64,000 nucleotides of DNA. Source: Anthoceros angustus. Lineage: Eukaryota; Plantae; Anthocerotophyta. The translations under genes were made by a program, and so were the position numbers. Positions within the stretch are counted from its first letter, which is position 1. Every line of letters begins with the position of its first letter. Below the pieces are notes generated by a model, which saw only the letters and a program-made list of their open reading frames with translations, ran no database searches and had not been told where the DNA came from. The stretch spans positions 248,001 through 312,000 of the forward strand of contig MU008211.1 of NCBI GenBank assembly GCA_010909165.1. The letters are read 5' to 3'. Positions 1-64,000 of the stretch are shown piece by piece.

Positions 1-43
1 CCTATATATAGTGAAAAATTTATGCATGCTACCTTAAATTTAA

Positions 44-3000
44 AAACAAAATTAGCAAATAATTAAGGCATGAGCCTAGAGATACAAATAAACCCAATTC
101 CCTCAAGAGTACAAGGACAAAATAAAAAATGATGGTGACCTGAGGAAGATTTACTAAAAAGATAGGAATTGTTATACTCTCATTCCATCTTGGATTTATA
201 CAACTGAATGTGAAACTAGTCGAATGCTCAAAACTTGGGATAAGTCTTTCAGCTCCATGATATCTTGGTTGAAAAATTAAGATAAATGACTCTTCCTATG
301 TAAATACTTGATTCTTCCTATGGTGATGATATATCACTCAAATTTACTATGACTATCTAGGATACAAAACAACCACTATGTTGAAGAAAGATGGTACTTC
401 TTCATCTAAAATTAAGAGTTCAGGTCTTATCCAACATTCATAAATTTGAACATGTAAATACACTCTACGAAAATGAGTTGCGTCATTCTGAAATGTGACA
501 TTTATCCAAAAATTCAAATCAATGTGTGTCTTTTGATACTATGTATATCATGTTGGAGTTTTTAGTATAATAGCAGAGATCACATGCATCCCTCTAAAGT
601 TCTCATGTGTATTATTCGGTACAAAAATTTGACACCGTAACATACCATAATTGTGTTGCAGCTTGATAAAATTAATTTATCCTGAATTTTTTTTAAATAT
701 TAGTCTCTCATTTCGAGAGGCAACACCTAGATGATGTGTCATGCGTCTACAACACATCAATGCATCCTACTGCTTGTTTGTTTATTATCATAATAAAATT
801 GTTTGTTACTATTTTGAAGTTATACATAGTTTATAAATGCATGTCATGAGGTTCAAGAGTTCATACTATCACCTTGCTATATATCATATACAATACCTCA
901 TCCATAGATGATTGTTTCAAATTTGCAAATGGTATTTGAATAAGTTGTAACATAACTAATCTATTGTCTCTAGTGCACTTTTGGACATACCTGCATTGAT
1001 TGCAACATGTTATTATGCTTGTGCTTTAATTTTTATGGGTTAAGTGCAATGCAATCATTGCTCCATTAAGTCATGAATGTATTTCACGTCTTTTATTGCA
1101 TATTGCAATAGGACACTTCTATGAAAAGTAAGCTTCACTTAACAAGTTATCTCCTATTTTGTTTTGAGCTTCATGTGTTGAATTCAAATAAAGCGAAATC
1201 CCATTCTTACAAAATGCAACACAAAAATCAGTTTTTGTTTATATTTTAGCATCAAAGCTTTCATTTTGGAGTTCTCAATGAATACCAATTTGAGACTGAA
1301 TCCACTTGAATGACTTCCTATTAGTCCTTTGTCTAACTTCATAAACTTGTGGTGAAGATGATTTGAATTGAATAAGCGATTCGGATCCTACAAAGCTTGA
1401 GAAAATTCATAAATATTTAAATTTAAATAAATCAAAATATCAACAAGATCCTTGTATGTCTCTTGCATAATGAAATTACCTTGTAATTTTTAAATATATT
1501 ACTTAGTATTGGTAAGTATATGCTTATTGTAATATCATAAAATGCTTGTTTTATGAAAGGCTATAAACCATAAACGAGTGATTTGACACCACCTTTGAAA
1601 GTGATACCAAAGCCTTGTGCGGTTTATCAGAAAACAAAATTAGCAAATAATTAAGGCATGAGCCTAGAGATACAAATAAACCCAATTCCCTCAAGAGTAC
1701 AAGGACAAAATAAAAAATGATGGTGACCTGAGGAAGATTTACTAAAAAGATAGGAATTGTTATACTCTCATTCCATCTTGGATTTATACAACTGAATGTG
1801 AAACTAGTCGAATGCTCAAAACTTGGGATAAGTCTTTCAGCTCCATGATATCTTGGTTGAAAAATTAAGATAAATGACTCTTCCTATGTAAATACTTGAT
1901 TCTTCCTATGGTGATGATATATCAGCTCAAATTTTACTATGACTATCTAGGATACAAAACAACCACTATGTTGAAGAAAGATGGTACTTCTTCATCTAAA
2001 ATTAAGAGTTCAGGTCTTATCCAACATTCATAAATTTGAACATGTAAATACACTCTACGAAAATGAGTTGCGTCATTCTGAAATGTGACATTTATCCAAA
2101 AATTCAAATCAATGTGTGTCTTTTGATACTATGTATATCATGTTGGAGTTTTAGTATAATAGCGAGATCACATCCCTCTAAAGTTCTCATGTGTATTATT
2201 ACAAAATTTGACAAGTAACATACCATAATTGTGTTGCACTTGATAAAAATTAATTTATCCTGAATTTTTAAATATTAGTCTCTCATTTGAGAGGCAACAC
2301 CTAGATGATGTGTCATGCGTCTACAACACATCAATGCATCCTCGCTTGTTTGTTTATTATCATAATAAAATTGTTTGTTACTATTTTGAAGTTATACATA
2401 GTTTATAAATGCATGTCATGAGGTTCAAGAGTTCATACTATCACCTTGCTATATATCATATACAATACCTCATCCATAGATGATTGTTTCAAATTTGCAA
2501 ATGGTATTTGAATAAGTTGTAACATAACTAATCTATTGTCTCTAGTGCACTTTTGGACATACCTGCATTGATTGCAACATGTTATTATGCTTGTGCTTTA
2601 ATTTTTATGGGTTAAGTGCAATGCAATCATTGCTCCATTAAGTCATGAATGTATTTCTCTTTTTGCATATTGCAATAGGACACTTCTATGAAAAGTAAGC
2701 TTCACTTAACAAGTTATCTCCTATTTTGTTTTGAGCTTCATGTGTTGAATTCAAATAAAGCGAAATCCCATTCTTACAAAATGCAACACAAAAATCAGTT
2801 TTTGTTTATATTTTAGCATCAAAGCTTTCATTTTGGAGTTCTCAATGAATACCAATTTGAGACTGAATCCACTTGAATGACTTCCTATTAGTCCTTTGTC
2901 TAACTTCATAAACTTGTGGTGAAGATGATTTCGAATTGAAATAAGCAGTTCGGATCCTACAAAGCTTGAGAAAATTCATAAATATTTAAATTTAAATAAA

Positions 3001-3212
3001 TCAAAATATCAACAAGATCCTTGTATGTCTCTTGCATAATGAAATTACCTTGTAATTTTTTAAATATATTACTTAGTATTGGTAAGTATATGCTTATTGT
3101 AATATCATAAAATGCTTGTTTTTATGAAAGGCTATAAACCATAAACGAGTGATTTGACACCACCTTTGAAAGTGATACCAAAGCCTTGTGCCGGTTTATG
3201 CAGAAAACAAAA
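44..3212. repeat. AT-rich direct tandem duplication, 2 x ~1.59 kb
   Basis: Unit starting aaaacaaaattagcaaataattaaggcatgagcc at ~44 recurs at ~1632 and stays colinear to agtgatacca...ggtttat..agaaaacaaaa (~1600-1640, ~3170-3212). Copies differ mostly by small indels. Confidence 0.95.
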
Positions 3213-3859
3213 ACATTTTATTTTACTTTCGTAAAAATCTTCCTTAATTGATTCTTCTTTCATTCTAGTGGTTGTAATTGTATGCTCCATGTTGATGCAA
3301 CTTATAGTAAAACTTTAATAACTACTTATTTTTATTTCCTACATGATATATATATTATTTCAATACTTGTTATACAATTATGAAATATGTACATAAATAA
3401 AAATTTAGTTATTTAGGTAATGAGACATGTACTTCCCGTTTTAGTTCAGAACAATCAATGTCTTTGAATGATATTGTTAATGTGAAGGTTTTATCAAGGA
3501 AAAAGGAGATAGGTGAACTCACCCACTAAAGAACATCAAAAGACCCGAGGAGTCATAATAACGAAAGAGCAACTAAGTTCCGTGTCTAAAGTCATATACA
3601 ACGCCTACAATGTTATACCTAGAGAGATTGAATGGCCTAAATATTACTGAACTAGTCGAGGATGCATCTTCAGCAATCGCTGCTGTCGAAAAGAAAGCCC
3701 CTGCAAGTGCCCTTTGGAGGGCAAGGAATACCCATTGCCAAATGAAGGCTGTGAAATAGAAGAGAGGTAAGCCTGCTCCATATTTCCTTGCATGGTATGC
3801 TTTGGCACAAAACTTGATAAATTTTATTAAAGTCTTTAACTAATGCTCCATAAGAAGAG

Positions 3860-3955
3860 GTGGCTTGCCTACATTTCCTTGTACTTTAGTAACTGGCTTG
3901 CTTACATTTTCCTGTACTTAGTAACTGGCTTGCCTACATTTCCATGTACTTAGTA
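3860..3955. repeat. ~32-bp tandem repeat x3
   Basis: (aactggcttgcctacatttccttgtacttagt)-like unit three times, inside the CRE-like endonuclease region. Confidence 0.9.
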
Positions 3956-4155
3956 ATCGTGAAAGCTGTCACTCTAGCTGCCACCCAGCCTGGACGGATT
4001 TGGATATTAACTTGTTTAAAGGTGGATTCCCGTGTAGGGTCAGTGATCACCACATCTGCCACTGAGACTTGGTTATCCCGGGGGATGAAGGCCTTGAAAG
4101 CTGTCGCTCTAGCTGCCACTCCACTTGGACGGATTAGGATATATTAACTTGTTTA

Positions 4156-4403
4156 AAGGCGCTATCGGCGAGTCGGGCTATTTGGGAATGCAGCCCTAAG
4201 CGGGTGGTAAATTCCATCCAAGGCTAAATACTGGCAAGAGACCGATAGCGAACAAGTACCGAGGGAAAGATGAAAGGACTTTGAAAGAGTGAAAGAGTGC
4301 TTGAAATTGCGAGAGGAAGCGAATGGAAGCTGCGGAGTGCGCCTCGGTTCGATGTGGAGCAGCGATAAGCTGGTCCTGATTACGCGGGCGCTCATCGATG
4401 TGG
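4156..4403 (+). rRNA. 26S (LSU) rRNA pseudogene fragment, second segment of the 5' domain
   Basis: gagtcgggctatttgggaatgcagccctaagcgggtggtaaattccatccaaggctaaata...accgatagcgaacaagtacc..gggaaagatgaaaggactttgaaagag is conserved plant LSU sequence, with small deletions. Confidence 0.93.
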
Positions 4404-4632
4404 CGTGGAGCAGGGTCCGAGCTCGAGGGCTCTCACCCTCTCGGCGTCCGTTCGAGAGAACTTGGGCCCGGTCCGTTCTGCAGGATGCTTCTCCGGACTA
4501 CAATTCACAGCGCCATACGATTTTCAAGTGGGCTATTTCCGTTATTTCGCCGTTACTAGGAAATCTGGTTAGTTTCTTCTCCTCCGCTTAGTGATATGCT
4601 TAAACTCGGCGGGTAGCCTTCGATCCGAGGTC
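4404..4632 (-). rRNA. 26S rRNA 5'-terminal fragment (pseudogene)
   Basis: Reverse complement reads gacctcggatc..acccgccgagtttaagcatatcactaagcggaggagaagaaactaacc...gagggtgagagccc...ggaccctgctccacg. Confidence 0.93.
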
Positions 4633-4859
4633 GGATGGATTCAACCGGGCGCCAAGCACGCCCACCGATTCGAGTGCTACGGACGGATCGCGCGGGCGCT
4701 GACCCGCCCAATTGGGCAAAATCACCTTGACCGCGGCCTCACCGCGTGTCCGGACTCTTTGCATTTCAACCGGCGGGACAACTCCGCCTTGCGGCTCCTG
4801 ACCAACCGAACTCACAATCTCCCACCACGTGGGAAACGAGCGTGTGTGAGCATCGGCCT
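4633..4859 (-). other. ITS2 spacer
   Basis: GC-rich segment directly between the 5.8S 3' end and the 26S 5' end on the minus strand; boundaries approximate. Confidence 0.8.
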
Positions 4860-4943
4860 TCGAGACATGCCCTGGAACAAGTCTCGGGCGCAACTTGCGT
4901 TCAAAGACTCGATGATTCGCGGAATTCTGCAATTCACACTACG
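4860..4943 (-). rRNA. 5.8S rRNA 3' fragment (pseudogene)
   Basis: Reverse complement cgtagtgtgaattgcagaattccgcgaatcatcgagtctttgaacgcaagttgcgcccgag, the bryophyte/fern-type 5.8S wording. Confidence 0.93.
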
Positions 4944-6170
4944 ATTGTAGGGTCAGTAACTACCACGTCTGCCACAAAGACTTGGTCATCGGACGAGGTA
5001 CAAGTCTGGTTTGACTGTCGACCCCATACATTCACGAGCCGTTGCAAACATAACGTCACAAATGGGATCATGGGTGGCAATACATGAACTCCCATTAGAA
5101 CAACGAGCAAGATGCGTCCAGAGCAGAGCCACATTCACAAGTGAGAAGTAAAAAAGCCATTCGTTGAACCAAGCCCAGACGGAACCGATTGCTGTAGAGA
5201 AGCTTGCAGGTGCGATGTGGATCCCTAAATGCATGGACAAGCTAAAAGCCAAGCTCCTGTGCCCTTCCCATAATAAGAGCAGAGATTGGCTCTTGTGGTC
5301 CTTGGAATAGAAGGGTCTAAAAGGATGGACTGCAAAGCCTGGCCGAGTTGTTTGTCGAGTTGATAACATGTCCCTCGCTTGTCTCAGGGACACTTGAAGA
5401 GGAAGGGTTTCCTTCTGAACTCTTGATGCAAAGTTCTTCAAAAAGGGCTTGTCGTGAAGCAAGAAACATGAGGCCAAAGTAGAGGTAGAAAAGCCTAGCT
5501 GCCCAAAAATGCTACCGGCGAGGAGTCCTCCATGGAAATCAGACCTATTTCGCCATAAGCCACTGGCAAGGATGGTTGCCGATGTGTTAGATTGACTGCC
5601 GGACACTCAAAAGCCCGCGGGCCTAAAATGTCACCCAAAACATCCACGATCTTCTTGCCAAACTCTTTCAGGCGAGAGAGAATAATCGGAGAAGGAGGCA
5701 ATGAGTGGATAAGGTAACCCGAGCGTTTGGCAAAGCATGAGAGAATGCTAAAAGGTGGTCCTCCAACAAAGGAAGGTCTTCGATGAGGGAAAGGTCATCC
5801 GCCAAGGCTTGGTCCGAAAAGCCGCCGACAAAGAAGAGATGATGAAATGGGACCCCCAAAATCCGTAACCCTAGAGCAGAAGCAATTTCATCAGCATGGA
5901 ACTGTAAAGTAGGGGTGAGCCGTGACGAAGACCAAACTTGGTACTTGAAGAGCTTGACCCTCAATCACAGCAATGAGAGCTCATGTGAGAAGAACTTAAA
6001 GGCTTCCTTGACCTTGTCCCTTAGCCCTTGGATGTGAGAGTCATCCGCCAGTAAAGAAAAGACACAATCACTCGCAGAATAGGCACTCCTGGATAGAGCC
6101 TTGTAGTGAGAAAGGGCAAAGAAAGCACCTCCTAGAGGATCGCCTTGCCTGGTCTCCGTGGCCGATTAAA

Positions 6171-6292
6171 ATGAAGGACGATTCAATTAAGAGAAGACTC
6201 TTATGAAAGTACAATAAAATGTTTTTATTTTCCGCATAAACCAGCACAAGAATTGGGTATCACTTTTAAAGGGCGGAGCCTAAAACTCGTCA
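6171..6292 (-). repeat. ~120-bp inverted repeat of 3145-3265
   Basis: Reverse complement ctttaaaagtgatacccaattcttgtgctggtttatgcggaaaataaaaacattttattgtactttc aligns with ctttgaaagtgataccaaagccttgtgccggtttatgcagaaaacaaaaacattttattttactttc. Confidence 0.85.
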
Positions 6293-6593
6293 CGTTATTA
6301 ATGCAAGCATGTGTGCAGTCGTGGGATCCACCACTCTGACTCCGGTAGCCGGTGGAGCAGGCATGCGCTCAGTGGAGTGTGGCATGTGCACGCATAGTCA
6401 TTCACCCGTACCTCATGTGTGCATATTCATTTATCCATACCTTTCAACTCGCATACGCCCGTGTATGCCAGGGTCCAAACTCACGGGGATGCCGTCGCCA
6501 TAGTTTGCGGGATACATTCAAACCTTCTGTGGCAAAGACTTCAAATTCTATTTTTAGACAAGGGTGTTTCCTTTCAGCTCCAATGGGTGGTAT

Positions 6594-7020
6594 AGATAGC
6601 TCATTTTGAAGCTCACGTCAAGAGCTTTCTTTTCAATGAAGAAACAAAGTAAACGAGTAAATATAGAGATGGACAATTACAGTCAAAGAAAGAGTTGGTT
6701 GCTGTCTTCTTTCACACATAGCAAGACATCTGCTGAACCATATCAAGATCGAGATAGCTCATTCTGGAGCTTACAATAAGAGCAATAATCCACTCTTACA
6801 GCCTAAGAATAGGAATAGACACTGCAATAGACATTCAAAGGATTCATCAGAGTTTGTTTTCTTCTTTCACACATACCTCGAGATATTTTCAACAAAAACA
6901 CAATACAGATGGCTCGTTTTGAAGCTGGAATTGAGAGCGTTTTTCTGAATCAAGCTATGGAGTGTGTGGGCAAGTATGGAGACTGCAAAAAACATTCAAA
7001 GACATGATGACAGAAGGTAG
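6594..7020. repeat. Degenerate ~157-bp tandem repeat x3
   Basis: agatagctcattttgaagct (6595), agatagctcattctggagct (~6752) and agatggctcgttttgaagct (~6908); the first two units also share cttctttcacacata. Confidence 0.6.
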
Positions 7021-7099
7021 TTGCTGACCAGGATCACACTTGATTCTCATCTCGCATGAGGACTGTGGACATCTTCTCCTTCCTCACCTTCTGCGGATG

Positions 7100-8065
7100 C
7101 TTTCAGCTGGTTGCAAGCTCGACAATACTCCTTTTTCGTTTCAAACTATCGCCGAGACCATTGTCCATTTTGTTGAGCTCAATGGAATTCAAAGTTTGTG
7201 CTCCACCTAATTGGGCTTCCAGTTGTCGTAGTTGACACGACATAATGTTGGCTTCAGCATATGTATGTTGAAGCAAAGAAGGATCTGCAGATCGTACGAG
7301 ATCCTGCGTTGTCTGAATAGTATGCTCCCAATCTATGTAAGAGCATTTCCGTGGCATAGCTTAAGGGTTTTTGGAAGCTTGCACCCCTCCAATAGATGTT
7401 GTGTCCTCTCCTACAAGACAAGGTTCAGTATTTGTTGAAGTACTATTATATATAAGCGTACGAAGGAGGTCTCGAGTTGAATGCAATTGCCCTTTCATGC
7501 GTAATACCTTTGCCTGGTGTTTGCAGAAAAAGCCTTGCATTCCTCTTGGACAATTGCAGCATGCTCAGTCCCCTGCAAGATTATAAACAGTGTAAATCAG
7601 CCTTTGATCTGTGAAGCTTTTCACAAGAGCTGGTTCTTGATCGTTGGTAGGAAGTGTGACATGGTCGTCAGGTATGGAAAGAGACCCCCTAATTGCATTT
7701 TCGATAATCACCTCTTACTTTGCATTGTGCTTGAAGCCATGTTGTTTTGTGAAGTGCTTGTGCCAATACACTTTGCACACTGTATCCGTAAGTGTATGGA
7801 GCAACCAATCAATATGCCAACCTCGCAGACGCATAAAATCATGGCTCAACATGGACTTTAAGAAGCCATGCCAAGCTTCAATTACCAAATTGCAGTCCTG
7901 GCCAGCATATGGCATGGTCCTGGAATACTTTAGCCACATAGGTAGCACTCCTCCACGATTCCTAAAATCTTGAATGAACTACGGGCTTCTCATAATCCAC
8001 GTACATTTGTTACATCATCTTCCTGGCCTCAGCTTCTGTGTGCCAACGACGAGAAACATACATGA
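7100..8065 (-). pseudogene. MULE (Mutator-like) transposase C-terminal / SWIM zinc-finger remnant
   Basis: Minus strand: CNLVIEAWHGFLK...RIDWLLHTL-like segment (7715-7948), then YTVYNLAGD*ACCNCPRGMQGFFCKHQAKVL (SWIM CxC..CxH, ~7510-7590) with an in-frame stop. Confidence 0.7.
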
Positions 8066-8146
8066 TGTCACCAAGGTGACACCTAGAATGGGGTTTATGT
8101 TTGAGGTAGCCTTAAATATATATTCTTGAATACTTACATTTAAATC

Positions 8147-8743
8147 TTGACATGGAGAAGGAGACAAGACCACTGTCCTCATAGGCACAAGTGCTCTGCT
8201 GAAGCCAGGCCAGTCAGCCGTGGGCTTGTCAGAGAGCAGCTGTCTCCACGAAGATCTCCTCCTTCACTCAATCGCGCACATCTTGTTTACCAGCGCACTG
8301 ATAGAAGAGACCTTCCAAAATCACGCAACCTACCTGCACAGCAAATCAAAGAGAGAGCAGCCCAGATTCGTGAGGATGCTGGCTGCAACAATGATGACAT
8401 GCAGTGGCATCTGATACAAGTTGTAACAGATTGCCTAACTCGACACGAAGCACTGCAAACACGTGTCTTCAACCAGCAATCATCTCTGATTACAAACCTG
8501 GATGCACGTTTGGATTCAACTCAACGTCTCTTACAGGAAATTTCAGCAGCCGTCACAAGGTTACAGGCATATGGGGTACAACCTAGTACACAATTTGCCA
8601 CAATCCAGCCAACTGCTGCATCTCTGCTTGCGTCATTGTTGCTCATGCGTGAGAATTCTGCATTGGGTGAAGCAGGCGATCGAATCATCACCGGGTCTCA
8701 ATTTGGTGGTGGAGGGCATCATGCTTCTTTCGGAAAAGCGTGA
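8147..8743 (+). CDS. Coiled-coil ORF upstream of Copia gag, unknown function
   Basis: 198-aa open frame: basic N-terminus, heptad-like LDARLDSTQRLLQEISAAVTRLQ, PTAASLLASL. Similar ORFs occupy the same position in elements B, C, F. Confidence 0.55.
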   Translation: MTWRRRQDHCPHRHKCSAEARPVSRGLVREQLSPRRSPPSLNRAHLVYQRTDRRDLPKSRNLPAQQIKERAAQIREDAGCNNDDMQWHLIQVVTDCLTRHEALQTRVFNQQSSLITNLDARLDSTQRLLQEISAAVTRLQAYGVQPSTQFATIQPTAASLLASLLLMRENSALGEAGDRIITGSQFGGGGHHASFGKA

Positions 8744-8953
8744 CTTTCCCTGCAGCGTTCCATGTCTGCTGAACAGGGTTAGTTAGTTAGTTTTAGTGGT
8801 TAATTAGGGTTAGGCAGAATTGAGAGCGGTGTCAAGGGTTGTGACTTGCTGGGATGGAGCACGTCCTTACCCGTGGTGCCGTTTCGCTGCTGGTAGCATT
8901 TCCCGTCCCAGTGTGTCTCTTCGTCACTGTCCAGGAGGCTCACGTCTCTTCTC

Positions 8954-9763
8954 ATGTCTGCCCTTGATCAGCTTATAGATCAGCTTCTAGCCCAGTTTGC
9001 TGGTCTAAACATTAACCAAGGTCCTGTCAATCAAGGAGCAGGAGGGAGTAATCCAGGTCCAATGGCAAGCAGTGGATCAACTGTGGTTGGATCAACTTAC
9101 TCGGGCAATTTCCTGGAAAAGGACACATTCGATGGGAAGTCGAGTCGGTGTGAGAGCTGGCGAGCTCGAATGAAGGCATTCTTGGATGCACGAGATGTGT
9201 GGCAGTACATTGACAGAACTTTGCAGAAACCTGCCCCCACTGCACCACCAAAAGACATTGACGACTGGAAAAAGGGGAACAAGGTGGCCTTTGCCATCTT
9301 GCTCTCAAGCCTAGATGAGGCCACTGTCACTGAGGTTGAATTTTTGCCCACAGCTGCAGAAGTTTGGACACAGCTCAAAGACACATATCAGGTCCGCAAC
9401 ATTCTTACATTGATGGCAGCAAGAAACGAATTCTATGGACTTTGCATGAAGGAAGGTGATAGCATTGGGTCTCACATCAGCAAGTTTCGATACTTGAAGG
9501 CACAGATTGTGCAGCTTGGGTATAAGATCTCGGAGGTGGACAATGTGGCAAAGCTGCTGACAAGTCTTCCTCCTTCCTATCAACATTTCATCTCGCGTCA
9601 GAATGCAGCATTGCGCACCTCTGTGACATCTTTGAATGCTGGTGGAGCATCCACCCTCACTTTAAATGAACTTGTGGGAGCACTCTTCCAGGAAGAGCAG
9701 TCTCGTCAGAGGTCCACAGGATCATCACGTGCCAAAAGTGAGAAAGTACTCTTTGCCTCTTAG
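8954..9763 (+). CDS. gag: Copia gag (frame ends at a stop before the zinc knuckle)
   Basis: FDG..CESWRARMKAFLDARDVWQYID...W..GNKVAFAILL...A.EVWTQLKDTY...LLTSLPPSY. Confidence 0.9.
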   Translation: MSALDQLIDQLLAQFAGLNINQGPVNQGAGGSNPGPMASSGSTVVGSTYSGNFLEKDTFDGKSSRCESWRARMKAFLDARDVWQYIDRTLQKPAPTAPPKDIDDWKKGNKVAFAILLSSLDEATVTEVEFLPTAAEVWTQLKDTYQVRNILTLMAARNEFYGLCMKEGDSIGSHISKFRYLKAQIVQLGYKISEVDNVAKLLTSLPPSYQHFISRQNAALRTSVTSLNAGGASTLTLNELVGALFQEEQSRQRSTGSSRAKSEKVLFAS

Positions 9764-10039
9764 AACAACCCTTTTAGAAGGGGGAAGGATAAGGGGAAGG
9801 GAAAGAATAATAATTCAAGTTCCAACTCACCATCTTCGAAGTCCAAAAGGCAAGGAAATTGTAACTGGTGCCAGCTACTAGGGCACTGGGAACGTGAGTG
9901 TAGAAAGAAACAAGCTGGTGAACCAAAGAAGGATGGCAAACCTGAGGCTCATGTTGCATCTAACAAGGAATCAAAGGGAGCTTCTGGTTCGGCTACACAC
10001 AAGAGTAGCTCAACAGTACTAACTGTCTGCCTTACCTCA

Positions 10040-11271
10040 TTTCGGGAATCCACCTCTTCATGGTTTATTGATTCTAGTGCTACTTCGCAAATCTGCAATA
10101 ATCGCCAGTTGTTCACCACGTTCAGTACACAAACATCACCACAATCTGTGTATGTGGGAGATGCTAGAGGTGTAGCAGTTAAAGGCATTGGCACTGTCAA
10201 CATACCTTTGCTTCATGGGGATGATTTGCAGCTCACTGCTCTGCTGTATGTCTCGGCAATGTCGAAAAACCTCTTGTCCGTCAAGGCAGCAACTCAGTCC
10301 AGATTGCTGGACTTCAAGTTTGAGACAGACGTATGCTGTTTGTATAGAGTTACACAGCCTACTGCCTGCATAGCACGAGGAGTGTTAGTGTTGCCAGGTT
10401 AGGTCATGTCAACAAAGCGAACTTGACCTTGATGTCCACAGGAGACTATTTTAGAGAAAAGCTACCTTCATGTTTCAAGAGCCTCCCTGTCTGTAAATCT
10501 TGCATTCACTCTAAGCAAAAGGAGTTGCCTTTCAAGAACAAGCAGGAAAACAGGGCAAAGGATGTTCTGGAACTGATCCATACAGATATTGCTGGGAAAC
10601 TGCAAGTACCTTCTCTTGGAGGAGCAGAGTACTATTTGACCTTGACTGATGACTTCAGCAGGTACACATGGACGTTTCCATTATAGCACAAGAGTGATGC
10701 TTTTGAAAGAATATGGACCTGGATCCCGATGGTGCAGAGGCGGACAGGTAAGCCGGTGAAGTGCCTTCGCTTTGACAATGGTGGTGAATTCGTTGGACAC
10801 AAATATGAACACCTCTTCCAGAAGTATGGCATCCTTCGACAGTTCTCTCTGCCCTACACACAACAACAGTACAAAGTGGTTGAGCGCAAAAATCAAACGC
10901 TTATGGGGATGACCAAGAGCATGTTATTGTGGGCAGGCTTAAATAAGAAGTACTGGGCTGAAGCAATTGTAATAGCTACATACATTTTGAATCGAGTGCT
11001 TACACATTCATTGCTTGGTCGGACACCTTACGAGGCATTTTGGGGACGGAAACCAACATTGAAACATCTTCGTGTCTTTGGGTCTCCTGCATATGGATTT
11101 GTTCCTAACAAGAAACGCAGGAAGTTAGATGATCGAGCAAAAGGATATATATTCCTTGGTTACTCAGAGGAGTCCAAGGCATACAAGTTGTTTGATCCAG
11201 CAAAAGTCAAACTAGTTTTAGCACGCAGTGTTACTTTTCAAGAGCTGACAACTCCAAGCTTGGGTACCTGA
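10040..11271 (+). pseudogene. pol: Copia pol: protease, pre-integrase and integrase, frameshifted
   Basis: IDSSAT, LYVSAMSKNLLSV, CKSCIHSKQ, HTDIAG, FDNGGEF, WAEAIVIATYILNR, GYSEESKAYKLFDP, spread over several frames. Confidence 0.9.
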
Positions 11272-12484
11272 AGGATGTACTCCTGACCTTGGACCGTACC
11301 ATGAAGTGGAAGTTGATGGTTCAGAGGAAGTGGATGAATACACATATGAAATTTCATTTGGTGCTCAACAAGCTGCTGTTCCTGCGAATGTCAACAACCA
11401 AGGACAACAAGATGGTCAAATTCCAGGTGATGATGCAGCATATCCTCTATCAGATGGAGAACAGCTAGACGAAACTGACATTTCGGACCTGGACAGAGAC
11501 TCTTGATGTACTCACAAGACTCTTGATGTACTCGTCAAGACTTAAGCCTGAGGTATCTACTCGGTATCTATGGTCACGTCTTGTGAGTGATCCCTGATTT
11601 TGATGATTTCGCCAGTGTGCATTCAGGTGGCTCAGAGGCCTCCGATGGTGATGGCTCGTTTGAGTGGGCTCGACATGAATCAAAAGCACTGAGCCTCTCA
11701 CCTCCGACAAGATATCCTACTCGAGAGAGACAAACAAGGGAAAACTGGTTAGAAAAACCCTATGAGTCTATCGACTTCAGAAAACATGCAACAAATGTTT
11801 CGAATACAAGTACAATGCACGAGTTGTGGGAGGAAAACCCCAGGCTTAAGATTCACCCTCTAGTGGCCACACTTATCCCATCGCTAAGTACAATAGGTTT
11901 CGTCCATGAGACTCTTGTTTGTCGGGTCACGATCTAAGGCACAAACCACACCTCTTCACACCCCCAAGCTCCCTCACATAGCTGGAGCAACCTGCTGCGG
12001 GGAGACGAGAGAACTGCAGAAGATGCAAAACAAACCGTCATCGAGGTTTGTTTGCGATGGAAGCGCCGCTGTGAGAATGGGCCTCGGCTTGGGCTTCGAC
12101 CTTTCCGGCTTCACCTTCTCTTTCGTCTCTCTCCCAATGGCCCTGGATGCCATTACCAATCCGGCCCGTTTGGAGGAAGCAGAACCGAATTGTCCCGCTC
12201 CAGAGGTCAGTTTTCCTTTAGTATTCTGTCCTTTCTGCCCTTTCGTATAAAGGACTTTATCTGTTTTAGTCTTACCACCATGATGTGTGCAGACTTTGCT
12301 CCTCTTGGAGAGCTCCAATCCAAATCCTGATCAGGTGCCTTCACCACGACCTTGTCTGTTTGCGGATAGAGGCACCAAAACCAGAAACAAAAGTCTGGTA
12401 GCTAGGGGGAAGACAAGTGAGGAGTTGAGCGACGGCATCCAACTCCGGAAACTGAGAACCAAGATTCAAAAGTTGAGCCCTCAG

Positions 12485-12993
12485 TTATCGAAACTTTATG
12501 ACGAAAGGTCCCACCTTCTCGCCTTCTTTAAGCCTCATTGAGAACAACTCTCCACGGATTGCACACTGGGTAAGGATGTTCTTAGCTTCGTATGTCTGCA
12601 GTAACTGAGTCCAAATCTCATTGGAGTCTTGCAGGTAAGCCACATCGGGCAGGAGTATGTCATCCAAGCCACTAATCAAGACTGCATGGGCAACGTGATT
12701 CAGGTTCTCCCACTTTTCGATTTCATCCGCTGGAGCAGTTGAGGCTGGTTTAGGAAGCGTGCCACTAACAATGCCCCACACGTGCCGGCTTGCAGGGCAG
12801 CTGTCATACGCACACGCCATCCATGGAACTTGGAGCCATTGAACCGGTCACGCTCTTTAAATTCCATGGAGTAGGATGGCTGAGGTATCACTGGCACTGG
12901 TGGGAGAGGGGGATTACCTCCTCCCCCTCCACCTCCACCACCTCCGCCATCACCGCCTCCTCCACCTCCTCCGCTACCACCTCCTGAAGCCAT
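12485..12993 (-). pseudogene. gag: Copia B gag N-terminal part, frameshifted, poly-Gly leader
   Basis: ERDRFNGSKFHGWRVRM / VWGIVSGTLPKP...EKWE..NHVAHAVL...NEIWTQL. Confidence 0.85.
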
Positions 12994-13342
12994 TCTGACT
13001 TACTTTGATGAGATTATCAGGTGCTCACGGGTGATCAGGCCGATTGCACAAGGTACTCTTCTCGAAGTAGGTCGAAATGCCGAAAGGAAGCAGATAGAAG
13101 GGGCGCAGGAGAAAGTGCGGCAAAGGTCGATGAAGAGGTGTACGCGAAAGGTCAGATGTCACCAGACACCACGCTCTGCATCGGTTGACAGTTGGGGATT
13201 GTGAATTGCTGACGTGGGGTGGCACAGCATGTCGCTTTGCAGGGTCGCGTCCCGTGAACGCCTGCCGCAAGCAGACACCTCCAACTTGAGGCGCCTCCCG
13301 CCAGGAAGCACGGGGGACACCGAAGCTGCGGACGCGCCACCC

Positions 13343-13870
13343 TTACCGCGATAAAGGCAATGCTTGAGATCTGAGCTTCTCACGAGCAGGGGCTAGCGCA
13401 TGGAGCAGATCCGCTGCAGAGGGATATGGGCTCAGATCGTGTGCCAATTTCCTTTGTAATTCAGTCACCAGATCTGTGAGTTTCCGGACGTCCTCAATCA
13501 GCGATGTCTGCTTGCGCAGGAGAAGATCAACAGCAGCTAATGTCTCTTGATGGCGAGCAGTGTGAACTTCGCCCTGTCGAGAAAGCACGGTAAGCAGAGC
13601 CGATTGGTATGCTCCGACAATCTCTGGCAGGTCAGTGGCACGAGATCTGAAAGTTTCCTGCAATTCGTCCTCTTGACTGTCTCTCAATTCCGGGTGTCTT
13701 TCAATGTATACCCGGTTTGGAATTCGAGAAAACGGCAACGTGTACGGGATGTCTTCTTGACCTGCTTGATAATCGCTCACAATCCTGGAAGACTCCTGAC
13801 GTCTAGTTACGTTGCGATTGCAGGGCACCTGATGCGTTTGCTCGACGCGAGAACGCCCCCGTCGAGTCAT
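13343..13870 (-). CDS. Coiled-coil ORF upstream of Copia B gag, unknown function
   Basis: 175-aa open frame: MTRRGRSR..., LLLRKQTSLIEDVRKLTDLVTELQ, PSAADLLHAL. Confidence 0.55.
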   Translation of the reverse strand: MTRRGRSRVEQTHQVPCNRNVTRRQESSRIVSDYQAGQEDIPYTLPFSRIPNRVYIERHPELRDSQEDELQETFRSRATDLPEIVGAYQSALLTVLSRQGEVHTARHQETLAAVDLLLRKQTSLIEDVRKLTDLVTELQRKLAHDLSPYPSAADLLHALAPAREKLRSQALPLSR

Positions 13871-14157
13871 TTCAACTTCAGAGTAGCATGTTCTGCTATT
13901 TCACAGCAGCCAGATCCACATAGCGGAAGTCTTTCATTTACGTTGTGTCATTAACTGTTTTAGCAAAAAAAAAAAGTGGCCCATCACCAATGTTGTTGTG
14001 CAGGTAGTGTAAAGGAATTTTTAGACACATGATCCAGGAGCTACAAATTTGTGGCTAATGAATTTTGTGTCCTACAATCCCTTTAGACTACATGCACCTA
14101 CAGCATCAGATGGGAATTCTAGCAGACAGAAATTAGACACACATATCAAATCTCATG

Positions 14158-14169
14158 GCTCTGATACCA
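14158..14169 (-). promoter_or_regulatory. Primer-binding site (tRNA-iMet)
   Basis: gctctgatacca = reverse complement of TGGTATCAGAGC. Confidence 0.9.
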
Positions 14170-14362
14170 TGTTAATGTAGCAGATGTACATATGCACTCA
14201 AGTGCTTAGAAAAGAGCATAATGAATTATGGACATACAAAGTGTCTTATATACAAAATCTGTTCAAGGGTCATGACTATTCATATAAACTAAATATTAGC
14301 AAATAACAGCTAACAGCTGGTCCGTTTATATGTAGGAACCCTAATGGGGTTCTACTCTAACA
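14170..14362 (-). repeat. 5' LTR of Copia B (193 bp)
   Basis: tgttaatg...ctctaaca inverted termini directly beside the PBS. Confidence 0.8.
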
Positions 14363-14701
14363 CCCTCCACCATCTGTGCGAACAGCTTTCAGTTTAACAT
14401 TAAGTTGTCGTTCAGCTATGTTGATGTACTCAAGAAATCTATCCGCAGCTTCTGATTTATGCCGAAGAAAGTAAGTGTGGGTCAATCTGATGGCATCGTC
14501 CACAATGGGCATAAAATACAAGGACTGATTGAAAGAGGCAACTGACATAGGACCACATAGGTCTGTGTGGACCAGTTCTAATGGATAGGTTGCTCGTGCT
14601 GCAGGACCAACAGGATATCCTGTTGGAACAGGATATCCTGTTGGAACCTCAACAGGATATCCTGTTGGAACCTCATCTACGCCATGGCTCCTAGGGAGCA
14701 C
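14363..14701 (-). pseudogene. Copia integrase fragment interrupted by LTR B
   Basis: RATYPLELVHTDLCGPM...YFMPIVDD..THTYFLRHKSEA...VRTDGGG stops exactly at the LTR edge. Confidence 0.85.
14607..14674. repeat. Three copies of a palindromic unit (aacaggatatcctgtt)
   Basis: ccaacaggatatcctgttgg (14607-14626) is a perfect 20-bp palindrome; the 16-bp core recurs at 14627 and 14651. Confidence 0.9.
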
Positions 14702-15930
14702 TCATCGTTTAAGGAAGCTCGCAATTTGAAGCGGCAGGCCAAGGCTGTGCAAGATCGGGCTGCCCGCATCGATGCTGAACGGAGAGATACTCCTACCTTC
14801 AGGGCAAAGGTATGGAATTGGCACGATGGTGATGGGAAGCTCCGCGAGAAAGGCTTGGACGTTCAAAACGACAAGTTTTTGATGGGTTTGAAGGAGAGAT
14901 TGGGAGGGTCGGACGTGTTGTCTGATGCCTTTGGCAAGGTACGAAACGAGAACATAGGCTTTGTATGGCAAGGCATAACACACCTCACCAGAGTGGAGGC
15001 ACGTAGATGATCTATTATACCACATCTATGGAAACGCCCAGGTGCAACTCACAGGTGCCAGTCCATGGCCTTGGGACTTTTGGTAGAGAAGAAACTGCAA
15101 ATGTGTGAGCGTAGCCTTCCTTTTGAAGACCGAGGCAAGAAGGAGGCGAAGGAGGCAAAGGAGGCGGGGAAGAACACTGGATGGATGAGAAAGAGGTGGA
15201 AGTTGAAGAAATGGCGCTTGAGGAGGACAAGGAGCAGTTGCCGGCTCTCTCCATAGGGCGCAGCCTCGCCCCTGTGACGAGGTCACAGAGGCGACTGTCG
15301 CTCCTCCATTGCTCACCTCCTAAGGCTTCTAAAGCCTCTTCTATTCCAGTGATCACGAGGTGGGCAGGAGTCGGCAGGAGTGGAGGCCGCATTTGGTGGC
15401 CGGGGCGGAAGCTTACGATTCAATGAGCAGCCGCATGAAGACTTTAGAGACATGTCGGCAAGGTTCGTCTTCTCGAGGCTGCGTGAGTGTTGCCACTTTA
15501 CAACATGGGGTATCGGGACTCGACATGGGTGGAAGTTCTTGATGTTGGGGCACCCTGTGTGGTGCTAACCTAGTTGTGGATCAGGATCTTGGATATATTG
15601 GCTGAAGGATGGGGTGCTAGTGATTTCCTGGCATGTATGGGTGCTGGTGGTATGGGTTGCTTGTAATGTTGCTTGTAATGTAGGTGCTGGTGCACGCTTC
15701 TTTTGGCGCCTTTGCTCTCTCAGCTAGAGGCTTGTGTTCGCGAGCAGTGTGATTTAAATGCGCTTAGGTGGGGCATTATTTCTTGATTTTGTTCCTCTTA
15801 TACGCCCATCTTGGACAATGCTTTCCTATTTTGAAATTTGATGCCCACCTTCTTATTCTAGTGTTCTAATCCGTCATGTGAGGGCTTGGTGATCGCAGCT
15901 TTTGCTTGCTGCTCTCCTGGCCCGGCATGG

Positions 15931-16874
15931 TGTGATGGAGGTTCCGGACCCCGGAACCCCTCGGCCATGGCAGCCACACTTATCCCTTGTCGGTTCGTCG
16001 GTGGGTTTCGTTCCACGAAGGGTGAGCCCTTCCCTGCGGATGGAGGTCGCCCTCCACGGACCTCTCGACTCACGGCTCCGTCTGGGCGCCGGTGACTAGC
16101 GCCCCTCCTACAGCGCCGGTGACCCACCCTCGTAAGTCACACTACCCTCTGACTCGTCGGCGCGGACCTCGTCGCGAGGCACCAATGTCTGCGGCGACCT
16201 TGGGACCCCAAATCAAATGATGGGCAATCCTCCCACCAGTAGCAGTTCCTACACTCCCTAAGACCCTTCTCATGACAAATTTGGGGCCGCCCCTCAAGCT
16301 CTTGTCACACTTGAAATTCACCTTCCCCTCTCTTTTCTAGGTTTCTTCCTCCTCTCTTCTCTTTTCTCTTTTCTCTTTTCTCTCTTGCTCCTTCCTTCTC
16401 CTCTCTTGCTCCCTATCCTCTCTAGCTCCTCTCTCTTCTCTCGCTCTCACTCTCTCGCTCTCTCTTTTCTTTTCTCTTTTCTCTCTTTTCTCCTCTCTTC
16501 TCCTCTCTTCTCTAATCTACCTCTTCCACTCTTCCTAGCTAACTATCATTACAGGCCCTCACAGCCTCCCGGCAGCGCCTCGAGATCATAGGGCATTGCC
16601 CTCACGGACCTAGGCAGACATTTGGGCAAGTGGCGTCCGCGTCTTTGGATTTTGCTAGGGGTCTTCCCTTTACCGATCATCGTTTTGCCACAATGCGCTC
16701 CCTCACCTCGACGCTACCCATGCTACCTCAGAAGAAAGGTTTGGGCCCGCCCTCAGTCACCGCACCTCAAGACCCTACGGACACCATGCACCCTCACACG
16801 GTCGGCCCGCGCTTGTGTAGCAAGACAAGCACACCTGGTCGGAGAGCAAGGCATGACATTTTATTATGGGAGCT
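15931..16874 (-). repeat. ~0.95-kb LTR ('family X') with internal pyrimidine-rich tract; 3' LTR of a minus-strand element
   Basis: Colinear with 53405-54317, which has TGT..ACA ends. Abuts cctcccctctt (16875-16885), a polypurine tract on the minus strand. Confidence 0.7.
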
Positions 16875-16981
16875 CCTCCCCTCTTATAGGAGCTCCCCAA
16901 ACCCTAGCATTAATTAAGTGTCGGTGGGGTAGGTGGGGTTGCTTACGGTTTTAAGTAGGTGGCCTCTTAAAGGTTCTTAAC

Positions 16982-17800
16982 CTACCTCCTAACAATCCCA
17001 CTAACCCCTAGGGGTCTTAATGACCCATTCACTCCCCTACCAACTATTTGCCTACTTCTTCTTGGGTGTTGGCAAACCACCGTCTTCCTCCTCTTGGCTT
17101 GGGACCGCCCCCGTCCGATCTCTTCACTCGTCGTCAGGGAACCTCCACACTGTCTCGGCGATGTTGGATTGAATGGGCGCCACCCCTCTTGCAGGCGCTC
17201 TTGTAGAGCTTGGCCTCTCTGTATCTGCGCTGCAATTACCTCAGGCGGTTGGGTGTTGGTGCACTCTGCCGGACACCCCACCAACTCTACCGGCTGCTGG
17301 AAATCTCTTCCTCTTCCATTGGCTCCTCCCACATTGAGCCTTGCATCCATTTCACTCTCAAGTCCGAATCTCCGAAGTTGAGGTGCAATTCTTCCAAAAT
17401 CTCCATCGTCATCGTGGGGACCCAACAACTTCCTTGTCAACAAGGAGCATCTCCTTGGCGAACTTGTTGACCCTAGCATGTAAGTGGACACTGCATCTCT
17501 CGGCCCTTCAAACAAATCTCATCAAATTCCTCGGGCCACTCTCCAAGTCCCGAATCTCCGTTGAGGGTCGCAATTCTTCCAAAATCTCCCGCGTCATCGT
17601 GGGGACCCAACAACTTCCTTGTCAACAAGGAACGATCTCCTTGGCGAACTTGTTGACCCTATGTAAGTGGACCCGCATCTCCGGCCCTTCAAACAAATCT
17701 CATCAAATTCCTCGTGCCACTCCCGAGGCTATCTTACCATAGCGCATCCCTCTCAGCGTCACCTCACTCAAGCAGGCTGTAAGTGACATTCTCGGCATCT
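16982..17800 (-). pseudogene. Accessory ORF remnant just upstream of the PPT of LTR X, with internal ~180-bp duplication
   Basis: 177-aa ORF plus duplicated block (~17360-17540 / 17540-17720). EMLLVDKEV resembles KMLAANKEV in element E. Confidence 0.35.
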
Positions 17801-18799
17801 CTCTTCCATGCCTCCGATCCCTTCTTGCCATGCATAATCAGCCTGGCGTTGCTTCGGCGACCGACATGCGATGCATCATTTTCCTCCGGTGGGCTACCTC
17901 TTCCTTCCACCGTTAATTACCTCCGCTTGCTTCATGAGCTCCTCACGCTCCTTACTCCATGTGGCTGTCCTCCCTCCGGCTCCTTGAGTTTGGCCTCAGT
18001 TCTTCATTCTTGGCTTGGCCTCGGCCTCCCTCTACCATATATAGGGTGAGGAAGGATTTTCCACACCCCAAAGGCCAAGGACGAAATTTCTGTCCAAGGC
18101 CAAGGACCTTTTCCCTCAGCCGACGCTTTGAATTCCTCAACCACAAGGCCAAGGACATTTCTTCCTCCGCGCCAGGACGATTTCTCTATATATGCATGCG
18201 CGCTCCTCCTTGGCTGTGCGCCTTCCTCCTTTCGCTGCCCCGCCGCTCGCGCACCACCTCAAGCTCGCTCGCCTGAAATTGCGCGCCCGTCCGCAACTCA
18301 AGACCCTTCAAGGCGTCTTCCACTGGAGTAAGGACTTTACTCCCGCCGCATGTCTACACGGGGCGTGACTGCGCCTGCCACTAGCTTTGACCAGCCCTCC
18401 TTCTGTTCAGTTTTCGCGAACCTTCCTCTGGCGTAAACTTTCCGGACCTCTCCGTCCGACTCCGTTCATGTTGGACCCGTTTTGAATCTGTTTTCCTCCT
18501 TTCTCGCCCGTCCGGGGGACCTAAATCGCCCGCCCGCTTCTCCACTTGCCACTCCTTGTTGCTTTTCCCGTTGTTGTTGGTGAGAAAAAGAAAAAAAAAG
18601 AAAATAAAACCTAACTAACATAGACAAACAAGAGGCATCCGCCACTCTTCCAACGTGGACCCAAGTTGGCGTTCCACACATGGTTTTCAGGCGGTGATTT
18701 TGTGCACTTACCGGGGCCGTTGTTTTCGTTTTGTGTCACCATCTTTGATGTGGCTCACTGTTTTCCGTCGATGTCCTGCTGTTTATTCTAGCGTTCTAG

Positions 18800-19650
18800 C
18801 CGTTGTTATCCGCTAGGTTGGTGGTGCCGGTGGTAATCTTCCGCACCGGTGGATGTTGGATTTAAGCTAATTCGCGTGATCCGGTGCTAACCTAGTGGTG
18901 GATGCGGGAGGTTGAATAGATTTGCTGCAGTACCGTCTTGGCGATTTCGCTGGCGTATGGGGGTGCCGGTGGTAATCTTCGCACGGTGGATGTTGGATTT
19001 AAGCTAATTCGTCGTGATGCGGTGCTAACCTAGTGGTGGATCAGAGGTTGAATAGATTTCTTGCGGGCATCTGGCGATTTCCTGGCGATGTATGGGCTGG
19101 TGATATGGGTTGGTCAGTGAGCTGCCGGTAACTCGGATGTCGCGCCGAGCGTCTCTAGCTTCTACATGCCGGATCTGTAAGGGCTTGGTGGCGTATGCCC
19201 ATGTGTGGCTACCGAATTTAAGCATAGGTGGTGGGCTCAAGGGGTGCTAGTTGTCTAACGTTGCTTGGATTTGATTTCCTCGGGGCTCTTATCCCACTTC
19301 ATCTCGCAGCTGCATAAATCGGTGGGGTGTTAGTGGGTGTGCAACTCGCCATGCCGTATGATGGTGCTAAGGTCTCGGTCGGGTTGTACCGTGGATGCTT
19401 ATGGTGTACTCGTGCCTGCCATCTGCTTCTTCTAGAAGGTTGCTGGGAGGTAGGCAGTGAAGGGTTCGGTCACTTAAGAGTTTTGGTATGTCTGCCTGGC
19501 TCTACATATGTTGTGAAACCTGGATGCTATTGGTTTTTGGTTTTCAATAGATGGGATCTTGCAGATGCCTCCGGAAAGCCGTTTTTTCATGCTGCTCCAA
19601 GTTTCCATCCTTGGTTTTCGCTGCCACCATAAGGGCGTGGTAAGCCAGAT
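18800..19650 (+). mobile_element. Dispersed repeat related to 15540-15870, with local tandem duplication; possible LINE 3' remnant
   Basis: gtgctaacctagt(g/t)gtggat at ~15561, ~18885, ~19023. A weak C..(L)..E..GHL...C pattern at ~19410-19490 recalls zf-RVT. Confidence 0.3.
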
Positions 19651-20366
19651 CCGTCAGGTTAGTTCTCCTTGGTGACCAGGCATTGAAGGGTGCCTGGTCA
19701 CAGTTTGTTGTCCGCTGCACAGTCTAGGTCAGTTTGGTACCCTTGTATTAGAGGACCATTAGTCATATCTGCCCCCTTTTGTGTGTTCATGTACGCACTT
19801 GTGTGTTTTGTGTTCAATGTTTCTTCATGAGTCTCACTTGTGGCAGTTTGCCCCATCGTCCATGTGTGAAAATATATCCACAGTGGCGGAGTTTGTGCTA
19901 CTTGCACACCTCCCTATTTTGCTGGGACTAGGCCACTGACCAATTACCCATATCGGACAGTCGTTTGGTTCGTTGACCAGTTGGTCACTGATGACTGTGG
20001 TGATCACTTTACCACTGTGTGGACATTGATCCGGGTTGGAACTTGGTGAACAATTTGTACATTCTAATGGGTTTCTTGTTTCCAGACCATGCTTGGCAAA
20101 CGCTGACGTGGCCACACAAAAGTGAAGGGGAGCTTGCATTGCTCCTTGCGCCGTCACCGAGGAAGAGGAGGCACCGCAGGCGTTTGGCAAAATAAGTTGA
20201 CAGCTCGGTTGGTCGTCGACTTTGTGATTGCTCGTGTCGTAGCGCCATCTCGACCAGTTTTTGTAATTGTGCGGAGATCACCTCTTGTGCCCAACAATGT
20301 ACAGTTGACCACTACTTATTAACGTGCTGGACGATTTGGTACAGGCCGAGGACGCTGCTTGTTCGT

Positions 20367-20830
20367 GTGAAAGAGCAACTGCAAGTGGTGGCACAGGCTG
20401 AAAGTGCCCTCCTAGCCCTCCAGAAAAAGCATGAGGTGCTAGATCAAAGGTGTAGTGTAGTCCATGAGTACCATGGAAACCTTTGCCGATTGTATAACCT
20501 GTCGTTGAAGAAGCAGCCTGTGCCACAATGGGTTCCTGCTCCTTCGCACAGTAGGCCAAATGGGCCTCTTCAAGTAACCCTTTGTTCTGTGTGTGGGAGG
20601 TTAGTGCTCGCACTCGTGTGAAACCTTGATGTTCTTCTTGTTGTTCTAAGATGTACCATGTAAATGTGCCGTGTGTCTGCAGTGGTTTGCATGCAACGAT
20701 TTTGTTTTCCTCCCATGTGGGCATAGCTTCCATGATGCTGTCTTTTCGCATTCCACCTCCATGTCATACGCCTAGAGTAGACGGTGCAAGTTCCTCCACA
20801 ATGGCTGAAAGCCAAAGGGTGGCCTTTACG
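20367..20830 (+). pseudogene. Coiled-coil + RING-finger coding remnant
   Basis: From 20665: CAVCLQWFACNDFVFLPCGHSFHD...C..VPPQWLKAKG (RING-H2-like), preceded by a coiled coil and CSVCG; stops and frameshifts present. Confidence 0.5.
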
Positions 20831-23800
20831 AGTGCGTTAATTGGAACACCGCTAGACCGGAGCTAGAGTGGACAGAGAGTACATCCATCAAATGACTTCA
20901 AGCAATTGGAAGACCGTTTGAAAGATGGTATAGGGTATGTGGTGCTGGAATTCAAGCCATCTTCCTGTGCAGCTAGAAAACTTCTCCAAGACTCTCGGTG
21001 AGTGCACCAAAAATTGTGTTTATGCTCAAGTTCGTACCGCATCACATGCCCACACAATTGTTGTGGTTTCTCCGTAGGTAGAGATAGTCGCCTTCCCCAA
21101 TGTCTCCGATCGCTCCCACTCGGGGACACTCATGTTCGAAAACCCCACCTCGGACAATGCAATCATCGCCGCTCGCCCGCCACCGGTGCAACCTTGGGGC
21201 CGGCGTGCACTATGTGCTTCAAACGCCGGACTGGTTGTGCCAAGAACAGAGAGGGCCAATTGTAGTCAAGATGATGTCCGCACCACTGGCAATAGTGTGA
21301 CCCGGTACTTTGCTTTCCCCGTAGCCGAACCGGTGGAAGTCAGTGCCCGATGGAGCACCAGATCATGCAACATCTTTGTTAATTGGCACAACGGAGGAGG
21401 TGGGTGAGTTGCCCAAGGAGCTTCCTCCTTTAGAGGAGTGGTTAACGAGGCCATTCACCGCCGCGCCAAGGGCGCAGGTGTGCCCCAAGTGCGAAGTCGC
21501 AGTGGGAACTCCGTGGTAGAAAGTCCAAATCCTAAAGTAATGGAGGGTCCTAGTGCGAAGTGCCATTGCAAAGTGAACAGTGGCTATTGTACATGTGTTG
21601 CGACCCTCGCGATGGATGTGCGGTGCCCTCACGACCGTAATGTCACGGAGGACAATGTGGTGCACCCAATGGCCCTCGGTGCATGGATGAGGGTTTGTCA
21701 ATCGTCACCGGAATGGCTGGTGAACCGCCACACATGATGAAGTGGCCCCTAGCACGGGATGAAATGGCCGGCGATTGAGTGTGAAGTGGTCATACCGAAC
21801 ACAAATTGTCACTGCACCCAAGGCCCACCGGATCAACTCCAGTCATCGCGGCGCACGCCTGTGGAGTTGGGTGAGGCGGAGGAAATGGCAAACCAGGCGT
21901 AAAGCAAAGGAAAGGAGGCCGAGGCCGGGGCCTCAAACGGAAAGGTGGCAAGTCACGAGGACAAGGCGCCAGGAAGATTCGAGCGGTGGAACGCGTTTGG
22001 AACGCCGGATGATGTCGCATGGAGCTACAATTTAGGTGGAGACACTTTCATGGTACTTGCTCCACATGGCAATGCAGGCGTGTCTCATTCTATTTGTTGA
22101 AAGCCTTGTCTCGACTGAAGTGTTAAGAGATTATGTTGACTCGCTTGGGGATGTGAGAAGTTTGACATGGGGACATAGTTGTGAGGGTTGTGTACTATGA
22201 AGTGATGCCCGGAGAAGTGTGTACCAATTGCTGACGTGGTGATCGTGGTGTCCCAACAATGATGCAACGTGACATGGTGTGCGTGCAAAATCTTGGATCC
22301 GGTGGCCCGCCATGTGAAGGAGCCCAAGAACTGATGCTATATTGGCTTGCCCCGAAATTGAAGTACAGGAGGTGGCCCGGGATGCTAGGTGAATTAGAAC
22401 TGTTGGTGAGCCTCTTTCATTTTCTATATCTTGTGCACTTGCTGCGGTGGACCTCCATGTCTTTGCTGGTGGGCTGCTTTACTGTTCAATGCCTTGCTCA
22501 TTGCGAGTTGCTATGTGTTTCGGCTCCTTGGCAAGACCTATTGTGGAGGAGACTTGCCTGCTACCCAGGATAAGCTCTCCAATATCTTGGATGGTGGCTT
22601 GTTGCATGTGCGTGGACACACTGGTTAAGTTATCAGACTTTGTGTGAGTGATCATTGACATATAAGACTGCAAAGGCATGCTGCACATGTGCATGCCAGT
22701 GTGTTTTTAAGAGATTTTATTTTGTCTTATCACACTCCTTTATACCGACATGAAGGCGAGAACACCAAAATGGGTGGATGTGACGTCACATACAAGGCGC
22801 TTATGCCAAATCGTCCGGGCTTGTGCGTCGGTGTCTATGTAGACACCTCAAAGCCAAAGCGGCGGCCGTCGTGTCTATGGAGACACCCCAAACCCAAAGC
22901 ATCCGGGCTTGTGCATCGTGGGTCTATGGAGACACCTCTAGCGAATTGTCGAAATGGCGGAGGCCACGGTGCCATGGCGCCGCCAAGCTAGGAGTCAAAC
23001 CTTGAATCCATTTCCTGCGGTGAATTGATTACTGATTGCACACATGATGCCCCTAAGAGAATGGAACATTTGGTGAGTGCACAAGTGAGGACGCACACCT
23101 CCTCCTAATCATCAAACATCATTCGTTGTGTACATTTGTGCCAATGAAGGGCTCCATCTTCAATAGGCGTTGCCCTCGCCGATGACCGAGCCACCTTCTC
23201 CGTCGCAAGAGTCGTCCACCAGGTGTTCAAACACAGTGGCCGTTGTGAGTGCATTGGATCTCCTTGGCATGGTATGGATGAAGTCGCTGCCCGGTTACGG
23301 TATGGCGCCATCCGAGCTTGTGCATCCCAAGCCGCCGCCGTGCGAGCACGTTCCATGCAGCAAGAACGCACGCTGGGGGATTCGAATGGCGGCCACCAAG
23401 CGCCGTGAGGCGCCTCCCACCTCCATACCATTATGCAAACCACCTCAAGCACCATGAGGGCCTCAAGAACAAGGAATGCTAGTGCAGGCGCCTCCATGTC
23501 CGGGCGAGGCGAGAGAGCGGAGCCGGGTGCCGGGGAATGAAAAGGTGATAGAGGAGGTGGGTGGCTGCAGGCCTTATGTTGTGCAGGTTACGGGGGACGC
23601 GTGTGCAAAGGGCCCTGGGAAGGGTATGACTTGGCCAGTATCATTAGATGTCGAAGAATTAGTAATGACCCTGCACATCTGGGGAAAGCGTGATCAATGA
23701 ATTGTCTTTTTGCTGTCCGTGTGTGGGAATGCCTAGTGCTCACCGGGAATCCATTTGCGAAGACATCATGTGTGCACGTGCATTAAATTAGCATGTGGTA

Positions 23801-23912
23801 GATGAGAAGTACAAAGGGACCTGTGGAATGTAGTACATTCGTCCAAAACACTAAGGGTTGATACGAATCACGAAAGCTCTCTTCCACAACCGTAGTCACA
23901 ACAAGTTGTGCT

Positions 23913-26900
23913 TCAGGTGAGGGTGACCAGATTCGACTTCTTCTCTCGGTGGTGCCATGTCAAACTTGCATGCTTGGACAAATTCAGTAAGATGCAATCA
24001 TGGAGATCCAAGGGCAAGTCAGACAAACCCGCCACGTCGAATCGGTAGTAATGACCAACCACCACCTCCTCCCAGTTGGTAGTTTGTATCGCTCCGGGCG
24101 TGTCGGACACTCTCACCAGTGCTTTGCTTCCGTACAGAGGAGGTAGAAGTCCCGCCTTCGCCTCGGGTCTCGCAAACACAAGGAAATTGTCGCCAACTTC
24201 CAATATATCAGCCGTGAGACACGTCAACAACATCCTCATCTTCACGATCGCCCAATGCACAAAAGACCTCCACCATTGCCGCTGGTTGGCGATGCTAATT
24301 CGAGCAACACTTTGTCCGCATGAGGTCCGATCGTAACTGCCCAATATCCAGTGAGGGACCGTGGGACAATCGCATGGTTGCTCTCAAGGCACTCGACAAA
24401 AGCATGCCAAGCTCCGCATCCTCAATGCGTAGGGTCATCCACATTGCAACCATGGCTATGCATCAACTTAGAGCACGGAATGGGGTCACATGCATGCTTG
24501 TTCCTCCTATTCACCTCATTTTTCCCTATCGCCAAAAACTCCTATGCACGCCATGTTCTCCGGATGCATAGGAGGTTGATGCCACCGAGATGTTGTTGCG
24601 AAGGTACTCCACCACATCTTGAGCATTCGCACCACCTTGGAGAGGACTCACCGCAAAGAGCTCGCCAGGATTGCACCAAGACCGCCATGTTCTCCTCACC
24701 GTGCCCACTACCAAAATATGACCAAAGCATGTTACACCCTCCGTGAGGCTTGGATACCGAGCAATGAAGTAGCTTGGTCGACATGCCTTGAATTGGCTTG
24801 CTGCCCCATCCGACCAGCACAGTGTTCCCGAGGTAGTGGGAATCCGAATCCCGCGCCATTGATGCGAAACAATGTTGCACAAAAGAGTGTCATGAACCAT
24901 ATCGTCACTAATATAAAATGGTAATACTTCTCTATGGTTGATGAAGGGTCTTCGCATCAAGAGGGCCATTGCGCTAAAACACGAGAACCGAATGGATACG
25001 GTCGCTTTTGCGGTGCATAGATTGGATTTCGTCGCACGCCAAAGCATAGTTGCGAAAAGTCCATCACGGATACTACAACATCTTGGGAAACCATTCTAGG
25101 CACTTCGAACTCTATCCCTTGCCACGAACAAAATCATGGAGCACAAACTCCTTCAGCTTGATCTTGTGTGCTCCACAAACTCGATGGGTGTGTTTCCATG
25201 AAGACTAACTTGATGCGTTTTTATCATGGCCATCCGAATCTTTGCCAACAACTTGGTAATCGAAAACATCGCCACTTGAGAGCAGTCGGGTTGGATAGTT
25301 GCATCTACCTCCGATGGACAAAAGGCAAGTGTACTAACACCACACGAACAAGTTCCTTGCAAGCATGCAAGAGCATGCCAATCAAGATCCGGGTTCCTTT
25401 GCACAAAGGACACGCTACAAAGCACCCTCACGACGGCAAACAGAGGAAGCAGATTACATGCAAGATCCGATGACCCTAAAGGAGGATTACAAACAAGGCA
25501 AGAGCATTCAGGGCTACGGGTGAACTCGAAACCGCTTCCCTAAGGCCATTGAAAGCATCCTTTAGGAATGCCATCTCAACATGGTACCTACAAGATAGAT
25601 TGCGCTCTTGTAGGCTCTTCACATAGAAGGGCTTCAATTTCTCGAATGTACGTGGCCTACTTGAATATCGTGGTGTTCATGATGAAGGTAGAATTCCGTC
25701 GCATGGTAGCATCGTATGAATCGGTCCGAATGTATACACAACCCTATGTGTCCGAGCCAACAAGCTTAAGGTACCAAAAGGCAAGACAAGTGGACACATG
25801 CCCAAGTTACGATGACCCAAAAACTTGGCAAAGGCCCGTGGCAAAGAACGTGACCAAGTGTACATGACCAGGAAGCCACATGCTCATCCAAAAAAGAGGT
25901 TGCTCAATACAGAAATCATCCTTCTGGGCATGGACAAAAGGGACAGCGGGGGGTGACAACTCGGCCACACATGTGCAAACTGAGTGAAGCGACCATGTGA
26001 CCACCGAGTCAAGCAACCATGTGACCACTGAGTGAAGCAACCTTGTGACCACAGGGTCAAGCAACCATGTGCCCACTGAGTCAAGCAACCATGTGACCAT
26101 AAGGAATGGGAACTTGTGGTCACCTGTGGTTGCCCTGCGCGTCGCCACCACAATTGTGACCAATGAGTCCACCAACCATGTGACCACAAGCACTACTTGT
26201 GGTCACCATGGGTGACACAATGTGGCAAGAGGCCCATGACCAATCTTGTGGTCTCGCGCAGTGGCCATCCGAGCATGGTGAGCACATGGGAAGACCACAA
26301 TAAGTCAATGGCACCGACATCCACAATGGCAAATGTCTGTACATCGTGCATAAATAGCAACCACCATGTACATCACCCTTGTGCAGTGACATCACAACCG
26401 GCGTTTGCACCAAGCATGCATTCGCCTTCCTTGAATGCCTCACCGGACATGAAAGCAAACATCGAACAACTGAATTCTCATAAAAACACGAACGCGGAGG
26501 AAAACAATATGCAGGCATTTAACCGAGACATCACTCAAACATCACCAATAGCGGACTGTCACCAATCACCACATCACAAACAACATGTCCACCACAACTA
26601 CGCAGATAAACCGAAGAATGAAAGATCAACTCGAGACATATCAAGGAAGTGAGTGATATGCTTGGTAAACGTCTTTGGAGCTGTTCTCAACCGTTTTGTG
26701 TCCTTTGTGTTTGATGAGGGGCGCGAAGCAAGCTCAAGCGCACAATGCCGTCCTTGACATACCAAAACAATGTCATTCCGTGTTCCCCTACCGCACCACA
26801 CCATGACCACAATTCACCACGTTCATGCCGAGAGTTTAGTGCGCGATATAGGCCTCCCTCGACTCCTATCTGCCGAGAGAGAGGAAACCAGGATGGCTTC

Positions 26901-27448
26901 CATGGATGTCCTCTCGAATGATGTTGAATAGTGTGTTCTCGGCCCTCGTGTGGTCTCCAAATTGCACATCCTTTAGACGTGTACATGCATCCTTCACATT
27001 CTTCAATATCAAGGTTGCAAGGTGGCTATCCTTTGCGTCATGCAATATCTCGAACAGTTCTTTAGCAATGGCAAGTGGCCAAAAAGTGCCAAGATGTCCT
27101 TCCTGCATGATGATGTGTACGCAGAAGTGAGGGACAAAAAATGTTGCCCAAGTTGGCGAGCTACTCGTTGTTTCGCACGGAGAGAGCACTCTCGACTCCC
27201 CCTGGAGGCAGCCATAGCCCGCTGCTCAGCTCTCCACTTTCGGACGCGTTCTGTTGACGACCGTTTGCCTGGCCACCACCCTCATGTCTGTCCTCCCCCT
27301 CGCGAGCATCTAGCCCTTGTTGTTCATCTTCCTCCTCGATAACCCGCACCAACCGGATGTTTGCAGATGCAGTTGTTTGGGCCTGCTTTTCCCTCTGACG
27401 ACGCTTCTGTTCAGCCCATGCTCGCTGGCTTGCTGGTGAACGGGCCAT
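23913..27448 (-). mobile_element. Decayed DNA-transposon transposase, Sola2-like DDE signature
   Basis: FYISDDMVHD...WSDGAASQFK...GCNMLWSYFGSGHG.GEH.G.GAIL...CFC..C...LEVGDNFLV. N-terminus MARSPASQRAWAEQKRRQREK at 27448. Superfamily assignment is from remembered motifs; TIRs not located. Confidence 0.55.
25980..26190. repeat. 24-bp tandem repeat x5 plus one detached copy
   Basis: (tgagtcaagcaaccatgtgaccac) unit; translates as VTWLLDSV repeats on the minus strand. Confidence 0.9.
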
Positions 27449-28329
27449 GCCACAATACCATCATCAGCATGCTATACGCACACTGCCCTCATGACTCTGC
27501 ACTTTACCAAAAAGGCTTGAGTTAAGAGCGACACAAGCACCCATTAACAAGGCCCCACACGATACACGAATGGCACAGTAGCAGATTACCTCCACCGCCA
27601 AAGATCATCTTGCATTACCACCGACACACATCACCCAAAGACCGCAAGCTTGAACCGAGCGGCGCCGATCGAAGCGTAACGCCAATATCCCGTAGCAAAC
27701 CTAGCATACCGCATCAACCACCGGATCGACATACTCATCATCCACGTGCACTAGCATCAACATCCATCCACCAAAACCGGCGCCTCCTCCACTCCGGTGG
27801 CGGATCCGGTCAATCTTTGGTTGCAACATAGTGTGACCGCTGTGGAGAGCAACCACGCCAAGTTCTTGGTGTCATCACCCACAAGTTCCTACTCCTTCTC
27901 CACATCGGACAAATGACAAGTGCACAAGTCCGCTCATGTCACCGACCTTCCGGAGCGTGAGTCCCCAACCACCGATTTCCTCGGCCTTGGCGGTTTTGAG
28001 GTTGACTTGTTAATGCCGAGTTGAGCGGTGGTACGCAACCCGATCCACTAGGTAAATAATCCAATTCAAATTCGCCATAAACCGACGGGCCATGGCGGTT
28101 CATCACAATTGTGGCTAAATGAACTTTGTGTCGTGGACAAACCCGTCCGTGAACTCAACATTTGTTTATGTGAAATAGATATTTTAATAATCTATATATT
28201 TTTATATATTAACGCCAAATACAAAAACTCACATGCTATAAGTGTAAAAATTAGATACATCCGGACGAAATGAATTACATATATTTATATGAACATAGAG
28301 AGGACAAATTAAGAGTGTTTCGTCCGTTC

Positions 28330-28696
28330 CTCACTTAAGTGAGCACCAAAGCATGCTTGCACCCGATAAGGAGCTATACGACTCTTGGCGTACACACATG
28401 ACTCACAGAATGGTAATGGGGACAGTTGAGTAAGAGGTTCTGCGTACAAGTTGCTTTGGCTGAGAGTTACTAACTTACGTGAATTAACGTGTGCTAGCCT
28501 ATGGTGCCATAGGACAGATTGCTTAGACTGAGTCAAGTTGGCAATGTTAGTAACAGGTGTTGGGGATAGATCTAACCTATATAGGTCATTGAATGGTCTA
28601 CCAATGCAGAGACATAACACATTAGAAGGACTGACTGTGTCATGGATCATGCAGGTATCTCCAGCAAAATGAACATTGTACTGACATTGTACTGAT
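28330..28696 (-). pseudogene. Copia C pre-integrase fragment (continuation of 40895-42869)
   Basis: YNVHFAGDTC...LYRL...LWHHRLAHVN...FCESCVYAK. Joins LEDVYYVPQMSKNLVSIRRLTLSNQ across the inserted element D. Confidence 0.85.
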
Positions 28697-29549
28697 TGAC
28701 AAAATATAGGGCTAATGTAAATCAATTATACCATTTGTATAGATTACATCTTAGATAATCAAGAAAAAGAGAGTAACTTGCTTAAGTGAACAGACAACTT
28801 AAACTAACTTTACGAAAGGGTGTGGCTATTCACTAATAGTCCTAACCCTAGCGAAACATTATGTCTATTTGTGGACTACGGACTTCCCTTAAAGTTAGGA
28901 AATGAGACGGGTTTTGTTTTTTTCATAGGTCCGAAGTAGAAATAAGGCGGAAAAGGAGGAATAAGCACGGATGGCGCTCCGGACTGGACTCCGGAGTATA
29001 CATCGGACTCCGGAGTGGGTAACGGACCCCGGTACCACTATGGCGAGCTCCGGATCACGCCCGGTGTAACGGGATAAGTCCGGACCCCACTCCGGGTCAA
29101 AACAGGATAAGTACGCCATGGAAATTAACTTAGAAGTTGAGTCGTGAGGATGCATTTGGGCGGCGCCACGTGGGCCACGAGTGGAGGTCGGCATGCAGCA
29201 GTCAGACCGACTGTGGCCGCAGGTATTCACGCCCGCGGATCGCGCGCGGCGTAAGGCCGCAGTACGCGCGGCGTGTAAGCGGAGGCGTAAGGTCGAGTAA
29301 GCCATGCGTACTCGCGCTACGGTGGAAGAGGCGCCTTCCCGCCCGCCATTTCCAACGCGCCGACGAGGAGGGTCAGCCGCGCACCGAGACAATTCGCGGT
29401 CTCTTGCGCCCGCAACCCGCTCGGGCGCTATCTCTTTGAACGCCAGCATCTTCACGCGGCTCACCGCCGGGTTGGAGCAATAACGCGGGCGAAGAGGGCG
29501 ATCGTGCCGGTCTCCCGCCAGCCTACAAAGAACGAAGGAGAAGAAGGCG

Positions 29550-32240
29550 ATGGCACCCAAAAAGGTCGCGGAGGTCCGGGAGCCATGGAACCCGGTAGAG
29601 CGCAACATTGTGACCCGGCGCTATCCGGACTTTGGGCCCCGGCCGAGGAAGCGGAGGATTAGTCGAGGAGTGGCACTTAGACGTGTTCCAGTCGTCGACG
29701 CTTGACAAGGTCACCGTCCGGAGTTCGCCGGAAGATGTTGGCGGCCAACAAGGAGGTTCGGTCCAAGAACCTCCGGGAGGATCCTAGGCGATGGACCTTG
29801 GAGGTCACGAGGCGGCCTACAACCGCCCAAAGGAGGAAGATGGGGCGAGTCCGCAGCCCCTCAAGGCGAAGGAAAGATAGGGCCGCAACAAGGCGATGCC
29901 GAGGCTCGAACGCAGCGGACAACCAACGGTGGTTGATATCGACTGCCGATAGAGTAAGGGTCAGAGTCGGATTATTGTCCATTGAACTTGCTCACCAAGG
30001 TGGATCACCTTGGTGATAATTGTTCCTGCGCGCTGGGAAGAGGGCGGACTGGGAAGGATTATCTTCGCCTGCCCAGAGGCCCGTGCCGAGGAGCGAGAAG
30101 CCCTGACCTGGATCCCCATACCCGATCCATGTATGGGGACATTTCGAGCTCTCAAGGAGGGAGAGATCGAGCGGCGCCCGGAAGGCCGAGGCCCCGCCGA
30201 AGCGGAGGCGTGCAAGGGCGCCGAGGTGGGGGCCGACCCCTAAGGCCAAGCGGACCGGGAGGAGGACGATCGAGGATTCCTGACTCCATACGCCCTGAGC
30301 GGACCCCTCACCACCTGTGGAAGTATGGGAAGATATCCCCGCCTCTTCTCTTGGTGCCTCCTCGGAGCAATCAACGCAGCAGAGGGAACGACGGAGCGGA
30401 GTTGGCGGTTGCGGCTCGGTGGCCAGCGACCGCCGCCGGCGAGCCCGGACTCGGCGGGAACGGCGCAAGGCGGCGTCTGCAGCACCTCGGAGGTGCCATG
30501 CCTTACCCACCCGGGTAACAAGAGGCGGGCGGTGGGAGGCGAGAAGGGCGCTCAAGGCGGGAGGTCCGGCGCACCGGAGCCGATCCTGTCTCCGGCAGGA
30601 AGGGGCAAAAGGGCTAGCTCCCGACCCCTCACCTCCTCCGAGCCCTGTGAGAAGAGGGCAGAAGGAACTCGCGCCAAGGGCCAAGGAGGGTGAAGCGAGT
30701 CACCACTCGTGACCTAAGGGTCCCGATTAGGTCCGGAGAACCCAGTCCGGACTTACTCCCGGATCAAGGTATGGAGGTCCTTGGCGGACGTGAAATGCCC
30801 GCCTCCCACTACGGACTTTGTGGGGTCTCACTGGGCCGTGGAAGAAACACGGTGGGTCACAGCTACCGTCATGGACGGTATGCTTTGGGGTCTCTGGACA
30901 GCCGAGAAGACCTGTGGAAGTAGAAGCCACCCGAGGAAGTATGGGAAGATATCCCTTCCCTTCTCTTGCCTCCTCGGAGCAATCAGCGGCGGAGGGGAGC
31001 GGAGGCGGGAGTTGGCGGTTGCGGCTCGCAGCCCGGCAGCTGACCCAGCCGGACTCGGCGGAGGCGAGGCCGGCGCAAGGCGTCTGCGCGGACACCTCGG
31101 GGTGCAGTGCCTTACCCACCAGGTGTGGGGTGAGAGTGGGGAGGCGAAGGGCGCTCAAGGAGGCGGAGGTCAGCGGCGGCGGAGCCGATCTGTCTCGGCG
31201 GAAGGGGCAAAGGCTAGCTCCGGACCCCTCACCTCCTCAGCCCAGGAGAAGAGGCAAATAAGGCTGGCGGCCAAGAGGGCCAAGGAGGTGGCTCGGGCTC
31301 GGCACTCGGGACCTAAGGGTCTGATTAGGTCCGGAGAACCCAGTCAGGACTTACTCGGGCTGCGGTATGGAGGTCCTTGGCGGACGTGAAATGCCCGCCT
31401 CCCCTCACGGACTTTGTGGGGTCTCACGGTGGCGGCCGTGGAAGAAACACGGCGGGTCACAGCTACCGTCATGGACGGTATGCTTTGGGGTCTCTGGGAC
31501 GGTAGAAGACCCGAGGTAAAGCCACCGGGCGTATGGTGCTCCTCCAGGAGCAGTTGGAGGCGGCCCATGAGGCAAGGAGGAAGGCCGAAGCTCTCGGCCG
31601 CATCGAAGAAGGGAAATGCGGGGAGGCCGAGAGGGAAGTCCGTCCATCGACAGACCGACTAAATTCCTTCACCGGGTGAGCAAAACAGTGCGGAGGCCCA
31701 AGCACGGGCGGAAGACCTCTGCAGGCGGAGAGGAGTAGCGCAGCAGGAGGCGAGGAGGCCCGCAGCGAGAAGGCTCGTGACTGGCAGGCGGCGGGGCGGA
31801 CCCGGGAGGAGGCGATGGTGCTCCTCCGGGAGGCGGAGGCCGCACTAAGCCGTCGTGATCACTATCGGCGTGATCGGAACGGTGGAGGGAGACGGATAGC
31901 GGCTAACTCAAGAAGGAGCAGGAGGCGGCGGGCAGTGCAGGCGGCCATGCAGGAGGAGGAAGCAGCTGCAAGGAGATGGAGGATCTCCGGGCTCATGAGG
32001 TGGAGCGCCGCGTGAGATGGAAGACCGCAAGGAGACTCGAGTGCAGCCCAAGTTACCATTGAGAGGAATGGTGTCTGCGGGCGTGATCGCGATCACGAGC
32101 GAGAAATAAGCGGCTCTGGCGGACGGAGGAAGTAAGGCGATGGAACAGGAGCGTGACGCCGAAATGGAGAAGGACACAGGTGAAGCCCGCACGGGCGAGC
32201 GTTCATCCGGAGAGGGAGATGGCGAGTTAACGCCGTAATG
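29550..32240 (+). pseudogene. Frameshifted ORF of unknown function inside element E
   Basis: MAPKK start at 29550, KMLAANKEV, WVTATVMDGMLWGL, C-terminal Glu/Arg-rich coiled coil. Internal blocks duplicated (~30240-30920 vs ~30925-31500). Confidence 0.35.
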
Positions 32241-32879
32241 AACGGAGAGCGAGAGCACCGGACGAAAAGAAGCACCGGTCCGCTTAAGAAAGGCGGAAGG
32301 GAGCGCCGCGCTATGGCGGTAAGCTAGCGGAGGCGAGGCCGGACTCGAAATGAGGAGGAGGAAGCAGGGAGGCGGTTGGAGGCGGAGGAGGTGACCGAGG
32401 CCTTGTAGCCTCAGATACGGCCCCCCAGTTGTCAAACTGGCGAGGTGGTCCAACAAGCCGGGCAAAGACGCCCAGCCCGAACACCAATGGCGGGGAGACG
32501 GTGCTCCGGCACACGTGGAAGAGGCACCAAAGAAGTTGATTCGGACTTTGCCTATTACCACGCCGAGCTCCTTAAGACATTGGCGACCTCTGGCGCCCGC
32601 AAATAAACGGACCTGGAAGGCTCGAAGGGATGAAGGGCATGGGGACGGCAGGGGACTCTAGTGGCCTGTTTGGAGGCAAGGAGGAAGCGGGGAGAAGAGC
32701 ATCGGGAGGAGCAGGACGCGCCAATACAACGAATCCTGTGGTAAGTCCCAAACCCGGAAGATAGGCGGCCTTGAAGGGGAGGCGGAAGGAGGAGAGCCAA
32801 ACCGACCCAAGACTGGGTCGGTGGGAAGGATGAGGACCTAGCGATGAGGTCCAGATAAGGGGTCCGGAGCTTGGGGACG

Positions 32880-33990
32880 GACCGGACCCCGAGGTCCGAA
32901 CCCCGAAGATGAGACCGACCCAGCAGACCGGACTCGGGAATAAGGCAAACTCCGAGTTCGACTCGAGTCGAGACCGGACCTCAAGGTCCGGACTCAGAAG
33001 TAAGGAGTCCCTCAGGCTTCTGTTGGGGAAGCGGTCAGTGGTCCCTGGAAGGGACCCCTTTGGGGGCGAGGGGCAGCGTTGTGGCCGGTCGTCGGACCGC
33101 CGCTAACAACGGAGATTCGGGAAGAGGAAGGGTCCCGGATCATCCGATTGCGCGCAGAATCGCCGGAGATTGGACCACCAATTAAAGGCGGAACCGGGAC
33201 CTTCCCACCGACAAGGAGATAGGAGGAGGAATAGGATGGTAGGCGGCCGATTAGGGCGCATCGAGGGCCACCGCCCGTAATAGGGGTGTAATAAAGGCGC
33301 CGACCGAGTATAAGAGGTGAGGCTCTAAGTAAAGTATCTTCTCTTGGTGTTGATGCGCGTTTCTTGCGAGACCCTTGTGCGTCTTCTTGCTAACGTGAGT
33401 CCCGAGTCGAAAGGTGCACGATGCCCGGAGAGACCGATCAAGGTTCTCGTGACGGACCCGGTAATGTTCGGACCACGAGGTCGAACCCCGAAGATGAGCC
33501 GGACCCGGCGGGGCCGGACTCGGGAATAAGGACTCCGAGTTCCTCGGGGTCGAGGCCGGACCTCGAGGTCCGGACTCGAAATGAGGAGTCCCTCAGGCTT
33601 CTGTTGGGGAAGCGGTCGGTGGCCCTAGGAAGGGACCCTTTGGGGGCGAGGGGGCAGCGTTGTGGTAGCGGTCGAGGCCGCGCCGTAACCAACGAGTTCG
33701 GGAAGAGGAAGGGTCCGCCTCGCGGATCATCCGATTAGTGCGCCCAAGCTATCGGCCGGGATTGGACCACCAATCCAGGCGGAACCGGGACCTTCAGACC
33801 GTGAAGGAGATAGGAGGAGGAATAGGATGGTAGGCGGCCGATTAGGCGTCTTGGTGCCGGCTCGAGAATAGTGTAATAAAGGCGCCGACCTTGGCGTAGT
33901 ATAAGAAGAGGCTGCTCTAAGTAAATCATCTTTCTCTTGGTGTTGATGCGCGTTTCTTGCGAGACCCTTGTCGTCTTCTTGCTAACGTGA
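32880..33990 (+). repeat. Tandem duplication (2 x ~0.55 kb) containing a TATA-like/R-like segment of element E
   Basis: gtataagag...ctctaagtaaa.t.atct.tctcttggtgttgatgcgcgtttcttgcgagaccc occurs at ~33310 and ~33900. Confidence 0.85.
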
Positions 33991-36900
33991 GTCTGAGTCA
34001 CGGCGAGCACGGCGGCTCGGGAGGCGTCAAGGTCGGTGGCGGACCCTAACGTGGTGGTGTGTGCGGGGAAGGGTGGCGGGGACCCGCCTGCAGGGGACGG
34101 CCGGACCGGATCGAACGTGAGCCGGAGGAACTCGGGAGGCGTGTAGAGCCGGACGGAGAGGCCCCAGCGGAGGAGGTCCTGACTGTAGCCCCACATTTTC
34201 CCTAAGGATGAGTGTAGTGTGAGTGGAGAGAAGAACGGACTAGAGGTGCAAGTGTGACGTGAGCGATACGACAACGGGTCCTTAAACGCTTGGCCACACC
34301 GGCCCGTATGTGAACGCGAGTAGTTAGACGCGAATCGATGAATGTGTGCGTTGAGTCTGAACGGACGCAAAGTGAAGTGAGAATCGTCTGAAACGCGGCA
34401 AACGGAGCCTATCATTCCCTTGGGAACGGACTCCTTCCTACAACGACACGGGATTGTGCGCGCCCGGCTGGCCGTCAGCAAAAGTCGCGCCACACTATTC
34501 GCTACATGTATATATGTATACATTTCATTTAATCATGGATAAGGCTAAACCCTAAACCCTTTACTCTAGGTGTGTATATGGTCAACACTCTATTTCATCA
34601 CTCCCACTTGTTGCCATATTCACGCCTCTTGTTGACGTTTCGCATCTCCACCTTGATGTTGCAGTAGGTAGAGCTCGCGTCTATGAGTACGCTCCCTAGC
34701 ATCTAATTAGCAAGCCTGAGCCTCATAGCGTCTGCCAGATTTACTCTCCATGGAAACTCTGGTCTGTGTTCCCATCAGCATAAAAGGCAATATAAGAACT
34801 GTGGAGGAGAGGTTAGCCTCACTTCTCTTCTTGCTGTACTTGAGTGTGCGCTTGTGTGAAAGCTTAATTCCTTCACAGGATTCTACTTTGAAGCAACCTA
34901 ATAATATCCTCTTTTGATGAGGAGGTGCCGGTGACCAAAAGGGAGTGTCAGGGTCGCGATTATAGCCCACTAGGTTGGTTCACCTGTGTTCCTAGGACAA
35001 CTGCCCTTGTTACTCCAGCTTCAGCATCTGCAGCTGAGTAAAGGAAAACGCCCTCGCGGCCGTCCATATGGCACCACTAAGCTGGTATTGGAGAAACGTC
35101 GAGAAGCCGCTAAAGAGGCTGAGATGAGCGTTTCTTCCAAACGGACGTATGTGAAGTAGAGCTGCCCTAAGCCCTCTGATTATGTAAGGAGGAAGACGGA
35201 GGTGCCAAAGTTTGAGTACGTCAACTTTGAGAGGCACACTGCTGTATCCTTATGGTTTCAAATGGGAAAATACTACAGGAGACCAAGATAGTCATATGCC
35301 AAGTCAGGGTGCAAATTTGTCAAGCTGCAGTTCCTTGGTCATGTTGACAACGCTTACAGTAAGCTGTCCTCCTTTGATTTTCTTGAAGTCTTTACTTCGT
35401 TCCTGCTGTCCAAGCTTATGCTACGTGCTAATACTAGCTCCCACTGCCTCTAATATCAGGGTCTGAGGATTCTGAAGAGGCTGAAGAAGAGGACGTCTAG
35501 TGGGTCTCCACCTGATCATGACTCCTATGTCCATCAGGAAGATTCTGCGGAGTCTAACAATTTCTGGGATGATTAGCCAGCAGAAAAGACTTGAAGGTCT
35601 ACCAAAAACTGCACTTGCTTGTTTGTCCCTTGCAGCTCTTTCCAAAAAGAGCCTTGTTAGCTAGTATTTGCTGAGTTCCATATTCTTCATGTGAGAGTAG
35701 AACCTTGTTTGTTGAAAGCAAATAAGTCTAACACTTGTTTATCAATGTGACTTGTGGTGCTGGGCAAGATCAGAATCCCTTATTGCAATTTGCACCTGTG
35801 TCTCCAGAATGGCAGCTGTGAGTATCCAACACTCAGCTTTCGTAACAAAGCTATAATTAGTTGCTTTGCTTGACCAATAAAGATGGTCCACCAACAATTG
35901 AGACTATCTAGTCAAGAACAGATGTTCTGCTATCTGTATCACCTGTATGATAATCTAGAGTCTACAAAACTCCGAACAAGTGCTATCCCCATGTTTCATT
36001 CCTGTGTGTTGTGTTCTTGCGTGATGTACAAGCACACGCTTAACGCTTGTTTTGTATCCTGTGTACAGTGTCAGGATTGTCCAAGAATAATCTTGATAAA
36101 GTGCTTATATGATAAAGAAGGTCGCCACTGATACGTGTGGTTGTGTATACATAAAACACAAATCAGCTCTCTAGCTGCCTATCTTGCAAGGAGGTATGTT
36201 AGCTATTTTGATCCTTCCATCTCCCTTTCAAACTAGGAGAAATACATGTTCGCAAAGTCTGATTCACTAGGCAAAGGTGTAATAGCTGGTTTTTTATCAG
36301 CAAGCCACTAATTAGCACCATCAAGAGTGTATCTTGGCTGCAGTGGAGTTAGAAACTCCTAGTTCTGGTCCTTTGGATACAAAATCCAAGACAACAATTT
36401 GAAGAGACCCTTTCTAGGTCAGTTCAGATTTTTGAGCTAACAGATCGGTATAACTGTTCTTGCCATGACTGTTCTTGCCCTTTAGTACTTGAAGGCCACC
36501 CCGAAAAGACCGACTTGATTGCTTGCTCCCATGCACTGGTCGTGGTCAAGTCTGCTTGACACCTTTTTCAAGAATCTGAAGCTCGGTCGGATCAAGGTTA
36601 GTTGTCGGTCATCACCTACGAGAAATTATATCCAAGCGTATATAAAAGGTAACTGGAGTATGGCGCCTCGTGTGATCCGGTGGCCGCCTCGAGTTCAATT
36701 TCTTAATCATGATTCTCAGCTGGATCATGATCATCAACATCATGAGAAATCATTTGTGATCCAAATGATCTTCAAGTCAGGTTGGTGTCTTCAAGTCAAA
36801 TTCTGCTGGAGGTTTATGTTCCTGCACTTCAGTCATGTGCTCCTTCCCCACCTGTAGGATTAAAATCCTCTGCAGCATTGAGATATAGGGCTCCATGAGC

Positions 36901-39900
36901 AAAGTAAGATCTTTAATCTGTGATCTTTGTGACAAGAATATGGGAAGCACGTCCTTGGCATTATCCCCACCATCAGCAGATGTGGAGCACAAGGTTTAGC
37001 TCCCACTAAAGCCAAGACGTTCCATTCAACAAAAGTAACACCTGCATGGCTCACACCAACTTGGACACAAAGATGCCATACAGTCTGTAACTTAGCATAT
37101 CCTCTGTGTATCCTATCATCAGCTGTGGTAGCCTTATCTAAGACCATCCTTATTGGTTCTTGAGAATAAAAGGATGTACTGTGCAACCGGCGATCAAATC
37201 TTAAAGAGAAGGCTGCAGGTCTGTAAAAGATAAGGTGTTTACAAGTCCAACAATTAATATGTGAGGCAATCTGTCGCGGGTGTGTGAAGCTGTAGGAAAC
37301 TTTTAGTAACACCCCAACAAATAAGGCGTCAAAAAATGAGCCTTATGGACATAAAGAAGATAAACTCTTGCAAGGACATCATCGATATGATCTCTTGCTC
37401 ATTATCCTCATTGTAAAGTGGGGTGGAGCAGCGTTCTTATGTATCTGTCTCCAAATGCCTTCATTTGCACAGCAGGTCTAAAGTGTCGTTGAATGTGACT
37501 GCCCACCGCTGTCAAGTGAAGCATTCTTAAGGATTTTCTTGTCTACCTTTCTGCCAGCTTCAGGTAAGCTTTAAAATTATAAGAAAGGTCTCCATTCTAG
37601 TTCTTCAACTGTGAGATGTGACAAAATAACTTCTGTCATCTGTGCTCATCAGGAAATATCCGGAACATAAACCACCACCTCGTGGCTTTCCACAAAAATT
37701 GATGGGTAACAGTTCAAGTACTTCAACCACTGGTCGTGAAGACTTGAGTCTTGAACATGGCTTGGTGTCTCATGATAGACAGCTGACAAGCATCATTAGC
37801 ATCCAAGAGCAATATTGCAGGAAAGGTTGTTAGGACCCACAGGCAAGGACTCCTCTATGGTCAAAAAGATTCTAACAGAGGGCACTCTGTTACTATAGCT
37901 GACAGACCATGACACGGAATGTCCTCATAAAATGCTGGAATGAGGTAAAGTGTCATATCAGGTATGTAACCTAATTCCTTGAGAAGGTGTGTGACTTCAT
38001 ATGTTACTGTCAAGCTCACTGTACCCATGCCCTACAAAATAAGAGACCTTATGTCTCCTAAGTGAATTTCATGCCCTTGACTGACAGGTACATGTCACAA
38101 AAAGGCTAAGAGACCTTGCGCCTCTTAGGCTGTAATACATGTTCTCAAGTGACCTGTATGTCACAATTGAGCTAAGAGATCTTGCGTCCCCTAGGCAGTA
38201 ATACAAGTCCTTAATTGACTTGTATGTGAGAAATGTCTTCCAATCCAAAGCAGTCTGACGATGGCTAACATGAAAAACACCACACTGCATGTGGTTTAAC
38301 TTATGCTTTGGTGGACAGACATGTAGGTAGCAGAGGAAGATGAGACGCGCTGAGCCTGGTTAGTACACAGTTAGCCCAACTCTTCTTGACTACCACGTGA
38401 GAGAGATCAACAAAGGTGCTCTCATTGCGAGAATCAGATTATTGCTTCTTTCTTCAATCATGTTCCAAGAGTGCGGGTATTTACCACAAATGTAAACACC
38501 TAACTCGGAGTATGTTTATACGCTGTTGTATAAATTTCTCCTTCTTATACTACTGTATAAACTTCTCCTGTAGAAAAGACCTCCCTGAGAGCATCCTTCT
38601 AGGAGGTAATATGGTAGTTCAGCCTTGCGCCTTCACCATTAGAGAAGTGTCAAATCCGTTTGACACCTGTAGGAAAGACCTCCCTGAGAGCATCCTTCCG
38701 GAAAGTAATATGGTAATTCGGCCTTGCGCCTTCACCATTAGAGAAGTGCCAAACCCTGATGTTTGACAGAACGTCTGTGTAGGTACCTACTTATGTCGAC
38801 TTTCGGCAGGACTTCCACTAGATCGCCAATCCCCGCAATTAGTAGATCTGCTAGCATTGTGTCTTGGCCTTGAGCAAATGTGTTAGATGTAAAATATGTA
38901 ACCAACTTGCTGGTGGAGAATGAGCGATTATCGAGAACTGTGCAGCCATGTGCATTGGTGTCTCCATACAAATTCTCACAACACCAATGGTAAAAGTTAG
39001 TTAAGAGGTTAGAAGACCTATGTCGATCGTCACCGTATGGTTTCCTAAAACACTCTTGTATCTAACATTTGATGCTCCAAACGCATTATCATTGTGCTAG
39101 CGTAATCACTCTACTTCTTGTTATAGAGATTTCTCATTGATACCATGTTGTTTTTGGAGTCAGAGTCTCCAATCTTGTCCTGATGGACTTAGCCCCACCT
39201 GTACTAAAACATGACAGATGGTCTACTATTACCGAGAAAGTACATAGCTTCTTCGTGATTGATACATGTATTTTTCTTCTGGAAAAATAGAGAAGACAAA
39301 ACCTGCTGTAGTGTTGATGATGCAAAGATTCTTAGTCTTAATAAGACTCCTTTCATCCGAGATCAACTGTGTTTTGCTCTTGAATTCATTGCCGCGTGAG
39401 AAAGGTCTCGCCCATTATGAAGGGATCTCTTTTTATCAGCTGCAAATGAACGAACTACCTGAAGATATAAGACTGAAGCAATCTTCCTAAAAGTCAGCTT
39501 CTTGCTTGTCTTGATCTGTTAAGTCAGGTTGTTCCTCCTCTGCAGCCATGCTGCAGGCTTAACAATTATTATGTCAGAATTGACTAGTGGATCAGCACCC
39601 ACCAAAAGGGAGCATCCACATAGCAAGGTCCAGCGAACTTGTCCCTGAGACGTATCTGCTTGCTTTCCAATTTATTATGTATTTAGCAGGAGAAACACAA
39701 ATTTGGCATGTCAAAATTGTGATTTCTGGGAGTCCAGCGCACTTGTATCTGCACTGTAATGTGCTGAAGTGAATCCTTCAAGAATGCGGACTCCAGCAGC
39801 GCCAACAAATTGCAATCCATATGCACAATTTTCCCCTGACTATTTGTACTCACTCTGAGCACGTTTCTATTCAGATCATTGAATTCATGTAAAGAATCCA

Positions 39901-40620
39901 TGTATGTTTCTCCAATCTTTTTAGTTAGCATGCTCAAAGAGCCATACTTGACTGATTGTATTTTGATGAAACCTCTAGGGTTTTTATTGCAATCGAATGT
40001 GTGTCTGACCCGAATTTCTGGCAAGCCTTCAGAGTTTTCAGGAGCGAATGCAACAATCTGATGTTTCTCATTAAGATGCATAAATCAGAATTGCATTTTT
40101 AATTTCCCTGAGATTATCTATTTGCATTCTTTGTTCCTGAAAACCATATAACATTACATATGCTCTAGGCCGAAGATGCCTTGCCTTGGGCAGCAGCTCA
40201 ATTCTTCTCCTAGACATAATGTCAGCAAAACCCAGGCTGCCATTTTGGCCAATCATCATGGCCTACAGAATTGACCATCTTACATGGCCTGAATTGTAGA
40301 TATAGAAATGCACTAAATTTGCAGCTTCTATTATTTTTCTAAGAACTTGTGATGTAGGAATGCACTAAATTTGCAACTTCTATTATTTTTCTAAGAACTT
40401 GTGATGTAGGAATGCACTTAATTTGCATCTTCTAGTATTTTTCTATAAAAACTAGAATTCTACAACTCTAAAGTTCAGGTCTTGATTATGTTTTGGTTTC
40501 TTGAAAATAAACTTCTTTTCTGTTCAAGAAAATACAAAACTTATGTGCTCGTGCATCTTTTCAATGCGGCCACGATGTGCATTCTCATGAATGCGATCTA
40601 CATCAAGATGCTCGATACCA

Positions 40621-40894
40621 TAACAAAATATAGGGCTAATGTAAATCAATTATACCATTTGTATAGATTACATCTTAGATAATCAAGAAAAAGAGAGTAA
40701 CTTGCTTATGTGAAAAGACAACTTAAACTAACTTTACGAACGGGTGTGGCTATTCACTAATAGTCCTAACCCTAGCCAAACATTATGTCTATTCGCTACA
40801 TGTATATATGTATACATTTCATTTAATCATGGATAAGGCTAAACCCTAAACCCTTTACTCTAGGTGTGTATATGGTCAACACTCTATTTCATCA
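40621..40894 (-). repeat. 5' LTR of Copia D (274 bp)
   Basis: Matches the split 3' LTR with about five substitutions and no indels by eye. Confidence 0.92.
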
Positions 40895-42869
40895 CTGATT
40901 TGACAATGTAAGTCTACGAATTGAGACTAAGTTCTTTGACATTTGTGGAACATAGTAGACATCCTCTAATTTCATAATTCTGCCTCCCTCACAGGACAAA
41001 AGCACAATGCCTCTTCCTTGTACTTGCAAGCCACTATCATCACCCAGCAACACAAAATTGCCTGATCCACAAGGGTGATAAGAAGAGAAGAGGGATCTTG
41101 TATGGCAAATATGGGCTGAAGCTCCACTATCAATGTACCGACTGAAGGTGTCATTCTTTGAAGTAACGAGGTATACGGCTAAGAGAACTTGTGATTTTTG
41201 CTGTGCAATATTAGCTGAAGGTGGCAGTCCTCTCCTGGGCTCTCCAGCTCTTTTCTTGTGACACTCCTTTTCGTAATGGCCTTCTAATTGGCACCAATGG
41301 CAGGCTCCTTTCCTCCTTGGTGCAGAAGATGAGGGAGATAGTCTTGTGTTGTAAGAAGGACGGCCTCATCCACGTCCCCGTCCTCTCCCTCTGCCACGAA
41401 CCACAAAGAGTGCTCGACCTTGGGCTGCAGCACTTGATGTGCCAGCCAGGCTGCGTGTGGCTTCTTCCTCTATGAGAGCCCCAATTACTTCTGATGTGGT
41501 GAAATCCGAACCTTGCCCCTTCTTGGCTGCAAGTTGTGCTTGTTTTATGACTCCATTATGTGTCATCTTGAAGGTACGATAACTGTCGGGAAGAGAACTC
41601 AGCAAAGCTATGGCTGCTTGAGCCTCAGTAAATGTCGTCCCACAAGATGACAGTCGAGCCCGTGCTGCCCTAAACTTCTTAATGTGTTCGGAAACAACTT
41701 CATTTTCACCCATCTGCATTTGGTAAAATGCCTTTGTTGCGCAGCTCCTGTCACATGTGCGCAGTAGTCCTATCTAATCCAGATAAGATCACATTTCGTG
41801 CTTTCCTATTAGTCTTCTCCCAAGCTGCCAAATCTGTTGCTAATGCTGGATTTATCCCTGTTGTCACAGGTTTGGGATAGCTGCCATCAGTGATTGCCCC
41901 GAGGTCGTTGTCTTCAAGGATGGATCGCATCCGCATGGACCAAATGTCGTAATCAGACCCTGAAAATCTGTCTCTTTCTTGGAAGTCAATCTTAATTGTG
42001 TTATTGATGGTAGTGGATCCAGCCATATTGTAAGGTGGTGTGGTTTTTCTTATGTTTTACAGGCTTTTAATGTCTTTTAGAGGAAACCACATCCAACACG
42101 GTCCAGTGCCCCTACCTAGTCTGAATCTAAACCAGAGATGCTACTTGCTACAGCAAAGTTGGCTAGTGCATCCTCTACACATTGTATATTGGGTAAGCAA
42201 TCATCTGAGGTGTGTTTGTCTTTCCTTTCTATGGGTAAGGTATAGGGATTGCTTGTGTTAGCTCTAGTGAGGTGGTTAATTTTTTGTTCTAATCTAAACA
42301 ATGATTTATGTAGGTTACAGATTTCAGCTTGTTTCCTAGTGATCAATTTCACTATATTTGAGGAGGCTAGTTTATGACACTTCTCAAAGTGCTGTAAGAA
42401 AGTGAATGTTTGGAATTGTTGGATTTCTAGATCTTCTAATTGGGTTTCTATCTCCTGTAGAGAATGATTGGAGAAATGTCTATGTGATGCCGTGGGGTCT
42501 CGTACATCCGTGACTGCATAAGCGCCTCTCACGAGGCTGTGTCCTAGCAACCTGGCTCGAGATAAAGGCTGGGGAAGAATTTAGTAGATCCCCTGAATTC
42601 CTTCTACCGTGCCTAGCCATGCTGCTAGCATTTGCCTTGTAAGATATGCATATTAGTTAAAGATCAACAGGGCTCTGATACCATGACAAAGCTAGGTCTA
42701 TGTTACGGACGACTCAGTTATATATCAATACTGATCTTACACCATTGCAATGGAAGATTAAGAAGGAGAAGTTACCTGCTTTCAGAGCTGCTCGTGCTGC
42801 AAGTCAACGGCTTTCTTTCATGGGGATGAATTTGTGGTGTTTAGCCCTCGTTCATGCATTTCATTAACA
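40895..42869 (-). mobile_element. Ty1/Copia element C, 5' part (LTR, PBS, upstream ORF, gag, protease)
   Basis: PBS gctctgatacca 42672-42683; LTR from 42684 (far end ~42869 uncertain); gag ERDRFSGSDYDIWSMRM and LLSSLPDSY; protease RYIDSGASAHIC (~41110-41145). Confidence 0.88.
42116..42550 (-). CDS. Coiled-coil ORF upstream of Copia C gag, unknown function
   Basis: 144-aa frame with LQEIETQLEDLEI and ITRKQAEICNLHKSLFRLEQKINHL. Confidence 0.45.
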   Translation of the reverse strand: MLGHSLVRGAYAVTDVRDPTASHRHFSNHSLQEIETQLEDLEIQQFQTFTFLQHFEKCHKLASSNIVKLITRKQAEICNLHKSLFRLEQKINHLTRANTSNPYTLPIERKDKHTSDDCLPNIQCVEDALANFAVASSISGLDSD

Positions 42870-43571
42870 TTATTGATTGATTGAAGATTATTTGTCTTGT
42901 TTGAATTTTACCTTTGCATTCGTCTAGACCATTTTACCGCAATCTATGCATATGCGGAAGCGTGGAGAATTGAACAAAAGCATCGAAAACTGAAGAAGGA
43001 ACAATGTACAAGTAGAACAAAGTAAGTAGTTATAAAAACTGAATCTAAGATGTCTATTCAAATCACAGTGATCTAAATAATATATAAGTATTATTCAAAC
43101 GTGCCCTAATCAGGGCTCTAATAGCCATAACCTCAACAGTAGTGAGCACGATCACACCACCCTGAAGAAGAGTGGAGACGGTTTTGTTTTTTATCGCGTG
43201 CCTCCTGGCTTAGGCTAAATGGGTACTGTTACGCATCCTGCGCTTACATCGGTACTTAGATGGGGGTCCAAGTTTGGTCCATGGTACCATGTCCCACCAC
43301 GAAAATTCCGTCCAAGTGGAATTTTTCTTTCCTAGAATTCTTCATTCCCAAAGTTGGTCTGGAAAAAGCGAGATTCATTCGATTCCGATCATGTCTCTTA
43401 TGATGAGAGGTGGATCGGTAAATCAGTATTAGCCATTCATATCCATAGTCTCAGATTGGGAGCGGATGGAGTTAATCAAGCACAATCACCTGCAAGGAAA
43501 AAAGCAATATCCTCGGGGCTCGAGTGTGTAGCTACGTACAAAGTCGAGCACTCGCTGGTCCTTCACTGTTC

Positions 43572-45881
43572 TCACGGTCGACCCTTGCAACTGCAACACC
43601 CATTTGCGAATCGATGCACACGGTACCCATCCCTTACAACAATGTCTCTCTGTTCAAGCCTCGACATGATCTCCGTGGAACTGTGGCAGTCACTGCACAT
43701 GCGTAGATTCTTCGTTACCACCAGAGGTGTCCCACTCGGAGTGTTCAACAGACCAAACGCCAGAGCTAGCTTCTCAGCATGCCCACAAAGCACATCTTCC
43801 TTTTCCTTCTCAGACAGTGGCTTCAGCACCAACTTTGTGTGAGGTACGTGGCCTCCTTCCTGCTTCACACGTGCATTCGTGCTCTCTACCTTAAGCGCAA
43901 TATCCTCTCTCCTTTCTCCCACCAGAAATCTGTGTACCTGCTTATTCACCTCAATGGTCGCCACAGCAGGTTTCTTGTTAGCTCCTGCTGCCCTTCTACG
44001 TGTTTCAATCCTGTCTACATCGGTCCACCTTCCTGCATCTGCGTAGGCACTGGCCATGAGCACATATGCGGGAGCATCCTGCGGGTCCAGCCTAACAATG
44101 CTTTCAAAACACCACATCGCTCTCTCCAAATCCCCGTGAGTTTTGCAAGCATTCAACAAACACCTCAAGCCCACAACATTATTTTGGCCCTCACATGAAA
44201 GTAGCATCTTCTCTGCCTCATCTAGATGGCCAGCACGCCCAAGAAGATCAATCATGCAGGTGTAATGCTCAATAGTAGGTTTGATGCCATGCTCTTCAGC
44301 CATGGAATCAAAGTGCCTGCGACCCTCCTGTACAAGTCCCTCATGACTGCATGCTACTAAAAGGCAAGTAGAAGTAGCATGGTTTGGCTGAATACCGGCA
44401 ACTAACATCTCCTCAAAACAAGCTAGCGCCTTGTGGCCATCATCACAAGAACCATACCCAGATATCAGGGCATTCCATGTCACCACATCCTTTGTTCATG
44501 CTGTCAAAACCTGGCGTGCATCTTCCAGTTCACCACATTTTGCATACATGTCCACTAGGCAGGTGCCCACTACATTATCCAGCAGTCCTCTTTCCACAAT
44601 CTGAGTGCAGCTGCCTGCCCTTCTGTAAGGCACCAGTGCTTGCACAGGCCTTCAGAAGGCAAGCAAAAGTAACATGGTCAGCCAAAATGAGGCCTCTGCT
44701 CCATTTGTCCATACAGACAAGCGCCTCTTGGCGAGTCCTTGCTGTGCATACCCAGCAATCAGGGCATTCCATGTCACCACATCCTTTGTTCATGCTGTCA
44801 AAACCTGGCGTGCATCTTCCAGTTCACCACATTTTGCATACATGTCCACCAGGCAGTTGCCCACCACGTTATCCAGCAGTCCTCTTTCAACAATCTGTGA
44901 GTGCAGCTGCCTGCCCTTCTGTAAGGCACCAGTGCTTGCACAGGCCTTCAGAAGGCAAGCAAAAGTAACATGGTTAGCCAAAATGAGGCCCTCCTGCTCC
45001 ATTTGTCCATACAACAAGCGCCTCATGTCCAGCCCTTGCTGCATACCCAGCAATCAGGGCATTCCATGTCACCACATTCTTTGTGTTCATGCTGTCAAAA
45101 CCTGGCGTGCATCTTTCAGTTCACCACATTTTGCATACCCAGATATCAGGGCATTCCATGTCACCACATCCTTTGTGGCCATGCTGTCAAAACCTGGCGT
45201 GCATCTTTCAGTTCCACATTTTGCATACATGTCCACCAGGCAGTTGCCAACAAACAAGTTAGTTGGAATGCCACTGTGCAACACATCACAGTGCACTTTT
45301 CTGCCAGATTCCAAGTCAGCAAATGCACAAGCTTGAAGGGCAGCTACAAAGACGTGAGCATCCGCCTTCACTCCTGACCTACGCATCTCATGGTACAGTT
45401 GTATGGCCTCATTAGGTTTCCCATGCTTAGCATGTGCAGATTATGGAAGACCACATGAAGGCATCTGGTTTGCCCACCCTGGTGAACACATCCATGGCCT
45501 CCTCTAGCCTACCTCCACATGCATACATGCGCAAGATATGGTTCCCCAAGTATGCATTCGACTCGTACCCAAGTTTGACAGTGAGATCATGAACTCGTCG
45601 CCCCACAACCAAATCCTTCTTAGCTGTACACAGTTTAGCACAGTGTAAACAGAGACTGAGAATAGCAGAGTCTGTCTGCGCCAGAGATTCCAGGGCTCCA
45701 ACGGCCTCAGAAAGCTTCCCTGCTGACATAACGTGCTCACGGTTCCAGCCGTTACGACGCCCATTTCCGATCCTGCACGCCTGAGGTTCAGGCTTATCCG
45801 GAGCTCGACTTGGAAGGAGAGGCACCATGACCCATCTGCATATCCAACAAGCTGCTCATCAACCCAAGCTGGCTTAAACAT
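43572..45881 (-). CDS. PLS-class PPR protein with E and DYW:KP domain ending in GRP (copy 1); PPR array frameshifted as given
   Basis: P-L-S motifs (VVTWNALISGY, HVTFACLLKAC, GNCLVDMYAKCG); KKPAVATIEV; HAEKLALAFGLL; CSDCH; CCSCKGRP*. Last 304 codons (43572-44486) open; start codon uncertain. Confidence 0.9.
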
Positions 45882-46700
45882 GTTGTTTAACCACAGGACC
45901 TCGCCGGACCCTTACGCCGGAAGTCCGGCGAACGGGAGCTCTTTTCCTCTCGTCTGTTGTCCCACCACATTGCAGGCTCCAGAAAGAATTGTTGCCACAA
46001 GTGCTCCTGCTCCTGGCGACGACCATCCTTGGAAACCTTGTCGCGACCCACAAGTTTTATGGGAGATGGAAGTACTTGGCACCTTACACTGCTGCACCTG
46101 GAGGCTTGGTTATTTGCCAGGGATTGACTTCCTGGGGTGAGGTGAGCGGGAGCTACCCGTAGAATCCCTGGAGACACACCAATTTGTTGGGTCCACGACT
46201 TGTCCGGTTGCCATATTGTGGCCATCGTTCAGGGACAGTTGTCCCAAGATGAGGCTACGTACATAACAACTGACTATGTACGCGGGATGCCCAGGTACAT
46301 ACTGTGCATGATCACACCACCCCTGAAGTGTGATGCACACGCTTTCTTCACTGGGTACCTAGAGACGAAGAAGACTAGGTACCTACAAGGAGAAGGTTTC
46401 TGATTTATGGGTTCGAGGTTTCAGACAGAAACTGATGTGTTAAGGTAGCATGCTCCGTTTACGCTCTAAATTGTATAGGTACGCAGTTTAAGACATATTC
46501 ATTCCAGAAAGAGAGGGAGAGATTATTCGATTTTCATTGTTCCTGTTACGATAAAACGTGGATGAGTATTACCCATCCATGTGCTAATCACGGTGTGGAC
46601 AGGGATAGAGCTAAGCAAGCAAGCACATTTGTCTCCAAGAAGAAAAGCAGTAGTGTTCTCTGGCGTCCACACATGAGCACTGGCTAGTTGTTTTTTGTTC

Positions 46701-48896
46701 TTAGGGTCGTCCCTTACAACTACAACAACCAGCTGCGAATCGATGAACACGGTACCCATCCCTTACAACAATGTCTCTCTGTTCAAGCCTTGACAAGATC
46801 TCCGTGGAACTGTGGCAGTCACTGCACATGCATAGATTCTTCGTTACCACCAGAGGTGTCCCACTCGGAGTGTTCAACAGACCAAACGCCAGAGCTAGCT
46901 TCTCAGCATGCCCGCAAAGCACATCTTCCTTTTCCTTCTCGCACAGTGGCTTCAACACCAACTTTGTGTGAGGTACGTGGCCTCCTTCCTGCTTCAGACG
47001 TGCATTCGTGCTCTGTACCTTTAGCGCAATATCATCTTTTCTATCTCCCACTGCAAATGTATGTACCTGCTTCTTCACCTCAATGGTCGCCACTGCACGT
47101 TTCTTGTTAGCTCCTGCTACCCTTCTCTGTGTTTCAATCCTGTCTACATCGGTCCACCTACTTGCATCGGCGTAGGCATCGGCCATGATCACATATGCGG
47201 ACGGCCGCTGAGGGTCCAGCCCAACACTGCTTTCAAAACACCACATCGCCCTCTCTAAATCCCAGTGACTTTTGCACGCATTCAACAAAGACGTCAAGCC
47301 CACAACATTACTTTGGCTGTCGCATGATAAAAGCATGTTCTCTGCCTCATCTAGATGGCCAGCACGCCCAATCAAAGTGCTTGCGACCCTCAGACGCCAG
47401 TCCCTCATGACTGCATGCAACTAGAAGGCAAGTAAAAGTTGCATCGTTAGGTTGAATACCGGCAACTAGCATCTCCTCAAAACACGCTCGTGCCTTGTGA
47501 CCTTCATCACATACACCGTATCCAGATATCAGATCATTCCATGTCACCACATCCTTTACGGCCAAGCTGTCAAAAACCTGGCGCGCAGCCTCCAGTTCAC
47601 CACATTTTGCATACATGTCCACCAGTCAGTTGCCCAACACTACGTTATCAAGCAATCCCATTTTGACAATCTGTGCGTGCAGCTGCCTGCCCTTCTGTAT
47701 GGCACCAGTGCTCGCACAGGCGTCCAGAAGGCAAGCAAAAGTAACATGGTTAGCTACAATCAGGCCCTCCTCCTCCATATGTCCATACACAACAAGCCTC
47801 TCATGCCCGAGCCCTTGCTGCGCATACGCGGCGATCAGCGCCGTCCATGTCACCACATTCTTGTGGCCATGCTGTCAAAAACTCGGCGTGCATCTTTCAG
47901 TTCACCACATTTTGCATACATGTCCACCAGGCAGGTGCCCACCAGCGTATCATCCAGCAGTACTCTTTCAACAACCTGTGAGTGCAGCTGCCTGCCATCC
48001 TGTAGGGCACCAGTGCTTCCACACGACTTCAGAATGCAAGCAAAAGTAACATGGTCAGCCAAAACGAAGCCCTCTTTCTCCATCTGTCCATACAGAGCAA
48101 GCGCCTCCTGGCCGAGTCCTTGCTGTGCATACCCAGATATCAGGGCATTCCATGTCACCACATCCTTTGTGGTCATGCTGTCAAAAACCTGGCGTGCATC
48201 ATTCAGTTCCCCACATTTTGCATATATGTCCACAAGGCAGTTGCCAACAAACAAGTTGGTAGGAATGCCACTGCCCAACACATCACAGTGCACTTTTTTG
48301 CCAGATTCCAAGTTGGCAGCAAATGCACAAGCTTGGAGTGCAGCTATAAAGACGTGAGCATCCGCCTCCACTCCTGACCTACGCATCTCGTGGTACAGTT
48401 GTACGGCCTCATCAGGTTTCCCTTGTTTAGCATGCGCAGAGATAATGGAGGACCACATGAAAACAACTGGTTTGCCTACCCTCGTGAAACCATTCATGGC
48501 CCCCTCTAGCCTACCTCCACATGCATACATGCGCAAGATACGATTCCCCAAGTATACATTCGACTCGTGCTCAAGTTTGACAGTGAGGTCATGAAGTCGT
48601 CGACCCAAAACCAAATCCTTCTTAGCTGTACACAGTTTCAGCACTGTGTAGAAGAGAGACTAAGAAATGGCAGAGTCTGTCTGTGCCAGACATTCCAAGG
48701 CTCCAACGGCCTCGGAAAGCTTCCCCTGCTGACATAACATGTTCACGGTTCCAGCCGTTACAACGCCCATTTCCGAGCCTTCACGCCTGCCAGGTTCAGG
48801 CTTATCCGGAAAACTTGACTTGGAAGGAGAGGGAGCATGGTCCGTCTGCATATCCAAGGCAACGAGCTGCTCATCAACCCAAGCTGGCTTAAACAT
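46701..48896 (-). CDS. PLS-class PPR protein with E and DYW:KP-type domain ending in GRP (copy 2); frameshifted as given
   Basis: Same architecture; KKRAVATIEV, HAEKLALAFGLL, CSDCH, CCSCKGRP*; 264-aa open PPR stretch 47850-48644. Flanks homologous to copy 1. Confidence 0.9.
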
Positions 48897-49207
48897 GTTG
48901 TTTAACCACAGTCGCCGGACCCCTTACGACGGAAGTCGGGCGACAGGGAGCTCTTCTTGTCGCGTCTGTTGTCCCACCACATGGTGGAATCCAGAAAAAA
49001 TTGTTGCCACAAGTGCTCCTGCTCCTGGCAACGACCATCGCTAGAAAACCCGTCCCCACCCACAAATTTTCCCGACAGTGAAAGTGCTGGGTTCCTTACA
49101 CTGCTGCACCTGGAACCCATTTCCGACTCTTCACGCCTCCCAGGTTTGGAAGGAGAGGCACTATGACCCATCTGCATGTGCAACGAAAACAGCTGCTCAT
49201 CAATGGC

Positions 49208-49370
49208 GATGGCGGGTTAGAGTGATTGCGAGAGGATGTAGGAGAGAGTGATGGTGGGTTGGAGTGATTGCGGGAGGATGTAGGAGGGAGCGATGGCGGG
49301 TTGGACTTATTGCGGGAGGATGTAGGAGGGAGCTATGACAGGTTGGACTGGAGGAGGATGGAATGGAGAC
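49208..49370. repeat. 42-bp tandem repeat x~3.5
   Basis: (gatggcgggttggagtgattgcgggaggatgtaggagggagc) unit upstream of PPR copy 2. Confidence 0.9.
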
Positions 49371-49459
49371 ACTTTAAGTAGAAAGAAAAACGATGGAAAA
49401 AACACCATCTACACTAAAAAAACGGGTCAACCCAACAAAGGTCACCATACCAAGGGGGA

Positions 49460-50690
49460 CTAACTCTCGCAATCGTTTTTTTCAAAACTACCTACTGCCC
49501 TTAGACTCTCGTGATCGGGGATAAGAAAGGGCCTACCTACCATCGCCGTCAAAGAAGCCGCCTCCCCTGCGCTAGTCGCCGTCCTGTACATCACGTTCGC
49601 CAACGCCCTCTGCAGGGCGATGGACACCCGTTGCTTGAAGAAAGACACAATACAAGAAAGGGGGAGACCAACCCTATTCCAGTAATCGTGGTAAGCTTTA
49701 GTACATGCCTTGAAGGACTTCGAAAAGTCTTGACCTATGACCCCGTGAGTCTCGATGGCGAGGGGGATAAAAGTGTGGTTGTTGTGCATAGGAGAGTACT
49801 TGTGGACCTTGGCCGTCGCGCAGCCTTCCACCGCCCAACCCGGGGGGTTGAGGATAATGTCCTCATAGACACTTGTCCCTGGTGGGGTCCATTACAATCA
49901 CATCAACGAAAATGGTCCCCTCGGGTCAAGAAAAGGTCAGCCCTGAGAGACATACCATTGAGCAAGATGTAGGGATGCTCCCTATAGGGAGAAAAGCCAC
50001 CCTCCTTGGCCACCGAGAACATGATGTCCCGGATGGCATCATGCGTAGCAATGCGCTGCCCGCCAGCGGGACAGCAGGCTAGATAGGTCCCAGGGTCATC
50101 AAGGGAAGCCCCACAACTGCAAGCAAAGAGAGAATAGGCCAAAGGTTGGACTAGACCCAAGCGAAAACCCAACGCAGTAGAAATGGTTGCTGGTGCGATG
50201 TGGAATGCCTGGATACTGGGACAAGCCAAAAGCCAGGAGCATGCTCTCTTCCCCGAGCAAGAGCAAAGCTAGGTGGGCCTTAGAATGGAGGAATCCCAAA
50301 GAAGGCCTAGCTGATGATGATCCTAGCCTCAGAGGATAGAGATCCCCTGGCCACCCTTAAGGACGCTTGCAAGGGAAATACCCCCTTCTCAACCCCCGAG
50401 ACGAACGCCTCCAAAATGAAGGAGTCTCGAATTAAGAATTGGGGGCAGAGAGGGCCCAGCTTCCTAAAAAAGCCATTGGCATAGAGACCTAGGTCCGTGG
50501 CAAGTAGACCGGTGCCCCCAAATGCCACATGAAGGGAAGCCTGCTGCTTGGCCAGGTCCCCAGGGGCGCACTCGAAAGTGCCTAGGCCAATGATGGCGCC
50601 CAAAGCCTGCAAAATCCGCCTGTCGAAGGCTCCGAGGCAGGACAAGAAAGACGGGGAAGGAGCAATTGTACATACAAGGTATGGGTTTAA
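49460..50690 (-). mobile_element. 5'-truncated CRE-like non-LTR retrotransposon, second copy
   Basis: LAKQQASLHVAFGGTGL; zinc knuckle CSCGASLDDPGTYLACCPAGGQRIATHDAIRD; RADL; AKVHKY..FIPLAIETHG..FKQRVSIALQRA. Confidence 0.8.
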
Positions 50691-51178
50691 GATATCGGCT
50701 TATTTAAGCAAATCATGATTTTCAAAACTATTACGGGGTTTGCAAGGAAACCCTACACACGCAGGTTGCGTTACTTTAATTTGCGTTACGGCATCCCCTT
50801 TTCCAAACTTGAAGGCAGCAGTCTGCAAGGCCACCTAGTTGCTTGTTTGTGCCTGTGATTCCAAGCGCAACTCCATCTTTGTGACTGCCGCAAGCTTGCA
50901 TTGGAGCGGTGCCAAGTTCCCTTGGAGGCAGACGACCTACGGAACATGTGAGTTTCTAATCTTCAGGGCCGTTTGTGCATCCAATTTGTGATTACGGAGT
51001 GCCGTTGCCTGGAATTGCAGAGTTTGAAGATGGCAAGCGGCAGGAGGAGCACGAAGGACCAGCCGATGGAGGAAGATGACACTGCCCCACTTCGAAGAAG
51101 ACAAGCGGGCTCGAGGCGAAGCCCGCCCCAGCGGAACCGGCGAGGCACCACCATCCACGTCGCCGCCTGAAGACACCT

Positions 51179-52797
51179 TGTTGAAGGGGTAACCCTACAC
51201 TAGTCAACAAATGGGCGAACTAGGGTTATATATTGGGTTAGTTAGTTAATGATACTTAAAAATAATTTTGTTCATTAATTCATCATTTTATCATTTTTTG
51301 CCAGTTCTATGCAAAAGGCCTCTCTCTCGGCTCTCGCCTTCTGCTCTAACATTCACATGGTATCAGAGCTCCAGGCTTGATGTTTTTGTTTCGACCCTAA
51401 CTATGCCTCGGCGCGGCGGTTTTGTCTGTCAGGGGCGTGATTCGCGTTTCAACATATGCGAAGACATACAACACACTTCTAGGACAATACCGGCCAGATT
51501 GAGCAACGCCTCTCTAGTGGGAGGACATCACTTAATAACGTGGTCCCCAAACCGGGGAGGCCTTGGGAACTCCTGCACCAATCATTGCGATTCTCAATTT
51601 CGAGAATACAAAGCCCGAGATAAATACTTCAGGGATCAACTGAAGGACAGGAGGAGAAGGCAAGAAAAAGCTTCCGACTTTTCTGCTTAAACCGCCCCAG
51701 ACCACGACCCGCGACGATGCGCATCCTCTTCGGTCGCGACTCTACTCGCACCTCAATTCCTTCTCCGAGCACCGACATCGAAGCCAGCTTGCATCGCTTG
51801 GAATCAAGTCTGGGCCACATCCTCTCCACGCAAGAAGCAATCCAAACAAGATTGGTTGTTCAGAACATGCAAACCCAGGCTTCAATTGATTGCATCTACG
51901 ACGAGATTGCATACCAGATCAAGAAGATTGTTGAGCACCTGCAGAAGTTGGACATCTCCATGACCGGGCAGGTCCCAGCTCTCGGCGATCTGCTTCCGCG
52001 CTTGAGGCAGCGAGGTCTGACGCCCTGTGACGCATTGGGCTCGCCTTGTCTGACATACAACCCGCCTCTTGACCTGCATCACACCCACTGGATGAGGTTA
52101 GAAGAGTCGTGTCTTGTCGGGTGAAGCAACTTCAAACAGTTGGTGTAGTCTCTTGCCAACCGACACATCTCTTCACAACAAGGAAAAATAGACAAAAATT
52201 AGCAATGTTGGGGAGAGCCTTGTCGAGCCACACACGATAGACCAGTCAGTTCCACACTGCTTGGCTCACCCTGTGTGCCCGGACATGTCTTTCCCCTGCA
52301 CTAAATTTTGTCAGTTTTTCCTTCCACAGACTACAGAGCACAGCATGCCATACCTGATGCCCTTCTCTAGGTCATAAACTTTTCAGAGGGGATTTCTACG
52401 TATGTCAGATAGCTCTTGGTCTTCAGAGGCAAGTGGTGATACCCATCTTCTTAGTGATTCTAGTGCAGATCACAACGATCTCGAAGATCCCATTGTTGAT
52501 CTACTTGCACAGCAGCTGCAGGCACTCACTTTAGCTTCAAAGATGGGCACTAATCCCCCACCACCACCACCTCCGCCTCCACCCCCGGGCTGGACCAAGG
52601 TTCCTGCCACACCTTCCCCCACTTTCACCTCAGAGTTGAAAGAGAAAGATCGATTTAATGGCACCAAATACCCTGTTTGGAGGGTGCGCATGAGATCTAC
52701 ACTTGAGGCTCACGGCATGTGGGGAGTGGTGGATCAATCTAACCCAGAGCCTGATCCAAACAGCACGCCTCCACCCACTGTCACCCAAGTGGAGCGT
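51179..52797 (+). mobile_element. Ty1/Copia element F (LTR, PBS, upstream ORF, gag N-terminus), cut by LTR X
   Basis: LTR TG..CA 51179-51357; PBS TGGTATCAGAGC 51358-51369; gag EKDRFNGTKYPVWRVRMRSTLEAHGMWGVVD after poly-Pro. Confidence 0.88.
51717..52124 (+). CDS. Coiled-coil ORF upstream of Copia F gag, unknown function (may begin at MPRRGG ~51403 via a frameshift)
   Basis: IEASLHRLESSLGHILSTQEAIQTRL...IKKIVEHLQKL..PALGDLLPRL. Confidence 0.5.
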   Translation: MRILFGRDSTRTSIPSPSTDIEASLHRLESSLGHILSTQEAIQTRLVVQNMQTQASIDCIYDEIAYQIKKIVEHLQKLDISMTGQVPALGDLLPRLRQRGLTPCDALGSPCLTYNPPLDLHHTHWMRLEESCLVG

Positions 52798-54317
52798 TGT
52801 GTGGTGGGAGGTTCCCGGGACCCCCGGAACCCTCAGCCCTGTAGCGGCCATACTTATCCCACTATCGGTTCGTACAGTAGGTTTCGTTCCCACGAAGGAG
52901 TGGGGGAGCCCTTCCCCGCACGGATGGAGGGTGTGCCCTCCAGACCTCTCGACTCTCGGCCTCCGTCTGGCGCCCGATTATTCTGCTGCCCCTCCTACTA
53001 GCGCCACCTGACCCACTAGGTAAGTCACACTACCACCTATGCGCGATGACTTGAGTGTAGACCTCATGTGAGCACCGCCCAAGCTGCAGTGGCGACCACG
53101 GGACCCCGGACCACCGCGATGAACAATCCTCCACCAGTATGATCCTACACTTCCTAAGACCCTCCTCTTTCTCTTTTCTCTTTTCTCTTTTCTCTTTTCT
53201 CTTTTCTCTTTCTCTTTTCTCTTTTCTCTTTCTCTTTTCTCTTTCTCTTTCTCTTTTCTCTTTCTCTTTTCTCTTTCTCTTTCTCTTTCTCTTTTCTCTT
53301 TCTCTTTCTCTTTCTCTTCTCTTCTCCTTTCTTCTCTAATCTACCTCTTCCACTCTTCCTAGCTACCTACTCACAGGCGCCTCCACCGTCACCCAAGTGG
53401 GCGTTGTGTGGTGGGAGGTTCCGGGACCCCGGAACCCTCGGCCACTTAGCGCCACTTATCCCACTATCGGTTAAAGCGGTGGGTTTCGTTCCCACGAAGA
53501 GTGGGGAGCCCTTCCCGCCGGATGGAGGTGTGCCCTCCAGACCTCTCGACTCTCACCCGGCCTCCGTCTGGCGCCCGATTGACTAACCGCCTCCTACTAG
53601 CGCCCTGCCCGGGGTGACCCACACTAGGTAAGTCACACTATACGCGATGACCGGCCGCGTAGACCTCATCGCGAGCCGCCCAAGCTGCAGTGGCGACCAC
53701 GGGACCCCGGACCACTGTGATGAACAATCCTCCCGTGCGCAAATCCTACACTTCCTAAGACCCTCCTCTTTCTCTTTTCTCTTTTCTCTTTTCTCTTTTC
53801 TCTTTTCTCTTTTCTCTTTTCTCTTTTCTCTTTCTCTTTTCTCTTTTCTCTTTTCTCTTTTCTCTTTCTCTTTCTCTTTCTCTTTCTCTTTTCTCTTTCT
53901 CTTTCTCTTTCTCTTCTCTTCTCCTTTCTTCTCTAATCTACCTCTTCCACTCTTCCTAGCTACCTATCGTACAGGCGCCTCCAGCTCCCCACAGTGCCTC
54001 GGATCATAGGGTAGTGCCCTCACGGTCCTAGGCCGGACATCTGGCTGAGACCTCATGGCAGGAATTTATTAGGGACCTCCTTCACCCGCCCCAGCATGCC
54101 GTCTGCTGCAGCCTGGCAGCTCCCTCACCGCTCAAACACTCCCCAACTGCTACCTCAACAAAGAAAGGCGTGGGCCCAGCCCTTGCCCTGGTTACCGCAC
54201 CTCAAGACCCTACCAGACACCATGCACCCTCACACGGTCGGCAAGCACGTTTGCGTAGCAAACAAGCACACACAGGTCAGGAGAGCAAGGCATGATATTT
54301 TATTATGGGAGTTAACA
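52798..54317 (-). repeat. LTR family X: one partial and one complete copy in tandem, each with a (CTTTT/CTTT)n microsatellite
   Basis: tgtgtggtgggagg at 52798 and 53405; end gggagttaaca at 54317; microsatellites ~53161-53340 and ~53761-53935. Confidence 0.85.
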
Positions 54318-54697
54318 CCATAAATTTTGAAGGGGAGGAATATACAAACCCCTTTCAAGGAAAAAATAACCCCTTTGACGGAAAAGACACCATCCTCAAA
54401 CTGCGGAAAACGGCTGGTTTCAGAATACAGACACCATCCGTGTATGCATATCCATAGCGGAAAACCAAACTGAACAGGACAACCCCCACACAAACCCCAC
54501 ATGTCGCCGGCCGGCCGGCGCCACTGCTTACTACAAACAAAGCACAGTGTAACAACAAAATTAGAGAAAAGTCCCATTGTTAAATTTAAAAGGGTTCGGA
54601 AACATCCGGAACATGCATGTATTCTCGTAGTAGCAAAACTAGCAAAACTAAACACCTACACCGCTAAGCGCGAATTTTGCTAATCGGCGTCGATGTT

Positions 54698-55251
54698 CTA
54701 TCGTGAGGGCTTGTATGTGAGTCCACCATTGCATCCGGGCCAGAATCCTCTACAAGTGCCAAATTCGCATCGCTCCATCTCCTGTGCGTCAAAGCTATCA
54801 TTCGCACATAAAACTCTTTGGTCTTCATTGATATCATTTTGGGTGTAAATGCGTTTGTCGGGTCGACACGCCATACACATCAATGTCTGTCCATCGTCCA
54901 TAAGCTCGCGGTTGTCGTCTTTAACCTCTTCGCACTCAATGCCACGACTTGGGCTTTCAAGCAGTCTTTCTCACTAATACAAACCTCTTTGGCCCAGAAC
55001 TGAGATGGTCCCCTTCGGTGCGGCTCAAAGTTAGCTCCTAAATGCATCGGGCAAGACATCAACACCGTGTATGCGCTGACAATGTAACCTGCGCATCTCA
55101 AGTCCGCCTCTATTGCAATACGATTCGGCCTGCAACACAAAGCGCTAGTGTCGTAGTCCCACCTCGAGCATGCATCAATAACCCGTCTCCCTCCTTGGAG
55201 AATGTTCTCACGAAGTTTCATCATAAGACCCAATGGTCTCGGTATGGGCAC
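54698..55251 (-). pseudogene. Cys-rich ORF of unknown function, two overlapping frames
   Basis: CSRWDYDTSALCC..EADLRCAGY..SCPMHLGANFEPH..FWAKEVC, then LMCMACRP..CEFGTCRGFWPGC. Confidence 0.35.
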
Positions 55252-56371
55252 ACTACCAACTTGTCATGAGGCAGTAAACTTTGTTTCTTGACGATGAGTG
55301 TCCAATATGATCTTCCATTGTTGAAGGTCCCATGCATCACATTTGGCATCATGGCAGTGTCATGACACCCTGGTGTTGTGTTCGGTGAAGGGGTATGTGG
55401 GTGCATGCATGTGCATGAATGTGGTATGTATGTCCGCTTATGGACATGCATGCATGGTGGGCATGCATGCATGCATGTGCATGCGATCTGAACGTATGCA
55501 TGAGTTCGAGGATGGCCACAAATCGCGTGTGGGTGGCGGTGTCAAAATCGTGATCACCGTAATTGCGGAATTATTGAGAGCCGCGTTCTGAGGCATCGCC
55601 GTCTTTTCGGAGGTGTCAAGGCGCGCCGAGGCACCGATTTGGCGAGAGAAGGCGCGCCAAGCGTATAAGATAGCAAGCGGCGAACGGATTATGTTTGTTC
55701 GAGGCGTACGGATCCCAAGCGTAGCATAACGAAGTTTCCTTGGACAGAGCTCTTGGAAGTGTGGATGAGCGAGTTGGATCCTACATCAGGCGAAATGAAA
55801 TTTTGCACATCAATCCCTTGAAATTTGGATCGTGACAAAGGTGGTCTTGACTTAGCCGAGTCTTGTGAAGGCAAGGACATCACAGAAGGACGGTGGAGCA
55901 TACAGATAAGTCCATGGTGAACTGTGATGAGGGTGCTGTAGACTACTCGGTGTTGTTTTATGCGGGTCGGTCCATTCTGCATTTAGCTGCCCTAGCAGAA
56001 CTAGAACCCGCATATTTGTGGCAGAGGTTGTGGGATGAAGTGATTGACAAACTGTCATGGTTGGCTGATTGGACGGAAGGGGGAGCCAACACTAACTTTG
56101 ATGAAATGCCATACATAATTCTCGCAAAGGAAGGGATTGGTAAGGTAATGGTGTTTCTGCGGTCTGGGTGGACAAACGAGTTTACTCCTACTCAGGAAGC
56201 TCGCAGTCCTGTCACACAATATCCCTCAGTCCATAAGCCAAGTGGTCAGATTGAGAGGGTGTATAGTCCCATCCGATCCATAGCATTTGAAGAGAGTGGT
56301 AGTGGAGTCGGAATGGAATACGAGATAGCGCCTAGTAAAAATGATGTGTTCACCGGACATGGCGGCATGTC

Positions 56372-57025
56372 TTGGTTGAGGAAAAGTTCAGGTGGGCAAT
56401 CGATGAGATGGTGCTCAAGTACAAGTCCGAATTCACGCCCGAAATGGCACTAAGGAAGATGAGCACGTTTCTTGCAGGAGAGGCACTGACTTGCTACCGT
56501 GACTGCAAGGATCAGATCTTGCAGGATGCGCGGGCTCTGGCCAGGGCAAGAATGGCCAAGAAGATGTTGAAAGTAGATGAAGAGGAGGAGTCGTCCAGTT
56601 CCACACAAACTGATGCCATCACGTACCTGGTGGACGAAATGTTCTCCAAATTCGCGGAAATGTTTCCGGTAGCCTCTATAGAGAAGATTCAGGAGCTGTC
56701 GAAGTTCACCATCAAGCCCAACGAACCTCTCAGATCCGCCTATTTGAGGCTGAGGCAACTGGTGAAAGACACGCGTGTGAAGACGATGCGGGAAGCCGCC
56801 CAGATCTACATAGCTGCCCTTCCGGGAAGACAAAGAAGAGTGATTGCTAATTTCCTGCACATGATGCATGGTGCCGACTATGAGCTAGAACAAGCCTATG
56901 AGATGGCCGAACGGGTCATGAAGGGCGACGCGGTGACAAGTGCTTACTGGGAGGAGCACAATCTGGTGAGAGGACAGCAGCATGCCATGAACAACCCAAG
57001 GTTTCAAGGAAGAACCACGCAGTAG
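56372..57025 (+). CDS. gag: Gypsy gag capsid region
   Basis: VEEKFRW...MSTFLAGEALTCY...F.IKPNEPLRSAYLRLRQLV...AAQIYIAALP...LEQAYEMAE. Confidence 0.75.
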   Translation: MVEEKFRWAIDEMVLKYKSEFTPEMALRKMSTFLAGEALTCYRDCKDQILQDARALARARMAKKMLKVDEEEESSSSTQTDAITYLVDEMFSKFAEMFPVASIEKIQELSKFTIKPNEPLRSAYLRLRQLVKDTRVKTMREAAQIYIAALPGRQRRVIANFLHMMHGADYELEQAYEMAERVMKGDAVTSAYWEEHNLVRGQQHAMNNPRFQGRTTQ

Positions 57026-57471
57026 CAGCACACTCGGTGAACTGCAGGAATTCACCAAGAACCACGCCAGCAGCGCAGCCACCAACAAAGCCACGGTGAA
57101 ATGTCTTATGCGAGGGCCGCACAAGGCCTTCAGTGTGAGTATCGGGTTGGGGGACGAAGGAGAAGGAGCAATGCGAGCGTGTGCCAAAACCGGACATGGC
57201 GGCATGTTGGCGGCTCATCCGAATTAAGCCAAAGGGGTTGTGGAGCGGATGTACGCCAAGGCAAAATCAACGGAGGTACACACGGCGCGCTCGATGAGGT
57301 GCAGTGCAAGAAAAGCTAGCCATGAGTGTAAGCACGAAGCTCGGTTGCTATCGAGGATTATGATTCGGATCCGGTGTATGCGCTAATGGCCACAATGCAC
57401 GAGGATGAGCGGACTAGCGTCGACACAGGTGGGCGGCGAAGAAAGAAGGGTGAGGAAAGGAATCACTCAAG

Positions 57472-58116
57472 ATGCCCAAATCCTTTAGGCGTATGAAGAT
57501 CGGGAGGAGCGGACGTCAAGAGAAATCACCCGATCTTGAACTTATGCTCGAGAAGGTGATGGATGTGCCCGTGATGAGCTTGCGTGACCTGGGAGTCAAG
57601 ACGCAACCGTTTAAACAGGCCATGAAGGCCTGGATGCAAAAGTCTGCGGGGACGGTGTGGATCGTCGGCCCTCGTGGGGATCACACCCGGAGCAGGGGCA
57701 AAGGAGGCATTGCCATGGTCAATAATCAAGGTCGGGAGGTAACGGTCAACGGCTTTGCTCCAGAATATGTGTTGGTGGATACAGGCGCGGACCCAGTGTT
57801 GCTCGGGGCACGGGTACAGAAGGCTCTCCAGCTATACGGGGATAAGCTTAAGCCATGTGAAGTGCACATTACCACATCTGCAGGAACCAAGGAACGGGTG
57901 ATGGGAATGACTCGTGAGCCAGTACGCATAGAGTTCAAGCCAGGCACAAAAGATGCCTCTATCATCGAAGTTCATTGCTTGGTGTCTAACGCAAGGAATT
58001 ACGATGTGCTACTTGTGATGCCACGCCGCGGCCCGGCAATGGGGGTGCACTCGAGCGTTTATAGGCGGTGGCGGGATGGGGACTTCACACAAGTGGCCGG
58101 GATCCGCTTGATATGA
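57472..58116 (+). CDS. Gypsy aspartic protease region
   Basis: YVLVDTGADPVLLG (~57770-57805) and YDVLL flap-side motif. Confidence 0.85.
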   Translation: MPKSFRRMKIGRSGRQEKSPDLELMLEKVMDVPVMSLRDLGVKTQPFKQAMKAWMQKSAGTVWIVGPRGDHTRSRGKGGIAMVNNQGREVTVNGFAPEYVLVDTGADPVLLGARVQKALQLYGDKLKPCEVHITTSAGTKERVMGMTREPVRIEFKPGTKDASIIEVHCLVSNARNYDVLLVMPRRGPAMGVHSSVYRRWRDGDFTQVAGIRLI

Positions 58117-58420
58117 GGCGACATCTTTGAGAGATCGATAGCATGATTGCATTCACGGCTGTCTGGTGACATTGTGCACGAGCAAGTGGTGTGGGAAGAA
58201 ACTCGGGAACTCGTGCGGGAAGAGGAGGAGGCGTCAAAGCGGTGGGTGTATGTATGTAAAAAAAACCCCTTGCGAAAGCTTTGGCCCGGAGCTCACCCGA
58301 CAAAGCCGAACTAAGTGTGGCAGCCACCGATGTGTGTCCGAAAAATGTTTGCCAGTTGGGAGCCTTAGGCAGCGCGCTTTAAGGATCAATACGGATGTGA
58401 TTCGGTGGCAACCTGACGAG

Positions 58421-59125
58421 CGAGGTATACACCTCATGGAGCTGTGTTCAGGGATCAGTAGCGGGCTTGAAGCGGTATTGAAGAGTGGAATACGGGTGAG
58501 GAAATACACGTGTGTTGAAGTGGACGAGAAGGCACGTGCAGTAGCCAAATCCAGGATTATCAGGATGCAAAGGGCGTATCCCGGACTACTAAGCATGGAG
58601 GCAGTGAAGGGATGTCAGAGCAGGTTACCCCACGACGTCAGATTGGTAGGAAACGGCGGTGAAGCGATCAGTGCCCGGTCGATATCTTTGCTACGGGATG
58701 GGAATGCGGGGCGTTTTCGGGGCGGTTGTGGAAAGGGTGACGGTGTGGAAGTGGCTGCGAAATGTCGGGATTAGGAAGAATGCAGTCAATCAATCCCACT
58801 TGTACGTCTTTGGAGAATGTGTGCGGAGCATTCGATAAACGTGAACATGTGAGGAGGCTACGGCTCGAAGTTGGATAGGAGAGGAATTCATTATTGATCT
58901 GCGAAGCGGGCTCATCGCCACCGGGTCTCGAAGTTTTGGACAAAGCGTGACCGGTGTAGAGGTTCTCGAGGCAACCGTGAGTTGACCAAACCAGAAAGCG
59001 ATATGTGGATGACATCTTAGAAGAGGCGACGCTCACACGGTGCGGAAGATGGACAAACCTCCACGATTTCCGTAAATAAGGTTGGGAAGCCGAAGGGCTG
59101 GCCCACACTCGTAAGGGCCAATCTT
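58421..59125 (+). pseudogene. DNMT3-like C5 cytosine methyltransferase domain, copy 1 (motifs I-VIII; cut before IX-X by the duplication)
   Basis: IHLMELCSGISSGLEAVLKSGIRVRKYTCVEVDE (I-II), PVDIFATGWEC (IV, 58696-58707 = GWEC), LENV (VI, ~58813), HR..FW (VIII). Confidence 0.85.
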
Positions 59126-59412
59126 ATGCCTTTGAGAGATCGAGATAGCATGATTGCATTCACGGCTGTCTGGTGACATTGTGCATGCAAGTGGTGTGGG
59201 AAGAAACTCGGGAACTCGTGCGGGAAGAGGCGGGAGGCGTCAAAGCGGTGGGTGTATGTATGTAAAAAAAACCCCTTATCGAAAGCTTTGGCCCGGAGCT
59301 CACCCGACAAAGCGAAGGTGTGGCAGCCACCGTGTGTCCGAAAAATGTTTGCCAGTTGGGAGCCTTAGGCAGCGCGCTTTAAGGATCAATACGGATGTGA
59401 TTCGGTGGCAAC

Positions 59413-60300
59413 GGCGGTATACACCTCATGGGCTGTTCAGGATCGATGGCGGGCTTGAAGCGGTATTGAAGAGTGGAATACGGGTGAGGAAATACACGTG
59501 TGTTGAAGTGGGCGAGAAGGCACGCGTGGCCAAATCCGGGATTATCGGGATGCAAAGGGCGTATCCGGACTACTAAGCATGGAGGCGGTGAAGGATGTCG
59601 AGCGAGTTACCCCACGACGTCGATTGGTAGGAAGCAGAAGCGGTCAGTGCCCGGTCGATATCTTTGCTACGGGATGGGAATGCGGGGCGTTTTCGGGGCG
59701 GTTGTGGAAAGGGTGACGGTGTGGAAGTGGCTGCAATGTCGGATCGAAGGAAATGCATCAATCAATCCCACTTGCTTTGCGTCTTTGGAGAATGTGTGCG
59801 GAGCATTCGATAAACGTGAACATGTGAGGAGGCTACGGCGGCTCGGTTGGATAGGAGAGGAATTCATTATTGATCTTTGCGCCAGGGCTCATCATGCCGG
59901 TGCGAAGTTTTGGACAAAGCGTGACCGGTGTAGAGGTTCTCGGGCAACACCGTGAGTTGACCAAACCAGAAACGATATGTGGATGACATCTTAGAAGAGG
60001 CGGACGCTCCCGGTCGGAAGATGGACAAACCTCCACGATTTCCGTAAATAAGGTTGGGAAGCCGAAGGGCTGGCCCACACTCGTAAGGGCGCAATCTTAT
60101 GCCTTTCGGAGGCGGGGGCACCGTGGTGGATCTCGCTGGAAATGAGGTAGGTGAGCCCACGGTGATGGAGCCGAAGGGCCATGGGGTTTGATCGACGGAC
60201 CATCACGCGGGCATTTCTGAAACATATCGATGCAAGTTGCTGGGTCAAGCGTTTGATCGACACACTGCAATGGGTTGAACGTGGGTCTCGCCACACAAAT
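59413..60300 (+). pseudogene. DNMT3-like domain, copy 2 (motifs I-X all present, frameshifted)
   Basis: Motif I with indels, GWEC (59672-59683), LENV (~59788), E.E.AMGFD (IX, ~60150-60190), RCKLLGQAFD (X, ~60230-60260). Confidence 0.85.
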
Positions 60301-60527
60301 AGATATGTGCAAGGCGGGAGGTGATATGCATCTGTCAGTGCTTGAAGAAGGCGAGTTTCCAATACAGCGTCACAAAGGAGGTCATACGGCGAACACTGCG
60401 GGGGATGACGACAAGAGAGAACAGTGACAGCGTAAACTCAACACATGAGTGGCGGATATGAAGAGTTAGAAGAAGCCGATCAACGGAAGATTCGGGATAT
60501 ATGCGTACAGACACCTTCGCGTTGTGG

Positions 60528-61250
60528 GAGGCGGTGAAGGATGTCGAGCGAGTTACCCCACGACGTCGATTGGTAGGGAACGCTGAAGCGATCAGTGCCC
60601 GGTCGATATCTTTGCTACGGGATGGGAATGCGGGGCGTTTTCGGGGCGGTTGTGGAAAGGGTGACGGTGTGGAAGTGGCTGCAATGTCGGATTGAAGGAA
60701 GTACGGTCAATCAATCCCACTTGATGGTCGAATGTGTGCGGAGCATTCGATAAACGTGAACATGTGAGGAGGCTACGGCTCGAAGTTGGATAGAGAGGAA
60801 TTCATTATTGATCTTTGCGCAAGCGGGCTCATCCCACCGGTGCGAAGTTTTGGACAAACGTGACGGTGTAGAGGTTCTCGGGCAACACCGTGAGTTGACC
60901 AAAGAAAGCGATATGTGGATGACATCTTAGAAGAGGCGGACGCTCTCACGGCCGGTGCGGAAGATGGACAAACCTCCACGATTTCCGTAAATAAGGTTGG
61001 GAAGCCGAAGGGCTGGCCCACACTCGTAAGGGGGCCCAATCTTATGCCTTTCGGAGAGGCGGGGGCACCGTGGTGGATCTCGGAAATGAGGTAGGTGAGC
61101 CCACGATGGAGCCGAAGGGCCATGGGGTTTGATGCGGGGGACCATCACGCGGGCATTTCAAACATATCGATGCAAGTTCTTTGGGTCAAGCGTTTGATCG
61201 ACTTGCAATGGCTGTTGAACGTGGGTCCGCCACACAAATATGTGCAAGGC
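60528..61250 (+). pseudogene. DNMT3-like domain, copy 3 (lacks motif I)
   Basis: LPHDV, GWEC (60620-60631), AGSSHR..FWTNV-like motif VIII, AMGFD, LGQAFD. Confidence 0.8.
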
Positions 61251-61547
61251 GGAGGTGATATGCATCTATCTGCTTGAAGAAGGCGAGTTTCCAATCAAAG
61301 GAGAGGTCATACGGCGAACACTGCAGGGCTGACGACAAGAGAGAGCGACGTAAACTCAACACATGAGTGGCGGATATGCGAAGAGTTAGAAGATCGGAAG
61401 ATTCGGGATATCTGCGAACGGCACACCTTCGCGTTTAGGCGAAATGAGGCGGTATGATCGTATCAAGTTCAAGATCACCACTACCACCAATGAACGATTA
61501 TTGGAGAGGCCGGTGAGTCCCATGGAGTGGGACATTGTGGATAGGAG

Positions 61548-62700
61548 ATGCAAGGAGGTGGCGGTGGACTAATCAGAAAGTCTACCTCGCAATATGCTGC
61601 GGCAACTGTGTTGCCGTTAAAAAAGGACGAGAATGGCGAATGGAACGACAGAAGGATGTGTGGAGACTATCGTGCTTTGAATGAGGTGACACCCATGGAG
61701 CGATATCCCATGCCGACGCCGGATGAAATCTTTGATGCCATTGGACAGGCCAAGTATTTCACTACATTGGATTTCCGGTCAGGATTCAATCAAATAGTCA
61801 TCGAAGAAAGAGACAAGTGCAAGACCGCGTTTTGGGGTAAGGACCAGCTGTGGGAGTGGGAAACAATGCCATTTGGTTTGAAAAACGCATCCATTTATTT
61901 TCATTGGTGGGCGATTTGTTCTGAGGGGATCGTTTGTAAGATGTTACATCGACGACATCTTAGTGTTCAGTGACAGCCTGGAAGAACATCTCCAACACCT
62001 TGAGATTTTCTTTGCAAAGATTGGCCAAATCAGGTTGAAGGCACACCCAAAGAAATGCAAGTTTGCTTACAAGGAGATAGAGTACTTGGGGCATAAGATA
62101 GTTCCGGTGGGGTGTTGCCTCGGTGGCCAAGGTGCGGGCAATTGATCTCATGCCCGGCCTAGAGACATTCGCCTTAAGGGCATTTTGGGACTTGTCAATT
62201 ACTACGCACGGTTTGTCCGAAACATGAGCATATGCAAGGTGTATGAATTGCTCAAGAAGGAGTGCCTTGGCGATGGGGACAAGCAGAAGAGGCTTGGCGA
62301 GTTGAAGAACCAAAGCTAGCGGAAGGCCAATGCTCAAAAGGCTGATTTTGATAAGCCATTTGTCTTATATACTGAGTGCGGCTGGTCTTGGGCCTTAGAC
62401 ATGTGAAGAAGGAAAGGAGCGAGTTGTCGCATATGCAAGTAGGTCCAACAATGCTGCGGAAGCAAACTACTCATCGTATGAAGGGGAATGCCTGGCTGCA
62501 GTTTGGGCGGTTTTACATTTCAGAGTGTATTTGTTTGGCCTGAGCTTTCAACTTGTCACAGATCATCAGCCCCTTCACTGGCTGATGACAAATATGAAAC
62601 TGAGTGGAAAACTTGCCCGATGGGCGCTTTTACTGTCAGAATATGACATGCAGATTGTGCACCGAGCGGGTAAAGTGCATCTCAATGCCGGTCTCGAGAA
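61548..62700 (+). pseudogene. pol: Gypsy RT + RNase H, copy 1
   Basis: RMCGDYRALN..YPMPTPDEIFD..FTTLDFRSGFNQI..KTAF; CYIDDILVFS (~61942-61970); EIEYLGHKI; LVTDHQPL..KLARWALLLSEYD. Confidence 0.92.
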
Positions 62701-62869
62701 ACCCAATGTGCGACAAAGGAGGTCATACGGCGAACACTGCGGGGGCTGGCGACAAGAGAGAACAGCGTAAACTCAACACATGAGTGGCAGATATGCGAAG
62801 AGTTAGAAGAAGCCGATCAACAGAAGATTCGGGATATCTTGCGTGGCACACCCGCGTTTAAATTTGAGT

Positions 62870-64000
62870 AGGCGGTATGATCGTATCAAGTTCAAGATCA
62901 CCACTACCACCAATGAACCGATTGAGACCGAGTCCCATGGAGTGGGACATTGTGGATAGGAGATGCAAGGAGCTGGCGGCTGGACTAATCGGAAAGTCTA
63001 CCTCGCAATATCTTGCGCAAGTTAAAAGACGAGAATGGCGAATGGAACGAGAAGGATGTGTGGAGACTATCGTGCTTTGAATGAGGTGACACCCATGGAG
63101 CGATATCCCATGCCCGGATGAAATCTTTGATGCCATTGGATGCCAAGTATTTCACTACATTGGATTTCCGGTCGATTCAATCAAATAGTCATCGAAGAAA
63201 GAGACAAGTGCAAGACCGCGTTTTGGGGTAAGGACCACTGTGGGAGTGGGAAACAATGCCATTTGGTTTGAAAACGCATCCATTTATTTTCATTGGTGGG
63301 CGATTTGGTTCTGAGGGGTTAAGATGTTACATCGACATCTTAGTGTTCGATGTGACTGGAAGAACATCTCCAACACCTTGAGATTTTGCTGCAAAGATTG
63401 GCCAAATCAGGATTGAAGGCACACCCAAAGAAATGCAAGTTTGCTTACAAGGAGATAGAGTACTTGGGGCATAAGATAGTTCCAGGTGGGGTGTTGCCTC
63501 AGCTGGCCAAGGTGCGGGCAATTGATCTCATGCCCGGCCTAGAGACATTGCTGCCTTAAGGGCATTTCTGGGACTTGTCAATTACTACCGCCGGTTTGTC
63601 CGAAACATGAGCAGCATATGCAAGGTACTGTATGAATTGCTCAAGAAGGGAGTGCCTTGGCGATGGGGACGAGAACAGGAACAGGCTTGGCAGGAGTTGA
63701 AGAACCAGCTAGCGGAAAGGCCAATACTCAAAAGGCCTGATTTTGATAAGCCATTTGTCTTATATACGGACTGGAGTGCGGCTGGTCTTGGAGCTGTGCT
63801 GGCCCAGACAGATGAAGAAGGAAAGGAGCGAGTTGTCGCATATGCAAGCAAGTCTAACAATGCTGCGGAAGCAAACTACTCATCGTATGAAGGGGAATGC
63901 CTGGCTGCAATTTGGGCGGTTTTACATTTCAGAGTGTATTTGTTTGGTGAGCTTTCAACAGCGGATCATCAGCCCCTTCACTGGCTGATGACAAATATGA
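62870..64000 (+). pseudogene. pol: Gypsy RT + RNase H, copy 2, truncated by the window edge
   Basis: Near-copy of 61450-62600. RNase H here reads DFDKPFVLYTDWSAAGLGAVLAQ..YAS..EANYSSYEGECLA. Confidence 0.9.

Follow-up and report, generated by a model that had tools for sequence, protein, structure and literature searches.

Plants silence transposons mainly by DNA methylation, and a transposon with a de novo methyltransferase of its own reverses this usual picture. The locus described here raises the question of whether land plants harbour such elements and whether this copy could still methylate DNA. It lies at the end of a 64-kb window of the Anthoceros angustus genome, the window being the whole stretch of 64,000 nucleotides that was analysed. 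Retrotransposon-borne DNA methyltransferases (DNMTs) are known from Klebsormidium and Symbiodinium, so far from algae only (de Mendoza et al. 2018, PMC5890265). The kind of element has been known since 2018 from Klebsormidium. A sequence-only reading of this DNA named no characterised land-plant family, and no description of a gypsy-borne DNMT in land plants was found in the literature searched.

A Pfam scan of ORF pieces, combined with alignments, places gag, protease, a DNMT-like stretch, reverse transcriptase (RT) and RNase H along the + strand from 56.4 to 64.0 kb (Table 1), the same domains that the sequence-only reading had seen on one strand, including the LVDTG of the protease. Collinearity with the relative L001 points the same way. 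Identity to the L001 gag ORF is 34-35% for the gag remnant (207 aa aligned), identity to the protease part of P0003/L001 is 40% for the protease ORF (239 aa), and identity to the L001 RT is 68% for the window RT (114 aa); the RNase H has 71-73% to those of L001, L003 and L004. L001 is the best match for every one of the four. An exact-sequence look-up of the protease ORF returned no record. From the Pfam matches (PF00078, PF17917) and the collinear similarity to complete relatives, the element is classed as a Ty3/gypsy LTR retrotransposon, as had been proposed.

Table 1. Parts of the element in the window, with coordinates in window positions
Feature	Position	Strand	Evidence and remarks
gag remnant, open frame of 217 aa	56372..57025	+	PF03732 Retrotrans_gag, E 0.012, under Pfam cut-off
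aspartic protease ORF, 214 aa, LVDTG	57472..58116	+	PF13650 E 1.7e-4, PF13975 E 7.8e-4, both just under Pfam cut-offs
DNMT unit 1	58125..59133	+	truncated; linker followed by motifs I to VIII and an incomplete target-recognition region
DNMT unit 2	59130..60526	+	only full-length unit, motifs I to X, then pre-RT linker 60372-60500
DNMT unit 3	60527..61435	+	motifs IV to X, then pre-RT linker 61296-61435
reverse transcriptase, two overlapping frames	61548..62145	+	PF00078 E 3e-10 and 1.2e-7, above Pfam cut-off
RNase H	62405..62770	+	PF17917 E 2.2e-9 (match 62525-62770), above Pfam cut-off
second linker-RT-RNase H block	62714..64000	+	88% identity to 61296-62597; cut by window end

The window stops at 64000 inside the second RT-RNase H copy, upstream of any integrase position; an open 153-aa piece of this second block (63538-63996) was entered into the RT-RNase H tree. 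Within the 64-kb window no flanking repeat pair was found that could represent the LTRs of this copy, and the three tRNA-iMet-type PBS matches (14158, 42672 and 51358) all belong to other elements. When the upstream parts of the relatives L001-L005 were compared with the window, only gag and protease matched, with nothing before 56378. An Rfam scan of the window gave rRNA fragments only, far from the element. PPR-E-DYW genes lie in the same window and agree with the land-plant host that the sequence-only reading had assumed.

The stretch between protease and RT carries the motifs of a cytosine methyltransferase. All three units show PVDIFATGWEC, and motif I (IHLMELCSGISSGLEAVL) is read in unit 1; LENV is shared by units 1 and 2 and AMGF by units 2 and 3, unit 2 also has RCKLLGQAFD, and a HR..FWT(K/N) motif is present as well. 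Taken together, the units give motifs I (FxGxG), IV (PC), VI (ENV), VIII (RxR), IX and X in this order along the + strand. The core motifs reported earlier were all found in the sequence, spread over the units; within one frame, no single copy has all of them. Motif IV of the window is W-E-C-G, compared with W-P-C-Q in most of the family, with Glu-Cys for Pro-Cys and Gly for Gln.

Direct searches with window sequence were negative: a Pfam scan of nine single ORF pieces gave no match to PF00145, and phmmer against the PDB with a 202-aa window ORF gave chance matches only. A 95-aa piece of unit 1 (58385-58669) matched 314 cluster representatives at E<=1e-3. Many long family members exceed the PF00145 gathering threshold, and E is <= 0.001 in 21 of 27 aligned family domains; the window is assigned to PF00145 by way of this intermediate family. 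The specificity of the match was assessed by frameshift-tolerant alignment to profile positions 100-377, which had not been used for fetching the family. Units 1, 2 and 3 scored 62, 102 and 88 bits, compared with 19-20 ± 3 bits (maximum 30) for 100 dinucleotide shuffles per unit, 20 ± 3 bits (maximum 31.5) for 84 window pieces used as natural controls, and 16-20 bits for the reverse strand. Scores so far above chance indicate that the units are homologous to the family.

The family profile finds DNMT3A as its best match in the PDB (8e-21), followed by DNMT3B/C (about 1e-17), DRM (1e-12 to 1e-10), M.HhaI (1e-9) and DNMT2 (5e-5). With the confident predicted structure of a relative's DNMT domain as query, the top 50 Foldseek matches are all DNMT3A/B/C, with a TM of 0.85 over the whole chain. 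The motif order of the family is not rearranged, unlike that of DRM; motifs I to X stand in the same order as in animal DNMT3A/3B/3C, and downstream of motif VIII the two also resemble each other, with L.E.LE.GR in DNMT3A and DILD.GR in the family. By sequence profile and predicted fold, the insert family is classed as DNMT3-like, which bears out the resemblance to DNMT3A noted before. The identity to animal DNMT3 is only 21-23%, however, and the family has a Trp before motif IV (G-W-P-C-Q), lacks PWWP and ADD, and is embedded in a retrotransposon polyprotein.

In living members of the lineage, the methyltransferase would be translated within Pol and would most likely act on cytosines of the newly made cDNA of the element or of the insertion site, by analogy with the mechanism that de Mendoza et al. 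(2018, PMC5890265) proposed for retrotransposon DNMTs. The PHD finger on the integrase would read histone tails. An unlikely alternative is that the domain is no longer a DNA cytosine methyltransferase and serves another step of replication as a DNA-, RNA- or SAM-binding module or as a pseudo-enzyme. It draws on the motif variants, namely Glu-Cys in motif IV of the window and of Closterium, Ser-Cys in L001 and E-H-L for E-N-V in Closterium, and on the Klebsormidium domain, which gave no methylation in yeast, a result that its authors call inconclusive (PMC5890265). Against this, none of the 27 aligned family domains departs from the catalytic Cys of motif IV, Glu-Asn in motif VI or Arg in motif VIII, the copies of Calypogeia, Sphagnum, L003 and P0275 keep W-P-C-Q, (L/P)-E-N-V and A-H-R-x-R, and the predicted fold matches active DNMT3A/B across the whole catalytic domain. 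Moreover, the dN/dS of the DNMT among Calypogeia copies is 0.13-0.27, which indicates purifying selection and likewise speaks against a loss of the original function.

Whereas a working methyltransferase is the preferred reading for the living lineage, the window copy is a dead relic. Its DNMT stretch is a unit of 1.0-1.4 kb present as three overlapping partial copies with a mutual identity of 88-90% (90% between units 2 and 1, 88% between unit 3 and 59581-60523). In frameshift-tolerant alignments, unit 1 covers profile positions 10-276 over 58400-59136 (192 bits; 7 frameshifts, 1 stop), unit 2 positions 18-332 over 59416-60266 (165 bits; 8 frameshifts, 2 stops) and unit 3 positions 81-335 over 60541-61216 (7 frameshifts, 3-4 stops). 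One TGA, directly after GAFSGRLWKG, is common to all three. No DNMT reading frame in the window is intact, and only unit 2 is of full length. Because all three are broken, with 7-8 frameshifts and 1-4 stops each, this copy is unable to methylate. The earlier proposal of a retroelement, in this plant lineage, able to methylate its cDNA or host DNA needs correcting for the window copy, which itself cannot do so. The replacement of Pro by Glu in motif IV was considered as proof of death and rejected; it may be a trait of the lineage, since Closterium copies also have W-E-C and L001 has W-S-C. The dN/dS between the window units is 0.6-0.8 with codon registers disturbed by the frameshifts, and is a rough sign of neutral decay.

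The order of the parts, A-B, A-B-C and B-C, suggests two partial duplications of the methyltransferase region, and the block of linker, RT and RNase H would have been duplicated once; the likely causes are unequal recombination or a switch of template while the element was being reverse-transcribed. Small indels are unusually many in the tandem copies, at 0.36-0.63 gap runs per substitution, compared with which four other repeat pairs in the window have 0-0.2 (an AT-rich pair has 0.68, but few substitutions). Some of the frameshifts, or indeed the triplication itself, may therefore stem from errors of assembly. It is nevertheless quite improbable that the copy is much less damaged than it appears, with a real DNMT frame that is open or nearly so beneath long-read consensus errors in a tandem repeat. 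Such errors would fit the indel excess, the ts/tv of only 1.4-1.7 in the internal repeats of the element and the undepleted CpG of the units (o/e 1.10; rest of the window 0.68), but they do not account for the same TGA in three units with further stops in each, nor for an arrangement that itself breaks the frame, unit 1 being truncated and unit 3 lacking a start. Only about half of the 1-nt gaps adjoin an identical base, so these gaps are not typical homopolymer errors.

That the DNMT belongs to the element is argued by its relatives. The order gag-protease-DNMT-RT-RNase H-integrase-PHD was found in Calypogeia fissa (liverwort), Sphagnum (moss), Closterium (alga) and metagenomes. Seven independent loci or proteins of other organisms (L001, L003, L004, L005, the Closterium proteins, P0275 and P0431) show protease, DNMT and RT in this order, with similar spacing across independent assemblies and once as a single 2358-aa ORF; in L001, L003, L004 and L005 an integrase follows downstream of RNase H. 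This recurrence indicates that the lineage genuinely carries its DNMT where it was proposed to lie, between protease and RT. In separate DNMT and RT-RNase H trees, an approach already suggested from the sequence, the window falls on the same side as the protease-DNMT-RT elements (SH-aLRT 98 and 99), and the RT-RNase H tree sets it among relatives of gypsy type. A chance juxtaposition or misassembly, in which a fragment of a host DNMT3 gene or pseudogene, or of another element, came to lie between ordinary gypsy pieces, is scarcely credible: the region is rearranged (DNMT triplicated, RT-RNase H duplicated) and indel-rich, and most DNMT-gypsy proteins in the databases have the order RT-RNase H-DNMT-integrase instead, but the recurrent order and spacing in Calypogeia, Sphagnum, Closterium, run SRR33208241 and metagenomes, the best match of all window modules to L001 and the concordance of the two trees weigh against it. 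A host DNMT3 pseudogene was rejected on the same grounds. The stretch is thus very probably a dead relic of a gypsy lineage whose polyprotein comprises gag, protease, DNMT3-like methyltransferase, RT, RNase H, integrase and a PHD finger.

The lineage is not an oddity of a single genome; liverwort and moss assemblies in public databases contain it without a name. At least three further land-plant data sets contain it: Calypogeia fissa, Sphagnum troendelagicum and run SRR33208241, the last of which also yields PPR-DYW genes. The LTRs of the relatives are ordinary direct repeats of about 340 bp, with 98% identity in L004 and 91% in L005, and in Calypogeia fissa (L004) the protease-DNMT frame is open over 8001-10388; the DNMT part of P0431 is a further open domain.

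KnitGypsy-Dnmt3 of Klebsormidium nitens, which is compared with the window lineage by its published description, is also a Ty3/gypsy-type element of a streptophyte host, with a non-rearranged DNMT3-like domain inside Pol and no introns. Its DNMT is likewise under purifying selection, with Ka/Ks < 0.2 (de Mendoza et al. 2018, PMC5890265), similar to the Calypogeia relatives. The host is a charophyte alga rather than a land plant, and the repeats are DIRS-like (PMC5890265), unlike the direct LTRs of the liverwort and moss relatives. No Klebsormidium sequence was among the matches listed in the family protein searches. SymbioDIRS-Dnmt3 of Symbiodinium is another retrotransposon with a DNMT3-like domain, the only such domain shown to carry out de novo CG methylation in yeast (PMC5890265). 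It differs from the window element in being a DIRS with tyrosine recombinase, in its dinoflagellate host and in its reported independent acquisition (PMC5890265).

A further group comprises green-algal and metagenomic gypsy elements with the order RT-RNase H-DNMT-integrase-PHD, for example unnamed proteins of Cymbomonas tetramitiformis and Chromochloris zofingiensis. They share with the window lineage the DNMT3-like domain (35-49% identity), RT and RNase H (40-64%) and the PHD after the integrase. Their DNMT, however, follows RNase H instead of protease, and in the DNMT tree as well as the RT-RNase H tree a well-supported split separates them from the window lineage. The named members of this sister lineage are all chlorophytes. 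The different place of the DNMT within Pol suggests that the module was either relocated or captured twice.

A consequence for annotation is that 'DNMT3' gene models in bryophytes may be transposon genes. The Calypogeia, Sphagnum and SRR33208241 sets, in which DNMT frames are open, selection is purifying and LTRs are nearly identical, offer land-plant material for testing the function of element-borne DNMT3 and its PHD partner. The wider picture is more tentative, and the balance tips slightly against it: a single lineage of the order gag-protease-DNMT3-RT-RNase H-integrase-PHD may have persisted from zygnematophyte algae (Closterium) to liverworts, mosses and Anthoceros, with one polyprotein that combines a reader of histones with a cytosine-methylation writer kept under purifying selection, and with recent activity of the element in a liverwort, where the LTRs are 98% alike. 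If this is true, there are retrotransposons in land plants that determine their own DNA methylation.

The retrotransposon occupies 56.4-64.0 kb of the window and, as the sequence-only reading had it, carries gag, protease, DNMT-like, RT and RNase H modules on one strand, the + strand. Comparison of the window with itself resolves the DNMT-like stretch, which is not a single gene, into three partial copies of one unit that overlap; the copies follow an A-B / A-B-C / B-C pattern and are 88-90% identical. The interval first singled out, 58421-61250, begins at unit 1's motif I and ends at motif X of unit 3, and every DNMT motif quoted from it occurs there, in one or another unit and frame.

Features of the window, with positions and strand
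Feature	Positions	Strand	Remarks
1.6-kb tandem repeat	43-3212		AT-rich (31% GC); 97.7% identical
LSU rRNA fragment, eukaryotic	4035-4479	+	model positions 24-664
5.8S rRNA fragment	4863-4970	-	
Copia-type element	8954-9763	+	
tRNA-iMet primer-binding motif	14158	-	exact match
GC-rich block	30000-34000		60-65% GC; strong G and A skew
Tandem repeat in GC-rich block	30311-31526		
Tandem repeat in GC-rich block	32883-33993		
tRNA-iMet primer-binding motif	42672	-	exact match
PPR-E-DYW reading frames, tandem pair	43546-49114	-	unit ~3.1 kb; 86-90% identical
PPR-E-DYW ORF	43572-44486	-	PPR repeats, E motif, complete DYW deaminase domain
tRNA-iMet primer-binding motif	51358	+	exact match
Copia-type element	52402-53001	+	
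gag remnant	56372-57025	+	just under Pfam cut-off
Aspartic protease ORF	57472-58116	+	LVDTG; just under Pfam cut-off
DNMT-like sequence	58125-61435	+	~3.3 kb
DNMT unit 1	58125-59133	+	linker and first two thirds of unit
DNMT unit 2	59130-60526	+	full length, then pre-RT linker
DNMT unit 3	60527-61435	+	lacks first fifth; then pre-RT linker as after unit 2
RT	61548-62145	+	passes Pfam cut-off
RNase H	62405-62770	+	passes Pfam cut-off
Repeated linker-RT-RNase H block	62714 to window end	+	88% identical to first copy

With the longest piece in frame, 95 aa covering motifs I to III (58385-58669), as query, an exhaustive phmmer search against 1.84 billion cluster representatives gives 314 matches at E <= 1e-3, 15 of them at E <= 1e-10. 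The long matches are retrotransposon polyproteins. In many of these long members the matched region lies above the gathering threshold of PF00145; single pieces of the window have no match in Pfam or the PDB. A family domain profile of 377 positions was aligned to the window DNA by our own dynamic programme, which permits frameshifts and stops, and scoring was limited to profile positions 100-377 (motif IV to motif X) for independence from the query. Units 1, 2 and 3 reach 62, 102 and 88 bits, as against 19-20 ± 3 bits (maximum 30) for dinucleotide shuffles of the units, 20 ± 3 bits (maximum 31.5) for 84 natural control pieces of 1.27 kb from the same window and 16-20 bits for the reverse strands. 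Because of this separation, the DNMT-like stretch is confirmed as an observation.

The alignment of 27 family domains (A1) is invariant at the motif I glycines, the motif IV Cys, the motif VI Glu-Asn, the motif VIII Arg and the motif IX Glu, and PF00145 is found at E <= 0.001 in 21 of the 27. Among all PDB sequences the family profile matches DNMT3A best (8e-21, over motif I, the core and motifs IX-X), followed by DNMT3B/C (~1e-17), plant DRM (1e-12 to 1e-10), M.HhaI (1e-9) and DNMT2 (5e-5). The AlphaFold model of one relative's domain (P0086:1265-1640) has a mean pLDDT of 91.8, and its 50 best Foldseek matches are all DNMT3A/B/C, with a TM of 0.85 over the whole catalytic domain. The motifs run in order from I to X, unlike the rearranged motifs of plant DRM. 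Profile, predicted fold and motif order support, for the family, the DNMT3-like assignment made at the outset.

Most database relatives have the order RT-RNase H-DNMT-integrase-PHD (type A); their named members are only chlorophytes (Cymbomonas, Chromochloris), the remainder being metagenomic. Some type A polyproteins (P0138, P0149, P0380, P0382, P0392, P0134) have extra domains, such as a G-patch (PF01585) between DNMT and integrase or, in P0134, a PTM/DIR17-like Tudor domain behind the PHD finger. The window's order, with DNMT between protease and RT (type B), is that of P0003/L001 and L002 from Logan run SRR33208241, P0086/L003 from a JGI metagenome, P0275, P0431, whose single 2358-aa ORF holds protease, DNMT, RT, RNase H, integrase and PHD, and proteins of Closterium sp. 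NIES-53/54. Domain probes on the fetched loci L001 and L004 (Calypogeia fissa, GCA_965154635.1) recover gag, protease, DNMT, RT, RNase H, integrase and PHD in collinear order on a single strand; L005 (Sphagnum troendelagicum, GCA_963970355.1) gives the same series except for gag, which has no match there. The placement between protease and RT is therefore not a one-off, since it recurs in L001, L004, L005, P0431 and the Closterium proteins. L001 is the best match of each module of the window element (gag 35%, protease 40%, RT 68%, RNase H 72%), and the protease-DNMT and DNMT-RT spacings are similar in the two.

In the DNMT tree (78 rows), all type A rows separate from all type B rows and the window with an SH-aLRT of 98, and the RT-RNase H tree (44 rows) has the identical split with 99. 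The window units were entered in the DNMT tree and in dN/dS as read-throughs with X at each break. The window element is type B by both modules, and the matching split indicates that the DNMT travelled with its carrier. Both trees are made up of DNMT-bearing elements and are compatible with one capture for A and B or with more than one. Adjoining the window's units in the DNMT tree (SH-aLRT 89) is an 858-aa protein on two ENA contigs of 3.2-3.5 kb (P0121/P0154), with a copia-type RT (PF07727, E 1e-57) and then a type B DNMT (PF00145, E 4e-12); a copia element may share the DNMT module here, or the contig may be chimeric or nested.

The window copy itself is a dead relic. Aligned to the family profile, units 1, 2 and 3 show 7, 8 and 7 frameshifts and 1, 2 and 3-4 stops, respectively, so the window copy cannot encode the enzyme, and the suggestion of an element able to methylate its own cDNA or host DNA does not apply to it. 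A TGA behind GAFSGRLWKG is common to the three units; this break therefore predates the duplications or was copied by them. Motif IV reads T-G-W-E-C-G in the window, whereas the family has A-G-W-P-C-Q. The Glu is shared with the Closterium copies (W-E-C-Q) and L001 has W-S-C-Q, and therefore only the Gln-to-Gly change is private to the window copy. In the Closterium proteins P0110, P0151 and P0136, which have this W-E-C-Q, E-H-L replaces E-N-V in motif VI, and the gene models break off or skip shortly afterwards, P0136 passing from motif III almost directly into RT; their DNMT modules may have degenerated or been shortened.

Small indels between the internal repeats of the element (58125-64000) are numerous and amount to 0.36-0.63 gap runs per substitution. 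Four further repeat pairs in the window have values of 0-0.2, and a fifth, AT-rich pair has 0.68, on only 22 substitutions. The DNMT units show no CpG depletion either, with an o/e of 1.10 versus 0.68 for the remainder of the window. These features could reflect a poor long-read consensus within the tandem repeat, or they could stem from an origin rich in indels, for instance by error-prone template switching.

Type B copies occur in other land plants. L004 of Calypogeia has LTRs of 339 bp that are 98% identical and an open protease-DNMT frame of 795 aa, in which the W-P-C-Q, L-E-N-V, A-H-R-P-R and G-Q-A-M-D motifs are canonical; its RT-integrase part is broken. At 13454-14429 of this locus, the 3' LTR region is followed by at least three tandem 439-bp units containing LTR sequence, 97-98% identical. 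Among three Calypogeia copies, DNMT dN/dS is 0.13-0.27 at dS 0.37-0.47, similar to the Ka/Ks < 0.2 of the Klebsormidium element (PMC5890265). The Sphagnum copy L005 has LTRs that are 91% identical and a DNMT with one stop.

The window further contains two PPR-E-DYW reading frames in tandem. PPR-E-DYW proteins are an RNA-editing factor type characteristic of land plants, and the pair thus marks the host as a land plant, probably one without seeds. The best named relatives of the pair are from ferns (47-48%) and seed plants (~40%), and the best match overall (56%) is from SRR33208241, the run that also yielded L001 and L002; SRR33208241 seems to be the nearest sampled relative of the window's host. 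Elsewhere in the window, the rRNA fragments and the AT-rich repeat that they adjoin look like a rearranged rDNA relic. An open gag ORF (PF14223, E 1e-31) belongs to one copia-type element, a DUF4219 ORF to another. The primer-binding motif TGGTATCAGAGC has 3 exact matches where 0.27 are expected by chance. Long ORFs on both strands of the GC-rich block have no Pfam match.

In the relatives, the DNMT domain is translated within the gag-pol line of intact elements, keeps its catalytic residues, is under purifying selection and is always accompanied by an integrase ending in a PHD finger. Such an enzyme would methylate cytosines in the element's cDNA or in DNA at the integration site, and the PHD finger may guide the integrase through histone marks. 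Self-methylation was proposed by de Mendoza et al. 2018 (PMC5890265), in whose yeast experiments only the Symbiodinium DIRS domain gave de novo CG methylation; no methylation was found with the Klebsormidium domain, a result that the authors call inconclusive. Streptophyte gypsy elements with DNMT3 in Pol have been known as a kind since that study, and a 2026 preprint in the same field names only 'streptophytes (Gypsy-DNMT3)' and dinoflagellates besides new chlorophyte and euglenid elements. No report of a land-plant gypsy-DNMT3 was found in the literature searched, whose coverage is incomplete; the result amounts to absence of evidence and no more. The family-level picture deserves follow-up, with its land-plant copies, its two architectures and its PHD partner.
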